Shown here piece by piece: positions 1 to 64,000 of a DNA stretch of 64,000 nucleotides; the first letter of the stretch is position 1; each line of letters starts with the position of its first letter. The stretch is taken from the NCBI GenBank assembly GCA_002779605.1, contig PEWE01000033.1:11686-75685 (forward strand), written 5' to 3'. The translations under genes and the position numbers were made by a program. The notes beneath the pieces are model-generated. The model searched no databases, was not told the origin of the DNA, and saw nothing but the letters and a program-made list of their open reading frames with translations. The DNA comes from Zetaproteobacteria bacterium CG06_land_8_20_14_3_00_59_53 (GTDB lineage: Bacteria; Pseudomonadota; Zetaproteobacteria; Mariprofundales; Mariprofundaceae).

Positions 1-575
1 GCTTCTTCCAGAATGCCAATCAGGTTGCCTTCGACCCGACAGCAACCAATCGTTTCAGCGGCATGGGACGATGGACAGGTATGTGGGATCTCAATGATAC
101 CGCCACGCTGGAACTTGGCAGCACGTATATCAATGGTAACAACGGCATCGCAGTCAACTCCCGAACCGATATTCTCGGAGCTCATCTGGCCCTGAAGAAT
201 CTGGAATTCGACCATAGCGGATGGTCGATTGAAGGCGAATGGAATCGCAGCTGTATCGGCACATCCCCCGGACTTGCCCGCACTATTACAGACGGTGCCT
301 ACCTGCTCGGTGAATACGACTTCAACCGGAACTGGCAGAGCTTTGCCCGAGCCGATTTCAGCCGCATGACCGGGCATCAATCTGAAACCGCATATACAGG
401 CGGCCTTGCCTGGAAAGTCAGCGAATTCCAGAGACTGACCGTGCAATACAAGCATACCCGCAATGCCCTGACTGAATCCGCCGCACGACTTGGTCTGGCG
501 GCAGGTGATAGCGCAGATGAAGCTCTGTTCCGCTGGGTGGTCGCGATCGGCCCTCACGGCGCACATAAATATTGA
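1..575 (+). CDS. outer-membrane beta-barrel/porin-like protein, C-terminal part (5' end lies upstream of the window)
   Basis: Frame is open from the window edge (FFQNANQVAFDP...) to TGA 573-575. Alternating beta-strand-like pattern rich in G/N/T/Y, ending ...HGAHKY. Directly precedes metal-uptake genes. Family not identified. Confidence 0.5.
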   Translation, partial: FFQNANQVAFDPTATNRFSGMGRWTGMWDLNDTATLELGSTYINGNNGIAVNSRTDILGAHLALKNLEFDHSGWSIEGEWNRSCIGTSPGLARTITDGAYLLGEYDFNRNWQSFARADFSRMTGHQSETAYTGGLAWKVSEFQRLTVQYKHTRNALTESAARLGLAAGDSADEALFRWVVAIGPHGAHKY

Positions 576-586
576 CAGGTATCGAC

Positions 587-1486
587 ATGAATTCACGCGT
601 AATACATCTATTTGCCATGATGGTCATTCTTGTCTGCGCTCAGACGCCGGTTTCCGCTTCCGAACTTCACATCACGGCAACACTGCCGGCGCTGGGTCAG
701 ATTGCTCAGGGCGTTGCTGGTAAGTTCGGCGAGGTAAAGGTTCTTGCCCATATCGGACAGGATCCGCACTTTGTGCCGCCCAAGCCAACACTGGCCAGAC
801 ATCTGACCCATGCGGATCTTCTGATTGCCGCTGGTCTGGGGCTTGAAATCGGCTGGTTGCCTCCGCTGCTTGAGGCAGCCGGAAACGACAATATCCGACC
901 CGGCGGAAGCGGCTATCTAGACGGCACACAGGTGCTCGCCGAGGTGCTTGGCAAGCCACAGGGGAAAATCACCCGCGCCCTCGGAGATATTCATCCGGAG
1001 GGCAACCCTCACTGGTATATCGACCCGATCAATGCCGTTCGACTGGCTCAGGCGCTGGCCGAAAGACTTGCCGTGCTCGACCCCGGGCATGCAGTGGTAT
1101 TCCGGCAGAACGCCGCGAACTTTGCCAGAGATGTTCAGGCGCGCATGCCCGGTTGGCAAACAGCCCTGCAAGACTTAAGTCCATTGGTCTCATACCATGA
1201 TTCCTATCTCTACCTTGTGCAACGCTTCGGCCTGAAAGTGATCGACTTTGTCGAGCCAAAACCGGGCATCGAGCCGTCGACAGCACATCTGGACATGCTG
1301 GTTGGCGAATTACAGAAGGGTTCTGCGACTACGCTTTGGATGGAACCTTATCACGATGGAAAAACAGCCAGGAAGGTATGTGAACTCGGCCACATTCTCT
1401 GCCGTGTGATGCCGGACTCCATCCAGGGCGATGGATTTGCAGGTTATCTGCATTTGATAGATGTAATTGCAGCTGGCGGGAGATAA
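587..1486 (+). CDS. metal (Zn/Mn-type) ABC transporter periplasmic substrate-binding protein, TroA/ZnuA family
   Basis: ATG 587 gives signal peptide MNSRVIHLFAMMVILVCAQTPVSA. Cluster A-I binding-protein pattern (DPHFVPPKP, HPEGNPHWYIDP, YHDSYLYL). No His-rich loop. The track ORF starts at TTG 572. Confidence 0.8.
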   Translation: MNSRVIHLFAMMVILVCAQTPVSASELHITATLPALGQIAQGVAGKFGEVKVLAHIGQDPHFVPPKPTLARHLTHADLLIAAGLGLEIGWLPPLLEAAGNDNIRPGGSGYLDGTQVLAEVLGKPQGKITRALGDIHPEGNPHWYIDPINAVRLAQALAERLAVLDPGHAVVFRQNAANFARDVQARMPGWQTALQDLSPLVSYHDSYLYLVQRFGLKVIDFVEPKPGIEPSTAHLDMLVGELQKGSATTLWMEPYHDGKTARKVCELGHILCRVMPDSIQGDGFAGYLHLIDVIAAGGR

Positions 1487-1489
1487 GCG

Positions 1490-2224
1490 ATGTTTCTGCT
1501 GACCAGTCTGATTGCCTGCCTGATTCTGGCCCTTGTGATGCCTCACCTTGGCCGGAAGGTGCTGGAAAGACGAATCGTTTTCGTTGATCTGGCGCTCGCG
1601 CAATTTGCCGCAACCGGGTACGCCATTGGTCTGGCCAGTGACAGCTCCGGCCTGCTATGGGCCGGGGCTGTCACGCTCCTCGCTGTGCTGGCCTTGGCAG
1701 CCATACCACATGCCTCCAAGCTGCCCAAGGAGGCTGTTATGGGCTCGATGTATGCAGTGGCTGCAGCTGCCGGCATGGTTATTCTCACCAACCTTCCACA
1801 CGCAGAAGGTCATATGAGCGAACTGATGTTCGGATCCCTGCTGGGGGCTGGCTGGTCCGATCTCGGCATTCTTGCAGTTCTCGGAATGCTGTCGGTAGCC
1901 ACGCTACGCTTTGCCGGCAGCGACACCTACATACAGCGCGTCATGTTCTATCTGGCGCTTGCCATGGCTGTGGTGCCCGCCATCCACGCAGTCGGCATTG
2001 TGCTGGTGTTCGGCATGCTGCTCCTGCCAGCGCTGGCGGCGTGGCGTAATGAAGGCAACGGGCCTGTCCTGCAGGCCCTTCTGGTTGCTCTCTGCGGTGC
2101 GGTTTCGGGCATCATAGCAGCTGAATGCCTTGATCTTCCGCCCTCCTCCAGCGTCGTGCTGGCGCTGTTTATCTGCGGCATCCCGATGCTGATATGGAAT
2201 CTCAGAGCCCGACCGGGGACATAA
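1490..2224 (+). CDS. metal ABC transporter permease (ZnuB/ABC-3 family)
   Basis: 244 aa and highly hydrophobic multi-pass. Starts 3 nt after the binding-protein gene. No cognate ATPase gene in the window. Confidence 0.8.
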   Translation: MFLLTSLIACLILALVMPHLGRKVLERRIVFVDLALAQFAATGYAIGLASDSSGLLWAGAVTLLAVLALAAIPHASKLPKEAVMGSMYAVAAAAGMVILTNLPHAEGHMSELMFGSLLGAGWSDLGILAVLGMLSVATLRFAGSDTYIQRVMFYLALAMAVVPAIHAVGIVLVFGMLLLPALAAWRNEGNGPVLQALLVALCGAVSGIIAAECLDLPPSSSVVLALFICGIPMLIWNLRARPGT

Positions 2225-2228
2225 TCGG

Positions 2229-5200
2229 CTATCGTTTCCGCGCCTCCTGCCATTGCAGGAGCTGCGAATAGATTGCAGGCAACACAATAAGGCAAAGGAT
2301 GGTGGTACTGAGCATGCCACCGATCATCGGTGCGGAGATACGCTGCATAACATCAGAGCCTGTGCCATTGCCCAGCATGATCGGAAACAGTCCTGCAATC
2401 ACAGCTGTGGCTGTCATGGCAATCGGCCGGACCCGCCTGGCAACACCTGACCGGACAGCCTCCTTCAGGCATTCCTGCGAAAGTCTACCACCTGCCTGAT
2501 CCCTTCTGCGCGAGACTTCCTGATCGATAAAGGTCAACACCAGAACGCCGATTTCCGCCGCGACGCCGGCCAGAGCAATAAATCCGACCGCCACAGCCAC
2601 ACTCAGATTGAACCCGAGCAGCCAGACCAGCCAGAATCCGCCGATCAGTGCGAATGGTACCGAAAGCATAACAACCAGCGGAGCCATGATGTTGCCGAAG
2701 TTGAAGTACAACAACAGAAAGATCAGCAGCAGGGTTGCCGGTATCACTATCTGCATGCGTGCAGCAGCACGTTGCATGTACTCATATTGCCCGGACCATT
2801 CGATGGCATAGCCGTTCGGAATTTTCACCTCATCGGCAATCATCTGTTTTGCCCGTTCCACATAGCCCCCGATATCGCCGGATTTCATGTCCACATACAC
2901 CCAGGCATTGGGGCGGGCATTTTCGCTCTTGATTGATGGCGGCCCGCGCATCGTGTGGATCTCGGCGACTGCTGCGATTGGAATCTGCGCACCGGTCAGG
3001 GTCGGAATCAGTACGCGCTTGAGCGCTTCAGGATCGCTGCGGTAATCGCGCGGATAGCGCAGGTTCACCGGATAGCGTTCCAGACCTTCCACCGTCTGGG
3101 TCACATTCATGCCGCCGATAGCCGAAGAGATCACATCTTCGATATCGCCGACGGTCAGACCGTATCGGGCCGCATTGTCGCGCTGAATATCAATATCCAG
3201 ATAATAACCGCCTGCCGCGCGGTCACTGAATGCGGACATCGTATCGGGCAGTTTATTGATGGCCCGTTCGATTGCCACGCCAACCTCTTGCAAGACATTC
3301 AGATCTGGCCCGGAAACCTTGATGCCAACCGGCGTCTTGATGCCGGTGGATAGCATGTCGATACGTGTCTTGATCGGATAGGTCCACGCATTGGCCAGTC
3401 CGGGGAAGCGGATGGCCTGATCCATCTCGTGCATCAGTTCCTGCGTGGATTTATGAGGATCGGGCCATTCCGATTTGGGCTTGAGGCGAACAATCGTTTC
3501 AAGCATGGACAACGGGGCCGGATCGGTCGCTGTATCGGCCCGCCCTACCTTACCGAATACAGATTCCACTTCGGAGAATGTTTTCAGGATAATATCTGTC
3601 TGCTGCACCAGTTCTCTGGCTTTGGTAATCGATATGCCGGGGAATGTTGTCGGCATGTAGAGAATATCCCCTTCATCCAGCGGCGGCATAAATTCCGTTC
3701 CGGTTTTCATCACCGGATAAATGCTTGCCCCCAGCAATACAAGTGCCAAAGCAATCGTCAGTCCGCGCGCGCGCAGCGCAAGATCTAGCAGCGGCGTATG
3801 CATCCCCTGCAACAGACGGTTCAGCGGGTTGCGCTGCTCGTCCGGGATCCGCCCGCGGATGAACAGGCCCATCAGCACCGGCACCAGAGTAACCGCCAGC
3901 AGGGAGGCAGCGGCCATGGCATAGGTCTTGGTGAAGGCCAGCGGGGAGAACAACCTGCCCTCCTGCGCCTGCAGGGTGAAAACCGGCAGGAATGATACTG
4001 TGATAATCAAAAGACTGAAAAACAGCGCCGGACCGACCTCGCGACAGGCTCTGCCGACAGCATCCAGCCGCTCTCCCGCGGACAGCTGCGCCTCGGCGTT
4101 CCCCGCCCGTTTGTCATTAAGCGCCTGTTTGTTACTTAGCGCGAATTCCAGATGCTTGTGCGCATTCTCGATCATGACGATCGCGCCATCGATCATCGCA
4201 CCGATGGCGATGGCGATGCCGCCGAGGCTCATAATATTGGCGGAAAGCCCCTGCCACTGCATGATCACGAAGGCCAGCAGGATACCGGCCAGCAGGCTGA
4301 CGATGGCCACCAGCGCACTGCGCGCATGCATCAGGAAGAGCAGGCAGACCAGCGCCACGATGATCGATTCTTCAAGCAGGGTCTGCTTCAGATTGCCCAC
4401 CGCGCGTTCGATCAGCTGTCCGCGGTCATAGGTCGGCACGATCTCCACGCCCTCGGGCAGCCCCGGCTTGAGCTCGGCCAGTTTCTGACGCACCGCCCTG
4501 ATGGTGGTCAGGGCATTCTGTCCGTAACGCATGATGATCACACCACCGGCCACCTCTCCCTCACCGTTCAACTCGACCACCCCGCGCCTGAGCTCGGGGC
4601 CGAGATGCACATGCGCCACATCACGCATCAGGATCGGGGTGCCGTGCGCATCCACGCCGATGGGTATGGATTCCAGATCACCAATACCCTTCAGATAGCC
4701 CTTGCCACGCACCATGAACTCGGTTTCGCCCATCTCGATGACACTGCCGCCGACATCGTTGTTGCTGCGCCGGATCGCCTCTTTCACCCGGGCCAGCGGA
4801 ATCCCGAAACCGGCCAGCGTATTGGGATCGACCTCGACCTGATACTGCTTCACGAAACCGCCGATGGAGGCCACCTCGGACACGCCGTTCACGGTTTGCA
4901 GGGCGTAGCGCAGATACCAGTCCTGGATCGAGCGCAACTCGGCCAGGTCGTGCCTGCCGGTTCGGTCCACCAGCGCGTATTCGTAGATCCAGCCCACACC
5001 GGTGGCATCCGGACCGAGCGTCGGCGTCACCCCTGCCGGCAGGCGACCTGCGACATAATTCAGGTATTCGAGGACACGCGAACGCGCCCAGTACATATCC
5101 GTACCGTCATCGAAAATGATGTAAACGAATGAAAAACCGAAGAAGGAATAACCGCGCACCACCTTGGCATGCGGCACGGCCAGCATGGCGGTGGTCAGCG

Positions 5201-5402
5201 GATAGGTCACCTGATCCTCGACCACCTGCGGGGACTGCCCGTCGTACTGGGTGAACACGATCACCTGTACATCGGACAGATCGGGAACCGCATCCAGCGG
5301 GATATGCTTCACCGCGAACAGGCCTGCCGCCACGATCAGTCCGCTGGCGAGCAGCACCATGAAGCGGTTGCGCAGGCTGGCATCGATGATGTTCGCGATC
5401 AT
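2229..5402 (-). CDS. cusA: CusA/CzcA-family heavy-metal (Cu/Ag) RND efflux pump
   Basis: About 1057 aa. N-terminus MIANIIDASLRNRFMVLL...DAVPDLSDVQVIVFT and AIGAMIDGAIVMIENAHKHL track E. coli CusA. Start set to ATG 5402 (M13 of the track ORF) to match the CusA N-terminus. Confidence 0.93.
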   Translation of the reverse strand: MIANIIDASLRNRFMVLLASGLIVAAGLFAVKHIPLDAVPDLSDVQVIVFTQYDGQSPQVVEDQVTYPLTTAMLAVPHAKVVRGYSFFGFSFVYIIFDDGTDMYWARSRVLEYLNYVAGRLPAGVTPTLGPDATGVGWIYEYALVDRTGRHDLAELRSIQDWYLRYALQTVNGVSEVASIGGFVKQYQVEVDPNTLAGFGIPLARVKEAIRRSNNDVGGSVIEMGETEFMVRGKGYLKGIGDLESIPIGVDAHGTPILMRDVAHVHLGPELRRGVVELNGEGEVAGGVIIMRYGQNALTTIRAVRQKLAELKPGLPEGVEIVPTYDRGQLIERAVGNLKQTLLEESIIVALVCLLFLMHARSALVAIVSLLAGILLAFVIMQWQGLSANIMSLGGIAIAIGAMIDGAIVMIENAHKHLEFALSNKQALNDKRAGNAEAQLSAGERLDAVGRACREVGPALFFSLLIITVSFLPVFTLQAQEGRLFSPLAFTKTYAMAAASLLAVTLVPVLMGLFIRGRIPDEQRNPLNRLLQGMHTPLLDLALRARGLTIALALVLLGASIYPVMKTGTEFMPPLDEGDILYMPTTFPGISITKARELVQQTDIILKTFSEVESVFGKVGRADTATDPAPLSMLETIVRLKPKSEWPDPHKSTQELMHEMDQAIRFPGLANAWTYPIKTRIDMLSTGIKTPVGIKVSGPDLNVLQEVGVAIERAINKLPDTMSAFSDRAAGGYYLDIDIQRDNAARYGLTVGDIEDVISSAIGGMNVTQTVEGLERYPVNLRYPRDYRSDPEALKRVLIPTLTGAQIPIAAVAEIHTMRGPPSIKSENARPNAWVYVDMKSGDIGGYVERAKQMIADEVKIPNGYAIEWSGQYEYMQRAAARMQIVIPATLLLIFLLLYFNFGNIMAPLVVMLSVPFALIGGFWLVWLLGFNLSVAVAVGFIALAGVAAEIGVLVLTFIDQEVSRRRDQAGGRLSQECLKEAVRSGVARRVRPIAMTATAVIAGLFPIMLGNGTGSDVMQRISAPMIGGMLSTTILCLIVLPAIYSQLLQWQEARKR

Positions 5403-5453
5403 GATTGCCACCCGTTCACCACGAAGACAGGAAGACACAAAGGAAATACAGAA

Positions 5454-6881
5454 TTATTCATTCTCTCCCCCGCTGTCATGCATGCTACGCATATTCATCA
5501 TTGGAGCTTCTTGAGTGGGCCTAGAATCCATACCCAAGCCCCTCATATCCATGCCTTTCATCTCTGTATTTTTCTTTTCCTCGTGTCTTGGTGCCTTCGT
5601 GGTTCCAGTTCCCGGTTGCACCATCTTGGCGGCGGCTTCGCGGATGGAGGATTCGGAATCGATCAGGAACTGCCCGCTGCTGACCACCGTTTCCCCGGCC
5701 TGCACGCCCTCGATGATCTCCACCAGCCCGTCCGCCGTGATACCGGTGCGCACGGTACGCGGCTCGAAGCGGCCGGGTTCGCGCTGCACGAAAACATGCG
5801 CCTGCTTGCCGGTGACCAGCACCGCCTCACGCGGCACGAACACCCCCGACCTGATGGCACTGGCCGCGATCTCCACATCGCCGAACATATCCGGCTTGAG
5901 CAGGCCATCGGCATTGTCGAACTCGATGCGCACCTTGTTGGTACGCGTTCTGGCATCCAGATAGGGATAGATATAGGTGATGCGACCGGTGAAATCGTGC
6001 CCCGGCATCGAGCCGATGTGCAAGGTTGCCCGATCCCCGACATTCACCCATGAGATCTCGTACTCGTATAGATCGGCCAGCACCCATAGGCGCGACAGGT
6101 CGGCGATCTGGTACAGCTCCGAGGCCGGCGTCACCCGCGCTCCCTCGCGCACCCCGATATTGGTCACCACGCCCGCCGCCGGCGCATGGATATGCATGTT
6201 CTTGCGCACTTTATGTGTACGCTGCAGCTCGACGATCTGGTGCTCAGCCACATCGAAGAAGCGCAGGCGGTCCAGCGATGAGTCGAGCAAGCGTTTCACC
6301 CCGTCGCGGATATCGCTGTACGGGCTGTTTTTCAACTGCTCCCAGTTGCCCAGTGCCAGCAGGTATTCCTCCTGCGTGGCCACCAGTTCCGGCGAATAGA
6401 GGGCCAGCAGCATGGTGTCCTCTTTCACCGTTTCACCGGTTTTATCCACGAACAGCTTATCGATCCATCCGTCCACCTTGGGATGCAGCGTCACCAGCCT
6501 TGTCTCATCGAAGGTGATGCGGCCGACCGTGGTAATATGACGCGATAGCGACTTCTGTACCGCCGTTGTCAGACGCACACCGATATCCTGCGTGGTGGCG
6601 GGATCGATGCGCACGGTACCCGCAGGCGAACCGCCGCCACGTTCACCTGTTTCTGCGCATACGGCGATATAATCCATGCCCATCGAATCCTTCGCCGGGG
6701 TCGGGCTGGTCATCGCCGGATTCATCGGATTGCGCCACATCAAGGGCTGTGCCCCGCCCGCGCAGGGCCCTGCCTTGCTCACGGCCTCTGCGTTCTCCGT
6801 ATCCGGTTTATTCAGGACATAGCCCCCTGCCAGACCTAGGGCAAGCGCCATCACAATCCATATCACATTCGTCTTATTCAT
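5454..6881 (-). CDS. cusB: efflux RND periplasmic adaptor (membrane fusion protein), CusB-like, with Met-rich C-terminal tail
   Basis: N-terminal TM/signal and HlyD/MFP barrel-sandwich pattern. Sits between the cusC-like and cusA-like genes. Tail reads MKGMDMRGLGMDSRPTQEAPMMNMRSMHDS. Confidence 0.88.
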   Translation of the reverse strand: MNKTNVIWIVMALALGLAGGYVLNKPDTENAEAVSKAGPCAGGAQPLMWRNPMNPAMTSPTPAKDSMGMDYIAVCAETGERGGGSPAGTVRIDPATTQDIGVRLTTAVQKSLSRHITTVGRITFDETRLVTLHPKVDGWIDKLFVDKTGETVKEDTMLLALYSPELVATQEEYLLALGNWEQLKNSPYSDIRDGVKRLLDSSLDRLRFFDVAEHQIVELQRTHKVRKNMHIHAPAAGVVTNIGVREGARVTPASELYQIADLSRLWVLADLYEYEISWVNVGDRATLHIGSMPGHDFTGRITYIYPYLDARTRTNKVRIEFDNADGLLKPDMFGDVEIAASAIRSGVFVPREAVLVTGKQAHVFVQREPGRFEPRTVRTGITADGLVEIIEGVQAGETVVSSGQFLIDSESSIREAAAKMVQPGTGTTKAPRHEEKKNTEMKGMDMRGLGMDSRPTQEAPMMNMRSMHDSGGENE

Positions 6882-8187
6882 GCTGCATCCCTTCCCTGCT
6901 TAAATGTTCCAGGCCTGCGGCTGCGGCCAGTCGTGCTTCGGCCTGATGCAGGGCCGATACCTGCTGCCAGTACTGGATATCCGTATTGAATTCATTGAGC
7001 TGCGCGCGCACCAGATTGAGGAAATCCACCTTGTTCACCTGATATCCCGTCTGCATCGAGGCCGTGGTCTGCCGCGCCTGCGGCAGGATGCCCTGCTCGA
7101 ACAGTCTCACCCTGTTTTTGGCGATTCGCAGATCGGTGGCCGCAGCATCGATCTCGGCATCCACCTGATTGGCTGCATCACGCACGGAGAATTCGGCTTT
7201 GGCCCTCTCCGCCGCGCGTTGATCCACGGCCATGTCCTGTTTGCTGCCACTGTATAAGGGGAGATTCATGCTGAGCATTACCGAGGCAAGGCCGGGACGT
7301 GCCAGACCCGTCGCCGTCGAGCCCTGCCGGAAGCCGTAGGCTGCACCAAGCGTGAAATCCGGATAATGATCCCTTTCGGCGCTGGCAAGACGCGTTCCGG
7401 CAAGCTGCATATCGGCATCCCTGCCGAGCAACATCGGACGCTGGTGCCGCGCCTGCTGTTTGAGCATCGCGATATCCGGCTCGCTGCCTTCAAGTGCCGG
7501 ACTGTCCTGACGGGGCTGTTGGATGGGTGTATCCGCCGGCCTGCCCAGCAGGGCATTGAGGGCGGCGGCCTCGCGCTGACTGGATGCCGTCAGATCCAGC
7601 TCGCGCTCCAGCAGATTGGAAAGCTCCAGCTGTGCAAGCAGCACATCCTGCTGCAGGCCCTTGCCGGTCTTGTATTTGGTTTCAGCAATGCGCACCAGAT
7701 TGCGCAACAGTTCCTGATTATGCCGGATGATGGACAGTGCCTTGCCCAGATAGGCCATATTCCACCAGTGGATGCGGGTGTTACGGAGCAGCAGAAGCCG
7801 GAATTCCCGCCGGTCCTGCAGCGCTGCTTCAGCCTGATAGTCTGCAACCTCGCTCTGTAAAGCCAGCTTGCCGGGAAACGGAATCCTTTGCGACAGCCCC
7901 AACTGCATCTGGGTCATGGTTTCCTGCGTATTGGAAAAGCTATCCACCGGCAGATTCAAGGCGCTCAGCGACAGCATCGGATCGGGAAGGCTACCCGCCT
8001 GCGAGGGCACGGTGGCCATGGCCTCGGCCCGCTTGCCGGCTGCGAAAAGCGCCGGATTGTTCTGCACAACCAGCTGTTCAGCCTGCGCCAGACTCAGCGC
8101 ATCACCGGCCTGCGCGCTGCATGAAGCACCTGCCATAGCCAGAATGAGAATTGCCGGTATCCACCGGACTTTTTTCGGGACATGCAT
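6874..8187 (-). CDS. cusC: TolC/CusC-family outer-membrane efflux protein
   Basis: OEP-family repeat pattern. ATG 8187 is preceded by AGGAGG (8-nt spacer) and gives signal MHVPKKVRWIPAILILAMAGASCSA. Overlaps the cusB start by 8 nt. Confidence 0.85.
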   Translation of the reverse strand: MHVPKKVRWIPAILILAMAGASCSAQAGDALSLAQAEQLVVQNNPALFAAGKRAEAMATVPSQAGSLPDPMLSLSALNLPVDSFSNTQETMTQMQLGLSQRIPFPGKLALQSEVADYQAEAALQDRREFRLLLLRNTRIHWWNMAYLGKALSIIRHNQELLRNLVRIAETKYKTGKGLQQDVLLAQLELSNLLERELDLTASSQREAAALNALLGRPADTPIQQPRQDSPALEGSEPDIAMLKQQARHQRPMLLGRDADMQLAGTRLASAERDHYPDFTLGAAYGFRQGSTATGLARPGLASVMLSMNLPLYSGSKQDMAVDQRAAERAKAEFSVRDAANQVDAEIDAAATDLRIAKNRVRLFEQGILPQARQTTASMQTGYQVNKVDFLNLVRAQLNEFNTDIQYWQQVSALHQAEARLAAAAGLEHLSREGMQHE

Positions 8188-8275
8188 GGAACACGCCTCC
8201 TGCCTCAAGATTCGTGTGTTGGAAACAACACACACCCCGACTCAGACGAGTCGCGGTATCAGCAGAAGGTGAAGA

Positions 8276-8725
8276 TCAAACGCGGATGCGTTGGGTTGTC
8301 GTGTAGAGAAGCGAGGAAGAGCGTGGTGGTCCGGTGGGTGTATGGAAAGTAGTGACTTCATCCCATGCCATTAGAGAAGGCATCTCCGGCAATACCGACA
8401 GAGCCACAAGCACAGGATTCACCGGGGCCATATCGGCAGTGGCACCCTTGACGTACTGAGCCGGTTCATCGCAATGGAAGCAACCACCGGAATGTGTGGT
8501 TGCTTTATGTTGCCCGTCCATATCTGACGACCCGGCGCAATGCGCTCCCATATCCGCCATCCCGCTATCAAGCATCTGTGCAGCATGCATCCCGGACATC
8601 GGCATGGCGTGGGCCTGAGTGGTCAGCAGGCAGAAACCGGTGACCACGATCTGCACGGCAAACAGCCCCGCAACAAGGCGGGAGACGAAACGGGTTTGTT
8701 GTTTACGCAGGAACATGCGGGGCAC
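8276..8725 (-). CDS. small membrane-anchored Met/His/Cys-rich protein (putative Cu-binding accessory protein)
   Basis: One N-terminal TM (LVAGLFAVQIVVTGFCLL), then HAMPMSGMHAAQMLDSGMADMGAHCAGSSDMDGQHKATTHSGGCFHCDEP. 88 nt upstream of cusC on the same strand. Track start is GTG 8725; the first ATG is at 8716. Confidence 0.6.
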   Translation of the reverse strand: MPRMFLRKQQTRFVSRLVAGLFAVQIVVTGFCLLTTQAHAMPMSGMHAAQMLDSGMADMGAHCAGSSDMDGQHKATTHSGGCFHCDEPAQYVKGATADMAPVNPVLVALSVLPEMPSLMAWDEVTTFHTPTGPPRSSSLLYTTTQRIRV

Positions 8726-8746
8726 AGTAGGCTAATAAAAATGAAA

Positions 8747-8760
8747 GTTCAATGAATCGC
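8747..8760 (-). promoter_or_regulatory. 14-mer GCGATTCATTGAAC (contains TTGAAC; possible -35/operator), an exact copy of the motif at 39843-39856
   Basis: Read on the minus strand: GCGATTCATTGAAC-tttcatttttattagcc-TACTGT-gccccgcATG. This is TTGAAC-N17-TACTGT about 30 nt before ATG 8716. Confidence 0.4.
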
Positions 8761-8787
8761 AGACCGGCAGAAACCACGCACCGCGCC

Positions 8788-9495
8788 TTAAAGGTCGAGT
8801 AAACGACCATGCCTGCGCAACCATTGGCGCTGCTGCTTGCATGCCGGAAACAGCTTTTCCACTTCATGCCAGAAGGCTGTTGAATGATTGGGATGCAGCA
8901 GGTGACAGAGCTCGTGCGCGGCGACGTAATCAATGGCAGCAAGCGGTGCCATCAGCAGCCGCCAGTTGAAGTAGATGCGTCCGTCGGCGTGACAGCTTCC
9001 CCAGCGCGTGCGGTAGGACTTGATGCCGATATGCGACGGAGCTTTCCCCAATCGTCCGGACAGCACGCCGACCCGTTCGCTCAGCACGCTCGACGCCTGC
9101 TTCCTGTACCAGCGCGTCAACGCAGCGATCACCGCCTCGCGCGTCGGCTCGCCGCGCATACCCAGATGCAGAACCCCTGCGGCTTCATCCAGCCGGGAAC
9201 GGCTGGCAAAGCAGAGCCGGTATTCTCTGCCCAGATAACTGACTGTATCGCCTTCCGCATAGCCGCGTGATGCCTTGTGCTGATGCACGATGGCGGCATC
9301 GACCAGCTTGCGCCTCACCCAGCCGGCCTTGTCGCGCAGCACCCTTTTCACATACAGGTGAGGCACCAGCAAGGGTACGGCCACCAGCACCTGCCCGTCG
9401 GATCTGACGCGAATGCCGACCGTGCGCCGCCTTGCACGCCGCTCGATGACATAGGAAAAACCGCCCTCGGGCGTATCAAGAAAATGGACGGTCAC
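8788..9495 (-). CDS. YgjP-like/M48-family zinc metallopeptidase (DUF45)
   Basis: HELCHLLHPNHSTAFW zinc-binding signature typical of YgjP/DUF45 proteins. Its ATG overlaps the cobA stop (ATGA). Confidence 0.75.
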   Translation of the reverse strand: MTVHFLDTPEGGFSYVIERRARRRTVGIRVRSDGQVLVAVPLLVPHLYVKRVLRDKAGWVRRKLVDAAIVHQHKASRGYAEGDTVSYLGREYRLCFASRSRLDEAAGVLHLGMRGEPTREAVIAALTRWYRKQASSVLSERVGVLSGRLGKAPSHIGIKSYRTRWGSCHADGRIYFNWRLLMAPLAAIDYVAAHELCHLLHPNHSTAFWHEVEKLFPACKQQRQWLRRHGRLLDL

Positions 9496-10322
9496 GCTTC
9501 TCCGCGCCAGGCCACCCGATCGGAGACCACCTCGCCGATGATCACGATGGCCGGAGAGGCCGCTTTGAGTTCACCGCATGCAGCCGTGAGCAATGTGCCG
9601 ATTTGGATATCTTCTTCAGGCAGGGTCGCAGAACCGATCACCCCCACCGCTGTGCTATCACTCAATCCGGCAGCGATCAGACGCTGCGCGATCTGCGGCA
9701 GGTTCTTCGCCCCCATATAGAACACAAGAACGGGAAACGCCTGCACCAGCGCAGCCCAGTCCATACGGCTGTCCCCGGCTTCATGGCCCCCGACTTCATG
9801 ACCTGTCAGAAAGGCAATGCTGGAGTTAACAGAACGATCCGTAACAGGAATACCCGCCATGGCCGGAGCCGCCACACCGGCGGTCACACCCGGAATCACG
9901 CGAAAGGCAATGCCGGCGGAGGCCAATGCGCGGATCTCTTCGCCACCGCGCCCGAACACGAACGGATCGCCGCCCTTCAGTCGCACCACACGTTTCCCCT
10001 CGCCTGCCAGTTCGATCAGGGTATCGCTGATATCGTCCTGGCTGGCCGACGGCCGGCCGCCGCGTTTGCCGGCGGGTATCAGATCGGTGCCCACATCGGC
10101 CAGATTGAGCACCTCGTCGGAGACCAGCGCATCGAACACGATCGCATCACAATCGGCAATCAGTTTCGCGGCAGCCAGCGTCAGCAGATCGGCAGCCCCC
10201 GGCCCCGCACCGACCAGCGCCACTTCGCCGGCACGCAATGGATCGGACAAGTTGGCAAAGTTTGTATCGCTCCCAAGGATTCTATCGCTCAAGGGGCCTC
10301 CCGAAATCGCCCGGCAAGCCAT
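9492..10322 (-). CDS. cobA: uroporphyrinogen-III C-methyltransferase (SUMT)
   Basis: VGAGPGAADLLTL...DAIVFDALV...LKGGDPFVFGRGGEE tetrapyrrole methylase motifs. The start is uncertain (34-nt overlap with cbiX). Confidence 0.88.
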   Translation of the reverse strand: MACRAISGGPLSDRILGSDTNFANLSDPLRAGEVALVGAGPGAADLLTLAAAKLIADCDAIVFDALVSDEVLNLADVGTDLIPAGKRGGRPSASQDDISDTLIELAGEGKRVVRLKGGDPFVFGRGGEEIRALASAGIAFRVIPGVTAGVAAPAMAGIPVTDRSVNSSIAFLTGHEVGGHEAGDSRMDWAALVQAFPVLVFYMGAKNLPQIAQRLIAAGLSDSTAVGVIGSATLPEEDIQIGTLLTAACGELKAASPAIVIIGEVVSDRVAWRGEA

Positions 10323-10912
10323 GCCGGAAAAGCCGGATGCTCACAGAGTGCCGGTCCGATGGCGATATCCAGCCCCGATGCGGCAGCAGTATCCTTGAGC
10401 GCGTCCATGCTGTGCCCCGGAAACAGCAGCACCGGCTGAATCAGCACATCCTTCAGGCCTTCGGATTTCCACAGGCGCAGCACCGAGGCCGCAGCGCACT
10501 GGCCGTACAGCCCTGCAACGGCAGGCAGGGGAAACTTTTTAGTGCATTCGTAAAGCCCGGCCATCAAGGCCTGTGCGCCGGAAAGACGGTATAAGACAAA
10601 CATCACGGCACGCTGCTTCATTCTCGCAGCAACGGCCAGTTCAAGCGCCATCCGTGCTATTTCCTCAGGGTTGTCAGCAGGTCCTTCCAGCAGGCAGGCA
10701 TCGGCAGACTGAATCATTGCAGGCACATCGTTTCTCAGATGCCGCCCCTGGGTCAGAAACAACGGAAGCACTTTGGCACCCTCCGGAAGCACATCACCCA
10801 GAAACGCGATACTGACAGGCCCGCCAAGCTCATCGGAAACACGCAAAGCCAGCGCCTCGAGCGCCTTGCGATGCGCCTCATCGGGCGAACCGTGCGAGAG
10901 GAGAATATTCAA
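10289..10912 (-). CDS. cbiX: CbiX/SirB-family sirohydrochlorin chelatase
   Basis: MNILLSHGSPDEAHRKALE...; two-lobed CbiX-like pattern; lies between cobO and cobA. Confidence 0.6.
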   Translation of the reverse strand: MNILLSHGSPDEAHRKALEALALRVSDELGGPVSIAFLGDVLPEGAKVLPLFLTQGRHLRNDVPAMIQSADACLLEGPADNPEEIARMALELAVAARMKQRAVMFVLYRLSGAQALMAGLYECTKKFPLPAVAGLYGQCAAASVLRLWKSEGLKDVLIQPVLLFPGHSMDALKDTAAASGLDIAIGPALCEHPAFPAWLAGRFREAP

Positions 10913-11445
10913 AACTCGATCCCCTGCGTGGCCGGGATTCCCTTTTCAAAGGCGTGTTTCACCATGCGCATCTCGGTCACGGTATCGGCCAGTTCGATCA
11001 CTTCATCTGCCGCATTGCGTCCGGTCAGGATCACATGCATCCAGTCGGGGCGTTCCTCGCGCAGAAAGCCGGCGACCTCTTCGCCCGGAATCCAGCCGTA
11101 GCCGGTCACATAATTGATCTCGTCGATCAGCAGCATATCGAATTCACCGCTGCGCAGTTTGGCTTTGCACAGCTCCCATATCTCCCGGCTGGTGGCGATG
11201 TCCTGTTCGGGGTTCTGCGTATCCCAGGTGAAGCCGTCACCCAGCGCATGCCATTCGATGTTCTCGAAGCGCTCGGCGGCCTTCTGCTCGCCGGTCTTCC
11301 ACTTGCCCTTGATGAACTGCACCACGCACACCTTCATGCCCCAGGCCGCGGCACGGAACACCATGCCGAAGGCCGAGGACGACTTGCCCTTGCCCTCGCC
11401 CATGTTGACGACGATCAGACCCTTGCGGCGTTCGCGTGGTTTCAT
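10909..11445 (-). CDS. cobO: cob(I)yrinic acid a,c-diamide adenosyltransferase
   Basis: GKGKSSSAFGMVFRAAAWGMKVCVVQFIKG P-loop context, then ...DEINY... characteristic of CobO/BtuR. Confidence 0.9.
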   Translation of the reverse strand: MKPRERRKGLIVVNMGEGKGKSSSAFGMVFRAAAWGMKVCVVQFIKGKWKTGEQKAAERFENIEWHALGDGFTWDTQNPEQDIATSREIWELCKAKLRSGEFDMLLIDEINYVTGYGWIPGEEVAGFLREERPDWMHVILTGRNAADEVIELADTVTEMRMVKHAFEKGIPATQGIEF

Positions 11446-12170
11446 CGCTTCTCTCCATAATCAGGGCCGAACCCGCTGCCCTGCCTGCATAGCGGCGTCG
11501 CATACAGCTGACTGAGCCGCCCGGCGTCAAGCATGTCCGCATCACCATATGCGGCATGCCCCTGCCCATCAACCAGAATCACATGATCGGCTACGGCCAT
11601 GGCCTGCGCCAGATCGTGCAGCACGACAAGGATGCTCCGCCCCTGCTGCCGCCGCCGTCTCAACATGCCGATACACTGCACCTGATGCCGCAGGTCGAGA
11701 TGTGCTGTCGGCTCGTCCATCAACCACAGCGGCACATCGCGCAGCATCAGTGCAGCCAGTTCGGTGCGCTGCCGCTCACCGGCGGAAAGCTCGCCTAGCG
11801 GGCGACCCAGCAGGGCCCCGATCTCCATCTCTCCAGCAATGGATGCAATCCCACCCGTATCCCCTGATGCCGCCAGCTCAAGACGCTGGTGCACCGTCAG
11901 GCCGAATTCGACGGAGGGAAGATCGCCCTGCCATGCCACCCTGTCCGCCAGTCCGGCGCGACCGAGTGCAGACAGGGAGCGCCCTGCCAGTTCGACACGC
12001 CCCTGAAAGGGAATCAATCCGGCGATTGCCAGCAGCAGACTCGACTTACCTGCGCCGTTCGGCCCCAGAACTGCACAGATACGGCCTGCCTGCAGTGTAA
12101 AATCCAGCGCATCGACAAGAACATGCCCGCCACGCTGTACACTCAGGCTATCCACCTTGAGGATACTCAT
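11442..12170 (-). CDS. btuD: iron-siderophore/cobalamin-type ABC transporter ATP-binding protein
   Basis: Walker A GPNGAGKSSLL, signature LSAGERQR, Walker B LWLMDEP. ATG 12170 overlaps the permease stop (ATGA). Confidence 0.85.
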   Translation of the reverse strand: MSILKVDSLSVQRGGHVLVDALDFTLQAGRICAVLGPNGAGKSSLLLAIAGLIPFQGRVELAGRSLSALGRAGLADRVAWQGDLPSVEFGLTVHQRLELAASGDTGGIASIAGEMEIGALLGRPLGELSAGERQRTELAALMLRDVPLWLMDEPTAHLDLRHQVQCIGMLRRRRQQGRSILVVLHDLAQAMAVADHVILVDGQGHAAYGDADMLDAGRLSQLYATPLCRQGSGFGPDYGEKR

Positions 12171-13117
12171 GCCCTTCTCCACAACAGCCACAGGAACACG
12201 GGAACACCGATGAAAGCGGTGATCACCCCGACTGGCAACTCGGCAGGTGCGATCACGCTGCGCGCCCCGCTATCGGCCAGCACCAGCAGCACGCCACCGC
12301 CGATGGCCGAGGCCGGCATCATGACGCGATGCATACCGCCGAACATCAACCGCATGGCATGCGGGATCACCAGCCCGATAAAACCGATGGTGCCGGCGGC
12401 CGTGACCGCTACCGCCGTGGCCGCCGAGGCGACCAGCAAAAGCGCCCATCTCAGGCGGGATACATCCACACCGAGTGCCGCAGCATGCTTCTCGCCGAGC
12501 AGCAGGCGGTCCAGCGAAGATGCAAGCAACAGACCACAGCCGAGGGCCAGCGCCCAGAACACCAGCAGCATGGATGATGGGATCGTCGACGAGGACAGAT
12601 CGCCCAGCATCCAGCCCAGGGCCAGACCCAGCTGCCCCTGCGGCAACAGGGCCAGCATCAGGGCGATCAGGGCCGACCAGAAAGCGGCCAGCACCACACC
12701 GGCCAGCAGCAATCGCCCGGGCCCCAGATGTACAAAAGCCATCACCACCGCGATGCCGACGCCGGCACCGATAAATGCACCGAACGACATGCCCAGCGGG
12801 GATTCGGGAAACAGGGAAAGCATAACCACGGCACCGACGGCCGCACTGCCCGCCACACCCAGCACATAGGGCTCGGCAAGGGGATTGCCAAGCATCACCT
12901 GGAACCATGCACCAGCCAGCGCCAGCAGACCGCCGACGGCAAAGGCGGTAAACAGACGCGGCAGGCGCAGCTCCCACAGGATCACCGAATCAAGCCCCTG
13001 ATTCGTCGCAAAAGGATTCAGCCAGCGCTCACCGGCGGACAACGAGATGAATGCCACAAGCGCCAGCAGGCCGAGCAATAGCGAAAACCGCATCGCCGTG
13101 CTATTCATGGACAGCAT
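12167..13117 (-). CDS. btuC: FecCD/BtuC-family ABC transporter permease
   Basis: 316 aa with a 9-10 TM hydrophobic FecCD pattern (LRLPR..., ...GFIGLVIPH...). Confidence 0.85.
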   Translation of the reverse strand: MLSMNSTAMRFSLLLGLLALVAFISLSAGERWLNPFATNQGLDSVILWELRLPRLFTAFAVGGLLALAGAWFQVMLGNPLAEPYVLGVAGSAAVGAVVMLSLFPESPLGMSFGAFIGAGVGIAVVMAFVHLGPGRLLLAGVVLAAFWSALIALMLALLPQGQLGLALGWMLGDLSSSTIPSSMLLVFWALALGCGLLLASSLDRLLLGEKHAAALGVDVSRLRWALLLVASAATAVAVTAAGTIGFIGLVIPHAMRLMFGGMHRVMMPASAIGGGVLLVLADSGARSVIAPAELPVGVITAFIGVPVFLWLLWRRA

Positions 13118-13895
13118 CCAGTGCGGCCTGCAACTTTTCCATACCCTCGATCAGTCTGGGCCCCGGACGGTGCAAGAGATCGGCATCGGCGATAACAAAG
13201 CGCGGTGTGTCATCTCCGAACCATTTGCGCCAGAAGGCCTTGCGGGCAGCGATGTCCGACTCGCCGGAGAGCATGATGATATCCGGCTTCGCCAGCAGGA
13301 CCGATTCCACGCTCACCCTCGGCCCTTCAAGCCGCACATCGGCGAACACATTCACCAGGCCCAATTCGTCGAGCACGCTGCTGATCAGACTGCCGCCACC
13401 GGCCGCCATCAACGGGTCGTGCCAGATCTCATAATACACGCGTGGATGCCCGGTGCTCTGCGCTGCCTGCAATGCCTGCACGCGTGATCTGAGCGCCCTC
13501 ACAGCCAACTGCGCCTCATCTTCATGACCGGTCAGCCTGCCCAGCCGCTGCATGTCATCGAACATCGCCTGCACGGTCAGCGGATTGCTGGACACAAGTT
13601 TCACGCCGTCGGCGGAAAGCCGCGCCATGCCGGGCAGATTGTCGCGCAGACCCACGGCCAGCGTCGGCTTCAGACGCAGCGAAGCCTCGACATACACCTG
13701 CCGGTGATTCGCTACACGCGGAAGACTGCGTACCGCCTCGGGATAATCGCAATGCTCTCCTGCCCCGACCACATCGGCCACCGCACCGATGGCATACAGT
13801 ATCTCGCAGACATGCGGGGTCAGGCCAAGGATGCGCTCGGCGGCCATCGCCGGATTAGTTACCAGCAGAATCAGCGCGAACAGCAGGGATTTCAT
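13101..13895 (-). CDS. btuF: periplasmic cobalamin/siderophore-binding protein (BtuF-like)
   Basis: Signal peptide, then the ERILGLTPHVCEILYAIG...CDYP pattern of cluster A-II binding proteins. Confidence 0.8.
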   Translation of the reverse strand: MKSLLFALILLVTNPAMAAERILGLTPHVCEILYAIGAVADVVGAGEHCDYPEAVRSLPRVANHRQVYVEASLRLKPTLAVGLRDNLPGMARLSADGVKLVSSNPLTVQAMFDDMQRLGRLTGHEDEAQLAVRALRSRVQALQAAQSTGHPRVYYEIWHDPLMAAGGGSLISSVLDELGLVNVFADVRLEGPRVSVESVLLAKPDIIMLSGESDIAARKAFWRKWFGDDTPRFVIADADLLHRPGPRLIEGMEKLQAALDAVHE

Positions 13896-14557
13896 GAGCG
13901 GGTAAAGCGCAGCCGGAAGCGGTACGAACCTTCGGTCACAGGGAAAGGTTCCGCCCGGCGCACGGTATTCAAAGCAGCATCATCGAGGATGCCGTAGCCG
14001 GAACCTGACACCAGTTGCATGTTTTCTGCGCGGCCCTGGGCATTGAGCCGGAAACTGACATCCACGGCCCCCTCGATGCCGCGCCGCCGCGCGCTGGCCG
14101 GGTAGTGTTTGAAACGTTCCAGACGCTGCCGCACGGCAACATTGCGCGCCTTTTCAAGCTCGATGTCTGCTGCCGATGCTGGACGGGCATCACGATGTTC
14201 CTGAACCGGAGCCCCCTGCACGACCGGAGCCTGTGATACCTGCGTTGGCGGCGTTGTGAGCCCAGCCGTTTCGACCTTACGGGAGGCACCTGCATCAGCT
14301 ACCGCTTCCACGTTGGTCTGCTTTTCATCCCTCTGCACAACAGGACTTTCAGACGATGTTCCGGGCCCGGATTGTAGATGCGCCTGCGCTGCTTCCGGAA
14401 CGTCGGACTGTTCCTGCGATGTCTGTACGATTTCCTTCCGGCTGGATCCGACCGGCAACAGCTCCACCTCGACACCGGCAACAGCAGGCCCGACGGCCCG
14501 CATGCCATCCGGCAGCAGAAGCAGAATTCCGGCCAGCAGCAGGCCATGGGCGGCCAC
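13892..14557 (-). CDS. tonB: energy transducer TonB
   Basis: N-terminal anchor, Pro/Gln/Val-rich spacer, C-terminal YPASARRRGIEGAVDVSFRLNAQGR...DDAALNTVRR TonB_C motif. Confidence 0.85.
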   Translation of the reverse strand: MAAHGLLLAGILLLLPDGMRAVGPAVAGVEVELLPVGSSRKEIVQTSQEQSDVPEAAQAHLQSGPGTSSESPVVQRDEKQTNVEAVADAGASRKVETAGLTTPPTQVSQAPVVQGAPVQEHRDARPASAADIELEKARNVAVRQRLERFKHYPASARRRGIEGAVDVSFRLNAQGRAENMQLVSGSGYGILDDAALNTVRRAEPFPVTEGSYRFRLRFTRS

Positions 14558-14591
14558 ACTGGCGACCGCCCACGGCCAGAGCCGACTGATT

Positions 14592-16523
14592 CTAGAAGCG
14601 ATAGTTCACTCCGCCGATAGCGCTGATGGTGGCCGCCGGATACAGACCGAAGACGCCGGATGAGGGCGACACAGCGCCGCTGGTGATGTACTTCCTGTTG
14701 GTAAGATTATCTACACGCATAAAAAATTCTGCTCCCTGCCATCGGTAGGATGCCGTGGCATCGATCAGAAAGTAAGATTTAACACGCGGACGGGTATTCA
14801 GCTGATCGTTGATCATGAAGGAGGAACCGACAAAGGTCGCATGCAGGCCTGTCGAGAAATCCGTTGTCCAGTCGGATTTCACGTCCATCCCCGCCATGTG
14901 TTTCGCCACGCCGGGAATCCGGTTGCCGCTGAAAGCCCCGCCCTGGAAGGTGGCACGCAACATCGTGTAGTTGCCGCTGATCTGAGCGATATCATGCGCA
15001 TGCCAGAAGCCGGAGAATGTGATCACACGACGCAGTGTCGGGTCGACATAATTGCTGTTGCTGCCGAAAAATCCGATGGTCGGATCGAGGTATATTTCAT
15101 GCTTCATCCTTGCCTGCTCAAACGAGGCCTCCACCCATGCCGAAGGTCTGGTATAGCGCAGGCTGGCATTGTAGTGACGTCCCGTCTGCGGCAGCAGATC
15201 AGGCCGGAAACTGGCAGCAAATGACGGAGGAAGGTATTCGGTGCGCTCATCCAGACGCGGGAAACGGATCGATTTATTGTGGTTCAGACGCAAGCGGAAA
15301 TCGCCCACAGCCAGGGAAGTCCCGACGTCGTAAGCGGACAAGCGATTGGAAATCGCGCTGCTACCGTCGTTCAGGGCATCTTTCACACTTTCTGAGCGGT
15401 AACCTGCGGAAACCACGCAGGCAGCTTCCCGATCCGAAAGGACAAGCTGGGTATAATAACCATACCGGTTGCGCTTGCTGTCCAGCCCTGAGACTGTGCC
15501 CTTCACCCTGTCGATATCCGCGCCGGCAACCACCTGTGTCTTTACCTCGCCATACAGCTCTTCGATAACGGCCTTCGGACGCGTGGAAACAGTTCGCAAG
15601 ACGCTCGTCGAATCAAAGGGAAACAAACCGCCGAAATGTGCGAATGAATTGCGCTTACGGTAGGAAACCGGAAGATCGAGTTCAATTGCCCCCAGGGATG
15701 CAAGCAGGCCCGAATCAATATAATTATCTATGCTGGATCCATGATTGTCCGGTTGCAGTGTCTGCCGAGGATTGGCATCCAACTGAGCTTGCGTCAGGCC
15801 TCCAGGCAAGCCGAAGCGGTCAAGATGATGATTGCCGCTGCCATACCACATAAAGCTGTCACTCACATCAGCCTCGAATCGTGCACCGGCATCAAAACGC
15901 TCAAGCAAGCTGTTGTATCGATAACCCTTGCTCTTGTCCCCGGAAACATTCGCGCCGAGCCGCAAGCGGCCTGTATCGATACCGTATCGGGCCATGCCGT
16001 TCTGTTTGCCGAAGCTGCCGCCTGCCAGACGCAATTCCCCACCGGATTGCGGAACGCGCGTGATCAGATTGATTACGCCGCCGACTGCGCCATCACCATA
16101 CAATACCGATCCGCCACCATGTACAATTTCAATGCGTTCGATCTGATCCAGCGGAATCTGCGTCCAGTCAGCCTCAGCCAGATCTGGATTGCTGACGCGC
16201 CGACCATCGATCAGCACAACCTTGTTCGAAGCGGCTGAATCACCAAAGCCACCCAGATCAATCACCGCCTTCGCACCCGTACCGGAGGTGTCACGCACCG
16301 TAATTCCCGCCTGCCCCTTGAAAAGATCGGCCAATTGGGCTGCATGCGAGGCTTCGATATCCGCTCTGCTGATTATGGTAACCGGTTTGTTTGACTGGAT
16401 CGCCGGCTCCTGAACACGTCCGCTGGTGACATTGATTTCACCCAGATTCTGGGTTTGTGCCAACGCTGTAAACGGTACAACAGCAAGCAACGCTGCCATC
16501 CATTTTATATGCTTGTTCTGCAA
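14592..16523 (-). CDS. btuB: TonB-dependent outer-membrane receptor (vitamin B12 type)
   Basis: Signal peptide, plug (ITVRDTSG.., IERIEIVHGGGSVLYGDGAVGGVINLIT), beta-barrel, terminal ...GGVNYRF. TTG start preceded by AAGGAG. Downstream of a cobalamin riboswitch. Confidence 0.88.
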   Translation of the reverse strand: MQNKHIKWMAALLAVVPFTALAQTQNLGEINVTSGRVQEPAIQSNKPVTIISRADIEASHAAQLADLFKGQAGITVRDTSGTGAKAVIDLGGFGDSAASNKVVLIDGRRVSNPDLAEADWTQIPLDQIERIEIVHGGGSVLYGDGAVGGVINLITRVPQSGGELRLAGGSFGKQNGMARYGIDTGRLRLGANVSGDKSKGYRYNSLLERFDAGARFEADVSDSFMWYGSGNHHLDRFGLPGGLTQAQLDANPRQTLQPDNHGSSIDNYIDSGLLASLGAIELDLPVSYRKRNSFAHFGGLFPFDSTSVLRTVSTRPKAVIEELYGEVKTQVVAGADIDRVKGTVSGLDSKRNRYGYYTQLVLSDREAACVVSAGYRSESVKDALNDGSSAISNRLSAYDVGTSLAVGDFRLRLNHNKSIRFPRLDERTEYLPPSFAASFRPDLLPQTGRHYNASLRYTRPSAWVEASFEQARMKHEIYLDPTIGFFGSNSNYVDPTLRRVITFSGFWHAHDIAQISGNYTMLRATFQGGAFSGNRIPGVAKHMAGMDVKSDWTTDFSTGLHATFVGSSFMINDQLNTRPRVKSYFLIDATASYRWQGAEFFMRVDNLTNRKYITSGAVSPSSGVFGLYPAATISAIGGVNYRF

Positions 16524-16639
16524 GTGTATCTCCTTCGCACCCGCCGTGCGTTCATTGGTATGACGGTGTGTGTCCGGAGTTGTTTGTGATCGGAGGGGCG
16601 TCGTTGATCGAGTCAGGAGGCCCGTACCGGCCGCACCTC

Positions 16640-16850
16640 ACCCCGAGGCACATATCCGCTTGTGCTTCAGGCCGGTCTCCTGGCTTGCCTTCATCCTCCT
16701 CTGCCTTGCCTTCCCATCCATGTGGACAGTGGCAGTTCGACAGATTCGTCAGGCCTACAGTAGCGGGGGCTGCGCAGGAATGGATGATGAATCATCGCAC
16801 CTGCTTCCCGTTTCATCCCTCAGCCGTTCGGCATCGGGACACCCAAAGCG
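16640..16850 (-). promoter_or_regulatory. cobalamin (B12) riboswitch in the btuB leader
   Basis: The minus strand reads ...AAACGGGAAGCAGGTGCGATGATTCATCATCCATTCCTGCGCAGCCCCCGCTACTGTAGG...GCAAGCCAGGAGACCGGCC. This gives the GGGAA/GGTG/CCCCGC/ACTGT core elements and a B12 box (AGCCAGGAGACCGGCC). Confidence 0.88.
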
Positions 16851-16904
16851 GGACGAAGTATAGCGCGGCAGGACACTTAAACAAGCGTGCTCGTAAGGTG
16901 TTGC

Positions 16905-16934
16905 AAAAAAACGAGGCGGCCAAAGGCCGCCTCG
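16905..16934 (-). terminator. rho-independent terminator after the hflKC-DUF2065 operon
   Basis: Minus strand: CGAGGCGGCC-TTT-GGCCGCCTCG followed by T7. Confidence 0.8.
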
Positions 16935-16965
16935 TGCTTACATCCTATGACTTGAACAAACCAGC

Positions 16966-17151
16966 TCAGTGCCTGACCAGCCAGACGACGAGCCAGCCGA
17001 CGGCCACGGCAGTGATGCCCATGATGCGCAGTACCTGTACCGGAATCAGCGGGATCTGCCGCATCATCTCGCGCATCTTCGCCGGAAACAGGGCATAGGC
17101 CACGCCCTCAAGCACCAGCACCAGGCCTAATGCGGCCCACAGATCGTTCAA
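16966..17151 (-). CDS. DUF2065-family small membrane protein
   Basis: 61 aa with two TM segments (MNDLWAALGLVLVLEGVAYALFP...). Occupies the conserved position just after hflC. Confidence 0.75.
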   Translation of the reverse strand: MNDLWAALGLVLVLEGVAYALFPAKMREMMRQIPLIPVQVLRIMGITAVAVGWLVVWLVRH

Positions 17152-17166
17152 GCCGAAGCCCCGTCC

Positions 17167-18039
17167 TTACTTGCCGGACTGGTCGAAAAAGTGGAAGAAC
17201 TCGGACTCGGGCGATATCACCAGCGTCGTACCTGCACCGATGGAGGCCTTGTAGGCATCCAGCGAACGCAGGAAGGCATAGAAGCCCGGATCCTTGGTAT
17301 GCGCCTTGGCATAGATCGCCGTGGACTCGGCATCGGCCTTGCCGCGGATGATCTTGGCGTTCTTGTAGGCATCGGCGAGCAGAACCTTCTGTGTTTTTTC
17401 GGCGACAGCACGAATCTCCTTGGCAGCCTCCTCACCCTCGGAACGGTATTCCTTGGCGATACGGTTACGCTCGGCCTTCATGCGCTGGAACACTGCTTCG
17501 CTGTTCTCCAGCGGCAGGTCGGCGCGCTTGATTCGCACATCGCTGATTTTCACACCCAGATCATGCGCACTGGCATCGGCCTTGTCGCGAATGTCGGTCA
17601 TCAGCTTCACACGCAACGTGGCATCTTCACCACCGGACACAATCTCTGCCAGAGTATGCTGACCGAGCACCTCGCGCATCTTGCCGCGTACCATATCTTC
17701 CATACGTGCGGCCACACCGGCCTCGGTACGAGCCACCTGATACACCTTCAGCGGATCAATAATGCTCCAGCGGGTGTAGGCATCCACCAAGATGGACTTT
17801 TTGTCCATGGTGATGACTTCGTTCGGCGGGGCATCCTGCACCAACAGACGATTCTCGAAGCGTGCCAAAGATTCCCATGGCAGCTTGAAATGCAACCCGG
17901 GTTCATTCACCACCACCTTCGGATTTCCGAATTGCAGCACCAGCACCTGCTCACGCTGATCGACGACAAAAGCACAGAGATTGGCCAGCATCGCACCGCC
18001 CAGCAGAATAACGACAGCCATCAATTGTTTGGTATTCAT
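17167..18039 (-). CDS. hflC: protease modulator HflC
   Basis: SPFH/band-7 domain with an N-terminal anchor. Overlaps the hflK stop. Confidence 0.92.
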   Translation of the reverse strand: MNTKQLMAVVILLGGAMLANLCAFVVDQREQVLVLQFGNPKVVVNEPGLHFKLPWESLARFENRLLVQDAPPNEVITMDKKSILVDAYTRWSIIDPLKVYQVARTEAGVAARMEDMVRGKMREVLGQHTLAEIVSGGEDATLRVKLMTDIRDKADASAHDLGVKISDVRIKRADLPLENSEAVFQRMKAERNRIAKEYRSEGEEAAKEIRAVAEKTQKVLLADAYKNAKIIRGKADAESTAIYAKAHTKDPGFYAFLRSLDAYKASIGAGTTLVISPESEFFHFFDQSGK

Positions 18040-19115
18040 TACTTGACCTCCACCTTGCCGGCCATTCGATCCAGCGGCAAATAAGGCAGCACCCGTTCGG
18101 CCACCGATTTATCGACTATCACCTTGTCCGTCTTACTCAGCACTTCCTGCATGGTATCCAGATACAAACGCTTGCGGGTCACATCCGGAGCCAGCCTGTA
18201 GGCAGCCAGCACGCTCTCAAAGCCGGTGGCCTCACCGGTAGCGCGGTCAATGACTTCCTTCTCATAGGCCTCGGCATCAAGTACTGTCTTCTTGGCCTCG
18301 CCTCGTGCCTTCGGAATGACGTCGTTGGCATAGGCCTGCGCCTCATTTTTGGCACGCTCGCGATCTTCACGGGCCGATGCCACATCCTTGAATTCCTTGA
18401 TTACTCGGTCCGGCGGCTGTACATCCTGCAGCTTCACGGTGGTCACCAGAATGCCGGATTCATAACCATCGAGAATCGACTGAATCAGGGTTTCGACCTC
18501 CACTTCAACCTCGGCCTTCTTGGTGGTCAGCACATCATCGATCATCGTGCGACCGATCACCTCACGAATCGCCGATTCAGCCGCATCGCGCACGGTGGTG
18601 GTCTGATGCGCAATATGGAACAAATAATTGCTGGCGCTCTTGATCTTGTATTGCACGGTGAAGGAAATCTCCACGATATTCTCATCGCGGGTCAGCATCA
18701 GAGCTTCCTGAGGAATCTTGCGATTCTGCCCGTCACTCACAGTACGAAAACCGATTTCCAGACGCTGCACACGGGTCACCGGAACCTTCTCGACGGTTTC
18801 AACCGGATATGGAAGATGCCAGTTCAGGCCCGGCCCTTTGGTCGCAATATGCTGGCCAAAGCGCAACACCACGGCTTCCTCATCGGCGGCTACCACATAC
18901 AGGCCGGAGGCGAACCAGAGCAGCAGCATTGCGACAAGTCCGCCGATGATGGCACCCTTACCTATACCGCTGCCGCCGGAACCGCTGTTCCCGCCGCCGA
19001 AGATCTTGGAAAACTTCTCCTGCAGACGCTTGACCACTTCGTCGAGGTCGGGTTGCTGCTGATTGGGTCGGTTCCCCCATGGATTGTTCGATTGATTCGG
19101 GTCGCTCCAGGGCAT
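18039..19115 (-). CDS. hflK: FtsH protease activity modulator HflK
   Basis: MPWSDPNQSNNPWGN... N-terminus, Gly-rich linker, TM segment, SPFH domain. Confidence 0.92.
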   Translation of the reverse strand: MPWSDPNQSNNPWGNRPNQQQPDLDEVVKRLQEKFSKIFGGGNSGSGGSGIGKGAIIGGLVAMLLLWFASGLYVVAADEEAVVLRFGQHIATKGPGLNWHLPYPVETVEKVPVTRVQRLEIGFRTVSDGQNRKIPQEALMLTRDENIVEISFTVQYKIKSASNYLFHIAHQTTTVRDAAESAIREVIGRTMIDDVLTTKKAEVEVEVETLIQSILDGYESGILVTTVKLQDVQPPDRVIKEFKDVASAREDRERAKNEAQAYANDVIPKARGEAKKTVLDAEAYEKEVIDRATGEATGFESVLAAYRLAPDVTRKRLYLDTMQEVLSKTDKVIVDKSVAERVLPYLPLDRMAGKVEVK

Positions 19116-19326
19116 GTTGCCTCCACTAATAAAGTTCCGGACTTTCGGGTTGAGCGCAGCAGTTTAACACCGGCCACACTCGATGCACCCCCCAATCCTT
19201 CATGGACATTTGCCTGATGCAGCTATCTGCACGCATCGTGCAAATGGCGTCGCACAAGCCCTGCGCCGCTGCTACCATGCGTCCATGTTGCGCAAAGCCA
19301 TGCCCCGCAATCAGGAGAGTTAAGCC

Positions 19327-20382
19327 ATGCCCGCCCTTTTCCGCTGGATATTCGTCGGCTGCCTCGGACGCATCGGTGCCACGCTGGCCACGCTGGTCGC
19401 CATCTTCCTGATCGCCGAAGCCTTCGATAAAGCGCGCTACCTCGGCCACGGCCTCGACGGCAATATGCTGCTCGAATATCTGATTCTCAAGATCCCGTTC
19501 ATGATCAGCGAATTCATGCCGGTGGTCGTGCTGCTGGCCACCAGCATCATGCTGATCGAACTCTCCCGGCATCAGGAACTGGTTGCCATGCGTGCCGCAG
19601 GGCTCGGGGTGAACAAGGTGGTCGTGCCGCTGATGGCGGCTGCAGCGATCGTTGCGCTGGGTACCTTCGTGGTCAGCGAATGGGTCACCCCTGCCACCAA
19701 CCAGCGACTGGACAAGATCGAACGCGTGAACATCCATCATCTGCCCGACACCGCCAAAGGCATCCAGTGGCTGAAGGACGGGCAGCATTTCTTCCGCCTG
19801 CAGGCGCTGGGCAATAATGTGTTTCAACTGACCATGCTGAAAACCGATGCCCAGGGGCATTGGCTGGAACGACTCGAAGCGGACAGGGCCACCTATGCGA
19901 ACGGTACATGGCATATGGATCATGTGCACATCAGCCGACCGGGTGGCGACAATCTTAACCTGAGCAGCGAGAAACACCTGCAGGTCGCCGCATCCGTCGG
20001 TCCCGATACCGCCGATCCACCCGAGCCCCGGCACATGCGCTTCTTCGAGCTGATGCACTATGCGCAGAATCTGCAACGCGCAGGGCTGGCCGATGCCGGA
20101 TTCCGCTTCACCCTGCACCGCAAGATATCCGTGCCGCTTTCCTGCCTGATCATGGTGCTGCTGTCGGTCGCGCTGTGCATGCATCTGGGCGGCCGCCTCG
20201 GCACGGCCTCATGGGGCATCGTCGCAGCCATCGGCCTCGGCATCGGCTCCTATGTGATGGGAACAGCCACGCAGTTGCTCACCATGGCAGATTATCTTCC
20301 CGCCGGCTTCTCGGCATGGTTGCCGGACATGATGACTTTAGGCTTCGCCGGCTTCCTGCTGCTGCACCGCGAAGGCTACTAA
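19327..20382 (+). CDS. LptF/LptG-family (YjgP/YjgQ) LPS export permease
   Basis: 351 aa with a 3+3 TM layout around a periplasmic beta-jellyroll region. I cannot decide between F and G. Confidence 0.75.
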   Translation: MPALFRWIFVGCLGRIGATLATLVAIFLIAEAFDKARYLGHGLDGNMLLEYLILKIPFMISEFMPVVVLLATSIMLIELSRHQELVAMRAAGLGVNKVVVPLMAAAAIVALGTFVVSEWVTPATNQRLDKIERVNIHHLPDTAKGIQWLKDGQHFFRLQALGNNVFQLTMLKTDAQGHWLERLEADRATYANGTWHMDHVHISRPGGDNLNLSSEKHLQVAASVGPDTADPPEPRHMRFFELMHYAQNLQRAGLADAGFRFTLHRKISVPLSCLIMVLLSVALCMHLGGRLGTASWGIVAAIGLGIGSYVMGTATQLLTMADYLPAGFSAWLPDMMTLGFAGFLLLHREGY

Positions 20383-20444
20383 CCAGCCCCCTATCGTTCC
20401 GAGAGTGTTAAATCGGTCGTCAACAGCCATCATGTCTAAAAAAC

Positions 20445-20470
20445 AAAAAGGGGCGCAAACGCCCCTTTTT
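20445..20470. terminator. bidirectional rho-independent terminator between convergent genes
   Basis: AAAAA-GGGGCG-CAAA-CGCCCC-TTTTT. Confidence 0.8.
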
Positions 20471-20492
20471 AATCATTTGTGCAGTGTAACGC

Positions 20493-21266
20493 TCAGTCCA
20501 CCGAAGCCAGCAGGGTACGGAACTGCCCGTGCAGTTGCGGATTGGCGGCCAGCACATCGCCCTTGTTCAGATCCAGCGTGGCACCATCAAGACCGGTGAC
20601 CATGCCGCCGGCTTCCTGCACCAGCAGCGCACCGGCCGCGATATCCCATGAACACAGGCCTGCTTCCCAGTAGGCATCCAGACGTCCGGAAGCCACATAG
20701 GCCAGATCGAGGGCTGCGGAACCGCCACGGCGGAAGCCGCTGGTATCCCGGATACACACATCCAGACGGTTGCGGAAGATCGCGCCCTCCTCGCGACGGT
20801 ACGGCGGCAGGCCGGAAGCGAACACCGCATCGTGCAGCTTGCGGCAAGGGGAAACGCGCAGGCGACGGCGATTCAGGAAGGCGCCGTTGCCGTTCTGAGC
20901 CTCGAAGGTCTCGTTGCGCAGAGGATCGTGCACCACCGCCAGGAAGGGCTTGCCGCGCTTCCATGCGCCGATGGATACGGCGAAATGCGGATAGCCATGG
21001 ATGAAATTGGTGGTGCCATCGAGCGGATCGATATGCCAGACAATCTCGGCATCCGGGTTACGCACGCCGGATTCCTCGGCCACGATGCCATGACCCGGAT
21101 AATGCTTGAGGATCTCCTGGATGATCAGCCCTTCCGCCTTGCGGTCGGCCTCGGTCACAAAATCGCGATCCTGCTTTTCTTCAACAGCCATCCCCTCGCG
21201 GGAATCGAACATACGGGCCAGCAAATCACCGGCGCGTCTGGCTGCGCGCACTGCTACATATAACAA
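20493..21266 (-). CDS. suhB: inositol monophosphatase family protein
   Basis: Aligns by eye with E. coli SuhB (AVRAARRAG.L..., FVTEADRKAE, EESG, WHIDPLDGTTNF, GSAALDLAYVA). Confidence 0.9.
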   Translation of the reverse strand: MLYVAVRAARRAGDLLARMFDSREGMAVEEKQDRDFVTEADRKAEGLIIQEILKHYPGHGIVAEESGVRNPDAEIVWHIDPLDGTTNFIHGYPHFAVSIGAWKRGKPFLAVVHDPLRNETFEAQNGNGAFLNRRRLRVSPCRKLHDAVFASGLPPYRREEGAIFRNRLDVCIRDTSGFRRGGSAALDLAYVASGRLDAYWEAGLCSWDIAAGALLVQEAGGMVTGLDGATLDLNKGDVLAANPQLHGQFRTLLASVD

Positions 21267-21395
21267 ATTAATACTCCGGATTCTGCCCTGTCGGCTGGAT
21301 TCAAGCGGCGGCGAGTCTAGGTAAATTCGAGCAAAGTATCCATGTCCGACTTGCCGGGCGCCCTGCCCCGCCTGTTCGATGCCTCAGGCTGTGCT

Positions 21396-21956
21396 TTAAA
21401 CGCCACCAAGACTCACACCTGCAATCCACGGATGCAGGCTGAAAAGCAGTACATAGGCGATGATAGTGATCATAAGCGGTTTGATCTCGGCGGTAAGCGG
21501 CGCGGCTTCACTGACAGGCCTGGCCCCGCGACTATTGGCCGAAAGCATGTCCAGCACGGAATAGATCAGGAACGAGCAGAACAGGATCAACGAAGCAAGA
21601 TCGCCATTGGCCAGCAGGTGCCCGCCTGCCCAGAAACTGATTCCCCACATCATCGGATGAGCGGTCAGTCGCCTCACATTCGAGCCGGTGCGACGTCCGA
21701 TCAGCAGGTAGAGCGCAGGAAACATCAGAGCAGCCGTCACGATATGCGCCGACGCCGCAGGCTCATAGACCGGTACATACGGCACACCGCGCATGCCGAG
21801 CACGATCATCACGAATCCGCTCAGGGAAATGAGCGAGTAGATGCCCTTATAAGGTTTCTCGCCCAGCGCATTGATCACACGCAGACGTAGTGCCGGCAGC
21901 CAGGGTAGCGTGTGAACCAGCATAAAAACAGAGATGCCCACAATCAGCAGACTCAT
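21396..21956 (-). CDS. NnrU-family membrane protein
   Basis: 186 aa with about 5 TM segments. The N-terminus resembles NnrU-family proteins (recalled from memory). Confidence 0.55.
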   Translation of the reverse strand: MSLLIVGISVFMLVHTLPWLPALRLRVINALGEKPYKGIYSLISLSGFVMIVLGMRGVPYVPVYEPAASAHIVTAALMFPALYLLIGRRTGSNVRRLTAHPMMWGISFWAGGHLLANGDLASLILFCSFLIYSVLDMLSANSRGARPVSEAAPLTAEIKPLMITIIAYVLLFSLHPWIAGVSLGGV

Positions 21957-22011
21957 AAGGAATTCCTCAAATATTGGTATTCAGGGAAGCAGAAATCCGA
22001 AGAACAGATCC

Positions 22012-23664
<1,653 letters not shown>

Positions 23665-23822
23665 CGTCATCCCCTCGTCCGAATCCAATGGCGTTGCATA
23701 TTATCTGATGTTACCGCTGATTACTATTCATTGAGCATCAAGCCGGCTGCGAGCAGCATACCCGCGACTCATGTCTGTGCATGCAGCAGTATTGAGCGAC
23801 CCTCTAGCGAAGAGGAGAAACG

Positions 23823-24161
23823 ATGGAAGAAGCGATCTGTTTCAAGAAGACAGCGGCGACCATCACCGATGTGGGGATCATTGCCTTTGCTATCGGTGCC
23901 AATATTTATATCGCAAGCGTATTACCGGATCCGAAAATGGAGGCGCTGGCCGGCTCCGGATACTGGAACCTTGTCGTCATCGCCCTGTTTACAGTACTCT
24001 TCGTGCGTCTTTTCAGAATGCGGGAACTGGTCACCAACACCGATTTCGCAAAAAAATCATCCTGCATCACTGCTCAGCGCATCCCGCCATATCGACTACA
24101 AACAGTTGGACAGCATCCGGCTGAACAACAATCGCCGGTTGGTCTGCCTCGATACCCCTGA
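23823..24161 (+). CDS. small two-TM membrane protein, probably frameshifted at an A7 run (reading continues in another frame to 24321)
   Basis: AGGAG lies 6 nt before ATG 23823. Two TM helices. The region is lower in GC than its neighbours. See the finding on the A7 frameshift. Confidence 0.45.
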   Translation: MEEAICFKKTAATITDVGIIAFAIGANIYIASVLPDPKMEALAGSGYWNLVVIALFTVLFVRLFRMRELVTNTDFAKKSSCITAQRIPPYRLQTVGQHPAEQQSPVGLPRYP

Positions 24162-24349
24162 CAAGAGAGACCTCGAGTCCCATATCTTTTCAGCCGTCCC
24201 TGAGAAACAGGAAAAACTGAAAGAACTATTGATGCATCACGGGTTCAGAGAGAAAAAGCATGATGTTGCCGATGTGATCCTGATGCGCAGACCTTCATCA
24301 GGACAGAAAAGGAAACACTGAACCGTCCGATCGCTCAACCGTCGGGCAC

Positions 24350-27300
24350 TCAGTCACCCGCTGGCCCCACCTCGATCCAGGCATCCATCATGGGAAAATA
24401 CAGCGCGGTTTTCACAACTCGCTCAGGTTCGCGTGCGCTCAGCAGGGACGCATAGCGGGCAAGTTGCCCCCCATGCCGCTGCACCTCCATGTTCAGAAAC
24501 GCCTGCAGATCGCCACCCTGATGACTGGCTGTTTTGTAATCGACCACCCATCGAACCCCGTCACTGCCGATGAAGCTGCGATCGACGATATGATGGGAAA
24601 CCATGCCTTCATGCGTGCTGCTCAACATCCATTCGCAATGCGCATCGTCATGCAAGCCGGATAGCAGCCAGCGACCACGTTCGCTGGATAGCACCTTTTG
24701 CAAGGCTGCCTGAGTCCTTTGCACGGCATCTTCCAGCGAAGTGCCGGATAATCCGTCGGCCAGCAACATGCGCCGCGCCCGATCAAGCTCAACTGTCGAA
24801 TCGCCTTCACCCCAATGCTCAAGGCCGCGCTCGGCCACATGCTGCAATGCAGCATGTACCGCCTTACCGATGGGGGCGGCTTCCGGACCCGCCCACAGAT
24901 ATTCGCTTTCGGCATCTGCGGGAGATTCATCTGCATCAGGCATCGGCGGCAAAGTCTGCATGCGGGTCAACCGGGGACGATGGTATGCATCGACCGATCC
25001 GGTTTCTTCTATCATGTGCACCGAGGCGCCGAAGCATTCACCGGCGATTGCGTCCGGCAACAGCAGTCGAAGCAACGAGCCGGAACCTGCCTCCCCGCTC
25101 TTCTCCGAGACGTGCCCGAACAGATGAAGCGATGTTTCCGAACGCGTACACGCCACATAAAGAAGGCGCGACAACTCATTGTTTTCACGAACTTTTTCAA
25201 CGCTTCGAACCAACCCGTAAATAGTATCGCTGCTGCGCACCGCACCTCTTACCGCGATGAATGGTTGTATCCCGTCAGCCACCGGCACCTCGGTGAATGC
25301 GAGCAGTGGATCATCCCCCCTGCCGGTACCGCGACCCAGTCCCGGCAGAATGACCACATCCCATTGCAGACCCTTGGCACCGTGCATGGTGAGAAGCTCC
25401 ACACGCGCTGCGGCTTCCGTTGAGTCGGGAGCCGCATACAGCTTTTCCAGACGCTCATCGAGCAGATCGAAGCGCAACCAGCCGCCCTCGTCCATCTCCT
25501 CAACCAGCGAGAGCATGGCCTCGGTATTGCGCGATGCATCTTCACCGCTAAAACGCGGCATACCCAATCGCTCCCACGCATGCGTCAGCAAGGGACGTAG
25601 CTGTACCCGTCCGGCCATCTCAATACATACGCACAGTGCGGCCCTGAGATGCCCGACGCGCGCCTGTGCATCCTCGTCCAGTCGGGCGATGCAGGCCCCG
25701 TCGGCAAGAATTTCCGCAACCGGTCGTTGATCTCCGGAAAGCAGAGCATGCAGCGCGAGCGTATCCAGCCCGCAAAAAGGAGCGCGCAGCAGAGCCACCC
25801 ACGAAGCACGGTCCGCCGGATGCATCAGTGCATGCAGCAGCGCACGCATCAGGCGGATCTCAGGCCTGGCATGAAGTGGCAGAATACCAAGCGCGCGATA
25901 AGCAATACCCGCTTCCTGAAGCGCCTGCATGATGCCGTGCAGGTGTTTGCGCGAACGGGCCAGCACAGCGATGCGCTGGCTCTCGATCGTCAATTCGCGC
26001 TGCACGACCTCGAGCACGGCCCGCGCCTCTACCGCGACATCCTTGCCCTGCTGCACATGCAGATGCACGCCGCCGGCATGCGATAAGGCGGCCTTTGATT
26101 CTGCATAGCCCACGGCGGCCATCAGGATATCCGGCTGATCAGGAAAGATGCGGGAAAACGCACGATTCACCCAGCCCACGATATCCGGTGAGGAGCGGAA
26201 ATTGCGCACCAGCGGCAGTGCCTCAACCTGCGGCAGACCGGCCCGATTCAGCGCCGCCAGCAGAAACAGGCCCACCTCTGCCTTGCGAAAGCGGTAGATC
26301 GACTGCATCGGGTCGCCCACCATAAACAGTGTGCGATGGCTGCCGTCTCCCTCCTGCCAACCCTCGGTGAGGCTTCGCAACAGGCGCATCTGCAACATGG
26401 ATGTATCTTGAAACTCATCGACAAGGATGTGATGGATACGGTAGTCCAGCCTGAGCAGCAGATCGGTCGGATTGCCGTGTTCATCCTCCAGCGCACGCAT
26501 CGCACGCAGCGCGATCTCGATGAAGTCAGCCTCGCCGCGCTGCTCGAACAACTTCTGCAACTGGGCATTGGCCAGAAGAAGCAGGGAGAGCTGTCCCTCC
26601 AGCACCTGCCATTGCCCATCGTCGAAACGCGGCTCGGGCGGCAAGTCTCTCAACTCGTGCAAGCGCGCAGCCAAGCCGTTGATGCAGGAAAGGATCTCCA
26701 GCATCTGCTGGAACTGCTGTTTGCTTTCCAGGAATGCCTTGTCCGGCGGAAACCCGGCGTTCTTGTCCACCCGCTTGCGGAACGCGGCATCGCTTTTGGT
26801 CAGTAAAAAATCGGCAATGCGCTGCCATGTGGTGATGGCCTGCACATCGGCATCCGGCCATGCATCGATCCCGCCAAGCACCGGGTCTTGAAGATTCATC
26901 CCTGCGACCTGCATCAGGGGCGGCAGAGCACCGCGCACCTCGATCGGGATCATAGCAGCACAGGAATCCAGCTTCTGCGCCATGATGCCGGACAACCCCT
27001 GCTCCAGCATGGCACGCAAGCCTGATGGGTCGCCGGCATGCAGTTGCACCTCACGCAACCACTGGTCACGCTTGCCGAGCATATCGGCCAGCAAGCCGAT
27101 CAGGGCCACCATATTGTGATCCTGATGCAGCAACACAGCCTGTGCTTTGTTTGCACTGCGCTTCATCAACGTTGCCACGGCCGATTCGGCGGCTTCCCTG
27201 TAAAGCGGCATCACATGCGTGCTCGGAGAGGGCATATCGCCCAGACCCGATAGCAAAGGGAGCTGGCGCGCCAGCGCATGCGTGAAGCTGTCCAGCGTCA

Positions 27301-27631
27301 TCATACGCAAGCGAGACGGGTGATCGGCCAGATGCCAGCCACGTGCTTGCGAGCGGGCATTGGCTTCGCATGCCAGAAGCCAGGTGTCCATGCGATGCGA
27401 ATCCGGATCCTGCGGCCTGGGCATATTCAGTGCATCAACAACACGGCCACGCATTTCCGCCGCAGCTTTGCGGGTGAAGGTCAGGGCGAGGATCTCCTCC
27501 GGCTCGTCCACCACAGAAAGCAGCTTCAGGATGCGCCGTGTGAGCAGTTCGGTTTTCCCCGAACCGGCCGGTGCCTGCACCAGATAGGAGCCTGCGGGAT
27601 CGATCGCTACAGCGCGGACCTCGACACTCAC
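24350..27631 (-). CDS. addA: UvrD-type helicase / PD-(D/E)XK nuclease, AddA-like double-strand-break repair subunit
   Basis: N-terminal Walker A (APAGSGKTELLTRRIL), UvrD helicase motifs, C-terminal RecB-like nuclease (...VDYKT...). Confidence 0.85.
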   Translation of the reverse strand: MSVEVRAVAIDPAGSYLVQAPAGSGKTELLTRRILKLLSVVDEPEEILALTFTRKAAAEMRGRVVDALNMPRPQDPDSHRMDTWLLACEANARSQARGWHLADHPSRLRMMTLDSFTHALARQLPLLSGLGDMPSPSTHVMPLYREAAESAVATLMKRSANKAQAVLLHQDHNMVALIGLLADMLGKRDQWLREVQLHAGDPSGLRAMLEQGLSGIMAQKLDSCAAMIPIEVRGALPPLMQVAGMNLQDPVLGGIDAWPDADVQAITTWQRIADFLLTKSDAAFRKRVDKNAGFPPDKAFLESKQQFQQMLEILSCINGLAARLHELRDLPPEPRFDDGQWQVLEGQLSLLLLANAQLQKLFEQRGEADFIEIALRAMRALEDEHGNPTDLLLRLDYRIHHILVDEFQDTSMLQMRLLRSLTEGWQEGDGSHRTLFMVGDPMQSIYRFRKAEVGLFLLAALNRAGLPQVEALPLVRNFRSSPDIVGWVNRAFSRIFPDQPDILMAAVGYAESKAALSHAGGVHLHVQQGKDVAVEARAVLEVVQRELTIESQRIAVLARSRKHLHGIMQALQEAGIAYRALGILPLHARPEIRLMRALLHALMHPADRASWVALLRAPFCGLDTLALHALLSGDQRPVAEILADGACIARLDEDAQARVGHLRAALCVCIEMAGRVQLRPLLTHAWERLGMPRFSGEDASRNTEAMLSLVEEMDEGGWLRFDLLDERLEKLYAAPDSTEAAARVELLTMHGAKGLQWDVVILPGLGRGTGRGDDPLLAFTEVPVADGIQPFIAVRGAVRSSDTIYGLVRSVEKVRENNELSRLLYVACTRSETSLHLFGHVSEKSGEAGSGSLLRLLLPDAIAGECFGASVHMIEETGSVDAYHRPRLTRMQTLPPMPDADESPADAESEYLWAGPEAAPIGKAVHAALQHVAERGLEHWGEGDSTVELDRARRMLLADGLSGTSLEDAVQRTQAALQKVLSSERGRWLLSGLHDDAHCEWMLSSTHEGMVSHHIVDRSFIGSDGVRWVVDYKTASHQGGDLQAFLNMEVQRHGGQLARYASLLSAREPERVVKTALYFPMMDAWIEVGPAGD

Positions 27632-30303
27632 GCCCCCTCCTCCTCGTCCATCTCATCATCCGGAAATCCGATCTCATCGATGCGGCAAACCGCTTCCAGC
27701 CCGCAATACTGGCAGGCCGACGCATCACGCGGCATCACCTCGGAGCGCCCGGAAACAAACTCGCCGGCCAGCGCATTGATGCGCTGCCGCCAGACAGCCA
27801 GCAGTGCAGGCCAGTCCTCCGCCTGCTCATCGCTGCCCTTATACACCGAGATACCCCTGATACCGGTATCGTTGCCGCACAGTCCCTCGAAACCCATCTC
27901 GCCACTGCGCACGCGGGCAAAGCAGACGGCATCATCCTCGCCCAGATCCTCGGCCATGCTGTACAGCGGCAGTTGAGGTTCACGCATGCGCTCACCCGTC
28001 CACTGGCCGATGCTCTGTTTTCTGCCGGTCTTGTAGTCGATCAGCAGCTTCCGCCCTTCGCTGTTGCGTTCGATACGGTCGGCTTTCAGACGCACCGGAA
28101 ACGACACGCTCCCACCCTCGGGAAGCTGCAACTGATAAGGCTTCTCACAGCTTTCCACGAAGAACGGCGGACGCTCTTTCTCCAGTTGCAGCCACTCTGC
28201 CAGCACGCGGCGCATGCGTTCGCTCTCGAAGGTGCGCAGCGCATCCGGCATGGGTGAACGCAGTTCAGCAAACGCATGCACAATCGATGCTTCGATCAGT
28301 GCCGAAAGTTCGGCTTCTTCCAATGCCAGCAAAACCGGCTGCGAGGCGATATGTGTCCAGATATATTCCAGCGCAAGATGAATCAGCGAACCCTTGGCTG
28401 CGGCATCGATGCCGGGTTGCGGTGTATCCAGCGGCGCCAGCCCCAGCCTGTGCATCGCGAAGGCGCGGAAGGCACAGGCTGATTGATGCTTCACGATGCC
28501 GGAACCTCCTTCCACCTTCTCGTCGGCACGCATGGGGACATCCGGGGCATCGTTGAATGTCTCGGTATCGATCCGCTCTGTTATTGCCGTTTCAATCATA
28601 TCGGGAAGCGCAGCGAAGCCTGCAAGCAGCGGTGAGGCATTGAGTTCCTGCGCATCGCGATTGCGGGCGAAACTTGCGAATACGCGCGGAGCCGCCTGCA
28701 AGACCTGACACCACTGGAAGGCCGACTCGGCGAAAGCAGATGCAGCCGTGGCGCATGGCAAACCGTGCTCTCGCTGCACGGAAAACGGCAGAAGCGCGGC
28801 TGTCTGTACCGGCAAAGGCAGCGCCTCGTCATCGATGCCGACCGCAAACACGGCATCGAAACGCAAGCCGCACATCTGCGGCAGGGATAGCACCTGAACC
28901 TGCGGCCGGATGGCCGGCTGATTGAGTTGCGCTGCATGACTGGCCGCGGAAAGCAGCGACAGGAAACGGGACCATTCCATCGGCGGACTAACCGCATCGG
29001 CGGCGACCAAAGATACAAGACACTCGCGGAATGCATTGAGCTGACGGATCTCCGTGTTGCTTCGCGACACCGCATTCTCGTTCCCTTCGCTGTCGGCACG
29101 CAGATACCCGGTGGCCTGCAAGAAGCCGTGAACGGCATTCACCCACTCGCCCGCCGAACGCGGTGAAACATCCCAGCGCAGCATGAGCCTGAAGATCTCC
29201 GCAAGTTGCGGGGTATCGCTCAAAATTCCCGCAGACAGCAGCGATTTGAACCCGACATAATGCCTGCCTGTCGCACGCAACAAGGCATCGAGGGCGGCGC
29301 GTGCCTGCCGCTCGGCACCAAAGCCCCTGATGCCGGGCGAAAACAACAAGGGGGAAACATCTGTAAACGGCGCTCCGGGTTTACCCGCCAGTTGCAGCAG
29401 GCGGAGCATCTGGCGGACGATGGGTGCAGACGACAAGGCATCCCCGGCCATCAGCACCGACTGCATACCATCTGCAAGCCGGGTGCGTGGCGTAAGCTGC
29501 GTATCAAGATTGCGTCGCAATGCGGACACATCGCTCACCTGTCTGCTGATCGCCACCCCGATTCGCGCCTGCGGCTCGTTATGCAGCATATCCGCGATGC
29601 ATCGCGCCACATGCCGGTATTCGGCCTCCGCATCCATGCAGGCTGTGAGTTCGATTTGCGCGGAAATATGTTCCAACCCCACCTGTCCGAAGCATACCCC
29701 GCTGTCCCGCAGTGCGCCGAAAACTGCCTGCTGTATCGGCGTGAAATCGTAGAAGCCGTCGAGCAATATACGCTTGTGACCTACCAGACCGGGGATGCCG
29801 GGGAGTAACAATCCGGGCACATCGGCTGACAGTATCCGCCCCATCGCGGCAAGTTCGCGCTGCATGGCGGCAATCCAGCGGAGCAGCGCATCGGCTTCCT
29901 CGCCGTGCCCGGCGAGTTCTTCTGCCTTGATGCCATATGTCTGCATCAACGACCAAGCCTGAGTGGCATGTCGGGCAAGGCCGCGCACCGGAGCATCGGC
30001 AACCAATGATCTATCTGAACCGATCACCCGTTCCCAAAGCAACAATTCCTGCAATTCGCCGAGCGCGACAGGCAACTCCGGCATATCACCGGCCAGGGTT
30101 GCGACCCATGACTTCCATGCAAAAACCTCAGGTGTCGGGCAAACGCCGGAAGCGGCGGCAAGCACAAGCCTGCGCTTCCAGTCCGTGGCCAGTTGGGAAG
30201 AGGCTGCAAGCAGCAGTGCATCGCCGCTCAACACCGCCTTTGTCGCATCAGCTTCACGAACAACCGGAGTGCTGTTTTTTGAGAATGTGAAAAGATCAGG
30301 CAT
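27628..30303 (-). CDS. addB: AddB-like PD-(D/E)XK nuclease subunit with a C-terminal Fe-S cysteine cluster
   Basis: IDYKTG nuclease motif and CQYCGLEAVC near the C-terminus. Start set to ATG 30303 (MPDLFTF...) to avoid overlapping the upstream ORF. Stop/start overlap with addA. Confidence 0.8.
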   Translation of the reverse strand: MPDLFTFSKNSTPVVREADATKAVLSGDALLLAASSQLATDWKRRLVLAAASGVCPTPEVFAWKSWVATLAGDMPELPVALGELQELLLWERVIGSDRSLVADAPVRGLARHATQAWSLMQTYGIKAEELAGHGEEADALLRWIAAMQRELAAMGRILSADVPGLLLPGIPGLVGHKRILLDGFYDFTPIQQAVFGALRDSGVCFGQVGLEHISAQIELTACMDAEAEYRHVARCIADMLHNEPQARIGVAISRQVSDVSALRRNLDTQLTPRTRLADGMQSVLMAGDALSSAPIVRQMLRLLQLAGKPGAPFTDVSPLLFSPGIRGFGAERQARAALDALLRATGRHYVGFKSLLSAGILSDTPQLAEIFRLMLRWDVSPRSAGEWVNAVHGFLQATGYLRADSEGNENAVSRSNTEIRQLNAFRECLVSLVAADAVSPPMEWSRFLSLLSAASHAAQLNQPAIRPQVQVLSLPQMCGLRFDAVFAVGIDDEALPLPVQTAALLPFSVQREHGLPCATAASAFAESAFQWCQVLQAAPRVFASFARNRDAQELNASPLLAGFAALPDMIETAITERIDTETFNDAPDVPMRADEKVEGGSGIVKHQSACAFRAFAMHRLGLAPLDTPQPGIDAAAKGSLIHLALEYIWTHIASQPVLLALEEAELSALIEASIVHAFAELRSPMPDALRTFESERMRRVLAEWLQLEKERPPFFVESCEKPYQLQLPEGGSVSFPVRLKADRIERNSEGRKLLIDYKTGRKQSIGQWTGERMREPQLPLYSMAEDLGEDDAVCFARVRSGEMGFEGLCGNDTGIRGISVYKGSDEQAEDWPALLAVWRQRINALAGEFVSGRSEVMPRDASACQYCGLEAVCRIDEIGFPDDEMDEEEGA

Positions 30304-30317
30304 GAATGACGCCTGCG

Positions 30318-30644
30318 TCAGGGTTTGGAGTAATGCCCGGGCACGATATGACCCTGCGCATCGATATGCGCCGGCACATACGCCCCCTGCTGATGCACCG
30401 GTTCGCCCAGTCGCATCCATACAAGGATTGCACATACCACCCCGACAAGCACGGCAAAAGCGATGAACCTGCGCGAAGCAGGTTCCGGTTTCCCGGGCGT
30501 TATATCGATCACCTTTTCGTCCCTGCTATTGCGCGCCCGCCGGAAAGCCAGCCAGATACGCAGCAGCAGCGTCAGATGGCGCAGCGCGAACATCAGGATG
30601 ACCGGCGCGAAGAAGAAAAACAGGGTGACGAGGAAGAATCTCAT
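30318..30644 (-). CDS. hypothetical two-TM membrane protein
   Basis: 108 aa (MRFFLVTLFFFFAPVILMFAL..., ...FIAFAVLVGVVCAILVW...). ATGA overlap with the DUF1841 gene stop. Confidence 0.55.
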   Translation of the reverse strand: MRFFLVTLFFFFAPVILMFALRHLTLLLRIWLAFRRARNSRDEKVIDITPGKPEPASRRFIAFAVLVGVVCAILVWMRLGEPVHQQGAYVPAHIDAQGHIVPGHYSKP

Positions 30645-31102
30645 GACTGCATCAGTCTCTTCACGCCCGCCGCATAGGCCGGCACATCGGGTTCCCCGCC
30701 CTTACGCTGAGCGAAATACACCGTCTCGGCCAGCACCTCGAGGATGGCATGCAGCGCGTCGTGCCGCTCCAAACCCTTGCGGGTCATCAGGAACTCAAGG
30801 CAGTTCGCCACCTCCGGCGGCTGGCGGATGGCCACCTGCTCCTCAAGCGCCAGATGCAGCGAGAGATGAAGATACGGATTCATGCCGTTATCAACTTCAA
30901 AATCCCGATCAAGGAAATCTTCCAGATCATTGAAATAATGGTGATATTCCGGATGTAGCGCGATCACCCTGGCGATGCGCACCTGCAACGCATCCAGCGG
31001 CAGATCGGCCTGCGCCTTCTGCCATGCATCCCAGAAAATCTGCCGGTGGGCACGCAGCTGTTCGCGATCCGGCCTGCCGGCTGTGGATGATTGGTCGTTC
31101 AA
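30641..31102 (-). CDS. DUF1841-family protein
   Basis: FWDAWQKA...HPEYHHYF...NPYLHLSLHLALEEQV pattern of DUF1841. TTG 31102 has GGGGAG 6 nt upstream. The track ORF extends to 31189. Confidence 0.7.
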   Translation of the reverse strand: MNDQSSTAGRPDREQLRAHRQIFWDAWQKAQADLPLDALQVRIARVIALHPEYHHYFNDLEDFLDRDFEVDNGMNPYLHLSLHLALEEQVAIRQPPEVANCLEFLMTRKGLERHDALHAILEVLAETVYFAQRKGGEPDVPAYAAGVKRLMQS

Positions 31103-31208
31103 ATCGGACTCCCCTGTGTGCTCGTTATCATCCGCAAAGGTTAATCGTGACGGCGGACAATTGCACTTGCCGCTTGCCCCCCGATGCACAACACAACAGC
31201 CTCAAGCC

Positions 31209-32240
31209 ATGTCGAATCCATCCAATCCGCAGAATCCCGAAACCGGCTCCTTCTATCGCCTCGGGCCGGAGCAGGTGTTGCAGGCCGTGGAAAGTCTGGG
31301 GTTCGCATGCAGCGGACGGCAGCTGGCGCTGAACTCCTATGAGAACCGCGTTTACCAGATCGGTCTGGAGGATGCTTCCCCGCTGGTCGCCAAGTTCTAT
31401 CGCCCGGCGCGCTGGAGCGATGCGGCGATCCTCGAAGAGCACGACTTCACGCTGGAGCTGCAGGAGCTGGATATCCCGGCTGTGCCGCCGATGTGTATCC
31501 ATGGCACCACCCTGCATCACTTCCATGACTACCGCTTCGCCCTTTACCCCTTCATGCCGGGACGCACCCCGGATCTGGAGAACGCTGCACACATCGAGCA
31601 GCTCGGACGTTTCTTCGGGCGTCTGCATGCCGCTGGCTCCATCCGCCGCTTTACACATCGCCCGGCTCTGGATGTGCACAGCTTCGGCGACGAATCCTAC
31701 GAATACCTGCTCGATGAAGGCCTGCTGCCACGCGATCTGCAGGACTCCTACCGGCATCTCGGCGAAGACCTGCTCGATGCCGTGGAAGACATCATGGATG
31801 CGGTGGATGCGCGCATGATCCGCCTGCAGGGCGATGCGCATCCCGGCAACATCCTGTGGCAGGAAGGCCCGCAGCGCTCGCTTGGCGGACCCCACATCCT
31901 GGATTTCGACGACGCACGCAACGGACCTGCCGTGCAGGACCTGTGGATGTTCCTTTCCGGCGAACCGGCACAGATGGAGGCCACGCTGGACACCCTGCTG
32001 ACCGGCTACACCGCGTTCTGCGACTTCGATGCCGCCGAACTGCGCCTCATCGAGCCGTTGCGCACCCTGCGCATCATGCACCATGCCGCATGGCTGGCGA
32101 AGCGACGCCACGACCCGGTGTTCCTCGATGCCTTCCCCTGGTTCAACACACAGCGCTACTGGGAAGAGCACCTGCTCACCCTGAAAGAACAGATGGCCGC
32201 CATGCACGAAGCACCGCTACATTGGCAGGCTGGGCACTAG
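31209..32240 (+). CDS. srkA: stress response serine/threonine kinase SrkA (YihE)
   Basis: Collinear with E. coli YihE (LNSYENRVYQ, KFYRP.RW, LHGD.H.GNILW, LDFDDARNGPAVQDLWM, EPLR..R). Confidence 0.9.
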   Translation: MSNPSNPQNPETGSFYRLGPEQVLQAVESLGFACSGRQLALNSYENRVYQIGLEDASPLVAKFYRPARWSDAAILEEHDFTLELQELDIPAVPPMCIHGTTLHHFHDYRFALYPFMPGRTPDLENAAHIEQLGRFFGRLHAAGSIRRFTHRPALDVHSFGDESYEYLLDEGLLPRDLQDSYRHLGEDLLDAVEDIMDAVDARMIRLQGDAHPGNILWQEGPQRSLGGPHILDFDDARNGPAVQDLWMFLSGEPAQMEATLDTLLTGYTAFCDFDAAELRLIEPLRTLRIMHHAAWLAKRRHDPVFLDAFPWFNTQRYWEEHLLTLKEQMAAMHEAPLHWQAGH

Positions 32241-32319
32241 TAGCGCGCAGCACAGCGTTTTTCGCGGCATATGGAATATCAGGTGAATCAGCGCATCAAG
32301 CTTCCGCGCGAAACAGTCG

Positions 32320-32335
32320 TGTGATAAATGTCACA
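32320..32335. promoter_or_regulatory. perfect CRP/FNR-family type palindrome TGTGA-N6-TCACA
   Basis: TGTGATAAATGTCACA, centred about 109 nt upstream of the osmC-like ATG (32437) that heads the cyclase operon. Confidence 0.45.
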
Positions 32336-32436
32336 GACAGGTTGATTGTCTCCGAAAAACAGCCAGTGTTCGCATTAGGAATTTCCGGACATGGGGAACA
32401 TCCGGAAAGGGATTCAATTCACAGAAAGGGGAAGGT

Positions 32437-33000
32437 ATGTCCGAGCACATCAACGGGGTCAATCTCAACAACATCAGCGCGCTGATCGGTGCCATTCAGG
32501 AAAACAACGATCTGTCCAAGGTGCGTTTCCATGTGGAATCCAGCTGGGCGGGCGGCACGCAGACAAAGGTGCGCGTTAACGAGATGTATGCCAATGAGCA
32601 GAACATCGCACGCGAGGACCGGAATTTCGAGATGATCGTGGACGAGCCGGCACAGCTGGGCGGCGTGGACGAAGGTCCGAACCCGGTGGAAACCATCGCC
32701 GCCGGACTGTGCGGCTGTATCACCGCCGGCATGGCCACCAACGGCGCGCTGTTCGGCACCGAATTCAAGAAAATCGACATGGATTGCGATGTGTTCTTCG
32801 ACGTACGCGGCGTGTTCGGCTTGGACAAGACGGACACCATTCCGAACGGCGCGCTGCGCATCAACCTGAACATCCGCGCGAAGAGCGATGCCGACGAGGC
32901 TGAGGTGCGCAAGGTGAAGGAGATCATCGACAGGAAATCGCCGATGAAAAACACCCTGGAACTGCCACTAGAAATCACCACCAATCTGATCATCGAGTAA
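32437..33000 (+). CDS. OsmC-family protein (paralog 1)
   Basis: 187 aa with OsmC/Ohr-fold pattern (...GPNPVETIAAGLCGCITAG...). About 30% identical by eye to the ORF at 39938-40501. GGGGAAGG lies upstream of the ATG. Confidence 0.8.
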   Translation: MSEHINGVNLNNISALIGAIQENNDLSKVRFHVESSWAGGTQTKVRVNEMYANEQNIAREDRNFEMIVDEPAQLGGVDEGPNPVETIAAGLCGCITAGMATNGALFGTEFKKIDMDCDVFFDVRGVFGLDKTDTIPNGALRINLNIRAKSDADEAEVRKVKEIIDRKSPMKNTLELPLEITTNLIIE

Positions 33001-33065
33001 TCGTGCTCATTTCCGGGGCCATGCCGCCAGCGGCGGTCTCCGGGATTTGAATATGCGGGGAGAGC

Positions 33066-36000
33066 ATGGGTAATAGCATCGCAGCAGTCGGATTCAGCGA
33101 GCTTGAGGATTCGTTTCAGGCTGGCTTCGAGGCGGCCAGGCAGGCCTCTTCCTCGGTGGGCAACCACAGCGGCTGGAAGCTTGCCATGCTCATGTCCACC
33201 GCACGGCACGATCCGATGCGCCTGCAGGAAGGCGTGCAGAGCGTCATCGGCCGGGGCTGCGAACTGATCGGCGGCTATGCCGTCGGCATCATCACCAACG
33301 ACAAGCTGGCCTACGATGGCTTCCAGGTCGGCATCCTGCTGCTCTCGCCTTCAGCCGGAGCCGTCTTCGATATCTTCTCTGAAGGCGGGCTGGCCGACAA
33401 CGAAGCAAAGGTCGGCGAGAAACTCGCAAAAAGCATCGGCCGGCACAGCTTCGATACCGAAAACCCTTCACTGGTGCTGCTATACGACGCGGTGAACCGC
33501 ATGTCCGGGCGATTCAAGATGAACATGGCCACCTATGTGCTCGACGGGATGAAACAGAGCATGGATCGCTGGCCGCCGACGCTGGTCGGTGCCGGCATGG
33601 TCGGCGATATGCAATGCCGCGAAACCTTCCAGTGGTGCAACGGCCGGTTGCATCAGCAATCCGCCATCGCACTGGCCCTTTCCGGCTCGCTGCGCATCGA
33701 TGCCACCATCATGCACGGTTGCCGCCCGGCCAGCCGTTACCACCGCATCACCAAATCGGAAGGCAATGTGGTGCTGGAGATCGACGGCGTACCCGCACTG
33801 GACAAGATTTCGGAGTTGCTCGGACCGGATTCCGGCAAGACCTGGCGCGACTACAGCTTTTTCGTCACGCTCGGAGTGAATCGCGGCGATAAATTCGGCG
33901 AATTCGTTGAAAACAACTACGCCAACCGGCTATGCATGGGCGTGGACCTCGAGCGCAAAGGGCTGGTGATGTTCGAGCCGGATCTGGTGCCCGGCTCTGA
34001 AGTTCAGTTGATGCGCCGCGATGTGAACTTCGGCTATATCCATGAAAAGGTGAATGAGGTGCTGGCACGCGTCGGCGACCGCAAGCCGGTGTTCGCACTA
34101 TACATCGACTGCGCCGGCCGCGCCGCCTCCTACTCCGGCTTCGACGACGAGGATGCCGAGGAGGTGCAGCGCACGCTCGGCGATATCCCCCTGCTCGGCT
34201 TCTATACCGGCGTGGAGATCGGCCCGGTGGCCGGTGAACCGATGGCGCTGGACTGGACAGGCGTGCTGGCCATCGTCAGCGAAGGTGAACCCGGCTCACT
34301 GGCTTCCCCCGTTGCAACCGGGCAAGCATCCATCGAACTGCTGCCGCTGGCCGGCGATGCAGCGACCGGCGACATCAACCCGGACGAACTGGACGAACGT
34401 ATCCGCGTCTCCGAGGAACGCTTTCAGGCGCTGCAAAGCGAGAGCGATTACTACGCCGGCCTGTCCGACGAACTCGCCGGAAAGAATCTCAGGATGGATT
34501 CCCATCTGACCGCGCTGAACCACAGGCTGCACACCAAGAAACAGGGCCTCGCCATTCTCTCCCGACTGCACGACACATTCGGAACTCCAAGCCCCTTCGA
34601 AGAGCTGTGCCGCACCACGATGCAGGAGATCAACACCGAGCTGAACATGGACAAGACCATGGTCCTGCTTGAGCGCGACGGCGCATTCTGCCCCGCATAC
34701 TGGAGCGGCTATACCGAAGCCGAAGCCTTCAGCCTGGAGCACATCCATCTGCCGCTGCTAGCTGAGTGGATGAAGGTCAACTTCCTGCTAGGCAACCGCA
34801 ACACGCGAGGCGAGGCCGATGTGCAGCAGATCCGTAACATGACCCGCCTGCCCTACTTTGTCTGTGTGACCATTCGCGAAGCGGGAAAAATCACCGGCCT
34901 GATGCTTTCCGGGCGCATGAAAGAAGCGATGCCCTTCTATCCGCCACTGGTCGAAGAGGATGCAAGCACCCTGATCACCATCGCAGCCTTTCTCTCGGTC
35001 ACCGACCAGATGAACCGGCAGCGTCTGCAACTCGACCAGCTCAACGCCTTGAGCAGCAGCGGCGCGAAGCATTCGGTCACGGCTAATGTCGCGGCCACTG
35101 GTGCGACAAAAACGGCGGACGACAGCAGTGATGCTGCGGATGACCCCTATCAGGACATGAGTAGCGACGAATTACGCGACTGCCTGCGCAATATTGCTGC
35201 GGAACTGGCCGATCAGAAGCGCTCCAGCGAATACTACGGCTCGCTGGCCGATGAACTGGCCGGCCAGAATGTGAAAAAAGACTCCTCGCTGTCGATGCTC
35301 AACAACGAGCTGCGCATCAAGCGGCAGGGCTTCGCCATCCTTTCCGAGCTGCAGGACAGGCTGAACAGCCAGCAGACCATGGACAAGCTCTGCCCGCTGG
35401 TCATTCGCAGCATCAATATGACCCTGAACATGGACAAATCCATGGTGCTGTTCGAGAGCGAGGGCGTGCTGCGTCCTGCATTCTGGAGCGGTTTCTCCGA
35501 AATGGAGGTCTACGACATCGAGGACCTCGAAATGCCCATGGACGAGGACTGGATGGAAAACGGCCACCTGCTGGCCAACCGACGTACCGGCAAGGACGAG
35601 ATGGTGCTGCGCGCCAAGAACTTCATCCCCATCCCGTTCTTCATCGCCGTGCCCATCCGGCAGGACGATCGGACCATCGGCCTGCTGGTTTCCGGGCGGC
35701 TGAAAGAGGCCAAGCCCTTCTATCCGCCTCTGGCCAGGGAGGATGTGAACACATTCACGGCCATTTCGGGCTTCCTGTCCTCGACCGACCAGCTGAACCG
35801 GCAGCGCGACCACCTGCAGGAGATGAATCTGAATCTGGAGAAGAAGGTCAAGGAGCGCACCTCCGACCTGAGCGACGCGCTGGGCAAGCTGGAAGTGAAG
35901 AACCGCTTCATCAGGAAAACCTTCGGGCGTTACATGTCCGACGCGGTGGTGGAAAGCATCCTGGAAACCCCGGAAGGCCTGCATCTCGGAGGCCAGACGC

Positions 36001-36938
36001 TGCCGGTGACCATCCTGTTTTCCGATCTGCGCGGCTTCTCGGCTATTTCCGAATCCCTGCCGCCGGAACACGTCGTCGAACTGCTGAATATTTATCTTGA
36101 GGAGATGACACGTATTGTCTTCAAGTATTCCGGCACCATCAATGAGTTGATGGGTGATGGTATCCTGATCGTGTTCGGCGCGCCGAGCGCGAAACCGGAC
36201 GATGCCGACCGCGCCGTGGCCTGCGCCATGGAAATGCAGATGACCATGAACAAGGTCAACGCACGCATCACCGCCAAGGGTTTTCCGGAGCTGCACATGG
36301 GCATCGGTATCAACACCGGCCAGGTGGTCGCCGGCAACGTCGGCTCGGACATGCGCACCAAGTACGCCGTGGTGGGCAGCAATGTGAATCTTGCAGCGCG
36401 CGTGGAGTCGTTCACCGTCGGCGGCCAGGTGCTGGCCACACAATCCACACTCGATGCCCTGACCACCGAGATCAAGGTGGCCGGCGAGTTTTCCACCAAC
36501 TTCAAGGGCATCAAGGAACCGGTCGTCATGCACGACATCACTGGCATTAACGGAGATTTCAAGCTGCAACTGCCCGAGAAGGTCATCGAATACCGGAAAC
36601 TGGCGAACGGCTTGCCGATAAGGGTGGAACTGGTCGAGGGCAAGTCCTCGCAAGGCAGACAGATCACCGGTGCCATCCTCGCGCTGGCCGACCACTACGC
36701 CATGCTTGCCGTGGACGGCAAGCTGGAGAAACATGCCAACATGAAGATTCACCTCGATTCGCCGGGGCTTCCCGCGGACACCCATGTGTATGCCAAGGTC
36801 ATGAAGGACTGTGGCAAAGATTGCGGAAAGGGTTGCAGCGAGGTGAACTTCACCTATATGAGCCGGGAGACCCGCATCTTCCTGGACCAGATCAAAACCG
36901 TACAGGGTCAACAATGGGGAGACGATGCAATTACATGA
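33066..36938 (+). CDS. multidomain class III nucleotidyl cyclase: FIST_N/FIST_C sensor, two (coiled-coil + GAF-like) modules, cyclase catalytic domain, C-terminal PilZ-like beta domain
   Basis: FIST pattern in aa 1-400. Internal 261-aa duplication. Catalytic motifs FSDLRGF, ELMGDGILIVFG, GINTGQVVAGNVG, VGSNVNLAARVES. The PilZ-like call for the last ~120 aa is tentative. Confidence 0.85.
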   Translation: MGNSIAAVGFSELEDSFQAGFEAARQASSSVGNHSGWKLAMLMSTARHDPMRLQEGVQSVIGRGCELIGGYAVGIITNDKLAYDGFQVGILLLSPSAGAVFDIFSEGGLADNEAKVGEKLAKSIGRHSFDTENPSLVLLYDAVNRMSGRFKMNMATYVLDGMKQSMDRWPPTLVGAGMVGDMQCRETFQWCNGRLHQQSAIALALSGSLRIDATIMHGCRPASRYHRITKSEGNVVLEIDGVPALDKISELLGPDSGKTWRDYSFFVTLGVNRGDKFGEFVENNYANRLCMGVDLERKGLVMFEPDLVPGSEVQLMRRDVNFGYIHEKVNEVLARVGDRKPVFALYIDCAGRAASYSGFDDEDAEEVQRTLGDIPLLGFYTGVEIGPVAGEPMALDWTGVLAIVSEGEPGSLASPVATGQASIELLPLAGDAATGDINPDELDERIRVSEERFQALQSESDYYAGLSDELAGKNLRMDSHLTALNHRLHTKKQGLAILSRLHDTFGTPSPFEELCRTTMQEINTELNMDKTMVLLERDGAFCPAYWSGYTEAEAFSLEHIHLPLLAEWMKVNFLLGNRNTRGEADVQQIRNMTRLPYFVCVTIREAGKITGLMLSGRMKEAMPFYPPLVEEDASTLITIAAFLSVTDQMNRQRLQLDQLNALSSSGAKHSVTANVAATGATKTADDSSDAADDPYQDMSSDELRDCLRNIAAELADQKRSSEYYGSLADELAGQNVKKDSSLSMLNNELRIKRQGFAILSELQDRLNSQQTMDKLCPLVIRSINMTLNMDKSMVLFESEGVLRPAFWSGFSEMEVYDIEDLEMPMDEDWMENGHLLANRRTGKDEMVLRAKNFIPIPFFIAVPIRQDDRTIGLLVSGRLKEAKPFYPPLAREDVNTFTAISGFLSSTDQLNRQRDHLQEMNLNLEKKVKERTSDLSDALGKLEVKNRFIRKTFGRYMSDAVVESILETPEGLHLGGQTLPVTILFSDLRGFSAISESLPPEHVVELLNIYLEEMTRIVFKYSGTINELMGDGILIVFGAPSAKPDDADRAVACAMEMQMTMNKVNARITAKGFPELHMGIGINTGQVVAGNVGSDMRTKYAVVGSNVNLAARVESFTVGGQVLATQSTLDALTTEIKVAGEFSTNFKGIKEPVVMHDITGINGDFKLQLPEKVIEYRKLANGLPIRVELVEGKSSQGRQITGAILALADHYAMLAVDGKLEKHANMKIHLDSPGLPADTHVYAKVMKDCGKDCGKGCSEVNFTYMSRETRIFLDQIKTVQGQQWGDDAIT
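34383..35840 (+). repeat. tandem intragenic duplication (period 783 nt = 261 codons) encoding two coiled-coil + GAF-like modules
   Basis: DELDERIR...YYAGLSDELAGKN...LNMDKTMVLLE...FYPPL...TDQMNRQR aligns with DELRDCLR...YYGSLADELAGQN...LNMDKSMVLFE...FYPPL...TDQLNRQR. Two similar 69-codon antisense ORFs at 34451 and 35234 show the same 783-nt offset. Confidence 0.85.
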
Positions 36939-38103
36939 TCATGGGGAATCCATTACCAGCTACGATGAGCTGGTCAACGCACTGCGCACGGCGGTGCAAG
37001 TGGAACTGGGGGTGCTGCCGCCCTATTTCACGGCGATGTATTCGATCAGGGATCAGGGCAGCCCGGAGTTCCGGCTCATGCGCGGCGTGCTGATGGAGGA
37101 GATGCTGCATCTGGCGCTGAACTGCAACCTGCTCAACGCTATCGGTTCGGCACCTTTGATCCAGCCGCCCTACACGCCGAATTACCCCCTGCCGCTGCCG
37201 CACTATCATCAGGGCTTCGAGGTGCATCTTTCGCCGCTCACCCGGGAGTTTGCACGCGACACACTGATGGTCATCGAGCGCCCGTCATGGACGGTGCACG
37301 ATTCTCATGACGCAGCACCCGCCCAGGCCTCGGGCTGGGAAACACTGGGACAGTTCTACAAGGGCATCATCGACGGCTTCATCACCGTGCACAAACAGAA
37401 ACCCGACCTGTTCGCCCATGCGGCGCGGCAATACGGCACCAACGGCATCTACTCCAACGGCGGCGGTTATCTGAAGGCCGTGGGCAGCCTGCGCGACGCC
37501 ATCATCGCCATCGAGGAAAACCTCATCCAGACCCAGGGCACCAAGGGGAAAGAGTACCAGCCATGCGGTCCGGACGGTGCGATGGAACTGTCGCACTTCG
37601 ACAACTTCCGCGAGATCGCCGACGGCAACATACCCATCGGCGAGGTGTACCCGATGCTGCCGGACATCAAGGCCCATCAACTCTCCGGCCCGCTGAAAGC
37701 ACTATCCGGCCTGTTCGACGACTGCTGGCGCCTGTTCCTCGATGCACTGAACGAGACCTTCAGCAACCCGTTCAACTACAGCATCTACTTCACCCAATCC
37801 ATGTGGCTGATGAAAAAGGTGTTTCCGGAACTCGCCGTCCTTTTGATGTCCTCACCCATCGACCCGAACCAGCCGCAACTTGGCAACGCCGGCCCGGCCT
37901 TCTACTGCGATCCAAATGCGAAAACGCGCAGCATCAGCGAGGTGCTGGGCGATGCGGTGCTGGTGATGTCCATGACCGACCGGCCGGAATGGAAGAAGGC
38001 CGTGGGCTCCACCATCGAGACTCTGGAATACATGATGGTCGAACGCCGCCGCATCGAGGAGCGCAGCGACTACAGCCATGCCGCGGAGTCGTCCGCGGCA
38101 TAA
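36925..38103 (+). CDS. stand-alone ferritin-like domain protein (VioB/RebD-type 'Ferritin-like' family)
   Basis: VQVELGVLPPYFTAMYSI...MEEMLHLALNCNLLNAIGSAP matches the signature I recall from the C-terminal domain of VioB (LELSVMLQYLYAAYSI...EEMIHYLVVNNLLMALG). Its start overlaps the cyclase stop by 14 nt. Confidence 0.65.
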   Translation: MQLHDHGESITSYDELVNALRTAVQVELGVLPPYFTAMYSIRDQGSPEFRLMRGVLMEEMLHLALNCNLLNAIGSAPLIQPPYTPNYPLPLPHYHQGFEVHLSPLTREFARDTLMVIERPSWTVHDSHDAAPAQASGWETLGQFYKGIIDGFITVHKQKPDLFAHAARQYGTNGIYSNGGGYLKAVGSLRDAIIAIEENLIQTQGTKGKEYQPCGPDGAMELSHFDNFREIADGNIPIGEVYPMLPDIKAHQLSGPLKALSGLFDDCWRLFLDALNETFSNPFNYSIYFTQSMWLMKKVFPELAVLLMSSPIDPNQPQLGNAGPAFYCDPNAKTRSISEVLGDAVLVMSMTDRPEWKKAVGSTIETLEYMMVERRRIEERSDYSHAAESSAA

Positions 38104-38130
38104 GCAACCGACTCTGCCTCACTGAAATGC

Positions 38131-38161
38131 ACAGCGCGCCGGGTGTCCCCCGGCGCGCTGT
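38131..38161. terminator. GC-rich hairpin between convergent genes
   Basis: ACAGCGCGCCGGG-tgtcc-CCCGGCGCGCTGT (13-bp stem) followed by TTCGT. The U-tract is weak. Confidence 0.55.
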
Positions 38162-38181
38162 TTCGTGGGACTTCCCCGACC

Positions 38182-39661
38182 TTACATCAGATCGAGCAGG
38201 TAACGCGGCGTCGGGTGACGCCTGGCCACCTTCAGCTTGTCCGCCACGTCATCTGTGAGATAGATGTGCGGATTCTCATGCGCATCGTCAAGCACATGCT
38301 TGGCCACGTGGGTACCCGAGATCCAGCATTCCTCGTGCAAGCCGGCCCCTTGGGTGTAGCCACCGGTGAAATACACATTGTCGATGCCTTTCATCATCAC
38401 CGGCGCGATATTGTCCTGTGCCTTGGTTGCCTCGACGTTCAGGCGGTAGTGATAGAATTTGAACATCGTGCAGTCCCCGAAAGTTTTGTTGTTCAGACGG
38501 CAGATATCGGGGACCGGATTCAGCGGATTCAGGGTCAGGAAGAACTGCGGTGTCATACCCCGGTATGTCGGATTCTTCGGATCGTTCTGGTGGCGATTCG
38601 CCCAGTAGGTGATGTTGTAGCGTTCCGGACTGTCACGGTCGGCAAACACGTTGATGTTGTAGGTGGCCCACAGGTTCGGGTCCGGCGGCATATTCGCCGT
38701 GGATGTATGCGCCACCACCTCGTCGGTTTCCATGCTCATGGCGTTTTTCAGCTGTTTCACCATCGCGGGAACCTGCTCCTGGCGATAGTAGATCTCCTCC
38801 AGCGTGCGTGTCTGCACGGCCACGATCACCTTGTCGAAATCCTCGGTCTGCGGCTTGCTGCCCGCAGCGGCATCCACCGGCAGCGTGTACACACGCACCT
38901 TGCCGCTATCCAGCAACTCGATCTGCGCCTTCACCCCACGGAAGATCACCTGTGGCAGCCCATGCTGCAGATAGGCGGAAAGCTTGCGGATCCAGTTCAC
39001 CGTACCTCCCACCCAGTACTGACGCTCGGGGGGCAGGACCGTGCCGTAACCTTCCTGCAGGTAATAGTAGTGCGCCACCTGACGCGCCGGCATCTCGCTG
39101 GGCCGGATCATGCCGGCGAAGTACATGCCGTTGATGCGCGGGTACAGGTTCAGATAGACGTAGTCATCGGGAAAGCCGGCCCACTTCACGAACTGGTCCA
39201 TGGTCCACCATTGCATGTCCTTGTGCTGATCCATGTCTTCCAGCTTCAGGTAACGCTTGATCGCATCGCCGAACATGGCGGCACCCTTGAGCACCCCCTC
39301 GGGGGCATTGTGCCCCATCTGCGGCCGGTCACTGGAGGGCATGGTGTAGCCCACGACGGTTTCCGGATCGAATGCCCCGCCCGGGCCGATGTTGGAATAA
39401 CCTGTGGAATCCTCCAGCGGGGCATATTCAACACCCAGCCTGGTGAACACTTCCATCAGGTTCGTATAACTGTTCTTGTTGAAATCGTTGACACCGAGAT
39501 CCACCCAGCGGTTCACCCCGCCGACGTTCAACGGGATCGTTCGGGCGTTACCGCCGACGTTGTGCACCCGTTCGAACACCTTGAACTCATGGTCTTGTTC
39601 TTTCAGATGGTAGGCAGCAGCCAATCCGGACCCCCCCCCCCCCGATAATCGCTACTTTCAT
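38182..39661 (-). CDS. FAD-dependent amine-oxidase-like oxidoreductase (COG2907-like), out of frame at a poly-G tract in the sequence as given
   Basis: ATG 39661 gives MKVAII + G13. With 12 G it reads MKVAIIGGGGSGLAAAYHLKEQDHEFKVFER..GG (FAD beta-alpha-beta), continuous with the 480-codon ORF 38182-39624. C-terminal FTGGYTQGAGLHEECWISG. Confidence 0.75.
39631..39643 (-). repeat. 13-nt homopolymeric G tract (C13 on the plus strand) inside the GxGxxG codons
   Basis: Counted directly: positions 39631-39643 are all C on the plus strand. Confidence 0.95.
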
Positions 39662-39846
39662 GGTTTCCCCCATCGTGATATCCGGTTCATCGTCAACCGC
39701 CATCATGCACGATACATTGAGGTATTATCTCTTTGGAATCGGCATGTTAATGGCACCATATGCATAATCTTGGCAACTTCAAGCCTGCAGAGCTGCCGAC
39801 CTTTTCAGGGCACGTACTTCGCCGGGATTCAATCCAGGCGCGGCGA

Positions 39847-39878
39847 TTCATTGAACAGATCATTTCATTGAACAGATC
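39847..39878 (+). repeat. tandem direct repeat 2 x TTCATTGAACAGATC (17-nt period), each copy with a GATC and a TTCAnTGAA mini-palindrome
   Basis: Copies at 39847-39861 and 39864-39878. They lie 60-90 nt upstream of the osmC paralog 2 start, in the divergent intergenic region shared with the poly-G oxidase gene. Confidence 0.9.
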
Positions 39879-39937
39879 GCTTGAAAGAAACCGGATATTG
39901 CATATGGTTGCTGCTTCAGATGCATCAGGAGGGTGAG

Positions 39938-40501
39938 ATGAATATGGAAACAGGTAATTCGATTGATAACGGTGTCAACGTCGATGCTTTGGTCGGAGCC
40001 CGGTCGGCACTGACTGATGCACCCGAAGCGGCCAGATTCACATGGCGCGCAACCTGCGAATGGAAGAACGGTACGCATACCTATTCAACGGTGGAGAAGT
40101 TTTTCGGCCTTGGCGGAGAACAGCAGCATAAAACCAGGTTCGGATTCGATGCGGACCACCCCGAAATATTTGCATCCGAAGACAACGGGGCCACACCCGT
40201 TGAATACGTGCTGGTCGGACTGGCGAGTTGTTTGACCGGCGGCATCGCAACCATCGCCCAGTACAGAAATATCCAGCTGCGTTCCGTCATCGCAACCGTT
40301 GAAGGCGATATGGACCTGCAGGGCATTCTGGGAATCGACAGTGATGTTCGTAACGGATACGACGGTATCCGTGTCAGCTATAAAATCGATGCCGATGCAA
40401 GCGATGATGATATCAGGGCGCTGGTGGCCCAGTCGCAAAAGCGTTCGGCTGTTTACGACATGCTCACAAGTCCGACCAACGTCACGGTTGTCGTAGAATA
40501 G
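39938..40501 (+). CDS. OsmC-family protein (paralog 2)
   Basis: AGGAGGG upstream of ATG 39938/39944. NGVNVDALVGA...ATPVEYVLVGLASCLTGG... parallels paralog 1. The track start (TTG 39881) is rejected. Confidence 0.8.
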   Translation: MNMETGNSIDNGVNVDALVGARSALTDAPEAARFTWRATCEWKNGTHTYSTVEKFFGLGGEQQHKTRFGFDADHPEIFASEDNGATPVEYVLVGLASCLTGGIATIAQYRNIQLRSVIATVEGDMDLQGILGIDSDVRNGYDGIRVSYKIDADASDDDIRALVAQSQKRSAVYDMLTSPTNVTVVVE

Positions 40502-40509
40502 GCTGAAGC

Positions 40510-41745
40510 ATGCAGACAATCACCACCGTCGTCATAGGCGCCGGTCATGCCGGGCTGGCCATGAGCAAGTATCTTGGTGATCGCTCGATTGAGCATGTCG
40601 TTCTTGAGCGTGGTGAAGTGGCCAATACTTGGAAAACGGAGCGCTGGGACTCCCTGCGGCTGTTAACACCCAACTGGCAATCCCGTCTGCCGGGCTATGC
40701 CTATGAGGGGGATGAGCCGGATGGTTACCGCGACATGCCAGAGACCATTGCCCTGATCGAGCGCTATGCGGATCTCGTTGCAGCACCTGTGCAGACACAG
40801 ACCCGTGTGACCTGTGTTGAGAAAAACGCCACAGGGTACCGGGTTTCCACCACCCGGGGCGAGTGGCAATGCCGCAGCGTGGTGATGGCGAGCGGCGCCT
40901 TCAACAAGGCATCGGTCCCGGCATTCGCTGATCAGCTCCCGGCGTCGATCGCGATGCTCACCCCGACAACGTACCGCAATCCCGGACAGCTGGAACAAGG
41001 GGGCGTGCTGGTGGTCGGCGCTGCGGCAACGGGACTTCAACTGGCCCGGGAGATCCACCTGTCAGGCCGTCCTGTCACCCTGTCCATTGGTGAGCACACC
41101 CGGGTCCCGCGCAGGTACAGAGGCCGTGATATCCAATGGTGGATGGATAAAACCGGGCGCCATGACGAGTCTTTCGAACAGGTCGACGATATTGTCAGGG
41201 CGAGAAAAGTACCGTCCTTTCAACTGATCGGCTCGGCCGAACATGAAATCATCGACCTCAATGCGCTGCGCGACATCGGCATCAGGCAGATCGGACGTTT
41301 TGTCGGCATGCAGAACGGAAAGGGTCTGTTCGCCGGCTCGCTGCATAATCTATGTGATCTGGCGGATCTCAAAATGAACAGGTTACTCGACGCCATCGAT
41401 GCGTGGATCACAGACAATGGCCTGGATCAGGCGGTTGAACCGCCCCGTCGTTTTCCCCCGACTCAGGTGGACCCCTCTCCCCCGCTTTGCATCGATTTTC
41501 ATACAAGCGACATCAGAACGGTTCTTTGGGCAACGGGTTTCAGGCCCGATTATTCATGGTTGAAGGTTCCCGTTTTCGACCATAAAGGACAGATCCGCCA
41601 TAACGGCGGGGTGATCGAAGATGCCCCCGGACTGTATGTGATGGGCCTGCCGTTCCTGCGCCGCCGCAAATCGACGCTTCTGGACGGGGCCGGAGACGAT
41701 GCGCGCGAGCTCAGCGGGCATCTGTTATCTTATCTGCAGGGTTAA
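40510..41745 (+). CDS. class B flavin-containing monooxygenase / CzcO-like NAD(P)/FAD-dependent oxidoreductase
   Basis: Two dinucleotide motifs (VVIGAGHAGLA; VLVVGAAATGLQLA). Starts 8 nt after osmC paralog 2. Confidence 0.75.
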   Translation: MQTITTVVIGAGHAGLAMSKYLGDRSIEHVVLERGEVANTWKTERWDSLRLLTPNWQSRLPGYAYEGDEPDGYRDMPETIALIERYADLVAAPVQTQTRVTCVEKNATGYRVSTTRGEWQCRSVVMASGAFNKASVPAFADQLPASIAMLTPTTYRNPGQLEQGGVLVVGAAATGLQLAREIHLSGRPVTLSIGEHTRVPRRYRGRDIQWWMDKTGRHDESFEQVDDIVRARKVPSFQLIGSAEHEIIDLNALRDIGIRQIGRFVGMQNGKGLFAGSLHNLCDLADLKMNRLLDAIDAWITDNGLDQAVEPPRRFPPTQVDPSPPLCIDFHTSDIRTVLWATGFRPDYSWLKVPVFDHKGQIRHNGGVIEDAPGLYVMGLPFLRRRKSTLLDGAGDDARELSGHLLSYLQG

Positions 41746-41815
41746 TCAGGGCCGGAAAAGCACTGCCAGGCATGCAGGAGCCGCAGAGGCATGGACTCCT
41801 TCATACCGGGCGCGA

Positions 41816-42631
41816 CTAGAGCGGCATAAAATCCCCGATGCTTGTGGTTCCATCCCTGACGCACAGCAGCGACGATTCGGGTATCTCCGCCCAGTCTTCG
41901 GACATGAAATCCAGCGGTTCGGATACCACGATCACCGCACCTTCGGGCAGCGGTTCGTAGCTGTCATGCAGCTCGCGCAGGGAATGCGGGTGTTTGCTGT
42001 GATACAGGGTGCGTGATTGCCGGTGGCTGGAGTAGCGCACCGCCCAGATACTCGTTCCATCCGTGGCACACGCCGAGAAACAGATCGGCAATTCGATACC
42101 CGCGGCCTGACGGGCGCGCTCCACATGGCCGATGGTCCGGGCCAGTGCAGCGGGAGCGTCTTCGCGCAGCCCGAAGCTCAGGGCGAGAAAAAACAGGGTT
42201 TCGGAATCCGACGAGCCGGCGATTGACGGAAACAATTCGGGGGCGACGTCGAACTGCAACTGCCGCTTCAGTTTAGCGAATTCGGGAATCGATCCGTTGT
42301 GCTGGAACAGCCAGTTCTCGAAACAGAACGGGTGACAGTTGGTGCTCTGCACCGAGGTGCCGGTAGCGGCACGCACATGCGACAAAAACAGCCCGGAGTT
42401 GATATGCGCAGCAAGCGAACGGATGTTTACATCGTTCCATGCCGGCTGAGTGCTATGATAAACACCCGGATTTTTCTGCGCGCCGTACCAGCCGATTCCG
42501 AACCCATCGCCGTTGGTGGTTTCGATGTTTTGCAGCGCGTGCCGGCTCTGATCGATCATCGAGTGTTCCGGATTGGTGAGCAGATCGCTCATCGCAATGG
42601 GTGCCCCACTATAAGCCAGCCAGCGGCACAT
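41816..42631 (-). CDS. class II (Ntn) glutamine amidotransferase-fold hydrolase, EgtC-like
   Basis: Start MCRWLAYSG... gives the obligatory Cys2 nucleophile; GDGFGIGWY. ATG 42631 lies 1 nt after the upstream stop. The track start 42718 is rejected. Confidence 0.75.
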   Translation of the reverse strand: MCRWLAYSGAPIAMSDLLTNPEHSMIDQSRHALQNIETTNGDGFGIGWYGAQKNPGVYHSTQPAWNDVNIRSLAAHINSGLFLSHVRAATGTSVQSTNCHPFCFENWLFQHNGSIPEFAKLKRQLQFDVAPELFPSIAGSSDSETLFFLALSFGLREDAPAALARTIGHVERARQAAGIELPICFSACATDGTSIWAVRYSSHRQSRTLYHSKHPHSLRELHDSYEPLPEGAVIVVSEPLDFMSEDWAEIPESSLLCVRDGTTSIGDFMPL

Positions 42632-42632
42632 A

Positions 42633-43289
42633 TCAGGCAGTGCCGGACCTTTCTTTGGCCGCCACAGTAAGGAAGCCGCGACTCTTTTGCGAGGTCGGGT
42701 CGATCTCGACCAGGGCATCGTGCAGTAGCTCGGCCTTCACCCAGCACGGCGGCAGCTTGAACCGCGCCACATCCATCACCAGAAAGCGATCCTCGGCGCG
42801 GTGATAGGCTGCCACCGGGGAAAAGTGCCCGGCGCCCTCTTCGTTGAACACGCGCCGGTTAAAATCCAGGATGATGCGCTTGCCGTCATGTTGCAGACTT
42901 TCGATCAGGATTTCGCGACAACGGTTCAGGTCGTAATCCGCGCCGAAGTATGTTTCCACTTCCACATCAAGCGCATCCAGAATATCGGCCAGCTGCTCCA
43001 GCGTGTTGCCGCCCATTTCGACGTCCAGCGGACGGCGGCGCTGCAACACGTTGTGCGTGAAAATATTTTCCTGCGTGAACATGGTATACGGATAAATCTG
43101 CGGGTCTTCCGGCGCATCGATGGCCAATGAGTTAAGCACCATCACGCTGCTGGCGATGCCGCAGTAGGTTAGAAACAGCTGGGTCTCGAAATAACGCCCG
43201 ACAGACCAGAAATGGTTTTTAACCTCCGCCGAGTGGAAAAGCTCCGAGCCTTCCGCTGTGTCCAGAAACACAAGGTCGCCTGATTTCAT
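42633..43289 (-). CDS. phytochelatin synthase-like papain-fold enzyme (bacterial half-PCS)
   Basis: Catalytic triad contexts YCGIASSVMVLNSL (Cys), GHFSPVAAYH (His) and VMDVARFKLPPCWV (Asp) match PCS signatures (YCGLASLSMVLNAL, GHFSPIGGY, DVARFKYPPHWV). Confidence 0.8.
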   Translation of the reverse strand: MKSGDLVFLDTAEGSELFHSAEVKNHFWSVGRYFETQLFLTYCGIASSVMVLNSLAIDAPEDPQIYPYTMFTQENIFTHNVLQRRRPLDVEMGGNTLEQLADILDALDVEVETYFGADYDLNRCREILIESLQHDGKRIILDFNRRVFNEEGAGHFSPVAAYHRAEDRFLVMDVARFKLPPCWVKAELLHDALVEIDPTSQKSRGFLTVAAKERSGTA

Positions 43290-43337
43290 GCAATTCCCCC
43301 TTGTCGATATCGTATTGAACCGCCAGCCATGCCCGTT

Positions 43338-43601
43338 TCAGGATATTCCGGCTTCCTCGATCTCTTCTTCCAGCACAAGGCTTTCCGTTCCTTCGAGCAC
43401 AAGCAGCAGCGCTTCGAGCACCTTGATACTGCCGAACAGGATCAGGCCATGGTGCACACCGACATCAACACCGATGAAGTCTTCAAACACTGTTTCATAG
43501 GCGTCGCAGATGCCGACAACGACCAGCGCTATGCCGACGACGATCGACGTCGCCGGGTGCTTGAGAATACCGCGCAGCAGCTTTATCAGTTCGTCTCTCA
43601 T
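43338..43601 (-). CDS. hypothetical small membrane protein
   Basis: GGAGG lies 7 nt before ATG 43601 (MRDELIKLL...). Two hydrophobic segments and an acidic tail EEEIEEAGIS. Confidence 0.5.
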   Translation of the reverse strand: MRDELIKLLRGILKHPATSIVVGIALVVVGICDAYETVFEDFIGVDVGVHHGLILFGSIKVLEALLLVLEGTESLVLEEEIEEAGIS

Positions 43602-43782
43602 GGACACCCCTCCCATCTGAATTGGACACGAAAACTGCACAATTGCCCTGTTCGTCGCAAGCCGAGGGGCAAGCCCGGTTGCCACCATTCATCGCACTGC
43701 ACCTTAAGCATCGGTACAGCAAAGCTTGCATGCAGAAATACAATGCCGGAAGCGGTTTTATATCAGTACGGTCAACGCCTGT

Positions 43783-44598
43783 TCAGCCGCATGCACGACG
43801 GTGTCGCAGCACGGGGAACTGAGTGCGAATGGACTCCAGTGCACTGCGCGACATATCGGCGATCAATACCCCGTTTCCTGCTTTCTGTTTCACCAGCACC
43901 TCGCCCCACGGGCTGACAATCATCGAGTGTCCGTATGTGACCCGCCCGCCCGGATGCGTGCCGGTTTGTCCGGCGGCCAGCACAAAGCATTGGTTCTCGA
44001 TGGCGCGGGCGCGCAGCAAGGCCTTCCAATGGGCCTTGCCTGTCGGCACGGTGAAGGCCGATGGAACCGTCAGCACACTGCATCCGGCAGCCGAATAATG
44101 CTGGTACAAGGCCGGGAAGCGCAGGTCATAGCAAATGCTCAGACCCACATTCCAGCCATCGATATCGACAAGCTGCGGCGCGTCCCCTGCCCTAATCAGA
44201 TCCGATTCTCGGTAGGCCTCGCCAACCACATCGGCATCGAACAGATGCATCTTGTCGTAAACCGCAAGCCTTTCGCCCGATCGTGAGAACGCCACGCAGC
44301 TATTGCGCAGTTTGTCGCCGTGCGCATCGCGCAGCAGCACGCTGCCGCCGATCACGGCCATGCCGAGCTTTACAGCCTGCTCGCCGAGAAAATCCAGCAC
44401 ATGGGACTTGTCTTCGGCCTCTGCAACACGCCGCTTGGCCGCATCATCCAGAGCCATGAACGCAAAATTCTCCGGCAGCAGGGCCAGCCTTGTCCCCAGA
44501 CCGGCAGCACGCTGCAACAACTCGCCGGCCTGCAACAGATTGCTCGCGACATCATCGACCGAATTCATCTGGATCACGGCAACACGCATCGACTCCAT
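43783..44598 (-). CDS. carbon-nitrogen hydrolase (nitrilase superfamily, omega-amidase/Nit-like)
   Basis: MRVAVIQMNS..., LPENF, ...YDKMHLF..., ICYDLRFP (catalytic Cys). ATG 44598 is preceded by GGAGAG. Confidence 0.85.
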   Translation of the reverse strand: MESMRVAVIQMNSVDDVASNLLQAGELLQRAAGLGTRLALLPENFAFMALDDAAKRRVAEAEDKSHVLDFLGEQAVKLGMAVIGGSVLLRDAHGDKLRNSCVAFSRSGERLAVYDKMHLFDADVVGEAYRESDLIRAGDAPQLVDIDGWNVGLSICYDLRFPALYQHYSAAGCSVLTVPSAFTVPTGKAHWKALLRARAIENQCFVLAAGQTGTHPGGRVTYGHSMIVSPWGEVLVKQKAGNGVLIADMSRSALESIRTQFPVLRHRRACG

Positions 44599-44599
44599 C

Positions 44600-45496
44600 T
44601 CAGCTCTCCGAGCCCGTTGCAAATCGTCCGATGCCGAGCACGGCACCCATATTGGCGTTCTCGCGGATCACCGGCACCAGTTCGCCACCTGTGCTGCTCA
44701 TCAAGGTCATCATGCCCGGCCCGTGACCGCCCAGCGGGGAATCCGAATGAATCACCACGCCGATGGTCAAAGCACCCTTGCGGTAGGTGCGCCCGAAGCG
44801 GTTGTCGTGATCCACCACGGCCACGAAATCGCCGAAACGCAGGCGATCAAGTCCATGCGCCTTCACCGTTTCCTCGTCCTGACACAGGATGTCGTAATCG
44901 CCGGTAGTCACCGACAGCGAACCGATGCCCGAACCCATCGCATGTCCCGGCACGATCACATGTACCGGCACCTCGATCTTTCCATCGCTCGTCTCGCGCA
45001 GACCCCACTGCTCGAACAGATCGGGATCGGTGTTATATATATGCACATCCGGATAATCCAGCAGGCTCAACCCCTGCCCGTAACCGCGCACCAGAAACTT
45101 GTCGTCGCAGGTCAGCATATCCAGCGTCTCGTCATCGAATTGCAGCATCAGATGCTCCACCCCGCCGTGATGCCCCAGCACACGTCCCCTGGCACCCTTG
45201 GCGGCTCCGGAGATCACCCGCACCTCGTTACCGCAGCAGGACAGGAACTGGTAACCCGCCTCGCACTTACGATTCTTGTGATCCAGCGTCGTGGATACAC
45301 CCGGTTCGATATGTTCACCGGCCCAGCCGAACACCGAATCGCCGACCTTGACGTTGTAGGTTATACCGCCGGTGGAAGGCCAGGCGATGATCTCCCCTCT
45401 GGAACCGACTTCGAACGGCGCCCACTGATGTGCTGCGGCCACCCCGCCCTGCACGGCGGTCATGACAAGCTTATCCCGGTTGGTTTTCAGGCTCAT
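44600..45496 (-). CDS. conserved hypothetical soluble protein (possibly DUF4438-like; family recalled with low certainty)
   Basis: 298-aa ORF with protein-like composition. Stop/start coupled to trmB upstream and the nitrilase-family gene downstream. Confidence 0.55.
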   Translation of the reverse strand: MSLKTNRDKLVMTAVQGGVAAAHQWAPFEVGSRGEIIAWPSTGGITYNVKVGDSVFGWAGEHIEPGVSTTLDHKNRKCEAGYQFLSCCGNEVRVISGAAKGARGRVLGHHGGVEHLMLQFDDETLDMLTCDDKFLVRGYGQGLSLLDYPDVHIYNTDPDLFEQWGLRETSDGKIEVPVHVIVPGHAMGSGIGSLSVTTGDYDILCQDEETVKAHGLDRLRFGDFVAVVDHDNRFGRTYRKGALTIGVVIHSDSPLGGHGPGMMTLMSSTGGELVPVIRENANMGAVLGIGRFATGSES

Positions 45497-46200
45497 GTCG
45501 TCTCCTTGATGTAATGCAGAAACTGGCTGCCGCGACCTTCTTTATGACCGCGCTGTTCGAATTTGGTCTCGGGCCGGTCCGCATCGCGCGGCACATATCC
45601 GCCGATACCGGCCACATTGCGCAGACCCGGCGTGGCATCGAGGATATCGCGCATCCATTCCGCCAGATCCGGCTTGTCACTGGCCAGCTTGATAAAGCCG
45701 CCCTCTTTCACCCTTGATGCCAGCAGCAGGGCGAAATCCTTCTGAATGATCCGGCGCTTGTGGTGGCGCGGCTTGGGCCATGGATCGGGATGATTGATGA
45801 TCACACCGTCCAGTTGTCCCTCGGCCACCTGATGTTCGAGCACGAACTGTGCAGGAATTTGTGTGATACGGCAGCGCTTGATCACCCCTGCATCTTCCAG
45901 CCGTCCCACCGCCTTGGCCACGCCGGGCAAATAGATCTCCGCGCCGATCAGCGTCCAGTCGGGATGGCTCGCGGCCATATGCACCAGAAAATCGCCGTTA
46001 CCGAAGCCGATCTCGAGCACGATGGGCGAGCCTGCCGGGATATCGGCATCGGCCAGCGTCATCTCCTTCTGCAGGCCGATCACCGGCAGCCAGCGTAGCA
46101 GGCGCTCTTCCTGACCGGTGGTGACAAAGCCGTTCTTGCGCCCGTAGGTGCGCATCTCATGTTGTACAAACTGTTTACGGAATTCGGGACTCAATCGCAT
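45493..46200 (-). CDS. trmB: tRNA (guanine46-N7)-methyltransferase
   Basis: LEIGFGNGDFLVHMA..., INHPDPWPKPRHHKRRII motifs. Confidence 0.9.
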   Translation of the reverse strand: MRLSPEFRKQFVQHEMRTYGRKNGFVTTGQEERLLRWLPVIGLQKEMTLADADIPAGSPIVLEIGFGNGDFLVHMAASHPDWTLIGAEIYLPGVAKAVGRLEDAGVIKRCRITQIPAQFVLEHQVAEGQLDGVIINHPDPWPKPRHHKRRIIQKDFALLLASRVKEGGFIKLASDKPDLAEWMRDILDATPGLRNVAGIGGYVPRDADRPETKFEQRGHKEGRGSQFLHYIKETT

Positions 46201-46265
46201 GGCTGCATCCTAGCGCCGTTTGTCAACGTAGCCACCTGCCTTCCGTATCACTATCATGCGGCTCA

Positions 46266-47243
46266 ATGAGCACTTCGAAAAAAGCAACAACCAGACCTGC
46301 AACGCCCCGCTGCGATCTATGCGGTGGTGTTGATTTCAGCATCATCTCCGCCAGCGACCGGCATGGCGAGGCCCTGCAGACCGGCTTGTGCCGCGACTGC
46401 GGCCTGGTCATGCACCTTCCGGTGCCCTCCGAAGCAGAGGTCGCCGAATACTATGCCACGCGTTACCGGCAGGATTATCATGGTGAACAGGTTCCCAATG
46501 CACGCCGCGTGATGCGCGCCTGGAACAATGGCGAGCGCATCCATCGTCAACTGACGCCCTACCTGAGCGGAAGTGAATCAGTCTTTGAGATCGGTGCCGG
46601 CATCGGTTGCACGGTCAAGGCCTTCGAGACCCACGGGCACAGTGCCGCGGGTATCGAACCGAACCGCGATTTCAACAGCTACTCGCGCTCGAAGCTGTTC
46701 ACCCGGATTGAAAACACCAACCTGTATGACCTCAACGATGCCGGCTCGCCGCAGCTGATTCTGCTGATCCATGTGATCGAGCATTTCTCCTCGCCACGTC
46801 GCGCACTGACCCACATCCACAGCCTGCTGGCCGATGGCGGCCTGTTCTATGTGGAGTGTCCGAACCTGACCGGTCCGTTCGCCACCTTCGACCGCATGTT
46901 CCATTATGCGCATATCTACAATTTCACACCGCAAACCCTGCAGGCCATGGTCGAGAGTTGTGGTTTCGAAAAGGTTGCAACGCTCACCGGCGAAGACAAC
47001 CCCGATATCCATATGCTGTTCCGCAAGGCCAAGGCCAAACCGGCCATTGCACCGCTGCAGCGCCACTCGCTGCATGTCGAGGCCGTGCTGAACCGGCACA
47101 ATGCCATCACCTATCATCTGCGCCCGGTGTACCTGATGCGTCGCGTACAAAAGCTATGGTCGTATATGGTTGAAGGGCTCACCGCCGGTATGTTTGTCAA
47201 CCGGCTGCTGTCCAGACTGGCGAAGCAGGCTGCCAAAGACTGA
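46266..47243 (+). CDS. class I SAM-dependent methyltransferase with N-terminal CxxC...CxxC zinc ribbon
   Basis: CDLCGG...CRDCG; SAM motif VFEIGAGIGCTV. Confidence 0.7.
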   Translation: MSTSKKATTRPATPRCDLCGGVDFSIISASDRHGEALQTGLCRDCGLVMHLPVPSEAEVAEYYATRYRQDYHGEQVPNARRVMRAWNNGERIHRQLTPYLSGSESVFEIGAGIGCTVKAFETHGHSAAGIEPNRDFNSYSRSKLFTRIENTNLYDLNDAGSPQLILLIHVIEHFSSPRRALTHIHSLLADGGLFYVECPNLTGPFATFDRMFHYAHIYNFTPQTLQAMVESCGFEKVATLTGEDNPDIHMLFRKAKAKPAIAPLQRHSLHVEAVLNRHNAITYHLRPVYLMRRVQKLWSYMVEGLTAGMFVNRLLSRLAKQAAKD

Positions 47244-47279
47244 GCCATCCGGCTCTGACCCGGCGGATTATGCGGTTTC

Positions 47280-47888
47280 CTACTGCCAGTCTCCGGCACC
47301 CTGACGGATCAATTCAGGGGCTTCCCCGCAAAGATCCACCACCGTGGTCGGTTCCAGTCCGCCCCAGCCTGCATCCATGACCAGCAGGTTCTGACTCTTC
47401 AGTCGTTCCACGAATAAATCCGGATCGATCGCCGCATCCGTTTCACCGGGAAAGATCAGACTGGTAGCGAGCAGCGGCTCGCCCAGCTCCTGAAGCAGCA
47501 TCTGGCAGACGGCATGTTGCGGGATACGCAGCCCGACATCGCGGCGCTTGCCGAACACACGCTTCGGCAATTGCGAGTTGGCCGGCAGGATGAAGGTGTA
47601 AGGGCCCGGCAGGCAGCGGCGCAGGATACGGTGTGCCTCGTTATCCATGCGCACATAGGATGCCGCCTGCGACAGATCACTGCAGATCAGAGACCACAGA
47701 TGCTGATCGTCCAGTCTGCGCAGTGAGCTGAAACCTGACAGCGCATCAAGCGCCGTGGGCAGGGCCATCAGCGCATAGGTGGCATCGGTCGGTACCACCG
47801 CTCCCGCGCCCTTGCGCAGATATTCGGCAGCATGCGCGATGAGCCTTGCCTGCGGCCGCTCGGCATGCAGGCGCAGTCGTTCAAACAT
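47280..47888 (-). CDS. YrdC/Sua5-domain L-threonylcarbamoyladenylate synthase family protein
   Basis: VVPTDATYAL..., ...LRIPQHAVCQMLLQELGEPLLATS... pattern of the YrdC domain. Confidence 0.7.
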   Translation of the reverse strand: MFERLRLHAERPQARLIAHAAEYLRKGAGAVVPTDATYALMALPTALDALSGFSSLRRLDDQHLWSLICSDLSQAASYVRMDNEAHRILRRCLPGPYTFILPANSQLPKRVFGKRRDVGLRIPQHAVCQMLLQELGEPLLATSLIFPGETDAAIDPDLFVERLKSQNLLVMDAGWGGLEPTTVVDLCGEAPELIRQGAGDWQ

Positions 47889-47911
47889 CGATACACCCGA
47901 ACGTCATCTCT

Positions 47912-50338
47912 TTACAACCGCGGCAGGACCTGATTGAGCAACTGGTTCAGCGGATTGGCCGGTGGCGCAGGTCGGGCAGGCGCAGCCGGTTGGTTCTGTG
48001 GTTGCGGTGCAGCCGGTGCCGCCTGATTGCCGGCAGGCTGACCGGGCAGAGCCCCGCCCAGCAGATTCCTCAACGCCGCTTTCGGATCCTTGGCGATTTC
48101 CTGAATGGCTTCGCGGTTGCCAAGCAGACTTTCCAGCGTGACTTCAAGCTTCACCTTCGGCGCACTCAGCGGACCACTAAGACGCAGCGGCACTTCCAGA
48201 CCCTTGCGTACAGCCTCCGAATCACCCTGTCCGACCAGCGTACCGACCAGACGCGGCTTGAGATGATAATCCATCGTACCAGCCGGGAGGTCCATCTGAC
48301 CGAACCCGCCCAGACGGAACAGCGGAGAGGCGACAAACAGGTCATCATTCCTGGCCACGCCATTGATGATGTTGAAGCTGCCGGAAAGCTGGGAGAAATC
48401 CGTCTTTTGTGTCCCGGCATTACCCTGTCCGAAGTTTCTCAGGTTGCGCAGGATGCCGGGGATATCGAAGCCCTTGATACTGCCGTCGCGCAGCAGCACA
48501 TTGCCCGTACCGTTGAGCCGCGACATGGCTGCCTGGGGCAGAAGACCGGAGCCACGCAGACGGGTGTCCATTTGCAGGCTGCCACTGAGCATATCGTTCT
48601 GCGCCAGCGCCTTGAGTACCGGCTGGATCTGCACGTCCCTGATCTTCACCGACTCGGTCCATGTGGCCGGATAGACGGCCGCATTGATGCCTGCCTGCTC
48701 TTCGATACGACCGCCGGCCAGTTCGAAACGCAACGGATCCATGCTGATGATGCCGTTTTTGCCGTTCACATCGGCGCGCAGGCGACCGATATCCATGCCA
48801 CGCATCAACAACCGATCCACCTGCATCACCACGGCGATCTTCCACGGCTTGAGGAAGCGCAGATCCGGCTCCACTGCAGGCTGCACAACCGCTTGCGATG
48901 CGATTTGGACAGCAGGCTGTGTCTGGCTTGCTTCCGGCCCTGATACTGCGGATGCTCCACCGGCAGGTGCGGCGGGGACTGCGTCCTGTGCCGGTTTCGC
49001 GGACTGGGCAGCTGCCGGTTGCGGCAGCCACGGGTCGAGATGCAGCAGACGCGAAGCGACGCGCAGGCGGATATCGGGGGCGGTCGAGAAATCCACATTG
49101 CCCGATACCTGCAGCAATTCGTCGTTGAGCTGCAATTGCAGGTCGCGGATATCCACCTGTTTTGCATCACCTGCAGCCAGCATGCCCAGCTTCACCGTCT
49201 TCCATGGTGCCGGATGCGCGGCATACATGCTTTGCAGCTCGGGCAGCCAGTTGCTCAATTGCATACGGCTCAGTTCGGGCGTGTTGACACGCAACTGATA
49301 CTTCATATCGCCGCCGATACCGGTCAGGGTACCGTTCACATCGGCGACTTGCACACCATCCAGCGTGGCCTGCAACTGCTCGATCTGCATACGTTTGGCA
49401 TCCGGCATCTGCGCCTTCACATCCAGTGACACTGCGTGAGCCGCGTTCAGCTTCACGCTACCTGCCATCACTCTCACCCCGTTGGGGCGCTGCTCCAGCT
49501 GCACATCAAGGCCCAGCGTACCTTCACCGAGGGCCTGCAGACCGGAGGCCAGCTTGCTCAGTTTGCCCAGCGAGGCCTTCGGCACGGTGATATGAGCCTT
49601 GAGCGGCAGTTTCGCCGCATTCAGTGCTGCGAAATCACCGACCGGGCCGACCATGCCATCCAGTGCAAAGGCATCACCATCAAGCGCACCGGACACCTTC
49701 AAGCCGATCGGGCGCTGCATCTGCACATCGTCCACATCGATATTCACGGCAGTCAGATTGATATTCTGTCCGTTAAGCGCATCGGAGAAATGCACCTCGC
49801 CGTCTTTCATGCGCAGCGACTGCGCGCTCAGTGCAGCCAGAATGCCGCCCCCGCTCTGTGCTTCACCAGCCGGAGCGGCTTGCTGAGCAGCAGGCGCATT
49901 CGTCGCCACGGTGCCGCCCGCCGGTTGTGCGGCAGACGCCTGCAACAGGTCTTCCCAGTTGCTGAAGCCATCGGCGGCACGGCTGAGATTCACCTTCGGG
50001 GTATCGAGCACGAAGCGTTTGATCTCGTACTGGCCACGCAGCAATGGCATCACCACCACCTGCACATCCAGACTCTTCACCTGCAGCAGATCGCCCGCCG
50101 CAAAGCCCTTCGGATTGGCGATATGCACATCCTCGAGGGTCAGGCCCACCCAGGGGAACAGCGAGGCATGCAATGTGCCGATCTCGATATGCCGTCCGGT
50201 GGCCTTCTCGGCCTGATCGACGATCAGCGATTTGTATTGATTGGCATCGATAAAGAACGGTGCTGCGACCAGCAGGGCAAACACCACAACAAGCAGAATA
50301 AGGCTGTAACGGACAACTTTCTTGGCTGCATTCATCAT
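47912..50338 (-). CDS. asmA: AsmA-family outer-membrane assembly protein
   Basis: N-terminal anchor plus FIDANQYKSLI...; about 800 aa of beta-rich repeats; Pro/Ala/Gln-rich C-terminus. Confidence 0.8.
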   Translation of the reverse strand: MMNAAKKVVRYSLILLVVVFALLVAAPFFIDANQYKSLIVDQAEKATGRHIEIGTLHASLFPWVGLTLEDVHIANPKGFAAGDLLQVKSLDVQVVVMPLLRGQYEIKRFVLDTPKVNLSRAADGFSNWEDLLQASAAQPAGGTVATNAPAAQQAAPAGEAQSGGGILAALSAQSLRMKDGEVHFSDALNGQNINLTAVNIDVDDVQMQRPIGLKVSGALDGDAFALDGMVGPVGDFAALNAAKLPLKAHITVPKASLGKLSKLASGLQALGEGTLGLDVQLEQRPNGVRVMAGSVKLNAAHAVSLDVKAQMPDAKRMQIEQLQATLDGVQVADVNGTLTGIGGDMKYQLRVNTPELSRMQLSNWLPELQSMYAAHPAPWKTVKLGMLAAGDAKQVDIRDLQLQLNDELLQVSGNVDFSTAPDIRLRVASRLLHLDPWLPQPAAAQSAKPAQDAVPAAPAGGASAVSGPEASQTQPAVQIASQAVVQPAVEPDLRFLKPWKIAVVMQVDRLLMRGMDIGRLRADVNGKNGIISMDPLRFELAGGRIEEQAGINAAVYPATWTESVKIRDVQIQPVLKALAQNDMLSGSLQMDTRLRGSGLLPQAAMSRLNGTGNVLLRDGSIKGFDIPGILRNLRNFGQGNAGTQKTDFSQLSGSFNIINGVARNDDLFVASPLFRLGGFGQMDLPAGTMDYHLKPRLVGTLVGQGDSEAVRKGLEVPLRLSGPLSAPKVKLEVTLESLLGNREAIQEIAKDPKAALRNLLGGALPGQPAGNQAAPAAPQPQNQPAAPARPAPPANPLNQLLNQVLPRL

Positions 50339-51051
50339 GGGCGTATCGTGGTCAATGCATCTGCCGTCTGCAAGGGCGGAAAGTACGCGAGGAGCTCGCT
50401 GAAATCATCGATGACGGCCTCTGCACCGGCGGCCAGCAACGGCCCGGAACCGGCCACGCCGAAGGATACGCCCAGCGACCTCACGCCGGCGGCACGTGCC
50501 ATCTGGATATCCAGCAGCGCATCACCGATCACCGCCGTTTGCGCAGCCGCCACCCCCATCTCAGCCATGCTTTCCAGTACCATCGCGGGATGCGGTTTAC
50601 TCGCACAATGATCGGAGGTACGTAGCACCAGAAAATGCTTTGCCAGATCGAACTCCTGCAGCACGCGCTGCAGACCTGCATGCGATTTACCGGTCACGAT
50701 TCCCAGCCAGTAGCCGCGTTCTGCCAGCTCAAGCAGGGTCTCGCGCACCCCGACGAACAGGTCGTAGCCTGCCGGCATACTGTGGTAGAGATCGCGATAG
50801 CGCTGCTCCACATCCAACTGCACCACCTCTTCCTGATCGGCCAGCAGTTGCTGTACGGCAAGGGTCAGGGACATACCGATGACCGGGGAAACATCCGCTG
50901 CTGTCGGCTTCGGCAATCCGCAATCGGTAAATGCCTGCTGCATGACAAGGATGATGTGATGGTGCGAATCCATCAGCGTGCCGTCGCAGTCGAACAGGAT
51001 CAGCCGGGGCTCTGCCGGCCCTGAGGGTTGCACCGTCTCGTTTGCATACAT
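50335..51051 (-). CDS. gph: HAD-family phosphoglycolate phosphatase-like hydrolase
   Basis: LILFDCDGTLMDS (DxDGT), VTGKS, GDALLDIQMARAAG. Start moved to ATG 51051. Confidence 0.75.
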   Translation of the reverse strand: MYANETVQPSGPAEPRLILFDCDGTLMDSHHHIILVMQQAFTDCGLPKPTAADVSPVIGMSLTLAVQQLLADQEEVVQLDVEQRYRDLYHSMPAGYDLFVGVRETLLELAERGYWLGIVTGKSHAGLQRVLQEFDLAKHFLVLRTSDHCASKPHPAMVLESMAEMGVAAAQTAVIGDALLDIQMARAAGVRSLGVSFGVAGSGPLLAAGAEAVIDDFSELLAYFPPLQTADALTTIRP

Positions 51052-51125
51052 ATCAACCACCAGACCTCTTTTCCGTACAGAAATTGTCGTTACACTCCCG
51101 CCAAGGTTCACAACAGCAGCATCAT

Positions 51126-51201
51126 GGGGCTGTAGCTCAGTTGGGAGAGCGTCACGTTCGCAATGTGAAGGCCAGCGGTTCGATCCCGCTCAGCTCCACC
51201 A
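51126..51201 (+). tRNA. tRNA-Ala (anticodon CGC), CCA encoded
   Basis: Manual cloverleaf: acceptor GGGGCTG/CAGCTCC with G3:U70, anticodon stem TCACG/TGTGA, loop TTCGCAA, T-arm AGCGG-TTCGATC-CCGCT. Confidence 0.93.
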
Positions 51202-51207
51202 GACTCC

Positions 51208-51238
51208 GGAACCCGGCTTCATGCCGGGTTTCCTTTTG
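51208..51238 (+). terminator. rho-independent terminator after tRNA-Ala
   Basis: AACCCGGC-ttcat-GCCGGGTT followed by TCCTTTT. Confidence 0.7.
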
Positions 51239-51261
51239 CAACAGCCGGTCTGGTCGGCAGG

Positions 51262-52569
51262 CTAGCGGCTGACCATCCCCGCTTCCACGTCTTTCAATAC
51301 ATCATGAATCGCTTGAGTAACGACATTTAAATCCTTGGAATCAATCACTAAAGGCGGCATTGTATAAACCAGTTTCCCGAACGGTCTTAGCCACACACCA
51401 TGCTCGACGAACATCGGCTGGATACGTGCCATATCCACCGGCCGGTGCAGTTCAACCACCCCGATGGCACCCAGCACGCGGACATCGGCGACAGCATTAA
51501 GGCCGCGACAGGCTTCAAGTTCGTGTTTCAGCTGCGCCTCGATGGCGTTCACGCGCTGCTGCCACGGAGAGGCCAGCAACAGATCGATACTGGCCAGTGC
51601 CACTGCACAGGCCAGCGGATTGGCCATGAAGGTCGGGCCGTGCATCAGCACCCCACCGTCCTTATGTAACCCGTGCATCACCTCGCTGGTCGTCAGCACG
51701 GCGGCCATGGTCATATAACCGCCGGTCAGCGCCTTGCCGACACACATGATGTCCGGCGAGATCGCGGCATGCTCGCAGGCGAACATGCGACCGGTACGCC
51801 CGAAGCCGGTGGCGATCTCATCCACGATCAGCAGCACATCGCTGGCATCGCAAAGTGCGCGTATACGGCGCAGGAATTCCGCTGCATAGAAACGCATGCC
51901 GCCGGCACCCTGCACGATGGGCTCCAGAATCACGGCAGCCAGTTCGTCGCGATGCGCGCTGATCTTCGCTTCGAAATCGGCAATCTGGGATTCGTTCCAC
52001 TGCGCACTGTCGGGCGCATCGGCGAACAGGTGGTGCGGCAGGACTCCGGCAAACAGATGGTGCATGCCGCCATGCGGATCGCACACCCCCATCGCCCCGA
52101 AGGTATCGCCATGATACCCGTGGCGGATGGTCAGCAGGCGTTTTTTTTCAGGCCGCCCCTGCGCCTGCCAGTATTGCAGCGCCATCTTGATGGCCACCTC
52201 GACCGACACCGAGCCGGAATCGGCGAAAAACACATGTCGCATGCCGGCAGGAGCCATCTGCAAAAGCCGTTCGGCAAGCCTGGCCGCCGGCTCATGGGTC
52301 AGGCCGCCGAACATCACATGCGACATCTTGCGCAGCTGCGCTGCGGCTGCGGCATTGAGTTCGGGCACGTTATAGCCGTGAATGGCACACCACCACGACG
52401 ACATGCCGTCGATCAGTTCCCGACCGTCCTCAAGATACAACCGCACCCCTTCGGCCCGCGCTACGGCGAAGATCTCGGGCGGCGCGGCCATCGAGACATA
52501 GGGATGCCAGACATGCTGTTTCTCGAACGCCTGCCATTCGGCTCTTTCTCCCTCACACATCAGAGACAA
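51262..52569 (-). CDS. bioA: adenosylmethionine-8-amino-7-oxononanoate aminotransferase
   Basis: HVWHPY.SM, class III aminotransferase pattern, [20 protein letters not shown] (PLP Lys). Confidence 0.9.
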
Positions 52570-53536
52570 TCATCTCCAGCACGAAGCGCTCCAGCACCAC
52601 GATCTTATCCTCGGTGCTTGCACCCTTGAGCAGCATCTCCACCTGTACGGAGCGGTGCATGGCCTGCATCAGATCCGCCGGCTTCCAGTGGCCCGCCTCG
52701 CGGGGCACGAAGCGGACCGCATCGCCGAACACACCCGCATTGCGCGTCGCATTAGGTTTGTCGCTTGCGGCATACCAGACATAAAGCAGCAGTTGTTGCA
52801 GACGCATGGATATCCAGCTGAACACCTGCACCTCGGACACCTGCTGTTCGCGCAACAGGGTGCGCAGCAGGCCGATGGCCCTGGGCGATCGCTCCCCTAT
52901 CGCATGGCATAGATCGGCCAGATCACCCGGACTGCGCTCGCCGAGCAGATCGCCGACCACATCCAGAGACAGGGGCTTGCCCTCCCCTGCATCATACAGA
53001 CGCAGGCGTTCGACCGCCTGTCGGGCGGCCATGCGCATGCCCAGCAGGTGACTGCCGATCAACGCCAATGACTCATCGCATAGCTTAAGACCCGCATCCG
53101 CAGCCAGGGCTGCCAGCCAGCGGGAAAATGCCTGTTCATCCATACGTTCGATCGAGCAGATCACCACATCCGGCAGCGCGCTGATACGCTTGTGCACAGC
53201 CTTTTTGTTATCCATCTCCGCACCGCAGATGATCAGCCGCAGGCCTTCAGGCGGAGCGGATGCCAGCTTTTCCAGTTGCTCGATGTGATTGGGGCGCGCG
53301 CTGCCGGCATTGCGCACCATCGCATGGCAGCGATTCGGGCCGAACAGCCCGGGTTGCATGTTGTGGTAAATCTGCGAGATCTCGTTGACATCGACACGCA
53401 AGAGCGTGGCGCCATCGGCCTGATCGGTCAGCAGTTGCTCGGCGGTTTCAAAAACCCCGTCGGCATCGTCTCCGGTCAGGTAGTAGCAGGCATACGTCGC
53501 GGGCAGCAATCTGGCGGCGGGAAGCCGGAGCGACAT
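52553..53536 (-). CDS. holA: DNA polymerase III subunit delta
   Basis: 327 aa in the conserved leuS-lptE-holA context with a HolA-like N-terminal pattern. Confidence 0.8.
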
Positions 53537-53549
53537 ATTGCAGAGACTC

Positions 53550-54041
53550 TTAGAATCCGGAGGAAAGTTTCAGCCAGGCCTGCCGCATCCACTGGGTTTC
53601 CAGATCGGAGCGGATGCGCGTCTTGGCGGATTCAATGGTGGTCGGACCGCCGGACACATCCACATCCTCATAGGCGGTGATGCTGTCGCTGCGCCATATC
53701 TGGGCGTCGTCGCGCCACAGGCTCATCTCGCCGGAGAGCGTCATACGGTCCACCGTTGCGATGCCGCTTGCATCGAAGGTGATAGAAGCCAGCGATTCGC
53801 TCAGCTGACTGACATGAAGCTCGGCATCGGCCTGTTTGTCGGAAGCACCGCCGATCACGCTATAGCTGGCATTATCACGCATGTATGCCATCAGGCTGGA
53901 GATAAAGCGCTCATCGTCACCCGCGCCGATCACACGCACCACCTGCACATCGGCAGGAACGACACCCCTTCCCATGCCCATCAGATGATAGCCGCATGCG
54001 GAAAGCATCAGACACAGTGAAACAGTCAACAGCCGCATCAT
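53550..54041 (-). CDS. lptE: LPS-assembly lipoprotein LptE
   Basis: MMRLLTVSLCLMLSACGY lipobox. Its ATG overlaps the leuS stop (ATGA). Confidence 0.8.
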   Translation of the reverse strand: MMRLLTVSLCLMLSACGYHLMGMGRGVVPADVQVVRVIGAGDDERFISSLMAYMRDNASYSVIGGASDKQADAELHVSQLSESLASITFDASGIATVDRMTLSGEMSLWRDDAQIWRSDSITAYEDVDVSGGPTTIESAKTRIRSDLETQWMRQAWLKLSSGF

Positions 54042-56533
54042 GCCGGACGCACCACGATATTGAGAAGGCGCCCGGGAACCAGCACCACCTTGACGATTTG
54101 CATACCATCCAGCCATTTGCCGATACTGGCATCGGATTGCGCCAGTGCCAATGCGACATCCTGATCCGCATCCTTGGGCAACGTGATCTCGCCGCGCTTC
54201 TTGCCCTGCACCTGCACCACAAGAGTCACCTCGTCACTGGCCAGTGCTGCGGCATCCACCGCAGGCCATGCGGCCATCACGGCCACATCAGCAAAGCCGA
54301 GCCGCTCGCCGCACTCACAGGCAAAATGGGGAACCAACGGGGCAAGCATCTTCACCACCGCCTCGGCACCCTCTTTCAGCGCCGCAAGCCCTGCGCCCCC
54401 CTTTGTCTCGAAGACATACAGGGCATTGGTCAATTCCATCAGAGCCGCAATCGCCACATTGAAGGCAAAGCCCTGCTCGAATGCGTGGGTCACACGCTGG
54501 ATGGTCTGATGAATACTGCGACGCAGCCCTTGCACCGCCGCTGTATCATCGGCATCTCCGACCTGAATGTCGTCAATACGATCCAGCAAACGCCAGAAGC
54601 GCATCAGGAAGCGGTTGGCCCCCTCCACGCCGGCATCGTTCCATTCCAGATCCTTCTCCGGCGGAGCGGCAAAAAGCGTGAACAGGCGCGCGGTATCGGC
54701 ACCGAAGCGGTCGATGATGGCGTTCGGGTCCACGGTATTCCCCTTGGACTTGCTCATCTTCGAGCCGTCTTTGAGTACCATGCCCTGCGTGAGCAGATTC
54801 CTGAACGGTTCATCGCCGCCCTGCTCGCTGGTGAACAGGCCTGCATCGCGCATCAGCTTGTGATAAAAGCGCGCATACAGCAGATGCAGCACGGCATGCT
54901 CCACACCACCGATATACTGATCCACCGGCGCCCAGCGCTGCATCGCATCGGCATCCACCATCGCATCCGTATTGCGCGGGGATGTGTAGCGGTTCATATA
55001 CCACGATGATTCCATGAAGGTGTCGAAGGTATCGAGTTCACGTTCCGCAGGCTTTCCACATTCCGGACAATCCACATGGCGGAAGGCCGCGCACTCGGTC
55101 AGCGGCGAAGCACCGCCCGTGGGTTGCAGATCGGTGGGCAACTCGACCGGAAGCTGTTCATCCGGCACGGGCACTGCTCCACAATCCGCACAATGGATGA
55201 CAGGGATCGGCGCACCCCAGTAGCGCTGACGCGATACCAGCCAATCTCTTAAGCGGAACTGCACGCGCTCCCTCCCCTTGCCGTTTTCAGCCAGCCAAGC
55301 GGTGATCGTTGCCTTGGCATCGGCGGAAGCCTGCCCGTCGAACTGAGCCGAGTTGATCAGCACACCGGCCTCGGTAAAGGCAGCGCTGTCGATATCCCAT
55401 TCAACTTGCAGCGGGCGGATCACCTGGCGGATCGGAATGCCGTATTTCAGGGCAAAGGCATGATCGCGTTCGTCGTGCGCCGGCACGCTCATCACCGCAC
55501 CGGTGCCGTAACCCATCAGCACAAAATTGGCCGCATACACCGGCACCTTCTCGCCTGAAACCGGATGAACTGCATGGATACCGAGGGCCATGCCCTTCTT
55601 TTCCATGGTTTCGACATCGGCTTCCTTGGTGGACATCCTGCTGCATTCCTTGAGAAATGCCGCCAGCTCGGGATTACCTTCCGCAGCCTGATCGTTTGCA
55701 GCTTTCTGGGCCAGCGGATGCCCCGCCGCCACCGCCATATAGGTCACGCCCATCAGCGTATCGGGGCGGGTGGTGAAGATATCCAGCGTGTCATCGGAAT
55801 CTTCCAGCCCGAAGCTCACTTCGGCACCGGTCGACTTGCCGATCCAGTTGCGCTGCATGCCGACCACCTTCTCCGGCCAGCCGCTAAGACCATCCAGATC
55901 GGCCAGCAGTTCATCGGCGTACTGCGTGATGCGGATGAACCACTGTTTCAGATTCTTGCGCACCACCGGCGTATCGCAGCGCCAGCACACCCCGTCCACC
56001 ACCTGTTCGTTGGCCAGCACCGTGTGGCAGGGATCGCACCAGTTCACTTCGGCGTTCTGCTGATATGCCAGCCCCTTCTGCATCAGGCGGGTGAACAGCC
56101 ACTGCTCCCAGCGATAGTAATCGGGGTGACAGGTGGCGATCTCGCGCTTCCAGTCGTAGGACACGCCCAGACGTTTCAATTGCACGCGCATCTGATCGAT
56201 ATTGTGGTAGGTCCATTCCGCAGGCGGACGGCCGTGCTTGATGGCGGCGTTCTCGGCAGGCAGTCCGAAGGCATCCCAGCCGATCGGGTGCAACACATTG
56301 AAGCCCTGCATGCGCTTGTAGCGCGCCACGGCATCGCCCAGACAATAATTGCGCACATGCCCCATGTGCAGATTGCCGGACGGATACGGGAACATCACCA
56401 GACAGTAGTACGGCGGACGCTTATCCTGAGCATCGTCGGAAGCCGCATCGATACCCGATGCCTCCCAGCGGTGCTGCCATTTCTGTTCGATCTGCTGTGC
56501 TTCGTATCTTCGTGTTTCAAACCGCTCTGCCAC
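54038..56533 (-). CDS. leuS: leucine--tRNA ligase
   Basis: PYPSGNLHMGHVRNY (HIGH) and KMSKSKGN (KMSKS); 831 aa. Confidence 0.96.
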   Translation of the reverse strand: MAERFETRRYEAQQIEQKWQHRWEASGIDAASDDAQDKRPPYYCLVMFPYPSGNLHMGHVRNYCLGDAVARYKRMQGFNVLHPIGWDAFGLPAENAAIKHGRPPAEWTYHNIDQMRVQLKRLGVSYDWKREIATCHPDYYRWEQWLFTRLMQKGLAYQQNAEVNWCDPCHTVLANEQVVDGVCWRCDTPVVRKNLKQWFIRITQYADELLADLDGLSGWPEKVVGMQRNWIGKSTGAEVSFGLEDSDDTLDIFTTRPDTLMGVTYMAVAAGHPLAQKAANDQAAEGNPELAAFLKECSRMSTKEADVETMEKKGMALGIHAVHPVSGEKVPVYAANFVLMGYGTGAVMSVPAHDERDHAFALKYGIPIRQVIRPLQVEWDIDSAAFTEAGVLINSAQFDGQASADAKATITAWLAENGKGRERVQFRLRDWLVSRQRYWGAPIPVIHCADCGAVPVPDEQLPVELPTDLQPTGGASPLTECAAFRHVDCPECGKPAERELDTFDTFMESSWYMNRYTSPRNTDAMVDADAMQRWAPVDQYIGGVEHAVLHLLYARFYHKLMRDAGLFTSEQGGDEPFRNLLTQGMVLKDGSKMSKSKGNTVDPNAIIDRFGADTARLFTLFAAPPEKDLEWNDAGVEGANRFLMRFWRLLDRIDDIQVGDADDTAAVQGLRRSIHQTIQRVTHAFEQGFAFNVAIAALMELTNALYVFETKGGAGLAALKEGAEAVVKMLAPLVPHFACECGERLGFADVAVMAAWPAVDAAALASDEVTLVVQVQGKKRGEITLPKDADQDVALALAQSDASIGKWLDGMQIVKVVLVPGRLLNIVVRPA

Positions 56534-56637
56534 CGGCCGTCACTCCTTGTTCTTCCTGGGGAGCGCATGATGCGGGGAACAGCCGAGAATGAAAAGGCCG
56601 GGGTGCATATTCATCGGCTGTGATTTATGGTTTCAGC

Positions 56638-57600
56638 ATGAACATCCATGGCGTATTCCGGACCGGTTTCCTGCTGCTGTTGCTGCTATTGGCCGACAGT
56701 GCATCGGCCCGACCCTACACCGGTTGGGTGCAGTTCGACTTTCCCGGCACCACATCGCTGCATGACTGTTCGTGGCTGGAATCCGCAGGCCCCGCCGACC
56801 GTACCGCTTGCAGCGATGTCCTTTCCGGAAATCAGGCACAGAGCCGGGAAGCGGACCTGGATGAGGATACCCGCAAGCATCTCGGTTTCTTCGGAGATCA
56901 CCCGCTTTTCTTCCTGCATGCGGTGCTGCTGCACTGCGAGGGCGGCGAATGCTCCGAGGCCCGCGACATCCGCGTCGGTCCGCCGGAGAACACGTGGTCC
57001 GCCCCGGTGATGCAGAACCTCGGCAGCCACCTGCTGTATCACATGCCCTCGGAACTGCACGGCAAGAAGCATGTCCTGAAGCTGGCCGGCCTCACCGACG
57101 ACTGGCAGAGCGAGCCCTTCAGCGCCCCGTTCCGGCACAATTACCTGATGGTCGGCTTCGACAAGGACCATCCGGGCAGGCTGGTTGTCGAGATGAACTG
57201 GAAGCGCAGCCTTTCCGACCCGGCCAATGCTTCCAGATTGCTGTCCGATGCCGAGGACATGCTGCTGATCTGGCTGGGGCTGCTGCTCGTCTCCGCATGC
57301 ATCGCCGTGCTGATGGGACTGGACCGGCGCTTCCCGTGGGCTGTCGTCGGCCGTGCATGGATAGCGCATGCCGTCACCCTGCTCGCTCTCCTCGCCCTGA
57401 CCTTTCTGCCGCCGTGGAGCAACGGCATCAGCCTGATCGCCCTGCCGCTGCTGTATGTCGCCACCTTGCCGCTGGATGCGCGCTTCATCCGCAAGCCCGG
57501 CGGCGCCGGCCTGCGCCGGGCCATGTTCTGTGCCCTGGTCCTGCGGCTGGGCACCACCCTGCTCGTGGCCGCTGGCGCATGGACGCTTTCCCTGCGATGA
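56638..57600 (+). CDS. hypothetical protein: signal peptide, Cys-containing periplasmic domain, C-terminal multi-TM region
   Basis: MNIHGVFRTGFLLLLLLLADSASA signal and 4 predicted C-terminal TM helices. Its stop overlaps the next gene's start (ATGA). Confidence 0.6.
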   Translation: MNIHGVFRTGFLLLLLLLADSASARPYTGWVQFDFPGTTSLHDCSWLESAGPADRTACSDVLSGNQAQSREADLDEDTRKHLGFFGDHPLFFLHAVLLHCEGGECSEARDIRVGPPENTWSAPVMQNLGSHLLYHMPSELHGKKHVLKLAGLTDDWQSEPFSAPFRHNYLMVGFDKDHPGRLVVEMNWKRSLSDPANASRLLSDAEDMLLIWLGLLLVSACIAVLMGLDRRFPWAVVGRAWIAHAVTLLALLALTFLPPWSNGISLIALPLLYVATLPLDARFIRKPGGAGLRRAMFCALVLRLGTTLLVAAGAWTLSLR

Positions 57601-58133
57601 ACGACACATTACTGGTCCTCGATCTCGACGAGACCCTGATGCACGCCACCGAACTGCAACTGGGCGTACCGCACGACTTCGGGGTGGAGCGCTATTTCAT
57701 GTACAAGCGGCCGCACGTGGCCGAATTCATCGACTTCTGTCGCGAGCGTTTCAGGCTGGCCGTGTGGACCTCATCCACGGCCGACTACGCCACTGCCGTC
57801 GTGAACGAACTGTTCGGCGGCCCGGACGAGTTGGCGTTTTTATACAGCCGCGGACATTGCGTCACAAAGATGGACCCGGAGACCTACGAACCGGTGTACA
57901 TCAAGGATCTGAAGAAGCTCAGGAACAAGGGCCTGAACCTGGGCCGCGTGATCGTGCTTGATGACTCGCCGGAGAAGCTGCAACGCAACTACGGCAACCT
58001 GCTGCGCATCGCCCCCTTCTTCGGCGATCCTTCCGACAGGGAGCTACTCCACGTCATGCCTTTCCTTGACCGGTTGCGCACAGAGGAAAACATCCGCCGC
58101 GTTGAGAAACGCCACTGGCGGAACACCCGCTGA
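57597..58133 (+). CDS. NIF/FCP1-like HAD-family phosphatase (CTD-small-phosphatase fold)
   Basis: LVLDLDETLMHA (DxDxT), LAVWTSSTADYA, VIVLDDSPEK motifs. Confidence 0.75.
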   Translation: MNDTLLVLDLDETLMHATELQLGVPHDFGVERYFMYKRPHVAEFIDFCRERFRLAVWTSSTADYATAVVNELFGGPDELAFLYSRGHCVTKMDPETYEPVYIKDLKKLRNKGLNLGRVIVLDDSPEKLQRNYGNLLRIAPFFGDPSDRELLHVMPFLDRLRTEENIRRVEKRHWRNTR

Positions 58134-58303
58134 ACACACCGCCTTCCGGCACGCTTCCTGCTAATCGAACCTCCAAGGCCTGTTGACACTCAATTTGATG
58201 TTGGCGCTGCTGCCCCAAATTGAGAGCTAACAGGTCCTAAATACGGCTGATTCGAGCCGGCCATGCGAGGAGACTAGCCGTAGATACCCATGCACCGCCT
58301 GCC

Positions 58304-59065
58304 ATGCAGCACGCGCGACAGAAAACGTCCGGAACCCTGAGCCGCGGCCTCGGTCGTTTCATGCCTGCCGTGTTCGCCCTGCTGGTCTCGCTGTGCATCG
58401 CCGGCGTCGCCAGTTTCAGCCCGGCCCTGCTGGCCAAGGTGAAACGCGAATTCGGTATCGAGGCCAAATACCGCATATTGGACTGGCAGCAGCTGATCAA
58501 TCAGGACCGGGGACAACAGGAGCGGGATATCATCCGCAGCGTCAATCTGTTCTTCAACCGTGTCAATTTCATTACCGATGAAAGGCACTGGGGGCGCGCC
58601 GACTACTGGGCCACACCGGTCGAGTTCCTCGCCACCAATGGCGGTGATTGTGAGGATTACTCCATCGCCAAGTATTTCACGCTGCGCGAACTGGGTGTGC
58701 CGGACGAGCGGATGCGTATCACGTATGTTAAGGCGGCACGCTCGGCATGGCTGGATACCCCGCAGGCACATATGGTGCTCGCCTATTACCCGCAACCCGA
58801 TGCCGTCCCCCTGATTCTCGACAACCTCATCGACGACATCCTGCCCGCCTCGCAGCGCAGCGATCTGGTGCCTGTCTACAGCTTTAACGGTCTTGGCTTG
58901 TGGGTCGCCAAGGAAAGAGGCGCCGGCTACACCAGCCTGGGCAACCCCGGGCGCATCGATTTCTGGACCGATATGAACATCCGCATGCAGCAGGAAAGGC
59001 AACTCGGCGAGAGCTACTCCGTGCATGGCGGCAATCCTGATACACTCGGCCATACAGGGCCTTGA
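58304..59065 (+). CDS. lapG: transglutaminase-like periplasmic cysteine protease (BTLCP), LapG-like
   Basis: GGDCEDYSIAKYF (Cys), QAHMVLAYY (His), LILDNL (Asp). Directly upstream of a LapD-type gene. Confidence 0.85.
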   Translation: MQHARQKTSGTLSRGLGRFMPAVFALLVSLCIAGVASFSPALLAKVKREFGIEAKYRILDWQQLINQDRGQQERDIIRSVNLFFNRVNFITDERHWGRADYWATPVEFLATNGGDCEDYSIAKYFTLRELGVPDERMRITYVKAARSAWLDTPQAHMVLAYYPQPDAVPLILDNLIDDILPASQRSDLVPVYSFNGLGLWVAKERGAGYTSLGNPGRIDFWTDMNIRMQQERQLGESYSVHGGNPDTLGHTGP

Positions 59066-59075
59066 GGAGATGAAG

Positions 59076-61019
59076 ATGAACCTATTCCGACATTTGACCT
59101 TATCCCGACAATTATTCGCCGTGATCAGTCTGCTGCTGCTGGCCGTACTCGGACGCATGTTCTGGATCAGCGTGGACAACACACGAGCCTATCTGGATGA
59201 CCAGATGCGCACCCAGACATCCAACGCCGTGGACTCGCTGGGGATTTCCCTGCAACCCGCACTGCTGGCCCACGACATGGCGATGACGGAAACGCTGGTC
59301 AATGCTGCCTTCGATCACGGTTACTACCGCCAGTTGCTGCTTGAAGACATGCAGGGCAAGGCCCTGTTCAAACGGGTGAACAGCGATCCGGTCAAGGATG
59401 TGCCGCAGTGGTTCATCGGGTTATTGCCGCTGGATGCCCCCGAGGCAAGCGCCACCCTGACCTCCGGATGGATGCAGTTCGGCCGATTGTCGATTCAGGC
59501 ACATCCGGGTCGGGCCTATGTGAACCTTTGGACCTCCTTCCGCCAGCTTCTGATGCTGGCCCTGTGGACATTCATCGCCAGTATTGTCGCCGTTCTGCTT
59601 CTGGTGCGCGGCATGCTCAAGCCGCTGCGCGCCATCGAGGCACAGGCACTGGCCATCAGCCAGCGTGAGTTCCCGATCAACAATATTGTGCCGTGGACAC
59701 GTGAATTCCGGCATGTCGTGCAGGCCATGAACCGCATGTCCGAAAAGGTGGGAGAGATCATCCATAGTCTCACCGACCATGCCGATGAATTACAGCGACA
59801 GGCGCGCATGGACAGCCTCACCGGCCTGCCCAACCGCAGCGGATTCATGCCGGCCCTTGCCGCGATGCTGGGCAGCTACGAAAGCAATAGCAGTGGTCTT
59901 TTTGTGCTGATCAAACTGGATGATTTTGCCGACTTCAACGATCGTGTCGGATATCGGGTCGCCGATAAGCTGCTTCAGACAATTGCCGGTATCCTCTCCG
60001 AACATATCGGCACGCATCGCGATGCGCTGGTCGGCCGCATCGGCGGCGTGGATTTTGCCCTCGTCCTTCCCAATATGCACAGTGATGACATCAACCGCCT
60101 GTGCACCTCGCTGCGCAAGCGTCTGGATGCTGTGCAGGGAATAGGCAACAGCGTCTGCCATATCTTCTTTGGAGCCACCTGCTACTCGGCCGATAACACC
60201 ATGTCGGAGATACTCGGCCGTGCCGATACAGCTCTGACCGGCGCGCGTGGCAACGGCCTTGGATTCAGTGTCGAAAACGATAACAAACACGAGCACGGCC
60301 TGATCAACTGGCAGGAGATGGTTGACGATGTTTTGCTGCATCGCCGCATCAATCTGCTCGGCCAACCGATTCAGTCTTGCGATAATCAAACACTGTATTT
60401 CGAGGTGCTGGCCCGTATCCGTGACGATCAGGGCGAATACATCTCACCGGCCACCTTCATGCCAATGGCCGAACGGCTGGGACGCATGCTGGATGTCGAT
60501 GCGTGCGTTCTAAAGCTGGCCATACGCTGGTTGAGTATGCACGAGCAACAACAGCTCGCCGTCAACCTCTCCTCCAGTTCTCTTCAGCATGCCGCAGCCA
60601 GCTCATGGTTGGCCGAACAACTCGGGCAGAATCATGCAGCCTGCAAACGCCTGCTGATCGAAATCTCCGAACATAGCGCCATGCTGGACGGGGAGATGAC
60701 ATCTGCTTTCATCGACAATGCGCATGAATCGGGGGTACGGGTTGTGATGGAACGCTTCGGCAGTGGTCTGGCTTCCTTCCATACCCTGCGTCGCCTGAAG
60801 CTGGACTTCATCAAGCTCGATGGCAGCTATGTGCGCGGTTTGGCAAACGATGCCGAGAATCGTTTCTTCCTGCATACCCTGCTGGATATTGCGCACGGGC
60901 TTGATATCCGGGTGATCGCCGAACAGGTCGAGGACGATGCTGATCGGGAGGCTCTGGAGAAGATGGGTATCGATGCCCTGCAAGGCTGGCATATCGGCAA
61001 ACCTGAACCGCTGGAATAA
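59076..61019 (+). CDS. lapD: LapD-type inner-membrane c-di-GMP receptor (LapD/MoxY periplasmic domain, HAMP, degenerate GGDEF, degenerate EAL)
   Basis: N-terminal TM plus periplasmic ...SGWMQFGRLSIQAHP..., second TM, HAMP. The GGDEF position reads GGVDF and the EAL position reads EVL. ATG 59076 lies 6 nt after GAGGAG. Confidence 0.82.
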   Translation: MNLFRHLTLSRQLFAVISLLLLAVLGRMFWISVDNTRAYLDDQMRTQTSNAVDSLGISLQPALLAHDMAMTETLVNAAFDHGYYRQLLLEDMQGKALFKRVNSDPVKDVPQWFIGLLPLDAPEASATLTSGWMQFGRLSIQAHPGRAYVNLWTSFRQLLMLALWTFIASIVAVLLLVRGMLKPLRAIEAQALAISQREFPINNIVPWTREFRHVVQAMNRMSEKVGEIIHSLTDHADELQRQARMDSLTGLPNRSGFMPALAAMLGSYESNSSGLFVLIKLDDFADFNDRVGYRVADKLLQTIAGILSEHIGTHRDALVGRIGGVDFALVLPNMHSDDINRLCTSLRKRLDAVQGIGNSVCHIFFGATCYSADNTMSEILGRADTALTGARGNGLGFSVENDNKHEHGLINWQEMVDDVLLHRRINLLGQPIQSCDNQTLYFEVLARIRDDQGEYISPATFMPMAERLGRMLDVDACVLKLAIRWLSMHEQQQLAVNLSSSSLQHAAASSWLAEQLGQNHAACKRLLIEISEHSAMLDGEMTSAFIDNAHESGVRVVMERFGSGLASFHTLRRLKLDFIKLDGSYVRGLANDAENRFFLHTLLDIAHGLDIRVIAEQVEDDADREALEKMGIDALQGWHIGKPEPLE

Positions 61020-61075
61020 GCCCGGCCCTGCCTAATCGGCATTGTTCTTGCTGGTTTCCCCCGCAGAGGGAATCC

Positions 61076-61549
61076 ATGACGACAGAGCTGATCGGAACAT
61101 ATGATACGACTCTGATAGCAGTTTCTGTTGCCGTAGCAGTTTATTCATCCTTTGTGGCGCTTGCCACGGTTCCCCGCATCCACTGTGCGATGAACACCCG
61201 ATGGGATGTCGTGTGGTCCTTCGTGTTCGGCCTGAGCATGGGAACGGGTATCTGGAGCATGCATTTCATCGGCATGCTGGGCTTCGATCTCCCGGTTCCC
61301 ATCCATTACGACACCACCCTGACCGCCCTCTCCCTGCTGCTGGCGATCAATGTTGCGCATGTCGGCACAGCACCAACTGCACCCCGAGTTGCTCACCTTG
61401 TGCAGCAATATCAGCTTCGGCACCTGCCTTTGCGGCAAGGCTGCGCGGACAAAACTGATCTTCCACAAAAGCTGCGTCGATGCGGATCACGACATCCAGC
61501 CGTCAGGCATGGCTCCACACGGGCATTATTGCGTTCCCATCCTCGATGA
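61076..61549 (+). pseudogene. MHYT-domain N-terminal fragment (about 2.5 TM helices, one MHF/MHYT motif) running out of frame
   Basis: IWSMHFIGMLGFDLPVPIHYD is an MHYT repeat. After ...LSLLLAINVAHVG the translation turns Pro/Arg-rich and non-protein-like. Confidence 0.6.
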
Positions 61550-62201
61550 GGGAACGGTACTGGGCGTGCTCAATCTGTATGTGAAACACGGGCACGCCCC
61601 CTCTCCGCTGGAGATGCAGCTGCTGGAGTCGGTCACCAACGCCATGGCAGGCATCATCCGGCGCAAGACCATGGAGTATAAACTCGAGACCATGTCATAT
61701 CAGGACGAACTGACCGGCCTGGCCAATCGCAGGAAGTTCAACGAGGCCTTCGAGCACGCGCTGATCGTGGCCCGGCGGACGCAAGTCCCGGTGGCCTTGA
61801 TGATGCTCGATCTGGACCGATTCAAACCGGTCAACGATACCTACGGGCACGATGTGGGTGATGTGTTGCTGCAACAGGTTGCACAGCGGGTCGGCAAGTG
61901 TCTGCGCGATATGGATACCTTCGCCCGCGTCGGCGGCGACGAATTCATGATCCTGCTGGAAATGATGCACCCGCCTGTCGTCGTCCGGATGATCGGACAA
62001 CGCATTCTTGCAGAGCTCAGCCGGCCTTTCGAGATCAACGGGTACAGCGTGTGTATCGGAGACAGTATCGGCGTGAGTGTCTTTCCTGACGACGGAGAAA
62101 CCAGCGATGTCCTGATCAAGCAGGCCGATATCTCGCTTTACAAGGCCAAGGAAACCCGCGGCAGCATCCGGCAGGCCGGCCAGCCATCCAGGGCCGCCTG
62201 A
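61350..62201 (+). CDS. truncated GAF (C-terminal half) + GGDEF diguanylate cyclase with intact GGDEF and RxxD I-site
   Basis: PELLTLCSNISFGTCLCGKAA...PHGHYCVPIL...GVLNLY (distal GAF half), then RDMDTFARVGGDEF. The frame opens only at 61323. Confidence 0.7.
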   Translation: MLRMSAQHQLHPELLTLCSNISFGTCLCGKAARTKLIFHKSCVDADHDIQPSGMAPHGHYCVPILDEGTVLGVLNLYVKHGHAPSPLEMQLLESVTNAMAGIIRRKTMEYKLETMSYQDELTGLANRRKFNEAFEHALIVARRTQVPVALMMLDLDRFKPVNDTYGHDVGDVLLQQVAQRVGKCLRDMDTFARVGGDEFMILLEMMHPPVVVRMIGQRILAELSRPFEINGYSVCIGDSIGVSVFPDDGETSDVLIKQADISLYKAKETRGSIRQAGQPSRAA

Positions 62202-62219
62202 GAGGACCGCCCCCGGATT

Positions 62220-62441
62220 TTACTTTTCGATCAGCAGCAGATGTTTGCCGTTGTCGGTCGGTTCGTTGGAGAGCACCTTGAACCCCTGCTCCTCGCAGGA
62301 GCGCGGCACGTTCTCCAGCGGCTCGCCGGCATTGAGCAGCACTTCCAGCTTCTCGCCGGCATCCATCTTCGCCAGACGCAGCTTCACCTTCACAAAGGTC
62401 ATCGGGCAGGTTTCCCTGGTGATATCGAGGAAATGTTTCAT
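62220..62441 (-). CDS. tusA: TusA/SirA-family sulfurtransferase
   Basis: 73 aa; DITRETCPMTFVKVK (CPxP motif). Confidence 0.85.
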   Translation of the reverse strand: MKHFLDITRETCPMTFVKVKLRLAKMDAGEKLEVLLNAGEPLENVPRSCEEQGFKVLSNEPTDNGKHLLLIEK

Positions 62442-62453
62442 GCTGTTGCGTCC

Positions 62454-62945
62454 TTAAATAAAGATGATGTGGGCGTCTTCGGATTCGTTCAGAAAGGTGG
62501 CCACGCCGACCACCGACTGCACATCGTCGATCAGATCGTCCTTGCTGATGCCGAGGATATGCATGGACATCTCGCAGGCGAAATGCCGGATACCCAGTTC
62601 ACTGGCCGCTTCCATCAGCTCATCCAGCTGCGCGACGTTGTTCTTGCGCATCATGCCGCCCATCAGAATCGGGCTGGCGCCGCCGAAATTCAGGCGCGAA
62701 AGCGGCAGGTTGTTGCGCCCGCCCATCAGCCAGTTGAATACGCGTGACAGGAAATCCTTGCCGATCGGCTTGCGGCCGCGCTGCTTCTTCAGCGCATTCA
62801 GGCCCCAGAAGGTGAAAAACATCGTCACCTCGCGATTGGTGGCCGCAGCCCCTGTCGCAATGGTGTAGGCGGCGAGCATCTTGTCGAACTCGCCGGAAAA
62901 ACACACGATGGATATCTTCTTCTTATCAACAACTGGCTGACTCAT
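62454..62945 (-). CDS. DsrE/DsrF-like (DsrE2/DrsE_2-type) sulfur relay protein
   Basis: KKISIVCFSGEFDKMLAAYTIATGAAA...TMFFTFWGLNALKK pattern. 12 nt upstream of the tusA-like gene. Confidence 0.75.
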   Translation of the reverse strand: MSQPVVDKKKISIVCFSGEFDKMLAAYTIATGAAATNREVTMFFTFWGLNALKKQRGRKPIGKDFLSRVFNWLMGGRNNLPLSRLNFGGASPILMGGMMRKNNVAQLDELMEAASELGIRHFACEMSMHILGISKDDLIDDVQSVVGVATFLNESEDAHIIFI

Positions 62946-63128
62946 GGCTTACCTCGCTCCGGCTACCGCATGAAATCAACGGTCGGCGGAAATTTGAAGC
63001 GGCAAACTAGTCAAATGAGTGGACTGCGGCAATCGGGCGTACAGCATCATGGGCGGGGCAAACCTCTCAAGTCGGCATGGATCCTGCCGATAGGTTGACC
63101 AGACATGCTATAACTTCAGGAGGCTCGG

Positions 63129-63239
63129 TTGAAAATCGGATACTTCGATCCCTATCACCACAAAAAAGACCTCAGCATTCTTGATGTCGTGCTGCTGGTG
63201 ATACTGCAATTGATCTTTGCATGGATCGTCTTCGGCTGA
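63129..63239 (+). CDS. unannotated 36-codon smORF (copy 1): polar N-terminus with DPYH, hydrophobic C-terminal helix ending AWIVFG
   Basis: AGGAGG lies 6 nt before TTG 63129. Translation (M)KIGYFDPYHHKKDLSILDVVLLVILQLIFAWIVFG*. A paralog lies 260 nt downstream. Confidence 0.5.
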   Translation: MKIGYFDPYHHKKDLSILDVVLLVILQLIFAWIVFG

Positions 63240-63388
63240 AAACCGGCTTTCCCCCTCTATACCTTGCGGAAGTTCACCTATAACTAAAGTTACCCGTCGC
63301 TAAACTATTAGTCTAATTGCCATAATCCCGGCCATCCCCGACCATTCCAGTCATCAAGGAAACCGATCTCGATCAACAGGAGATGACG

Positions 63389-63499
63389 ATGGGAACCACA
63401 TGCTACGACCCTTACCACCAGAGCAGAGTCATTCATTTCAACGACTATCTGTTGCTGATCATTGCGCAGCTTGTGATTGCGTGGATGCTTTTCGGCTGA
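63389..63499 (+). CDS. unannotated 36-codon smORF (copy 2)
   Basis: AGGAG lies 6 nt before ATG 63389. Translation MGTTCYDPYHQSRVIHFNDYLLLIIAQLVIAWMLFG*. Same length as copy 1. Confidence 0.55.
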   Translation: MGTTCYDPYHQSRVIHFNDYLLLIIAQLVIAWMLFG

Positions 63500-63554
63500 A
63501 CCCGCCTGCGATATAGCCGATTAATAAACATTCCGGCCGACCCGGCTGCCAAGG

Positions 63555-63758
63555 TTATTTTCCGGGGTCTTTTTCCAGCAGATGATTCTTTGATGCCTCA
63601 TCCTGCTTCGCATCCAGCAGTTCATCGCGCATGATGCTCACCTCGCGGGGAGCCTCGATACCGATCTTCACCTGATTGCCCGATACGCTGAGCACCTTCA
63701 CGGTCACATCGTGACCGACAACCATGGTTTCGTCTTTCTTGCGGGTAAGAATCAGCAT
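63555..63758 (-). CDS. csrA: carbon storage regulator CsrA
   Basis: [52 protein letters not shown] lies upstream of ATG 63758. Confidence 0.95.
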
Positions 63759-63789
63759 GGGAACTCCTTTAAGGTTTGTTCCCCGCAAC

Positions 63790-63817
63790 AGCAATTAAGG
63801 GGCCAAGAAGGCCCCTT
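63790..63817 (-). terminator. hairpin after aspartate kinase
   Basis: AAGGGGCC-(5 nt)-GGCCCCTT stem. The following U-tract is weak (TTAATTGCTGTT). Confidence 0.5.
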
Positions 63818-63825
63818 TGATTGAT

Positions 63826-64000
63826 TCAGGCTGCTATGACCTCGGAATCGAGACCGAAGGCGCTGTGCAGTGCCTTGACCGCTTCGTTCACATGCTGCTC
63901 TTCCAGCACCACGGTGATCTTGATCTCGCTGGTGGTGATCATCTGGATATTGATGCCCCTGGTGGCCAGCGTTGCAAACATCTTGCTTGCCACACCGGAA
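63826..64000 (-). CDS. lysC: aspartate kinase, C-terminal ACT domain (5' part lies beyond the window)
   Basis: Reverse translation ...GVASKMFATLATRGINIQMITTSEIKITVVLEEQHVNEAVKALHSAFGLDSEVIAA*. lysC-csrA is a common arrangement. Confidence 0.85.
   Translation of the reverse strand, partial: SGVASKMFATLATRGINIQMITTSEIKITVVLEEQHVNEAVKALHSAFGLDSEVIAA

What the first reader, a model, noticed from the sequence alone, without database searches (positions are those of the whole stretch)
32320..41745. Uncharacterised cyclic-nucleotide / oxidative-chemistry island bracketed by two OsmC paralogs
One tight plus-strand operon runs OsmC-like, then the 1290-aa FIST-(CC+GAF-like)x2-cyclase, then a VioB/RebD-type ferritin-like protein whose start overlaps the cyclase stop by 14 nt. 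It converges on a COG2907-type FAD amine-oxidase-like gene carrying a poly-G tract. A second OsmC paralog and a class B flavin monooxygenase follow, 8 nt apart. I know of no described system with this combination. The content points to a second messenger being coupled to production or handling of a reactive oxidised metabolite. It includes a small-ligand sensor (FIST), a nucleotide cyclase, two thiol-peroxidase-fold proteins, two flavoenzymes and a metallo ferritin-like protein.
Basis: partly seen in the sequence, partly recalled or inferred. Interest (0 to 1): 0.72.

Follow-up and report, generated by a model that had tools for sequence, protein, structure and literature searches.

The report
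FIST–OsmC–flavoprotein sensor driving cGMP
This stretch of an iron-oxidising Zetaproteobacterium encodes an apparently undescribed sensing module that recurs in at least eight bacterial lineages with interchangeable outputs, here a predicted cGMP-forming cyclase, which could explain how bacteria living at oxygen boundaries turn an oxidative chemical cue into a second messenger.

Summary

Gene-neighbourhood searches show a conserved core of a FIST sensor plus an atypical one-cysteine OsmC-like protein in 8 of 8 lineages. An MAO-fold flavoprotein oxidase joins them in 7 of 8. Gene order is shuffled, and the FIST output varies:
- a class III cyclase;
- a PP2C phosphatase with SiaB/SiaC-like partners and GGDEF or HD-GYP proteins;
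- a GAF-GGDEF protein.

The PF12902 ferritin-like gene (3 lineages) and the OsmC2-FMO pair (2 lineages) are accessories.

The cyclase here is Cya2-like and carries Glu/Ala specificity residues, so I predict cGMP.

In this window the oxidase gene is thrown out of frame by a 13-G tract. Other assemblies of the same population carry in-frame (G10TG) or +1 (G11TG) alleles. That makes it a candidate phase-variable locus.

Function is inferred, not shown. My best guess is enzyme-coupled redox or chemical sensing. I found no paper describing this combination. It is not a mobile island, a violacein-type pathway or a Pycsar system.

The parts
32437..33000 (+). OsmC1: atypical OsmC-like protein (187 aa). 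It has a ~45-aa N-terminal extension and a CGC motif (C92, C94). The canonical second Cys is replaced by Ser168.
   Evidence: Pfam PF02566 at 54.8 bits. Alignment of 8 homologues. A profile of these matches PDB 2OPL 'hypothetical protein' over its full length, E 1.9e-45. Adjacent to the FIST gene in window, L003, L006, L172 and L176; separated from it by one gene in L171 (a second OsmC) and L175 (the GAF-cyclase). L170 has only the OsmC2 type.
33066..36938 (+). Sensor-cyclase, 1290 aa: FIST_N (33180-33788), FIST_C (33795-34226), GAF-like 1 (~34413-35045), GAF 2 (~35163-35945), class III cyclase (36003-36533).
   Evidence: Pfam. Internal GAF duplication from tblastn. Cyclase domain matches Cya2 guanylyl cyclase 2W01 at E 2.7e-64. 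Residues D987, D1031, N1108, R1112, E1027 and A1101.
36925..38103 (+). PF12902 ferritin-like protein, 392 aa. Its start overlaps the cyclase stop by 14 nt. Conserved residues are E27, E58, E59, H62, E118 and H224.
   Evidence: Pfam 136.7 bits. Alignment. AF2 model pLDDT 88.6. The only structural relative is 3HL1, CC_0557, of unknown function. Tail-to-tail with the oxidase gene in 3 lineages.
38182..39661 (-). MAO/PPOX-fold flavoprotein oxidase-like gene. It is interrupted by a +1 frameshift in this window. The start is ATG 39661 and the intact 480-codon body runs 39624-38182.
   Evidence: Pfam Amino_oxidase and NAD_binding_8. Sequence. AF2 model pLDDT 89.9. Best fold match is LkcE (6F7L), E 3.5e-19. 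Orthologues are 36-64% identical.
39631..39643 (-). 13-nt poly-G tract (C13 on the + strand) inside the GxGxxG-coding codons. Candidate phase-variation switch, OFF state here.
   Evidence: Alleles are G10TG in frame (L173; proteins P0107 and P0109), G11TG at +1 (L001) and G13 at +1 (window and L002). Orthologues use mixed Gly codons.
39847..39880 (+). 17-nt tandem direct repeat, TTCATTGAACAGATC(A/G)(T/C) x2, in the divergent intergenic region upstream of OsmC2. Possible operator.
   Evidence: the repeat finder. No function tested.
39938..40501 (+). OsmC2: second OsmC-like paralogue (187 aa from ATG 39938; the ORF opens at TTG 39881). It has a single Cys and forms a pair with the FMO.
   Evidence: Pfam 62.3 bits. 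82% identical to the OsmC that precedes the FMO in L170. Alignment.
40510..41745 (+). Flavin-dependent monooxygenase-like protein (411 aa), 8 nt after OsmC2.
   Evidence: Pfam Pyr_redox_3 at 78.9 bits. NCBIfam TIGR04046 MSMEG_0569 family at 344.8 bits, below the cutoff of 498. 74% identical orthologue in the same position in L170.

Best explanation
The region encodes a conserved cytoplasmic sensing module.

Shown:
- A FIST-domain sensor is always encoded with a one-cysteine OsmC-like protein of the PDB 2OPL type, and almost always with an MAO-fold flavoprotein oxidase.
- The sensor passes its signal through one or two GAF modules to an interchangeable output.
- In this Zetaproteobacterium the output is fused. 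It is a Cya2-like class III cyclase with all catalytic residues and a Glu/Ala specificity pair.

Predicted from those residues: the product is cGMP.

Inferred:
- The flavoprotein uses O2 to oxidise a small amine-type substrate, giving an electrophilic product (imine or aldehyde) and H2O2.
- The FIST domain has conserved cysteines C219 and C349. It reads either that product or the oxidation state of the OsmC-like cysteine, and so sets cyclase activity.
- The ferritin-like dimetal protein and the OsmC2-FMO pair are lineage-specific add-ons that further process or quench the oxidase products.
- The poly-G tract lets the population switch the flavoprotein, and therefore the input, on and off.
For: 1. 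Conservation across eight diverged lineages with different gene orders:
- window and L001/L002: OsmC / FIST-GAF2-cyclase / ferritin / oxidase(-) / OsmC / FMO;
- Gallionellaceae: OsmC / FIST-PP2C / ferritin / oxidase(-) / HD-GYP, plus SiaC and DUF6272;
- a JGI contig: ferritin / oxidase(-) / OsmC / FIST / GAF-PP2C / DUF6272 / SiaC / GGDEF;
- a second Zetaproteobacterium: oxidase / OsmC / FMO / FIST-cyclase;
- CG1_02_64_396: oxidase / FIST-cyclase / OsmC / OsmC;
- Rhodocyclaceae: oxidase / OsmC / FIST / GAF-GGDEF;
- Magnetococcus: OsmC / FIST / GAF-PP2C / oxidase / DUF6272 / SiaC;
- Oligoflexus: OsmC / GAF-cyclase / FIST.
Identities are 36-82%.

2. FIST and the GAF-output protein are separate genes in four lineages and fused in four, a Rosetta-stone link. 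Members of this FIST subfamily are fused to GGDEF, cyclase, PP2C or histidine-kinase outputs.

3. The cyclase matches Cya2 (2W01) at E 2.7e-64. It has Glu1027 and Ala1101 where adenylyl cyclases have Lys and Asp. This pair is conserved in three lineages. Guanylyl cyclases carry Glu plus C/S/T/H/A/G at these positions (PMC4215837).

4. The OsmC-likes keep one invariant Cys and have Ser at the resolving position. That fits a sensor or relay role better than a turnover peroxidase.

5. PF12902 genes elsewhere sit next to flavin oxidases. In 23 of 37 non-redundant loci with long flanks they are adjacent to a GMC oxidoreductase. In fungi they lie near LodA-type amino-acid oxidases (PMC4417212).

6. 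There is a precedent for FIST chemistry. Cys326 in the FIST_C domain of human FBXO22 reversibly binds aldehydes made from primary amines by amine oxidases (10.1101/2023.11.01.564830).

7. The named lineages include Zetaproteobacteria, Gallionellaceae and Magnetococcus, which from general knowledge are microaerophiles of oxic-anoxic interfaces.
Against: - No substrate, ligand or activity is known for any of the four protein families. The nearest structures (2OPL, 3HL1) are structural-genomics entries without a function.
- Oligoflexus has OsmC and FIST without an oxidase within 9 kb, so the oxidase is not obligatory.
- The oxidase is out of frame in this window and in most assemblies, so the module apparently runs without it much of the time.
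- The characterised bacterial FIST proteins (NosP) sense NO through haem, not an aldehyde or a thiol (PMC12570481).
- I could not align FBXO22 Cys326 to C349.
- The flavoprotein fold also covers desaturases and protoporphyrinogen oxidase, so 'amine oxidase' is not established.
- No cGMP receptor was found in the window.
Confidence: 0.45

Rival explanations
1. A NosP-type gas sensor with co-regulated defence enzymes. The FIST domain binds haem and senses NO (or O2), as NosP does. The OsmC-likes, oxidase, ferritin-like protein and FMO are nitrosative or oxidative-stress enzymes that are simply co-expressed with the sensor and take no part in sensing.
For: In NosP, FIST is the haem-binding NO-sensing domain, and NosP systems control c-di-GMP enzymes (PMC12570481). 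The outputs here are also second-messenger enzymes. The conserved His217-Gly-Cys219 motif could ligate haem.
Against: The OsmC-linked FIST proteins form a tight group (47-82% identity), and a NosP-like FIST next to a histidine kinase in the same Oligoflexus genome is only 20% identical to the window's FIST domain. The NCBIfam scan returned no NosP match; I do not know that the library holds such a model. No NosK/NosR-type partners are present. Detoxification enzymes would not be expected to keep such tight linkage through this much operon reshuffling and output swapping. The OsmC-likes lack the resolving Cys of real peroxidases.
Confidence: 0.25
2. A small biosynthetic or catabolic pathway for an oxidised metabolite, analogous to VioA/VioB or RebO/RebD. 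It would comprise oxidase + PF12902 protein + FMO + OsmC, with the FIST-cyclase as its pathway-specific regulator.
For: Oxidase and PF12902 genes are paired tail-to-tail in three lineages. PF12902 pairs with flavin oxidases broadly and often has large regulators nearby. The best fold match of the oxidase is LkcE, a natural-product tailoring enzyme.
Against: The PF12902 and FMO genes are missing from most lineages that keep the OsmC-FIST-oxidase core. There are no core biosynthetic genes, transporters or further tailoring genes. The PF12902 protein has 392 aa, whereas from memory VioB has about 1000 aa. VioA is not among the top 50 fold matches. Outputs such as PP2C-SiaB/SiaC-GGDEF are global lifestyle regulators rather than pathway regulators.
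Confidence: 0.12
3. A cofactor or ligand-maturation arrangement, like haem oxygenase with bacteriophytochrome. The PPOX/phytoene-desaturase-fold flavoprotein, with or without the ferritin-like protein, makes or modifies the prosthetic group that the FIST or GAF domains bind.
For: Protoporphyrinogen oxidase and phytoene desaturase are among the fold matches. GAF domains bind tetrapyrroles or cNMPs in other sensors (general knowledge). NosP-type FIST binds haem.
Against: This does not explain the universal OsmC-like partner. A cofactor-making enzyme would be an odd target for an OFF-biased phase switch. PPOX and PDS score about 7 orders of magnitude worse than LkcE.
Confidence: 0.08
4. A chance neighbourhood or a phage-defence (Pycsar-like) cyclase system.
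For: The cyclase domain hits PADLOC PycC models at up to 77.9 bits.
Against: The same domain scores 232 bits against a Cya2-derived chain (6FHT; native Cya2, 2W01, scores 219.6). None of the other five proteins hits PADLOC. I saw no candidate effector gene: no cNMP-binding domain by tblastn and no strongly hydrophobic segment in the nine proteins checked. Conservation across eight lineages with signalling outputs excludes chance.
Confidence: 0.02

Closest known systems
NosP / NahK(NosK) / NosR nitric-oxide signalling (FIST-domain haemoprotein controlling c-di-GMP)
   Same: The sensor is a FIST_N + FIST_C domain pair, cytoplasmic, and controls second-messenger metabolism.
   Different: There is no histidine kinase or NosR partner. 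The NCBIfam scan gave no NosP match (I do not know that the library holds such a model), and a NosP-like paralogue in the same Oligoflexus genome is only 20% identical to the window's FIST domain. The module is always accompanied by an OsmC-like protein and usually by a flavoprotein oxidase. Signal passes through GAF modules to a cyclase, PP2C or GGDEF output. Haem binding is untested.
Cya2 guanylyl cyclase of Synechocystis PCC 6803 (PDB 2W01)
   Same: The catalytic domain aligns over residues 16-211 of the 220-aa query at E 2.7e-64. It has the same metal, transition-state and Glu specificity residues.
   Different: The second specificity residue is Ala, not Gly. The N-terminal regulatory part is FIST-GAF-GAF. 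cGMP production is predicted, not measured.
SiaABCD partner-switch system of Pseudomonas aeruginosa (PP2C phosphatase, kinase, SiaC, diguanylate cyclase)
   Same: In the Gallionellaceae, Magnetococcus and JGI-contig versions, the same FIST/OsmC/oxidase input is wired to a PP2C phosphatase with DUF6272 and SiaC genes. A GGDEF gene follows in the JGI contig only.
   Different: The window has no Sia genes and its output is a fused cyclase. From general knowledge, SiaA of Pseudomonas has no FIST input.
OsmC/Ohr organic hydroperoxide reductases
   Same: PF02566 fold with an invariant cysteine at the peroxidatic position.
   Different: The resolving Cys is replaced by an invariant Ser. There is an extra ~45-residue N-terminal segment. 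The closest structure is the uncharacterised 2OPL, not OsmC or Ohr.
VioA/VioB and RebO/RebD (flavin L-Trp oxidase + imine-dimer synthase carrying a PF12902 domain)
   Same: An amine-oxidase-fold flavoprotein is paired with a PF12902 protein. The VioB/RebD link to PF12902 is from memory of InterPro and was not tested here.
   Different: The PF12902 protein is a stand-alone protein of 392 aa. The oxidase resembles LkcE/MAO rather than VioA. There are no vioCDE/rebCP genes. The pair is dispensable in most lineages.
UfaD (RSP1091), the COG2907-type FAD fatty-acyl desaturase of furan fatty-acid synthesis
   Same: Homologues at 29-37% identity are named 'predicted NAD/FAD-binding protein' by JGI, which from memory is the COG2907 name. 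UfaD is O2-dependent and belongs to an oxidative-stress regulon (PMC7380195).
   Different: No UfaO, UfaM or cfa-like neighbour appears in any of the eight loci. I did not compare it directly with the UfaD sequence.
Human FBXO22 FIST_C domain engaging aldehydes through Cys326
   Same: A FIST domain whose cysteine reads an aldehyde produced by an amine oxidase. The bacterial FIST proteins have an invariant Cys in FIST_C (C349) and an oxidase next door.
   Different: FBXO22 is a eukaryotic E3-ligase adaptor and its ligands are synthetic. I could not establish positional equivalence of the cysteines.

Membership tests
Class III nucleotidyl cyclase, guanylyl-cyclase type (Cya2-like) | PF00211 catalytic domain above the Pfam cutoff | tested here: met
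   98.6 bits against a cutoff of 21.9. 2W01 at E 2.7e-64.
Class III nucleotidyl cyclase, guanylyl-cyclase type (Cya2-like) | Two metal-binding Asp residues and the transition-state Asn/Arg pair | tested here: met
   D987 (FSDLRGF), D1031 (MGDG), N1108 and R1112 (VNLAAR).
Class III nucleotidyl cyclase, guanylyl-cyclase type (Cya2-like) | Glu in place of the adenine-specifying Lys, and a non-Asp residue (C/S/T/H/A/G) at the second position | tested here: met
   E1027 and A1101, conserved in L170 and L171. Rule taken from PMC4215837. The Oligoflexus and Magnetococcus cyclases have K/T.
Class III nucleotidyl cyclase, guanylyl-cyclase type (Cya2-like) | Measured GTP-to-cGMP activity | not testable with these tools
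   Needs an enzyme assay.
NosP (FIST haem NO sensor) | FIST_N + FIST_C domains | tested here: met
   92.7 and 62.3 bits.
NosP (FIST haem NO sensor) | Operon with a NosK/NahK histidine kinase and a NosR response regulator | tested here: not met
   None in any of the eight OsmC-linked clusters. Oligoflexus carries a separate FIST + histidine-kinase pair whose FIST is only 20% identical to the window's.
NosP (FIST haem NO sensor) | Haem binding and an NO response | not testable with these tools
   Needs spectroscopy of purified protein.
OsmC/Ohr thiol peroxidase | PF02566 fold with a peroxidatic Cys | tested here: met
   (invariant C94 of OsmC1).
OsmC/Ohr thiol peroxidase | Second (resolving) Cys in the C-terminal CP(V/Y)S-type motif (motif recalled from memory) | tested here: not met
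   Invariant Ser (KSP) in all 8 homologues and in 2OPL. The OsmC1 clade has a nearby CGC motif that might substitute.
COG2907 / UfaD-type flavoprotein | Amino_oxidase + NAD_binding_8 domains, and homologues carrying the COG2907 name | tested here: met
   JGI names homologues 'predicted NAD/FAD-binding protein'.
COG2907 / UfaD-type flavoprotein | Intact N-terminal GxGxxG FAD-binding motif | tested here: not met
   Out of frame in this window because of the 13-G tract. Intact in allele L173/P0107.
COG2907 / UfaD-type flavoprotein | Neighbouring UfaO/cfa-like genes (furan fatty-acid operon) | tested here: not met
   Absent from all eight loci.
VioA/VioB-type bisindole module | PF12902 domain | tested here: met
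   136.7 bits.
VioA/VioB-type bisindole module | A large multidomain VioB/RebD-size protein, a VioA-like oxidase and downstream vioCDE/rebCP genes | tested here: not met
   The protein has 392 aa. The oxidase resembles LkcE/MAO most closely. No such neighbours.
Class B flavoprotein monooxygenase / MSMEG_0569 family | Pyr_redox_3 domain and a score above the TIGR04046 cutoff | tested here: inconclusive
   Pyr_redox_3 at 78.9 bits is met. TIGR04046 at 344.8 bits is below the cutoff of 498.
Pycsar anti-phage system | A cyclase plus an adjacent effector (the Pycsar effector definition is from memory) | tested here: not met
   Only generic PycC similarity. I saw no candidate effector gene: no cNMP-binding domain by tblastn and no strongly hydrophobic segment in the nine proteins checked.
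Phase-variable contingency locus (slipped-strand homopolymer) | A long homopolymer in the 5' coding region whose length differs between closely related sequences and switches the reading frame | tested here: met
   G10TG in frame versus G11TG and G13 at +1, among assemblies of one population. The tract is unique in the window and absent from orthologues.
Phase-variable contingency locus (slipped-strand homopolymer) | Demonstrated switching within a clonal lineage, with sequencing error excluded | not testable with these tools
   Needs read-level data or cultures.

The most novel reading that the evidence does not exclude
The module is an enzyme-coupled covalent chemosensor.
- The flavoprotein oxidises a specific environmental or metabolic amine with O2 to an aldehyde plus H2O2.
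- A conserved FIST cysteine captures the aldehyde as a reversible hemithioacetal, as Cys326 of human FBXO22 does.
- The one-cysteine OsmC-like protein captures or relays the H2O2.
- The combined signal sets cGMP here, or c-di-GMP elsewhere.

This would give the FIST domain a natural ligand logic shared by bacteria and eukaryotes. It would also reveal a cGMP pathway, gated by phase variation of the oxidase gene, that positions iron-oxidising microaerophiles in O2 gradients.
Probability: 0.12. Interest if true: 0.85.

Novelty: new variant of a known kind. Interest (0 to 1): 0.62.

Why it matters
FIST is one of the commonest bacterial sensor domains without an agreed ligand, apart from the haem/NO story for NosP.

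A tightly conserved trio of FIST, a one-cysteine OsmC-like protein and a flavoprotein oxidase offers a concrete, testable handle on what a large FIST subfamily senses. That subfamily has about 140 representative clusters.

The predicted cGMP output would add a rare case of bacterial cGMP signalling, and in Zetaproteobacteria, whose signalling is, to my knowledge, little studied.

The same input is wired to cGMP, to a SiaABC-like partner switch or to GGDEF proteins. This makes it a natural experiment in how signalling modules are rewired.

A homopolymer switch in the oxidase gene of an uncultured environmental iron-oxidiser would extend contingency-locus behaviour beyond pathogens.

The broader pairing of PF12902 proteins with flavin oxidases gives a first functional lead for that orphan family.

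Tried and rejected
- Ferritin-like subfamily. Scans of GTDB genomes and JGI metagenomes with its motifs found only one more close relative (Gallionellaceae) and two short contigs at 39% identity. The other ~150 loci are ~30% relatives with a different context: GMC oxidoreductase, sugar-isomerase-like genes and STAND regulators. The ferritin gene was therefore a poor seed. The oxidase and OsmC seeds gave the real picture.
- Acidimicrobiia homologues. P0009 and P0026 share no neighbourhood with the window.
- Sequence searches of PDB. The oxidase and the FIST region gave nothing, including with a FIST profile, and the GAF-linker region gave only insignificant hits (best E 0.016). I therefore could not place FBXO22 Cys326 on the bacterial FIST.
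- Flavoprotein/cNMP-binding/4Fe-4S fusion next to the L171 cluster. It looked like a Rosetta-stone link to the window's FMO, but the two are only 22% identical over 224 residues. I kept it only as a hint.
- Cyanobacterial oxidase homologue at 35% identity. It has no OsmC/FIST partner, which marks the edge of the association.
- Regulatory signals. Rfam found no riboswitch in the region. The promoter and terminator scan was no better than shuffled sequence.
- PADLOC. It gave only generic cyclase similarity.
- cGMP receptor. No cNMP-binding protein was detected in the window.
- Rejected labels. 'Mobile genomic island' was rejected because composition is flat and I saw no mobility genes in the flanks I annotated. 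'Violacein-like pathway' was rejected on the grounds given in the membership test.

Full report
WHAT IS THERE

The window comes from a Zetaproteobacteria MAG from the Crystal Geyser series; the ferritin-like protein is 100% identical to NCBI 'Zetaproteobacteria bacterium CG06_land_8_20_14_3_00_59_5...'.

- OsmC-like, 32437-33000 (+).
- A 1290-aa FIST_N/FIST_C/GAF/Guanylate_cyc protein, 33066-36938 (+).
- A PF12902 ferritin-like protein, 36925-38103 (+), overlapping the previous gene by 14 nt.
- A convergent Amino_oxidase/NAD_binding_8 gene, 38182-39624 (-).
- A second OsmC-like gene, ending at 40501.
- A Pyr_redox_3 monooxygenase, 40510-41745, 8 nt after OsmC2.

NCBIfam adds that the monooxygenase is related to the MSMEG_0569 and ArsO families but scores below both cutoffs. 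It also shows that both OsmC-likes are closest to an 'OsmC-related (seleno)protein' model, again below cutoff.

GC content is flat across the region and I saw no mobility genes in the flanks I annotated. This is a chromosomal gene cluster, not a mobile island.

THE POLY-G TRACT

The oxidase gene starts at ATG 39661 (MKVAII-GGGG...). A run of 13 G (39631-39643) puts that start out of frame with the 480-codon body. Twelve G would give IIGGGGSGLAAAY, a proper GxGxxG motif.

This is the only long homopolymer in the 64 kb; the next longest G/C run is 6. Orthologues encode the same glycines with mixed codons.

Other assemblies of the same population differ at the tract:
- L173 has G10-TG, in frame, giving MKVAIIGGGVSGL. 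This is protein P0107, found on 7 contigs. NCBI entry OIQ01734 reads the same way.
- L001 has G11-TG, +1. Products of 483 aa were called on about 65 contigs.
- The window and L002 have G13, +1. Products of 480 aa were called on about 9 contigs.
- L002 also carries a 99-nt tandem duplication just 3' of the tract.

The tract length therefore differs between assemblies and toggles the frame, with OFF states in the majority. That is the signature of a slipped-strand contingency locus. Homopolymer miscalls in the assemblies cannot be excluded without the reads.

IS THE CLUSTER A UNIT?

Seeding with the ferritin-like protein found only two more lineages:
- Gallionellaceae: OsmC / FIST-FIST_C-PP2C / ferritin-like / oxidase(-) / HD-GYP, with SiaC and DUF6272 upstream.
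- A JGI contig: ferritin-like / oxidase(-) / OsmC / FIST / GAF-PP2C / DUF6272 / SiaC / 86 aa / GGDEF.

Seeding with the oxidase added three:
- A second Zetaproteobacterium: oxidase / OsmC / FMO / FIST-GAF-cyclase.
- 'Proteobacteria CG1_02_64_396': oxidase / FIST-cyclase / OsmC / OsmC.
- A Rhodocyclaceae MAG: oxidase / OsmC / FIST / GAF-GGDEF.

Seeding with OsmC1 added two:
- Magnetococcus sp. YQC-3: OsmC / FIST / GAF-PP2C / oxidase / DUF6272 / SiaC.
- The cultured Oligoflexus tunisiensis: OsmC / GAF-cyclase / FIST.

Identities to the window proteins are 36-82% and the gene orders differ, so these are independent retentions.

The invariant pair is OsmC-like + FIST (8 of 8 lineages). The oxidase is present in 7 of 8, the ferritin-like protein in 3 and the FMO in 2. 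When the FMO is present it always directly follows an OsmC2-type paralogue.

A cyanobacterial oxidase homologue at 35% identity has no such partners. That marks the edge of the association.

ARCHITECTURE OF THE SENSOR

The FIST region of the eight lineages is 47-82% identical to the window's. It shares the motifs MHGC(R/K/Q)PA, NR(L/M)C and YI(D/N)CAGRA. A NosP-like FIST next to a histidine kinase in the same Oligoflexus genome is only 20% identical to the window's FIST domain.

Residues ~450-660 and ~700-960 of the window protein both match the single GAF of the GAF-PP2C, GAF-GGDEF and GAF-cyclase proteins in other lineages.

FIST and the GAF-output protein are separate genes in four lineages and fused in four.

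Across the 1.84-billion-protein library, 140 representative clusters match the FIST region at E<=1e-30, out of 2838 FIST hits. The fused members I scanned carry GGDEF, class III cyclase, PP2C or hybrid histidine-kinase outputs.

This is therefore a sensor module with swappable outputs.

THE OUTPUT HERE

The cyclase domain matches the Synechocystis guanylyl cyclase Cya2 (2W01) at E 2.7e-64.
- It has the metal-binding aspartates D987 and D1031.
- It has the transition-state pair N1108/R1112.
- At the two base-specifying positions it has E1027 and A1101.

Adenylyl cyclases have Lys and Asp at those positions. Guanylyl cyclases have Glu plus one of C/S/T/H/A/G, and Cya2 has E-G (PMC4215837).

The E/A pair is conserved in the three FIST-cyclase lineages. 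The Oligoflexus and Magnetococcus cyclases are K/T. I therefore predict cGMP for this window.

No cNMP-binding protein was detected in the window. In L171, a Pyr_redox_3 + 2x cNMP_binding + 4Fe-4S protein lies divergently next to the cluster. It is only 22% identical to the window's FMO, so I treat it as a hint only.

THE PARTNER PROTEINS

OsmC-likes:
- All eight homologues keep one cysteine (C94 of OsmC1, in GLCGC). They have Ser where OsmC/Ohr have the second cysteine.
- They carry a ~45-residue N-terminal extension with invariant NG and Trp.
- A profile of them matches PDB 2OPL ('hypothetical protein') end to end at E 1.9e-45. True OsmC/Ohr structures score only about 1e-7.
- They are thus a distinct one-cysteine branch of unknown function.

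Oxidase:
- The AlphaFold model (pLDDT 89.9) is closest to LkcE, the lankacidin amide oxidase/cyclase (E 3.5e-19, TM 0.66-0.75).
- Next come monoamine and putrescine oxidases, protoporphyrinogen oxidase and phytoene desaturase, at about 1e-12.
- JGI names its homologues 'predicted NAD/FAD-binding protein', which I recall as the COG2907 label. One characterised member, by my recollection of its COG assignment, is the O2-dependent acyl desaturase UfaD (PMC7380195). None of its operon partners is present here.

Ferritin-like protein:
- The model has pLDDT 88.6. It matches only 3HL1, the uncharacterised CC_0557.
- E27, E58, E59, H62, E118 and H224 are conserved, which suggests a dimetal site.
- Among ~30% relatives from GTDB genomes and metagenomes, 23 of 37 non-redundant loci with long flanks have a ~640-aa GMC oxidoreductase immediately adjacent. 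Thirteen have a STAND AAA_16 regulator nearby, and 8 have a cyclase domain.
- In fungi, PF12902 genes lie beside LodA-type amino-acid oxidases (PMC4417212).
- PF12902 therefore looks like a general partner of H2O2-producing oxidases.

HOW IT PROBABLY WORKS

Shown: the OsmC-like protein, FIST and (usually) the oxidase are inherited together and feed an interchangeable second-messenger output. The output here is a catalytically complete cyclase of guanylyl-cyclase type.

Inferred:
- The flavoprotein oxidises a small substrate with O2, giving an electrophile and H2O2.
- FIST reads that product, or the oxidation state of the single OsmC cysteine.
- The ferritin-like protein and OsmC2-FMO process or quench by-products.

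Two precedents make this plausible. The first is thiol-peroxidase relays such as Orp1-Yap1 (general knowledge). The second is the finding that Cys326 in the FIST_C domain of human FBXO22 reversibly binds aldehydes generated from primary amines by amine oxidases (10.1101/2023.11.01.564830).

The named carriers include Zetaproteobacteria, Gallionellaceae and Magnetococcus, which are gradient microaerophiles (general knowledge). For them an O2- or peroxide-dependent signal that controls lifestyle messengers makes sense.

Points against:
- Oligoflexus lacks the oxidase.
- The oxidase is OFF in most assemblies.
- NosP-type FIST proteins sense NO through haem (PMC12570481).
- No activity is known for any partner family.

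RIVALS

- A NosP-like haem gas sensor with merely co-expressed stress enzymes (0.25).
- A small VioA/VioB-like oxidative pathway regulated by the cyclase (0.12).
- A cofactor-maturation arrangement (0.08).
- Chance neighbourhood or Pycsar defence (0.02). PADLOC gave only generic PycC similarity and I saw no candidate effector gene.

NOVELTY

Full-text searches found no paper that combines FIST with OsmC and an amine oxidase. The parts belong to known superfamilies and the logic (sensor to GAF to output) is familiar. I therefore rate it a new variant of a known kind: an undescribed accessory-enzyme input for FIST signalling, with a predicted bacterial cGMP output and a candidate phase switch.

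Noticed in passing
window 39631-39643, compared with L001 12700-12740, L002 12788-12836 and L173 1560-1580: The homopolymer in the oxidase gene differs between assemblies of one population: G10TG in frame, G11TG at +1 and G13 at +1. OFF alleles predominate. It is either a phase-variable switch or a recurrent assembly error.
   Followed up: partly
L002 12622-12819 (minus strand): A 99-nt perfect tandem duplication lies immediately 3' of the poly-G tract in the JGI assembly only. It lengthens the called product to 498 aa. It may be an assembly artefact at the homopolymer or a real strain variant.
   Followed up: no
window 39847-39880: A 17-nt tandem direct repeat, TTCATTGAACAGATC.. x2, each copy containing the palindrome TTCA-T-TGAA. 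It lies in the divergent region between the oxidase and OsmC2 genes and may be a regulator binding site.
   Followed up: no
window 41816-45496 (minus strand): A minus-strand run of an EgtC-like class-II amidotransferase, a phytochelatin-synthase-like protein, an 87-aa ORF, a CN_hydrolase and DUF4438. This suggests gamma-glutamyl-thiol metabolism. A GATase_4 gene also sits divergently beside the oxidase homologue in the cyanobacterium Trichocoleus (L174).
   Followed up: partly
window 30975-32240 (+): A YihE/SrkA-type stress-response kinase (NCBIfam PRK11768, 440 bits) lies directly upstream of OsmC1 on the same strand. It is not conserved in the other lineages.
   Followed up: no
L171 7116-9560 (minus strand): An 814-aa fusion of an FMO-like Pyr_redox_3 flavoprotein, two cNMP-binding domains and a 4Fe-4S dicluster. 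It is divergent from the oxidase/FIST-cyclase/OsmC operon and may be a cNMP-regulated redox enzyme or receptor.
   Followed up: partly
L011-L169 (distant PF12902 loci), e.g. L025 8067-11149 and L111 1468-7931: Stand-alone PF12902 ferritin-like genes usually follow a ~640-aa GMC oxidoreductase. They are often near xylose-isomerase-like TIM-barrel genes and large AAA_16/TPR/LuxR regulators, some with a cyclase domain. This looks like an uncharacterised conserved oxidase + ferritin-like pair.
   Followed up: partly
window 16653-16861 (minus strand): A cobalamin riboswitch (Rfam RF00174, 114 bits) lies upstream of a 643-aa ORF (14592-16523), which is followed by a long run of minus-strand ORFs that I did not annotate.
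   Followed up: no
window 24350-30435 (minus strand): A UvrD-helicase/PDDEXK pair (1093 aa and about 900 aa) resembling AddAB-type helicase-nuclease genes, followed by DUF1841.
   Followed up: no
L175 2767-5690: Oligoflexus tunisiensis carries, 3 kb from the OsmC/cyclase/FIST cluster, a second and very divergent FIST protein next to an Hpt/HATPase kinase (NosP/NahK-like). The two FIST systems therefore coexist in one genome.
   Followed up: partly

Follow-up and report, generated by a model that had tools for sequence, protein, structure and literature searches.

Which nucleotide does the class III cyclase encoded at this locus cyclise? The question was raised by an original prediction which, made by eye for nucleotides 36000-36560 (aa 979-1165) of the window (the whole 64,000-nucleotide stretch of DNA analysed here), placed glutamate and alanine at the base-specifying positions of the catalytic domain and suggested 'GTP or another non-ATP substrate'. 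Nucleotides 33066-36935 translate into a 1290-aa protein, and the gene is laid out as follows:

33066..36938, forward strand: whole gene, FIST / two units of coiled coil plus GAF-like module / class III cyclase / PilZ-like, 1290 aa (ORF, translation, Pfam)
33180..34226, forward strand: FIST_N (aa 39-241) and FIST_C (aa 244-387), presumed small-ligand sensor (Pfam E 3e-26 and 7e-17)
34443..35045, forward strand: aa 460-660, first copy (repeat 1) of a unit made of a helix and a GAF-like module (46% identity to repeat 2 over 201 aa)
35226..35828, forward strand: aa 721-921, second copy (repeat 2) of the unit of helix and GAF-like module (Pfam places GAF at aa 773-904; identity to repeat 1)
35883..35990, forward strand: signalling helix and cyclase transducer element, CTE (FGRY motif at aa 953-956, nt 35922-35933)
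36003..36533, forward strand: class III nucleotidyl cyclase catalytic domain of the Cya2 type, aa 980-1156 (Pfam; phmmer to 2W01; model against 2W01)
36591..36917, forward strand: beta-barrel of PilZ fold and a helix at the C-terminus, about aa 1176-1284 (model pLDDT 87; Foldseek)

The class III nucleotidyl cyclase fold (PF00211) is present according to both Pfam (Guanylate_cyc at aa 980-1156, E 4e-28) and the structural match of the AlphaFold model, with TM scores, normalised to target length, of 0.83-0.97 against 2W01, 3R5G and 1WC0. Within this domain, the active site consists of the following residues:

36024..36032, forward strand: Asp987 (first metal Asp) and Arg989 (phosphate-binding), Cya2 D448 and R450 (alignment; PMC6005667, Table 1)
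36144..36158, forward strand: Glu1027 (base-specifying, Cya2 E488) to Asp1031 (second metal Asp, Cya2 D492) (alignment)
36360..36368, forward strand: Lys1099-Tyr1100-Ala1101, Lys being Cya2 K560 and, by chain offset, bPAC D265, and Ala being Cya2 G562 and, likewise, bPAC T267 (alignment; PMC4569695)
36387..36401, forward strand: Asn1108 and Arg1112, the transition-state pair, with Ala1111 at the position of Cya2 Tyr572 (alignment; role of the Tyr from PMC4215837)
36504..36506, forward strand: Lys1147, Cya2 K608, triphosphate contact (alignment)

The entire catalytic set (D987, D1031, N1108, R1112, R989 and K1147) is intact, as translation and structure alignments agree and as had been predicted for the first four, with exact numbering (FSD987, E1027 in INELMGD1031G, A1101 in TKYAVVG, N1108/R1112 in NVNLAAR); only the spacing needs amending, since in E-x-x-G-D Glu1027 precedes the second metal Asp by four positions rather than three. 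Both metal aspartates and the Asn/Arg pair reside in one chain, a feature of homodimer-competent cyclases. The by-eye placement of the base-specifying pair is upheld by HMM and structure-based alignments, neither of which puts Lys/Asp there: in HMMER comparisons with solved structures, E1027 pairs with Glu488 in Cya2 and, in CyaB (3R5G) and CyaC (1WC0), with the Lys that specifies adenine; the counterpart of A1101 is Gly562 in Cya2 and Thr in the two adenylate cyclases. Thus, the protein has Glu/Ala in place of the Lys and Asp/Thr pair of class IIIa/IIIb adenylate cyclases. A third determinant is Lys1099, where class IIIb adenylate cyclases have Asp; this residue, two positions ahead of the partner, probably corresponds to the 'supporting Lys' of PMC6005667.

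Of the solved structures, that of Cya2 (sll0646) from Synechocystis sp. PCC 6803 comes closest, with a phmmer E-value of 3.5e-64 to 2W01 and about 51% identity, along with its engineered chimera 6FHT. Cya2, the only cGMP-producing enzyme from bacteria with a solved structure, has been proven by experiment to be a guanylate cyclase (PMC6005667). The model (pLDDT 88.7) superimposes on 2W01 with an rmsd of 0.9 Å and a TM score of 0.97, a better fit than to any adenylate cyclase. The active-site residues of Cya2 listed in PMC6005667, D448/E488/D492/R450/G562/N569/R573/K608, map onto D987/E1027/D1031/R989/A1101/N1108/R1112/K1147 at a constant offset of 539, with Gly562 to Ala as the sole change. 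The two proteins agree in every residue that contacts metal, phosphate or the transition state, in having Glu where adenylate cyclases have Lys, and in a small partner preceded at two positions' distance by Lys; the FGRY transducer element and the conserved C-terminal extension are common to both. They differ in the partner (Ala1101 versus Gly562), at Ala1111 (Tyr572 in Cya2), in the sensors (a cytoplasmic FIST domain and two GAF-like modules here, a membrane CHASE2 sensor in Cya2) and in the host, Zetaproteobacteria-related here and a cyanobacterium in the case of Cya2.

The class IIIb adenylate cyclases CyaB of Pseudomonas aeruginosa and CyaC of Spirulina have the same fold and catalytic residues, are homodimeric and show 33-35% identity, but carry Lys and Asp-x-Thr where the window protein has Glu and Lys-x-Ala. 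Eukaryotic guanylate cyclases (sGC, RhGC, CYG12) share the first-position Glu; their second residue is likewise small and uncharged, and the one two places ahead of it is basic (Arg in sGC). Identity to them is only about 25%, their partner is Cys/Ser and their regulatory domains are different. In the crystal structure of RhGC with GTP, the bond of Glu to N1/N2 is the main determinant of specificity, the second residue contributing shape only (PMC7384201). Furthermore, the triple change K197E/D265K/T267G turns the Beggiatoa adenylate cyclase bPAC into a guanylate cyclase, bPGC or BlgC (PMC4569695); specificity is set by the same three positions, E/K/G in that artificial BLUF-cyclase and E/K/A in the natural window protein, the correspondence of K197, D265 and T267 being derived from consistent chain offsets in the comparisons with solved structures.

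Could the Glu/Ala state be an accident of this one gene? Among 153 aligned stretches from the 150 best cluster representatives of the Cya2 family, the base-specifying pair is E/G in 96, E/A in 29, E/S in 6 and E/T in 4, so that Glu/Ala is the second commonest pair; Glu holds the first position in about 90% of these representatives, and Lys is usual at the position of K1099 in those that bear Glu. The catalytic DDNR set and the equivalent of K1147 are each kept in 149 of the 153 stretches. Along the family tree, the partner position gains or loses Ala at least 18 times, and the charges covary: the E...K of the Cya2 family is matched by K...E or K...D in its rare Lys-type members and in FIST-linked Lys-type cyclases. 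Glu/Ala together with intact catalytic residues is retained in orthologues of 72-73% identity (L001, L026) and in 13 of the 21 Cya2-like loci, the window's own counted, of 121 genomes of the same class, and we conclude from this retention that the state is conserved rather than accidental.

Given the aligned Glu/Ala pair and the close kinship to a proven guanylate cyclase, GTP is the best-supported substrate. We put at roughly 0.7 the probability that the protein belongs to the Cya2 subfamily as a soluble class III cyclase, forms homodimers and would convert GTP to 3',5'-cGMP, a substrate preference predicted from homology. The following mechanism could then be envisaged. Two Mg2+/Mn2+ ions would be bound by Asp987 and Asp1031, and the triphosphate by Arg989 and Lys1147; the partner protomer would supply Asn1108 and Arg1112 to stabilise the transition state; Glu1027, propped by Lys1099, would hydrogen-bond guanine N1/N2; and Ala1101 would provide shape complementarity only, a role that falls to Gly in Cya2 and to Cys/Ser in the guanylate cyclases of eukaryotes. 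A signal set off by ligand binding to the N-terminal FIST domain might travel along the two helix plus GAF-like modules and the FGRY transducer element until it reaches the catalytic dimer. The four residues of FGRY, described as the CTE motif in PMC5995499, are invariant or nearly so across the Cya2-family alignment. The GAF-like modules match GAF weakly (E 5e-6) and by eye show no NKFDE-like motif of the cNMP-binding tandem GAFs (CyaB1/PDE type).

The C-terminal domain may likewise be required for activity, as is the C-terminal extension of Cya2 (PMC5995499). Some 30 top Foldseek matches are all PilZ domains (TM 0.5-0.6), the family alignment shows no variation at K1193 and K1244, and the extension is kept across the Cya2 family, homologues spanning 85-99% of aa 940-1290; Pfam scores PilZ in 10 of 55 homologues. 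The assignment comes from homologues and fold search only, since Pfam on the C-terminal 135 aa alone gives no match. The c-di-GMP-binding motifs RxxxR and (D/N)xSxxG are absent from aa 1157-1290 and from the family consensus.

The alternative that deserves the most serious consideration, even if we regard it as unlikely, is a dual-specificity or ATP-preferring cyclase, in which a Glu/Lys/Ala site that lacks the Tyr of Cya2 yields cAMP or a mixture of cAMP and cGMP. Bacterial adenylate and guanylate cyclases are, as Ryu et al. reportedly put it in 2015, not yet separable by sequence alone, and the Anabaena relative CyaA (Glu/Thr) is said to have been cloned by complementation of an E. coli cya mutant; we found nothing usable in the literature on Glu/Ala guanylate cyclases or on Cya2 G562/Y572 mutants, and we know of no enzyme assay of any Glu/Ala member. 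Specificity in this family is kinetic: Cya2 binds ATP and GTP similarly and discriminates in turnover only (PMC4284465, PMC7384201). Dual or ATP-leaning activity is conceivable because Tyr572 of Cya2, reported to raise guanylate but not adenylate cyclase activity (PMC4215837), is replaced here by Ala1111; the engineered E/K/G enzyme bPGC leaks one cAMP per 4-7 cGMP (PMC4569695), and Ma1120 with K->E/D->G/A->Y is dual-specific (PMC4215837). Against this, the Tyr is found in only 17 of the 153 stretches, being missing from most family members, most of the Glu/Gly ones included, and is therefore a peculiarity of Cya2 rather than a family-defining residue. The Glu is the residue that about nine-tenths of the family retain, and it is expected to disfavour ATP turnover because the single change E488K suffices to make Cya2 an adenylate cyclase (PMC5995499). 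The genome, moreover, already has six or seven other cyclases, so that a Glu-type enzyme would add nothing for cAMP.

A cyclase for CTP, UTP or ITP, like the pyrimidine cyclases of Pycsar defence systems, is far less probable: the general point that a non-Lys/Asp pair need not imply GTP is outweighed by the 51% identity to a proven guanylate cyclase with the same Glu-Lys pair and by an architecture that is that of a sensory signalling protein. A Pycsar-type enzyme was rejected in view of the closeness of the domain to Cya2 and the absence of a typical Pycsar effector gene adjoining it. Hence, GTP stands from the original prediction, whereas 'another non-ATP substrate' finds no support, since nothing ties the domain to pyrimidine cyclases. 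A catalytically silent or purely regulatory cyclase-homology domain is hardly credible, with nothing specific in its favour: none of the six canonical catalytic residues or the two that bind phosphate is lost, and orthologues conserve them.

Production of cGMP by this enzyme would have to be seen against the cyclase complement of the genome. There are eight cyclases, the others including five Lys/Thr enzymes and one Lys/Asp enzyme, and the specificity triad of the Lys/Thr cyclases reads K/D/T; the window gene, the only one of the Glu type, is therefore a predicted cGMP synthase. The genome encodes 15 cNMP-binding domains and roughly 13 cNMP-binding proteins, among them some of the CRP/FNR type; none of these domains, possible cGMP receptors, is encoded within the window, and on the contig the closest is found about 22 kb past its end. 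The surroundings of the gene are as follows:

32320..32335, no strand: TGTGATAAATGTCACA, a perfect palindrome of the CRP type that precedes the osmC-cyclase operon, the sole match in the window
32437..33000, forward strand: OsmC-like gene, upstream of the cyclase gene (Pfam; adjacency kept in L001 and L002 by synteny)
36925..38103, forward strand: Ferritin-like (PF12902) gene, downstream, its start overlapping the cyclase stop by 14 nt (syntenic in L002)

For the palindrome, 0.07 matches are expected in the window, and 7 of 100 shuffles contain at least one. Further conserved neighbours are an amine-oxidase-like flavoprotein and a Pyr_redox_3 flavoprotein.

The sensors across the Cya2 family are varied (CHASE2, REC, Cache, PAS/GAF, kinase), and the FIST sensor is elsewhere joined to GGDEF, histidine kinase, PP2C or Lys-type cyclase outputs. 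The metagenomic FIST-linked class III cyclases (about 920-950 aa) combine a homologous FIST region (49-55% identity) with a class III cyclase in which 19 of the 22 aligned show the charge-swapped pattern of Lys with Glu-x-Ser, Ala or Gly; neither the PilZ-like tail nor the GAF-like duplication of the window protein occurs in them. One may speculate, with considerable doubt, that the FIST sensor and the conserved neighbours form a metabolite- or redox-sensing module common to iron-oxidising Zetaproteobacteria and Gallionellaceae, with a rewired output, cGMP synthesis here and PP2C phosphatase signalling in Gallionellaceae. If so, the window gene would be the first FIST-gated cGMP synthase, and autoregulation through the upstream CRP-type site by a cGMP-responsive CRP-family factor might occur.

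To our knowledge, bacterial cGMP signalling is proven in a few organisms only, namely with Cya2 of Synechocystis, in Rhodospirillum centenum and in Xanthomonas campestris. To call bacterial cGMP or other cNMP signalling 'unusual', as had been done for this locus, is an overstatement: the Glu-Lys-Gly/Ala Cya2-like family is large and spans many phyla, and only its biochemistry is under-studied. The window protein joins this large, little-studied family and is not a new kind of enzyme. As a maker of cGMP it would also allow a clean comparison provided by nature, homologous FIST sensors being coupled to a cyclase with Glu/Lys/Ala in this protein and to cyclases with Lys/Glu/Ser or Ala in its relatives. 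How Glu/Ala members behave relative to the Glu/Gly prototype matters for the Ala carriers, about one-fifth of Cya2-like enzymes, and annotation would gain because Cya2-like proteins are now uniformly labelled 'adenylate cyclase'. If the enzyme makes cGMP, the reach of this messenger would extend to the iron-oxidising Zetaproteobacteria.

The class III cyclase of the window most probably makes cGMP, a predicted activity to which we assign a probability of roughly 0.7. It is part of a large sensor protein, and the relevant features are as follows.

Features of the window (amino acid positions refer to the cyclase protein)
32320-32335: TGTGATAAATGTCACA, perfect CRP-type palindrome, candidate site, upstream of the osmC-cyclase operon
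33066-36938, + strand: cyclase gene, single long ORF, 1290 residues
aa 39-241: FIST_N (Pfam)
aa 244-387: FIST_C (Pfam)
aa 773-904: GAF, weak match (Pfam)
aa 980-1156: class III Guanylate_cyc (Pfam, E 4e-28)
36591-36917, ~aa 1176-1284: C-terminal PilZ-fold domain (fold prediction and PDB fold search)
36925-39624: PF12902 ferritin-like gene and amine-oxidase-family flavoprotein gene

A helix plus GAF-like module is duplicated in tandem (aa 460-660 versus 721-921, 46% identical), and the previously described FGRY cyclase-transducer motif (PMC5995499) is found at aa 953-956, N-terminal to the cyclase core. When compared with all PDB chains using phmmer, the protein matches the Synechocystis guanylate cyclase Cya2 (2W01, E 3.5e-64) ahead of adenylate cyclases, with the phytochrome-Cya2(E488K) chimera 6FHT also at the top (E 9.6e-74) and adenylate cyclases far lower in the ranking (CyaB, 3R5G, 3.8e-34; CyaC, 1WC0, 1e-29). 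In these alignments, INELMGDG is opposite IDEFMGDG of Cya2 and IDKFVGD/VDKFVGD of CyaB/CyaC, and TKYAVVGSNVN is opposite TKYGVVGAQVN (Cya2), MDYTIIGREVN (CyaB) and SDFTAIGPSVN (CyaC); therefore, E1027 occupies the Lys/Glu position and A1101 the Thr/Gly position of the base-specifying pair. The listed active site residues of Cya2 (D448, E488, D492, R450, G562, N569, R573 and K608; PMC6005667) correspond to D987, E1027, D1031, R989, A1101, N1108, R1112 and K1147, each exactly 539 positions higher. The AlphaFold2 model of aa 940-1290 (pLDDT 88.7, pTM 0.86) superimposes on 2W01 with an rmsd of 0.9 Å (TM 0.97, 51% identity), whereas the values are 1.5-2.2 Å and 32-35% identity for adenylate cyclases, and ~2.5 Å and ~26% for RhGC.

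The original prediction had placed Glu and Ala at this pair by eye, and HMM (phmmer) alignments to solved structures yield the same placement; Lys/Asp at these positions, which would have refuted the prediction, is not what rigorous alignment reveals. The translation also confirms the motifs and the numbering of D987, E1027, D1031, A1101, N1108 and R1112, the one correction being that Glu1027 precedes the second metal Asp by four positions, not three. The window protein is a Cya2-family enzyme with a rare sensor combination.

So could Ala at the partner position be compatible with GTP? According to the report of the RhGC-GTP crystal structure, the major base determinant is the hydrogen bond between Glu and N1/N2, and the second, poorly conserved residue contributes shape complementarity, not a hydrogen bond (PMC7384201); the same shape-only role is ascribed to Gly562 of Cya2 (PMC6005667). 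Sterically, Ala would fall between Gly of Cya2 and Cys/Ser of eukaryotic guanylate cyclases. The 150 best representatives of 50%-identity clusters gave 153 aligned stretches, and the pair is Glu/Gly in 96, Glu/Ala in 29, Glu/Ser in 6 and Glu/Thr in 4, and the catalytic residues (two metal Asp, Asn and Arg) are intact in 149. On a tree built with both base-specifying sites masked, the partner switches from Ala to another residue or back at least 18 times, which makes Gly and Ala look largely interchangeable. In a search of 90% clusters, Glu/Thr, mostly from Nostocales CHASE2 proteins, and Glu/Gly predominate, and Glu/Ala accounts for 10 of 124 stretches.

A third determinant is suggested by the residue two positions ahead of the partner, which is Lys both in the window protein (K1099) and in Cya2 (K-Y-G) and Asp in class IIIb adenylate cyclases (D-Y/F-T). 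In the adenylate cyclase bPAC, the triple change K197E/D265K/T267G produced a guanylate cyclase (PMC4569695), and the chain offsets in the phmmer match of bPAC are consistent with these positions being E1027, K1099 and A1101. The two charged positions covary: Cya2-family members with Glu at 1027 nearly always have Lys at 1099, and Glu or Asp takes the 1099 position in the rare members with Lys at 1027 and in the Lys-type cyclases that are linked to homologous FIST sensors. Given that most FIST-linked cyclases show the charge-swapped pattern, the alignments suggest that 1027 and 1099 are a coupled pair. The metagenomic FIST-cyclases P0258-P0277 mostly have Lys/Glu-x-Ser or Ala, the exact charge swap of Glu/Lys-x-Ala.

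The main rival of cGMP synthesis is a dual-specificity or ATP-leaning activity, which we consider rather unlikely. Ryu et al. in 2015 reportedly found that bacterial adenylate and guanylate cyclases are not reliably separable by sequence alone, and Anabaena CyaA, a Glu/Thr relative, is said to complement an E. coli cya mutant; in the literature on Glu/Ala guanylate cyclases, we found no published assay of any Glu/Ala enzyme. Cya2 discriminates by turnover, not binding (PMC4284465, PMC7384201), and cAMP still leaks from the engineered E/K/G enzyme (PMC4569695). Tyr572 of Cya2, reported to raise guanylate but not adenylate cyclase activity (PMC4215837), is Ala1111 in the window protein; among the 153 stretches obtained from the 150 best representatives, just 17 have Tyr at this position. 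The reading proposed originally, a non-ATP substrate, here GTP, is nonetheless the one supported, with Cya2 as the nearest solved structure, and cGMP remains the favored product.

The source genome (2.37 Mb, 33 contigs, 99.95% complete) contains eight class III cyclase domains; its cyclases show five Lys/Thr, one Lys/Asp, one Arg/Thr and one Asp/Ala at the base-specifying pair, and Glu is present only in the window cyclase. Two loci outside the window, L012 (G000:C17:24510-25034) and L011 (G000:C3:157131-157670), lack the canonical Lys, one being Asp/Ala and the other Arg/Thr. The window itself contains no cNMP-binding domain; the genome encodes 15 in ~13 proteins, so candidate receptors exist. 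The palindrome TGTGATAAATGTCACA, which precedes the osmC-like start by ~100 nt, is the sole such site in the 64 kb (0.07 expected; at least one in 7 of 100 shuffles) and may be a sign that the operon is under cNMP feedback. The closest relative with a name, a Zetaproteobacteria MAG, has a 72% identical orthologue. In 121 genomes from this class, the complete FIST architecture is confined to the source genome and a second genus (73% identity); shorter Cya2-like cyclases that share the tail are common (40-61% identical), and the 21 Cya2-like loci recovered, window copy included, are Glu/Ala in 13 cases and Glu/Gly in 8, with catalytic residues intact in all 21.

In close homologues of the FIST region (41-67% identity), the output domain is GGDEF, a hybrid histidine kinase, PP2C/SpoIIE or a class III cyclase. 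Among 22 aligned FIST-linked cyclases, 19 have Lys/Glu/(Ser, Ala or Gly) and no PilZ tail, and the Cya2-type Glu/Lys/Ala module is limited to the window protein and metagenomic P0003 and P0006. The order OsmC, FIST-GAF protein, ferritin-like (PF12902) and amine oxidase is syntenic in a Gallionellaceae MAG (locus L002, 7962-10832, versus window 32437-39624), where the FIST and GAF-like sensor is 56% identical and terminates in a PP2C/SpoIIE phosphatase, whereas that of the window ends in the cyclase. The stand-alone ferritin-like gene, which has a 14-nt overlap with the cyclase stop, and the flavoprotein gene are convergent. The pair is kept beside the sensor gene in the MAG and is reminiscent of VioB/VioA-type amino-acid oxidation chemistry. 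With PP2C replacing the cyclase in a conserved neighbourhood, the sensor input is probably tied to the adjoining genes and the output swapped. Two iron-oxidiser lineages share a conserved module of sensor and neighbouring genes, in which the output domain has been swapped.

The segment downstream of the cyclase core (~aa 1176-1284) is kept throughout the Cya2 family, with two invariant lysines, K1193 and K1244. Its predicted fold is a six-strand barrel plus helix (pLDDT 87), and only PilZ domains are among the matches listed in a PDB fold search (TM 0.5-0.6, E ~1e-3); Pfam detects a PilZ domain in 10 of 55 homologues. Because the RxxxR and DxSxxG motifs are absent from this domain, binding of c-di-GMP appears unlikely. 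One of its loops carries a cysteine micro-repeat, DCGKDCGKGC (aa 1248-1257; window 36807-36836). The domain is the C-terminal extension of Cya2 that was described as "structurally uncharacterised" and required for activity by Etzl et al. (PMC5995499), and this extension thereby gains a fold assignment, a PilZ fold without the c-di-GMP-binding motifs.

What the first reader, a model, noticed from the sequence alone, without database searches (positions are those of the whole stretch)
39631..39643. 13-nt poly-G tract puts the FAD oxidase out of frame inside its own Rossmann motif (phase switch or homopolymer error)
The minus strand reads ATG AAA GTA GCG ATT ATC G(13) TCC GGA TTG GCT GCT GCC TAC. 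With 12 G the product is MKVAIIGGGGSGLAAAYHLKEQDHEFKVFER..GG, a textbook FAD-binding fold continuous with the 480-codon ORF. With the 13 G present here, the ATG frame stops after 24 codons (…CCA TGA), and the long ORF has no ATG or SD of its own. Homopolymers this long inside coding sequence are classic slipped-strand contingency switches. They are rare in GC-rich free-living proteobacteria.
Basis: seen in the sequence. Interest (0 to 1): 0.7.

Follow-up and report, generated by a model that had tools for sequence, protein, structure and literature searches.

The report
Miscalled poly-G run in flavoenzyme gene
The 13-G run is in the window, but other assemblies of the same bacterium read G11-T-G or an in-frame G10-T-G there, so the pure 13-G run is almost certainly an Illumina miscall and there is no evidence of an evolved genetic switch.

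Summary
In detail: 13 G on the minus strand at 39631-39643, the only G/C run longer than 6 in 64 kb. It breaks a 492-codon flavin amine-oxidase gene inside its GxGxxG motif.

The window comes from a Crystal Geyser Zetaproteobacterium that has been assembled many times. I retrieved 26 loci from that population. Their flanks are essentially identical over about 4.4 kb, but the tract is rendered four ways:
- G10-TG, in frame, encoding GGGV as the orthologues do: 2 loci.
- G11-TG: 9 loci.
- G13: 11 loci.
- G14-CC-GGG: 1 locus.

The remaining three loci are a junk contig end and two contig breaks at the tract. Four of the G13 loci also carry duplications, a collapse or N gaps just downstream.

G13 equals G11-T-G with the T read as G. 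This is the known post-homopolymer GGT-to-GGG error, which is worst on HiSeq 2500, the platform reported for Crystal Geyser metagenomes.

The open question is G10 (ON) versus G11 (OFF). I favour a real +1 slippage mutation in the dominant genotype (about 0.55) over a purely technical cause (about 0.3). An evolved switch is unlikely (about 0.08): orthologues lack the tract, it is the only one in the window, and the product is a cytoplasmic enzyme.

The parts
39631..39643 (-). The 13-G run as written in the window. It lies in codons 7-11 of the oxidase gene, inside the GxGxxG dinucleotide-binding motif.
   Evidence: It is the only G/C run longer than 6 in 64 kb.
39632..39632 (-). Base suspected to be miscalled: G here (C on the + strand), T in the G10-TG and G11-TG assemblies. 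It is the second base of the Val codon GTG.
   Evidence: 11 loci carry T at this position with otherwise identical flanks; one lag-1 miscall converts G11-TG into G13.
39633..39643 (-). Inferred real G run. It is 11 G in most assemblies (out of frame, +1) and 10 G in the in-frame assemblies L002 and L003.
38182..39661 (-). Flavin-containing amine oxidoreductase gene (Pfam PF01593 plus PF13450). It encodes 492 aa from ATG 39661 when in frame. Alternative upstream ATGs at 39673 and 39706 are used by some gene callers (507-aa call). The stop codon is at 38184-38182.
   Evidence: Orthologues at 40-64% identity align over the full length.
39587..39661 (-). Truncated 24-codon reading frame (MKVAIIGGGGVRIGCCLPSERTRP*) produced by both the G13 and the G11-TG forms.
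38182..39624 (-). The 480-codon remainder of the gene, whose first possible start is TTG. It would lack strand beta-1 and the Gly-rich loop.
   Evidence: P0123 and P0129 are the same call in other assemblies.
36925..38103 (+). Convergent neighbour, a Ferritin-like (PF12902) protein. It is part of a neighbourhood conserved with the orthologues.
39881..40501 (+). Divergent neighbour, an OsmC-like protein. The oxidase gene therefore stands alone, and its frameshift has no polar effect on neighbours.

Best explanation
The organism carries a lineage-specific G run followed by T-G (GGG GGG GGG GTG = Gly-Gly-Gly-Val) in the FAD-binding motif of a conserved flavin amine-oxidase-family gene. The run arose from GGG codon choice. 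Illumina chemistry does not read cleanly through it. The T after the run is often called as G, which is the post-homopolymer or lagging-strand error. As a result G11-T-G appears as a pure G13 in this window and in about 40% of the assemblies I retrieved. Reads also degrade after the tract, which produces contig breaks, duplications, collapses and gaps. The pure 13-G homopolymer is therefore not the organism's sequence (shown; about 0.9). Beneath the miscall, most assemblies have 11 G (one too many, gene OFF) and a minority have 10 G (in frame, gene ON). I infer that the 11-G form is a real +1 slipped-strand mutation carried by the dominant genotype. It would be a recent and in principle reversible inactivation at an accidentally hypermutable run, and not a switch maintained by selection. 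The 10-G contigs are then either a real minority genotype or -1 slippage products from library PCR. The confidence figure applies to this whole statement, including the inferred part.
For: (1) 26 loci from the same population have flanks essentially identical to the window over about 4.4 kb. Only three loci show 1-2 stray mismatches, and L001 carries one 3-nt indel 1.8 kb upstream. The loci differ recurrently only at the tract. (2) G13 and G11-TG have the same length and differ only by T to G. L011 shows two further changes to G at exactly the cycles where a strand lagging by one would show G. L012 and L032 show GGGGTG to GGGGGG and AAGGTG to AAGGGG nearby. (3) L009 ends in G-rich junk at the tract, and L014 and L015 break at it. 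L001 and L012 carry tandem mis-joins, L032 a collapse of about 60 nt, and L033 two N gaps, all within 300 nt downstream. (4) The substitution of the base after a homopolymer by the homopolymer base is documented. GGT is the most error-prone trimer and is worst on HiSeq 2500 (PMC8002175). HiSeq also shows a G bias after GGG (PMC4787001). Crystal Geyser metagenomes were sequenced on HiSeq 2500 with 150-bp reads (PMC6792436). (5) The intact alleles P0122 (7 contigs) and P0124 (NCBI OIQ01734.1) read IIGGGVSGL. In 102 homologues the fourth motif residue is I, V, L or A and never G. (6) For a real +1: no G12 rendering was seen, although G12 is what G10-TG plus the miscall would give. G13 is what G11-TG plus the miscall gives. 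Out-of-frame calls occur on at least 100 contigs against 8 in-frame ones. (7) Against selection for a switch: orthologues use GGC GGA GGA ATT or GGT GGT GGC GTC, and the window has no other tract.
Against: No reads were available, so the G10/G11 question rests on assembled consensus sequences only. L009 shows that at least some reads crossing the tract lag by a whole cycle, so an apparent +1 could in principle be produced by the sequencer. The remaining 480 codons are intact and identical in all assemblies, which fits a functional gene as well as it fits a very recent inactivation. The contig counts are not independent samples of cells. They come from overlapping samples re-assembled by several pipelines, and the look-up tool collapses similar places. 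The platform is documented for the 2018 time series only, not for every sample.
Confidence: 0.55

Rival explanations
1. Everything is technical. Every cell carries the in-frame G10-T-G and an active oxidase. Both the extra G and the T-to-G change arise during library amplification, sequencing and assembly.
For: In-frame contigs exist in three independent sources: ENA, NCBI GCA_001873825.1 and JGI. The site is clearly a sequencing trouble spot. L009 shows reads that lag by about one cycle after the run. The rest of the gene is intact and conserved. Error rates of NGS rise with repeat number, and PCR slippage inflates apparent variation 20-35 fold (PMC4965091).
Against: It needs an insertion-type artefact to win the consensus in over 90% of assemblies made with different assemblers, including clean G11-TG contigs. 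Polymerase slippage at G11-length runs is biased towards deletions, not insertions (PMC3401435, for in-vivo slippage). G10-TG plus the known miscall predicts G12, which was never seen.
Confidence: 0.3
2. It is a genuine evolved contingency locus. Slipped-strand mispairing toggles the oxidase between ON (G10) and OFF (G11) at high frequency, and selection maintains the tract because switching is useful.
For: An intragenic G10/G11 run is in the length range that switches at 1e-4 to 4e-3 per division in Campylobacter jejuni (PMC3401435). Both an ON and an OFF length are seen in an otherwise clonal population. The run is improbable given the codon usage.
Against: Orthologues at 42% and 62% identity have no tract. 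No other tract of 7 or more G/C exists in 64 kb. The product is a cytoplasmic flavoenzyme, not a surface or restriction-modification protein. The most conspicuous variation (T to G, other bases to G, junk, mis-joins) is not slippage. The length variation cannot be separated from technical noise.
Confidence: 0.08
3. The window is literally right. A real allele with an uninterrupted G13 exists in part of the population.
For: G13 is the consensus in 11 of the 26 retrieved loci from several pipelines.
Against: It would be the only recurrent SNP in about 4.4 kb across 26 loci. It sits exactly at the position and in the direction of the best-known Illumina systematic error. It co-occurs with further changes to G and with mis-assemblies. 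It also replaces a Val that is I, V, L or A in 102 of 102 homologues.
Confidence: 0.03
4. The 11-G gene is still expressed through recoding. RNA polymerase slippage or +1 ribosomal slippage on the G run restores the frame in a fraction of products.
For: This is inference only. A run of 11 G offers many identical GGG codons for re-pairing. From my own knowledge, long homopolymers can be rescued by transcriptional slippage in some bacteria, but the described cases involve A/T runs.
Against: There is no stimulatory element, no conservation of the tract, and no expression data. I know of no evidence for efficient slippage on G runs.
Confidence: 0.03

Closest known systems
Illumina post-homopolymer (GGT to GGG) systematic base-calling error and the local mis-assembly it causes
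   Same: The miscalled base directly follows a G run and is replaced by G. Further miscalls occur where a strand lagging by one cycle would show G. Read quality collapses after the run. The platform is HiSeq 2500, where the GGT bias is strongest (PMC8002175, PMC4787001, PMC6792436).
   Different: The error is strong enough here to become the assembled consensus in a large share of independent assemblies, and to break or scramble contigs. The run (10-11 G) is much longer than the 3-5-mers on which the error was characterised.
Poly-G/poly-C contingency loci of Campylobacter jejuni (for example capA G11, cj1139 G8) and Neisseria meningitidis
   Same: It is an intragenic mononucleotide G run of 10-11, near the 5' end of a gene, in which a change of one repeat switches the frame ON or OFF. 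Both lengths are seen in otherwise identical genomes (PMC3401435).
   Different: Those genomes carry some 29 such tracts, mostly in surface-structure and restriction-modification genes, and the tracts recur across strains. Here there is one tract in 64 kb, in a cytoplasmic flavoenzyme, absent from orthologues, in a 59% G+C free-living iron-oxidiser lineage. No switching has been measured.
Ordinary frameshift pseudogenes at homopolymers, and assembly frameshifts flagged by annotation pipelines
   Same: It is a single +1 in a homopolymer in an otherwise intact, conserved ORF. Gene callers respond with a series of shortened calls of 483, 480, 465, 444 and 424 aa.
   Different: The in-frame form co-exists in assemblies of the same clonal population, so the lesion is either very recent, reversible, or not real.

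Membership tests
SSR-mediated phase-variable (contingency) locus | Mononucleotide tract of about 7 or more units within the reading frame or promoter | tested here: met
   G10-G11, followed by T-G, lies in codons 7-10 in all assemblies.
SSR-mediated phase-variable (contingency) locus | Repeat-number variation among otherwise identical genomes, with both ON and OFF lengths present | tested here: inconclusive
   G10 (in frame) and G11 (+1) both occur with essentially identical flanks. Only assembled consensus sequences were available, and PCR or sequencing slippage can give the same picture (PMC4965091).
SSR-mediated phase-variable (contingency) locus | Variation consists of gain or loss of repeat units only | tested here: not met
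   The window's G13 differs from G11-TG by a T-to-G substitution. L011, L012 and L032 carry further substitutions to G.
SSR-mediated phase-variable (contingency) locus | Tract retained in orthologues or related strains | tested here: not met
   Gallionellaceae read GGC GGA GGA ATT, and the other Crystal Geyser Zetaproteobacterium reads GGT GGT GGC GTC.
SSR-mediated phase-variable (contingency) locus | Several such tracts per genome, concentrated in surface or restriction-modification genes | tested here: not met
   There is one tract in 64 kb, and the next longest G/C run is 6. The gene is a cytoplasmic flavin amine oxidase. Only 64 kb of the genome could be examined.
SSR-mediated phase-variable (contingency) locus | Measured high, reversible switching rate | not testable with these tools
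   This needs cultures, single cells or read-level data.
Illumina post-homopolymer miscall or assembly artefact | The substituted base equals the preceding homopolymer base, with no change in length | tested here: met
   G11-T-G and G13 have the same 13-nt length.
Illumina post-homopolymer miscall or assembly artefact | Independent assemblies of the same DNA population disagree at that base while agreeing elsewhere | tested here: met
   At this position 11 loci have T and 12 have G. Across roughly 4.4 kb of flank there are 0-2 mismatches per locus.
Illumina post-homopolymer miscall or assembly artefact | Collateral signs of read degradation at the site | tested here: met
   Junk contig end (L009), contig breaks (L014, L015), duplications (L001, L012), a collapse (L032) and N gaps (L033).
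Illumina post-homopolymer miscall or assembly artefact | Low base quality and strand bias of the variant in the reads | not testable with these tools
Flavin-containing amine oxidoreductase (Pfam PF01593) with N-terminal Rossmann GxGxxG | Full-length match to the family model above the curated cut-off | tested here: met
   74.7 bits against a cut-off of 19.8, model positions 2-443 of 443. NAD_binding_8 scores 50.8 bits.
Flavin-containing amine oxidoreductase (Pfam PF01593) with N-terminal Rossmann GxGxxG | Intact G-x-G-x-x-G loop contiguous with the rest of the protein | tested here: not met
   Not met in the window as written, where the frame breaks inside the loop. Met in the G10-TG assemblies, which read IIGGGVSGL.

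The most novel reading that the evidence does not exclude
The G10/G11 difference is real, within-population, reversible switching. On this reading an uncultivated, free-living, iron-oxidising Zetaproteobacterium in a subsurface aquifer uses a poly-G tract to turn a cytoplasmic flavin amine oxidase ON and OFF. The oxidase belongs to a conserved cluster with Ferritin-like, FIST-cyclase and OsmC genes. That would be a contingency locus outside host-associated bacteria and outside surface or restriction-modification functions.
Probability: 0.08. Interest if true: 0.5.

Novelty: not a real feature. Interest (0 to 1): 0.12.

Why it matters
The main value is as a caution. One hard-to-sequence G run has produced at least ten different protein calls (507 to 424 aa) for the same gene in public databases, along with duplications, collapses and gaps in deposited MAGs. 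Anyone screening metagenome assemblies for phase-variable tracts or pseudogenes would be misled by this site. If the 11-G form is real, it is an ordinary recent slippage frameshift. The finding would carry biological weight only if read-level data showed a genuine, condition-dependent G10/G11 mixture.

Tried and rejected
These samples are evidently not in those collections.

2. No assembly shows G12, and 0 of 102 homologues have Gly at that position.

3. I considered that the G10 and G11 contigs might be different strains. That is rejected, because the flanks are identical over about 4.4 kb.

4. I tried to place the enzyme more precisely. NCBIfam gave only N-terminal Rossmann hits far below the cut-offs. 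PDB sequence search gave only residues 2-78 against amine oxidase LkcE, E 6e-6. There is no specific functional assignment beyond PF01593.

5. I checked whether other homopolymers in the window break genes: T8 at 52141, and A7 at 16905 and 24050. Each lies within an ORF that continues through it, so the problem is specific to this site.

6. The lag-1 phasing model is a simplification. It favours G11-TG as the template of the G13 and G14 renderings, but it cannot exclude reads in which most strands lag.

Full report
**Observation**

On the minus strand the window reads ATG (39661-39659) AAA GTA GCG ATT ATC, then 13 G (39643-39631), then TCC GGA TTG GCT. With 13 G the ATG frame stops after 24 codons at TGA 39589-39587. 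With 12 G a continuous 492-aa product results. The listed 480-codon ORF (38182-39624) has only a TTG as its first possible start.

The 12-G product matches Pfam Amino_oxidase over the whole model (residues 11-457, 74.7 bits) and NAD_binding_8. NCBIfam and PDB give only generic N-terminal Rossmann hits.

The run is a strong outlier:
- The next longest G or C run in 64 kb is 6.
- A G10 pattern is expected 0.2 times per window by dinucleotide-preserving shuffling.
- GGG is only 16% of Gly codons in the window's long ORFs.

**Where the window comes from**

The repaired protein retrieved a 90%-identity cluster of 17 sequences. They come from Crystal Geyser "CG_" Zetaproteobacteria MAGs (NCBI PIO90031.1, PIU69433.1, OIQ01734.1 and others), JGI metagenomes, ENA re-assemblies and Logan per-run assemblies.

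The members are the same protein with different N-termini: 507, 506, 498, 483, 480, 465, 444 and 424 aa. Two of them, P0122 on 7 contigs and P0124 on 1, are intact. They read MKVAIIGGGVSGLAAAY, with Val at the fourth motif position and not a fourth Gly.

**The tract in independent assemblies**

I fetched 26 loci of this population. Their flanks match the window over about 4.4 kb. Three loci show 1-2 stray mismatches, and L001 has one 3-nt indel 1.8 kb upstream. The population is essentially clonal, and the tract is its only recurrently variable site.

Between ATTATC and CCGGATTGG the loci read as follows:

| Rendering | Loci | Count |
|---|---|---|
| G10-TG-T, in frame | L002, L003 | 2 |
| G11-TG-T | L004-L008, L020-L022, L024 | 9 |
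| G13-T | L001, L010, L012, L013, L016-L019, L023, L032, L033 (and the window) | 11 |
| G14-CC-GGG | L011 | 1 |
| G-rich junk at a contig end | L009 | 1 |
| Contig starts right after the tract | L014, L015 | 2 |

Four of the G13 loci are also mis-assembled within 300 nt downstream of the tract:
- L001 and L012 carry tandem duplications. The L012 copy has another GGGGTG to GGGGGG change.
- L032 has a collapse of about 60 nt plus an AAGGTG to AAGGGG change.
- L033 (GCA_002323725.1) has two N gaps with duplicated sequence.

No locus shows G12.

**What the 13 G is**

G13 and G11-T-G have the same length and differ only by T to G at window 39632. In a simple model the called base is either the in-phase base or the base of a strand lagging by one cycle. 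Under that model G13 follows from G11-TG by one miscall. L011 follows from G11-TG by three miscalls, each at a cycle where the lagging strand shows G.

[quoted passage not shown] HiSeq data also show a G bias and a "GGG" motif before errors (PMC4787001). The Crystal Geyser time series was sequenced on HiSeq 2500 with 150-bp reads (PMC6792436).

I conclude that the pure 13-G homopolymer is a base-calling and assembly rendering of an interrupted tract (about 0.9).

**What the intact gene looks like**

The in-frame allele is ATC GGG GGG GGG GTG TCC GGA, encoding IIGGGVSG.

The orthologues have no tract:
- Gallionellaceae (62% identity): GGC GGA GGA ATT.
- A second Crystal Geyser Zetaproteobacterium (42% identity): GGT GGT GGC GTC.

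The run is therefore a lineage-specific by-product of GGG codon choice at a conserved Gly-Gly-Gly-Val.

**The remaining question: 10 G or 11 G**

By protein class, in-frame calls sit on 8 contigs. Out-of-frame calls are listed in at least 100 places: P0121 in 49 index blocks, P0127 in 32, P0128 on 11 contigs and P0129 on 8, among others.

Arguments that 11 G is the real dominant form:
- The known miscall applied to G10-TG predicts G12, which is never seen. Applied to G11-TG it predicts G13, which is common.
- Clean G11-TG contigs come from several assemblers.
- Slippage at runs of this length is biased towards loss, not gain. In C. jejuni, G11 shows 23:1 deletions (PMC3401435).

Arguments that it could be technical:
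- The L009 junk end shows reads that lag by about a full cycle after the run.
- NGS error rises with repeat number, and PCR slippage inflates apparent variation 20-35 fold (PMC4965091).
- The other 480 codons are intact.
- The contig counts are not independent samples.

My odds are:

| Explanation | Probability |
|---|---|
| Real +1 slippage mutation in the dominant genotype, with the gene OFF and the G10 contigs a real minority or -1 slippage products | about 0.55 |
| Wholly technical, with the true genome G10-TG | about 0.3 |
| Evolved contingency switch | about 0.08 |
| Literal G13 allele | about 0.03 |
| Rescue by recoding | about 0.03 |

**Mechanism and consequence**

If 11 G is real, translation from ATG 39661 ends after 24 codons. 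Any product started at the GTG (483 aa) or the TTG (480 aa) would lack strand beta-1 and the first glycines of the GxGxxG loop that binds the ADP part of FAD. From general knowledge of the Rossmann fold, I infer that such a product is inactive.

The gene stands alone, divergent from an OsmC gene and convergent with a Ferritin-like gene, so no polar effect on neighbours is expected. A G10-G11 run mutates fast in vivo where this has been measured: 1e-5 in mismatch-repair-proficient meningococci, and up to 4e-3 per division in C. jejuni. Some real heterogeneity is therefore expected, whether or not it is useful to the organism.

**Comparison with known systems**

The site resembles the poly-G contingency loci of Campylobacter and Neisseria only in having an intragenic G run whose ±1 changes toggle the frame. 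It fails the other membership tests that could be run here. Its variation is not repeat-number change only, the tract is not conserved in orthologues, and no other tracts are nearby. The gene is also not of the usual functional class. It meets every testable criterion of the Illumina post-homopolymer artefact.

**Verdict**

The finding as stated, a 13-nt pure poly-G, is not a real feature of the organism. Beneath it lies a real G10/G11 run that is hard to sequence, and its frame status needs reads to settle. Interest is low.

Noticed in passing
window 33066-41745; L025-L027 and L028-L031: The oxidase sits in a gene neighbourhood that recurs in a Gallionellaceae MAG and in a second Crystal Geyser Zetaproteobacterium. 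Both groups are known as iron oxidisers, which is my own knowledge and was not tested here. The neighbourhood comprises a flavin amine oxidase, a Ferritin-like PF12902 protein, a large FIST-domain signalling protein (adenylate/guanylate cyclase here, SpoIIE phosphatase in Gallionellaceae), OsmC and a Pyr_redox_3 flavoprotein (MSMEG_0569-like, 345 bits, below the cut-off). Its function is unknown.
   Followed up: partly
window 33066-36938 (+) and 36925-38103 (+): The 1290-aa FIST/GAF/cyclase ORF overlaps the start of the Ferritin-like ORF by 14 nt, which suggests translational coupling. The cyclase protein appears to contain an internal duplication: two similar coiled-coil-plus-GAF-like segments, '...SDYYAGLSDELAGKNLRMDSHLTALNHRLHTKKQGLAILSRL...' and '...SEYYGSLADELAGQNVKKDSSLSMLNNELRIKRQGFAILSEL...'.
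   Followed up: no
window about 41489 (inside the Pyr_redox_3 gene 40510-41745 +); L001 about 4070: There is a 3-nt length difference in a short A/T run between the window (A3 in oxidase-sense orientation) and JGI contig Ga0210016_1000003 (A6). It gives a 411-aa versus a 412-aa product. It could be a real strain indel or another assembly quirk. Only L001 reached this far.
   Followed up: partly
window 41816-43289 (-): A phytochelatin-synthase-family protein (PF05023, E 7e-55) lies next to a class-II glutamine amidotransferase that resembles EgtC (179 bits, below the NCBIfam cut-off). In L001 a CN_hydrolase and a DUF4438 protein lie a little further along. This may be a thiol or peptide-processing cluster.
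   Followed up: no
public records: NCBI GCA_002323725.1 DCPS01000022.1 (L033); JGI Ga0210016_1000003 (L001), Ga0210039_1000026 (L012), Ga0210049_1000004 (L032), Ga0100388_10000264 (L009): Deposited assemblies carry duplications, a collapse, N gaps and a junk contig end within about 300 nt of the tract. Databases therefore hold at least ten different N-terminal versions of one protein, including the chimeric P0001 (VFERVHNVGGNARTIP fused to SGLAAAY).
   Followed up: yes
window 52141-52148 (T8), 16905-16911 and 24050-24056 (A7): These are the only other homopolymers of 7 or more in the window. Each lies inside an ORF that continues through it, so none appears to break a gene.
   Followed up: partly
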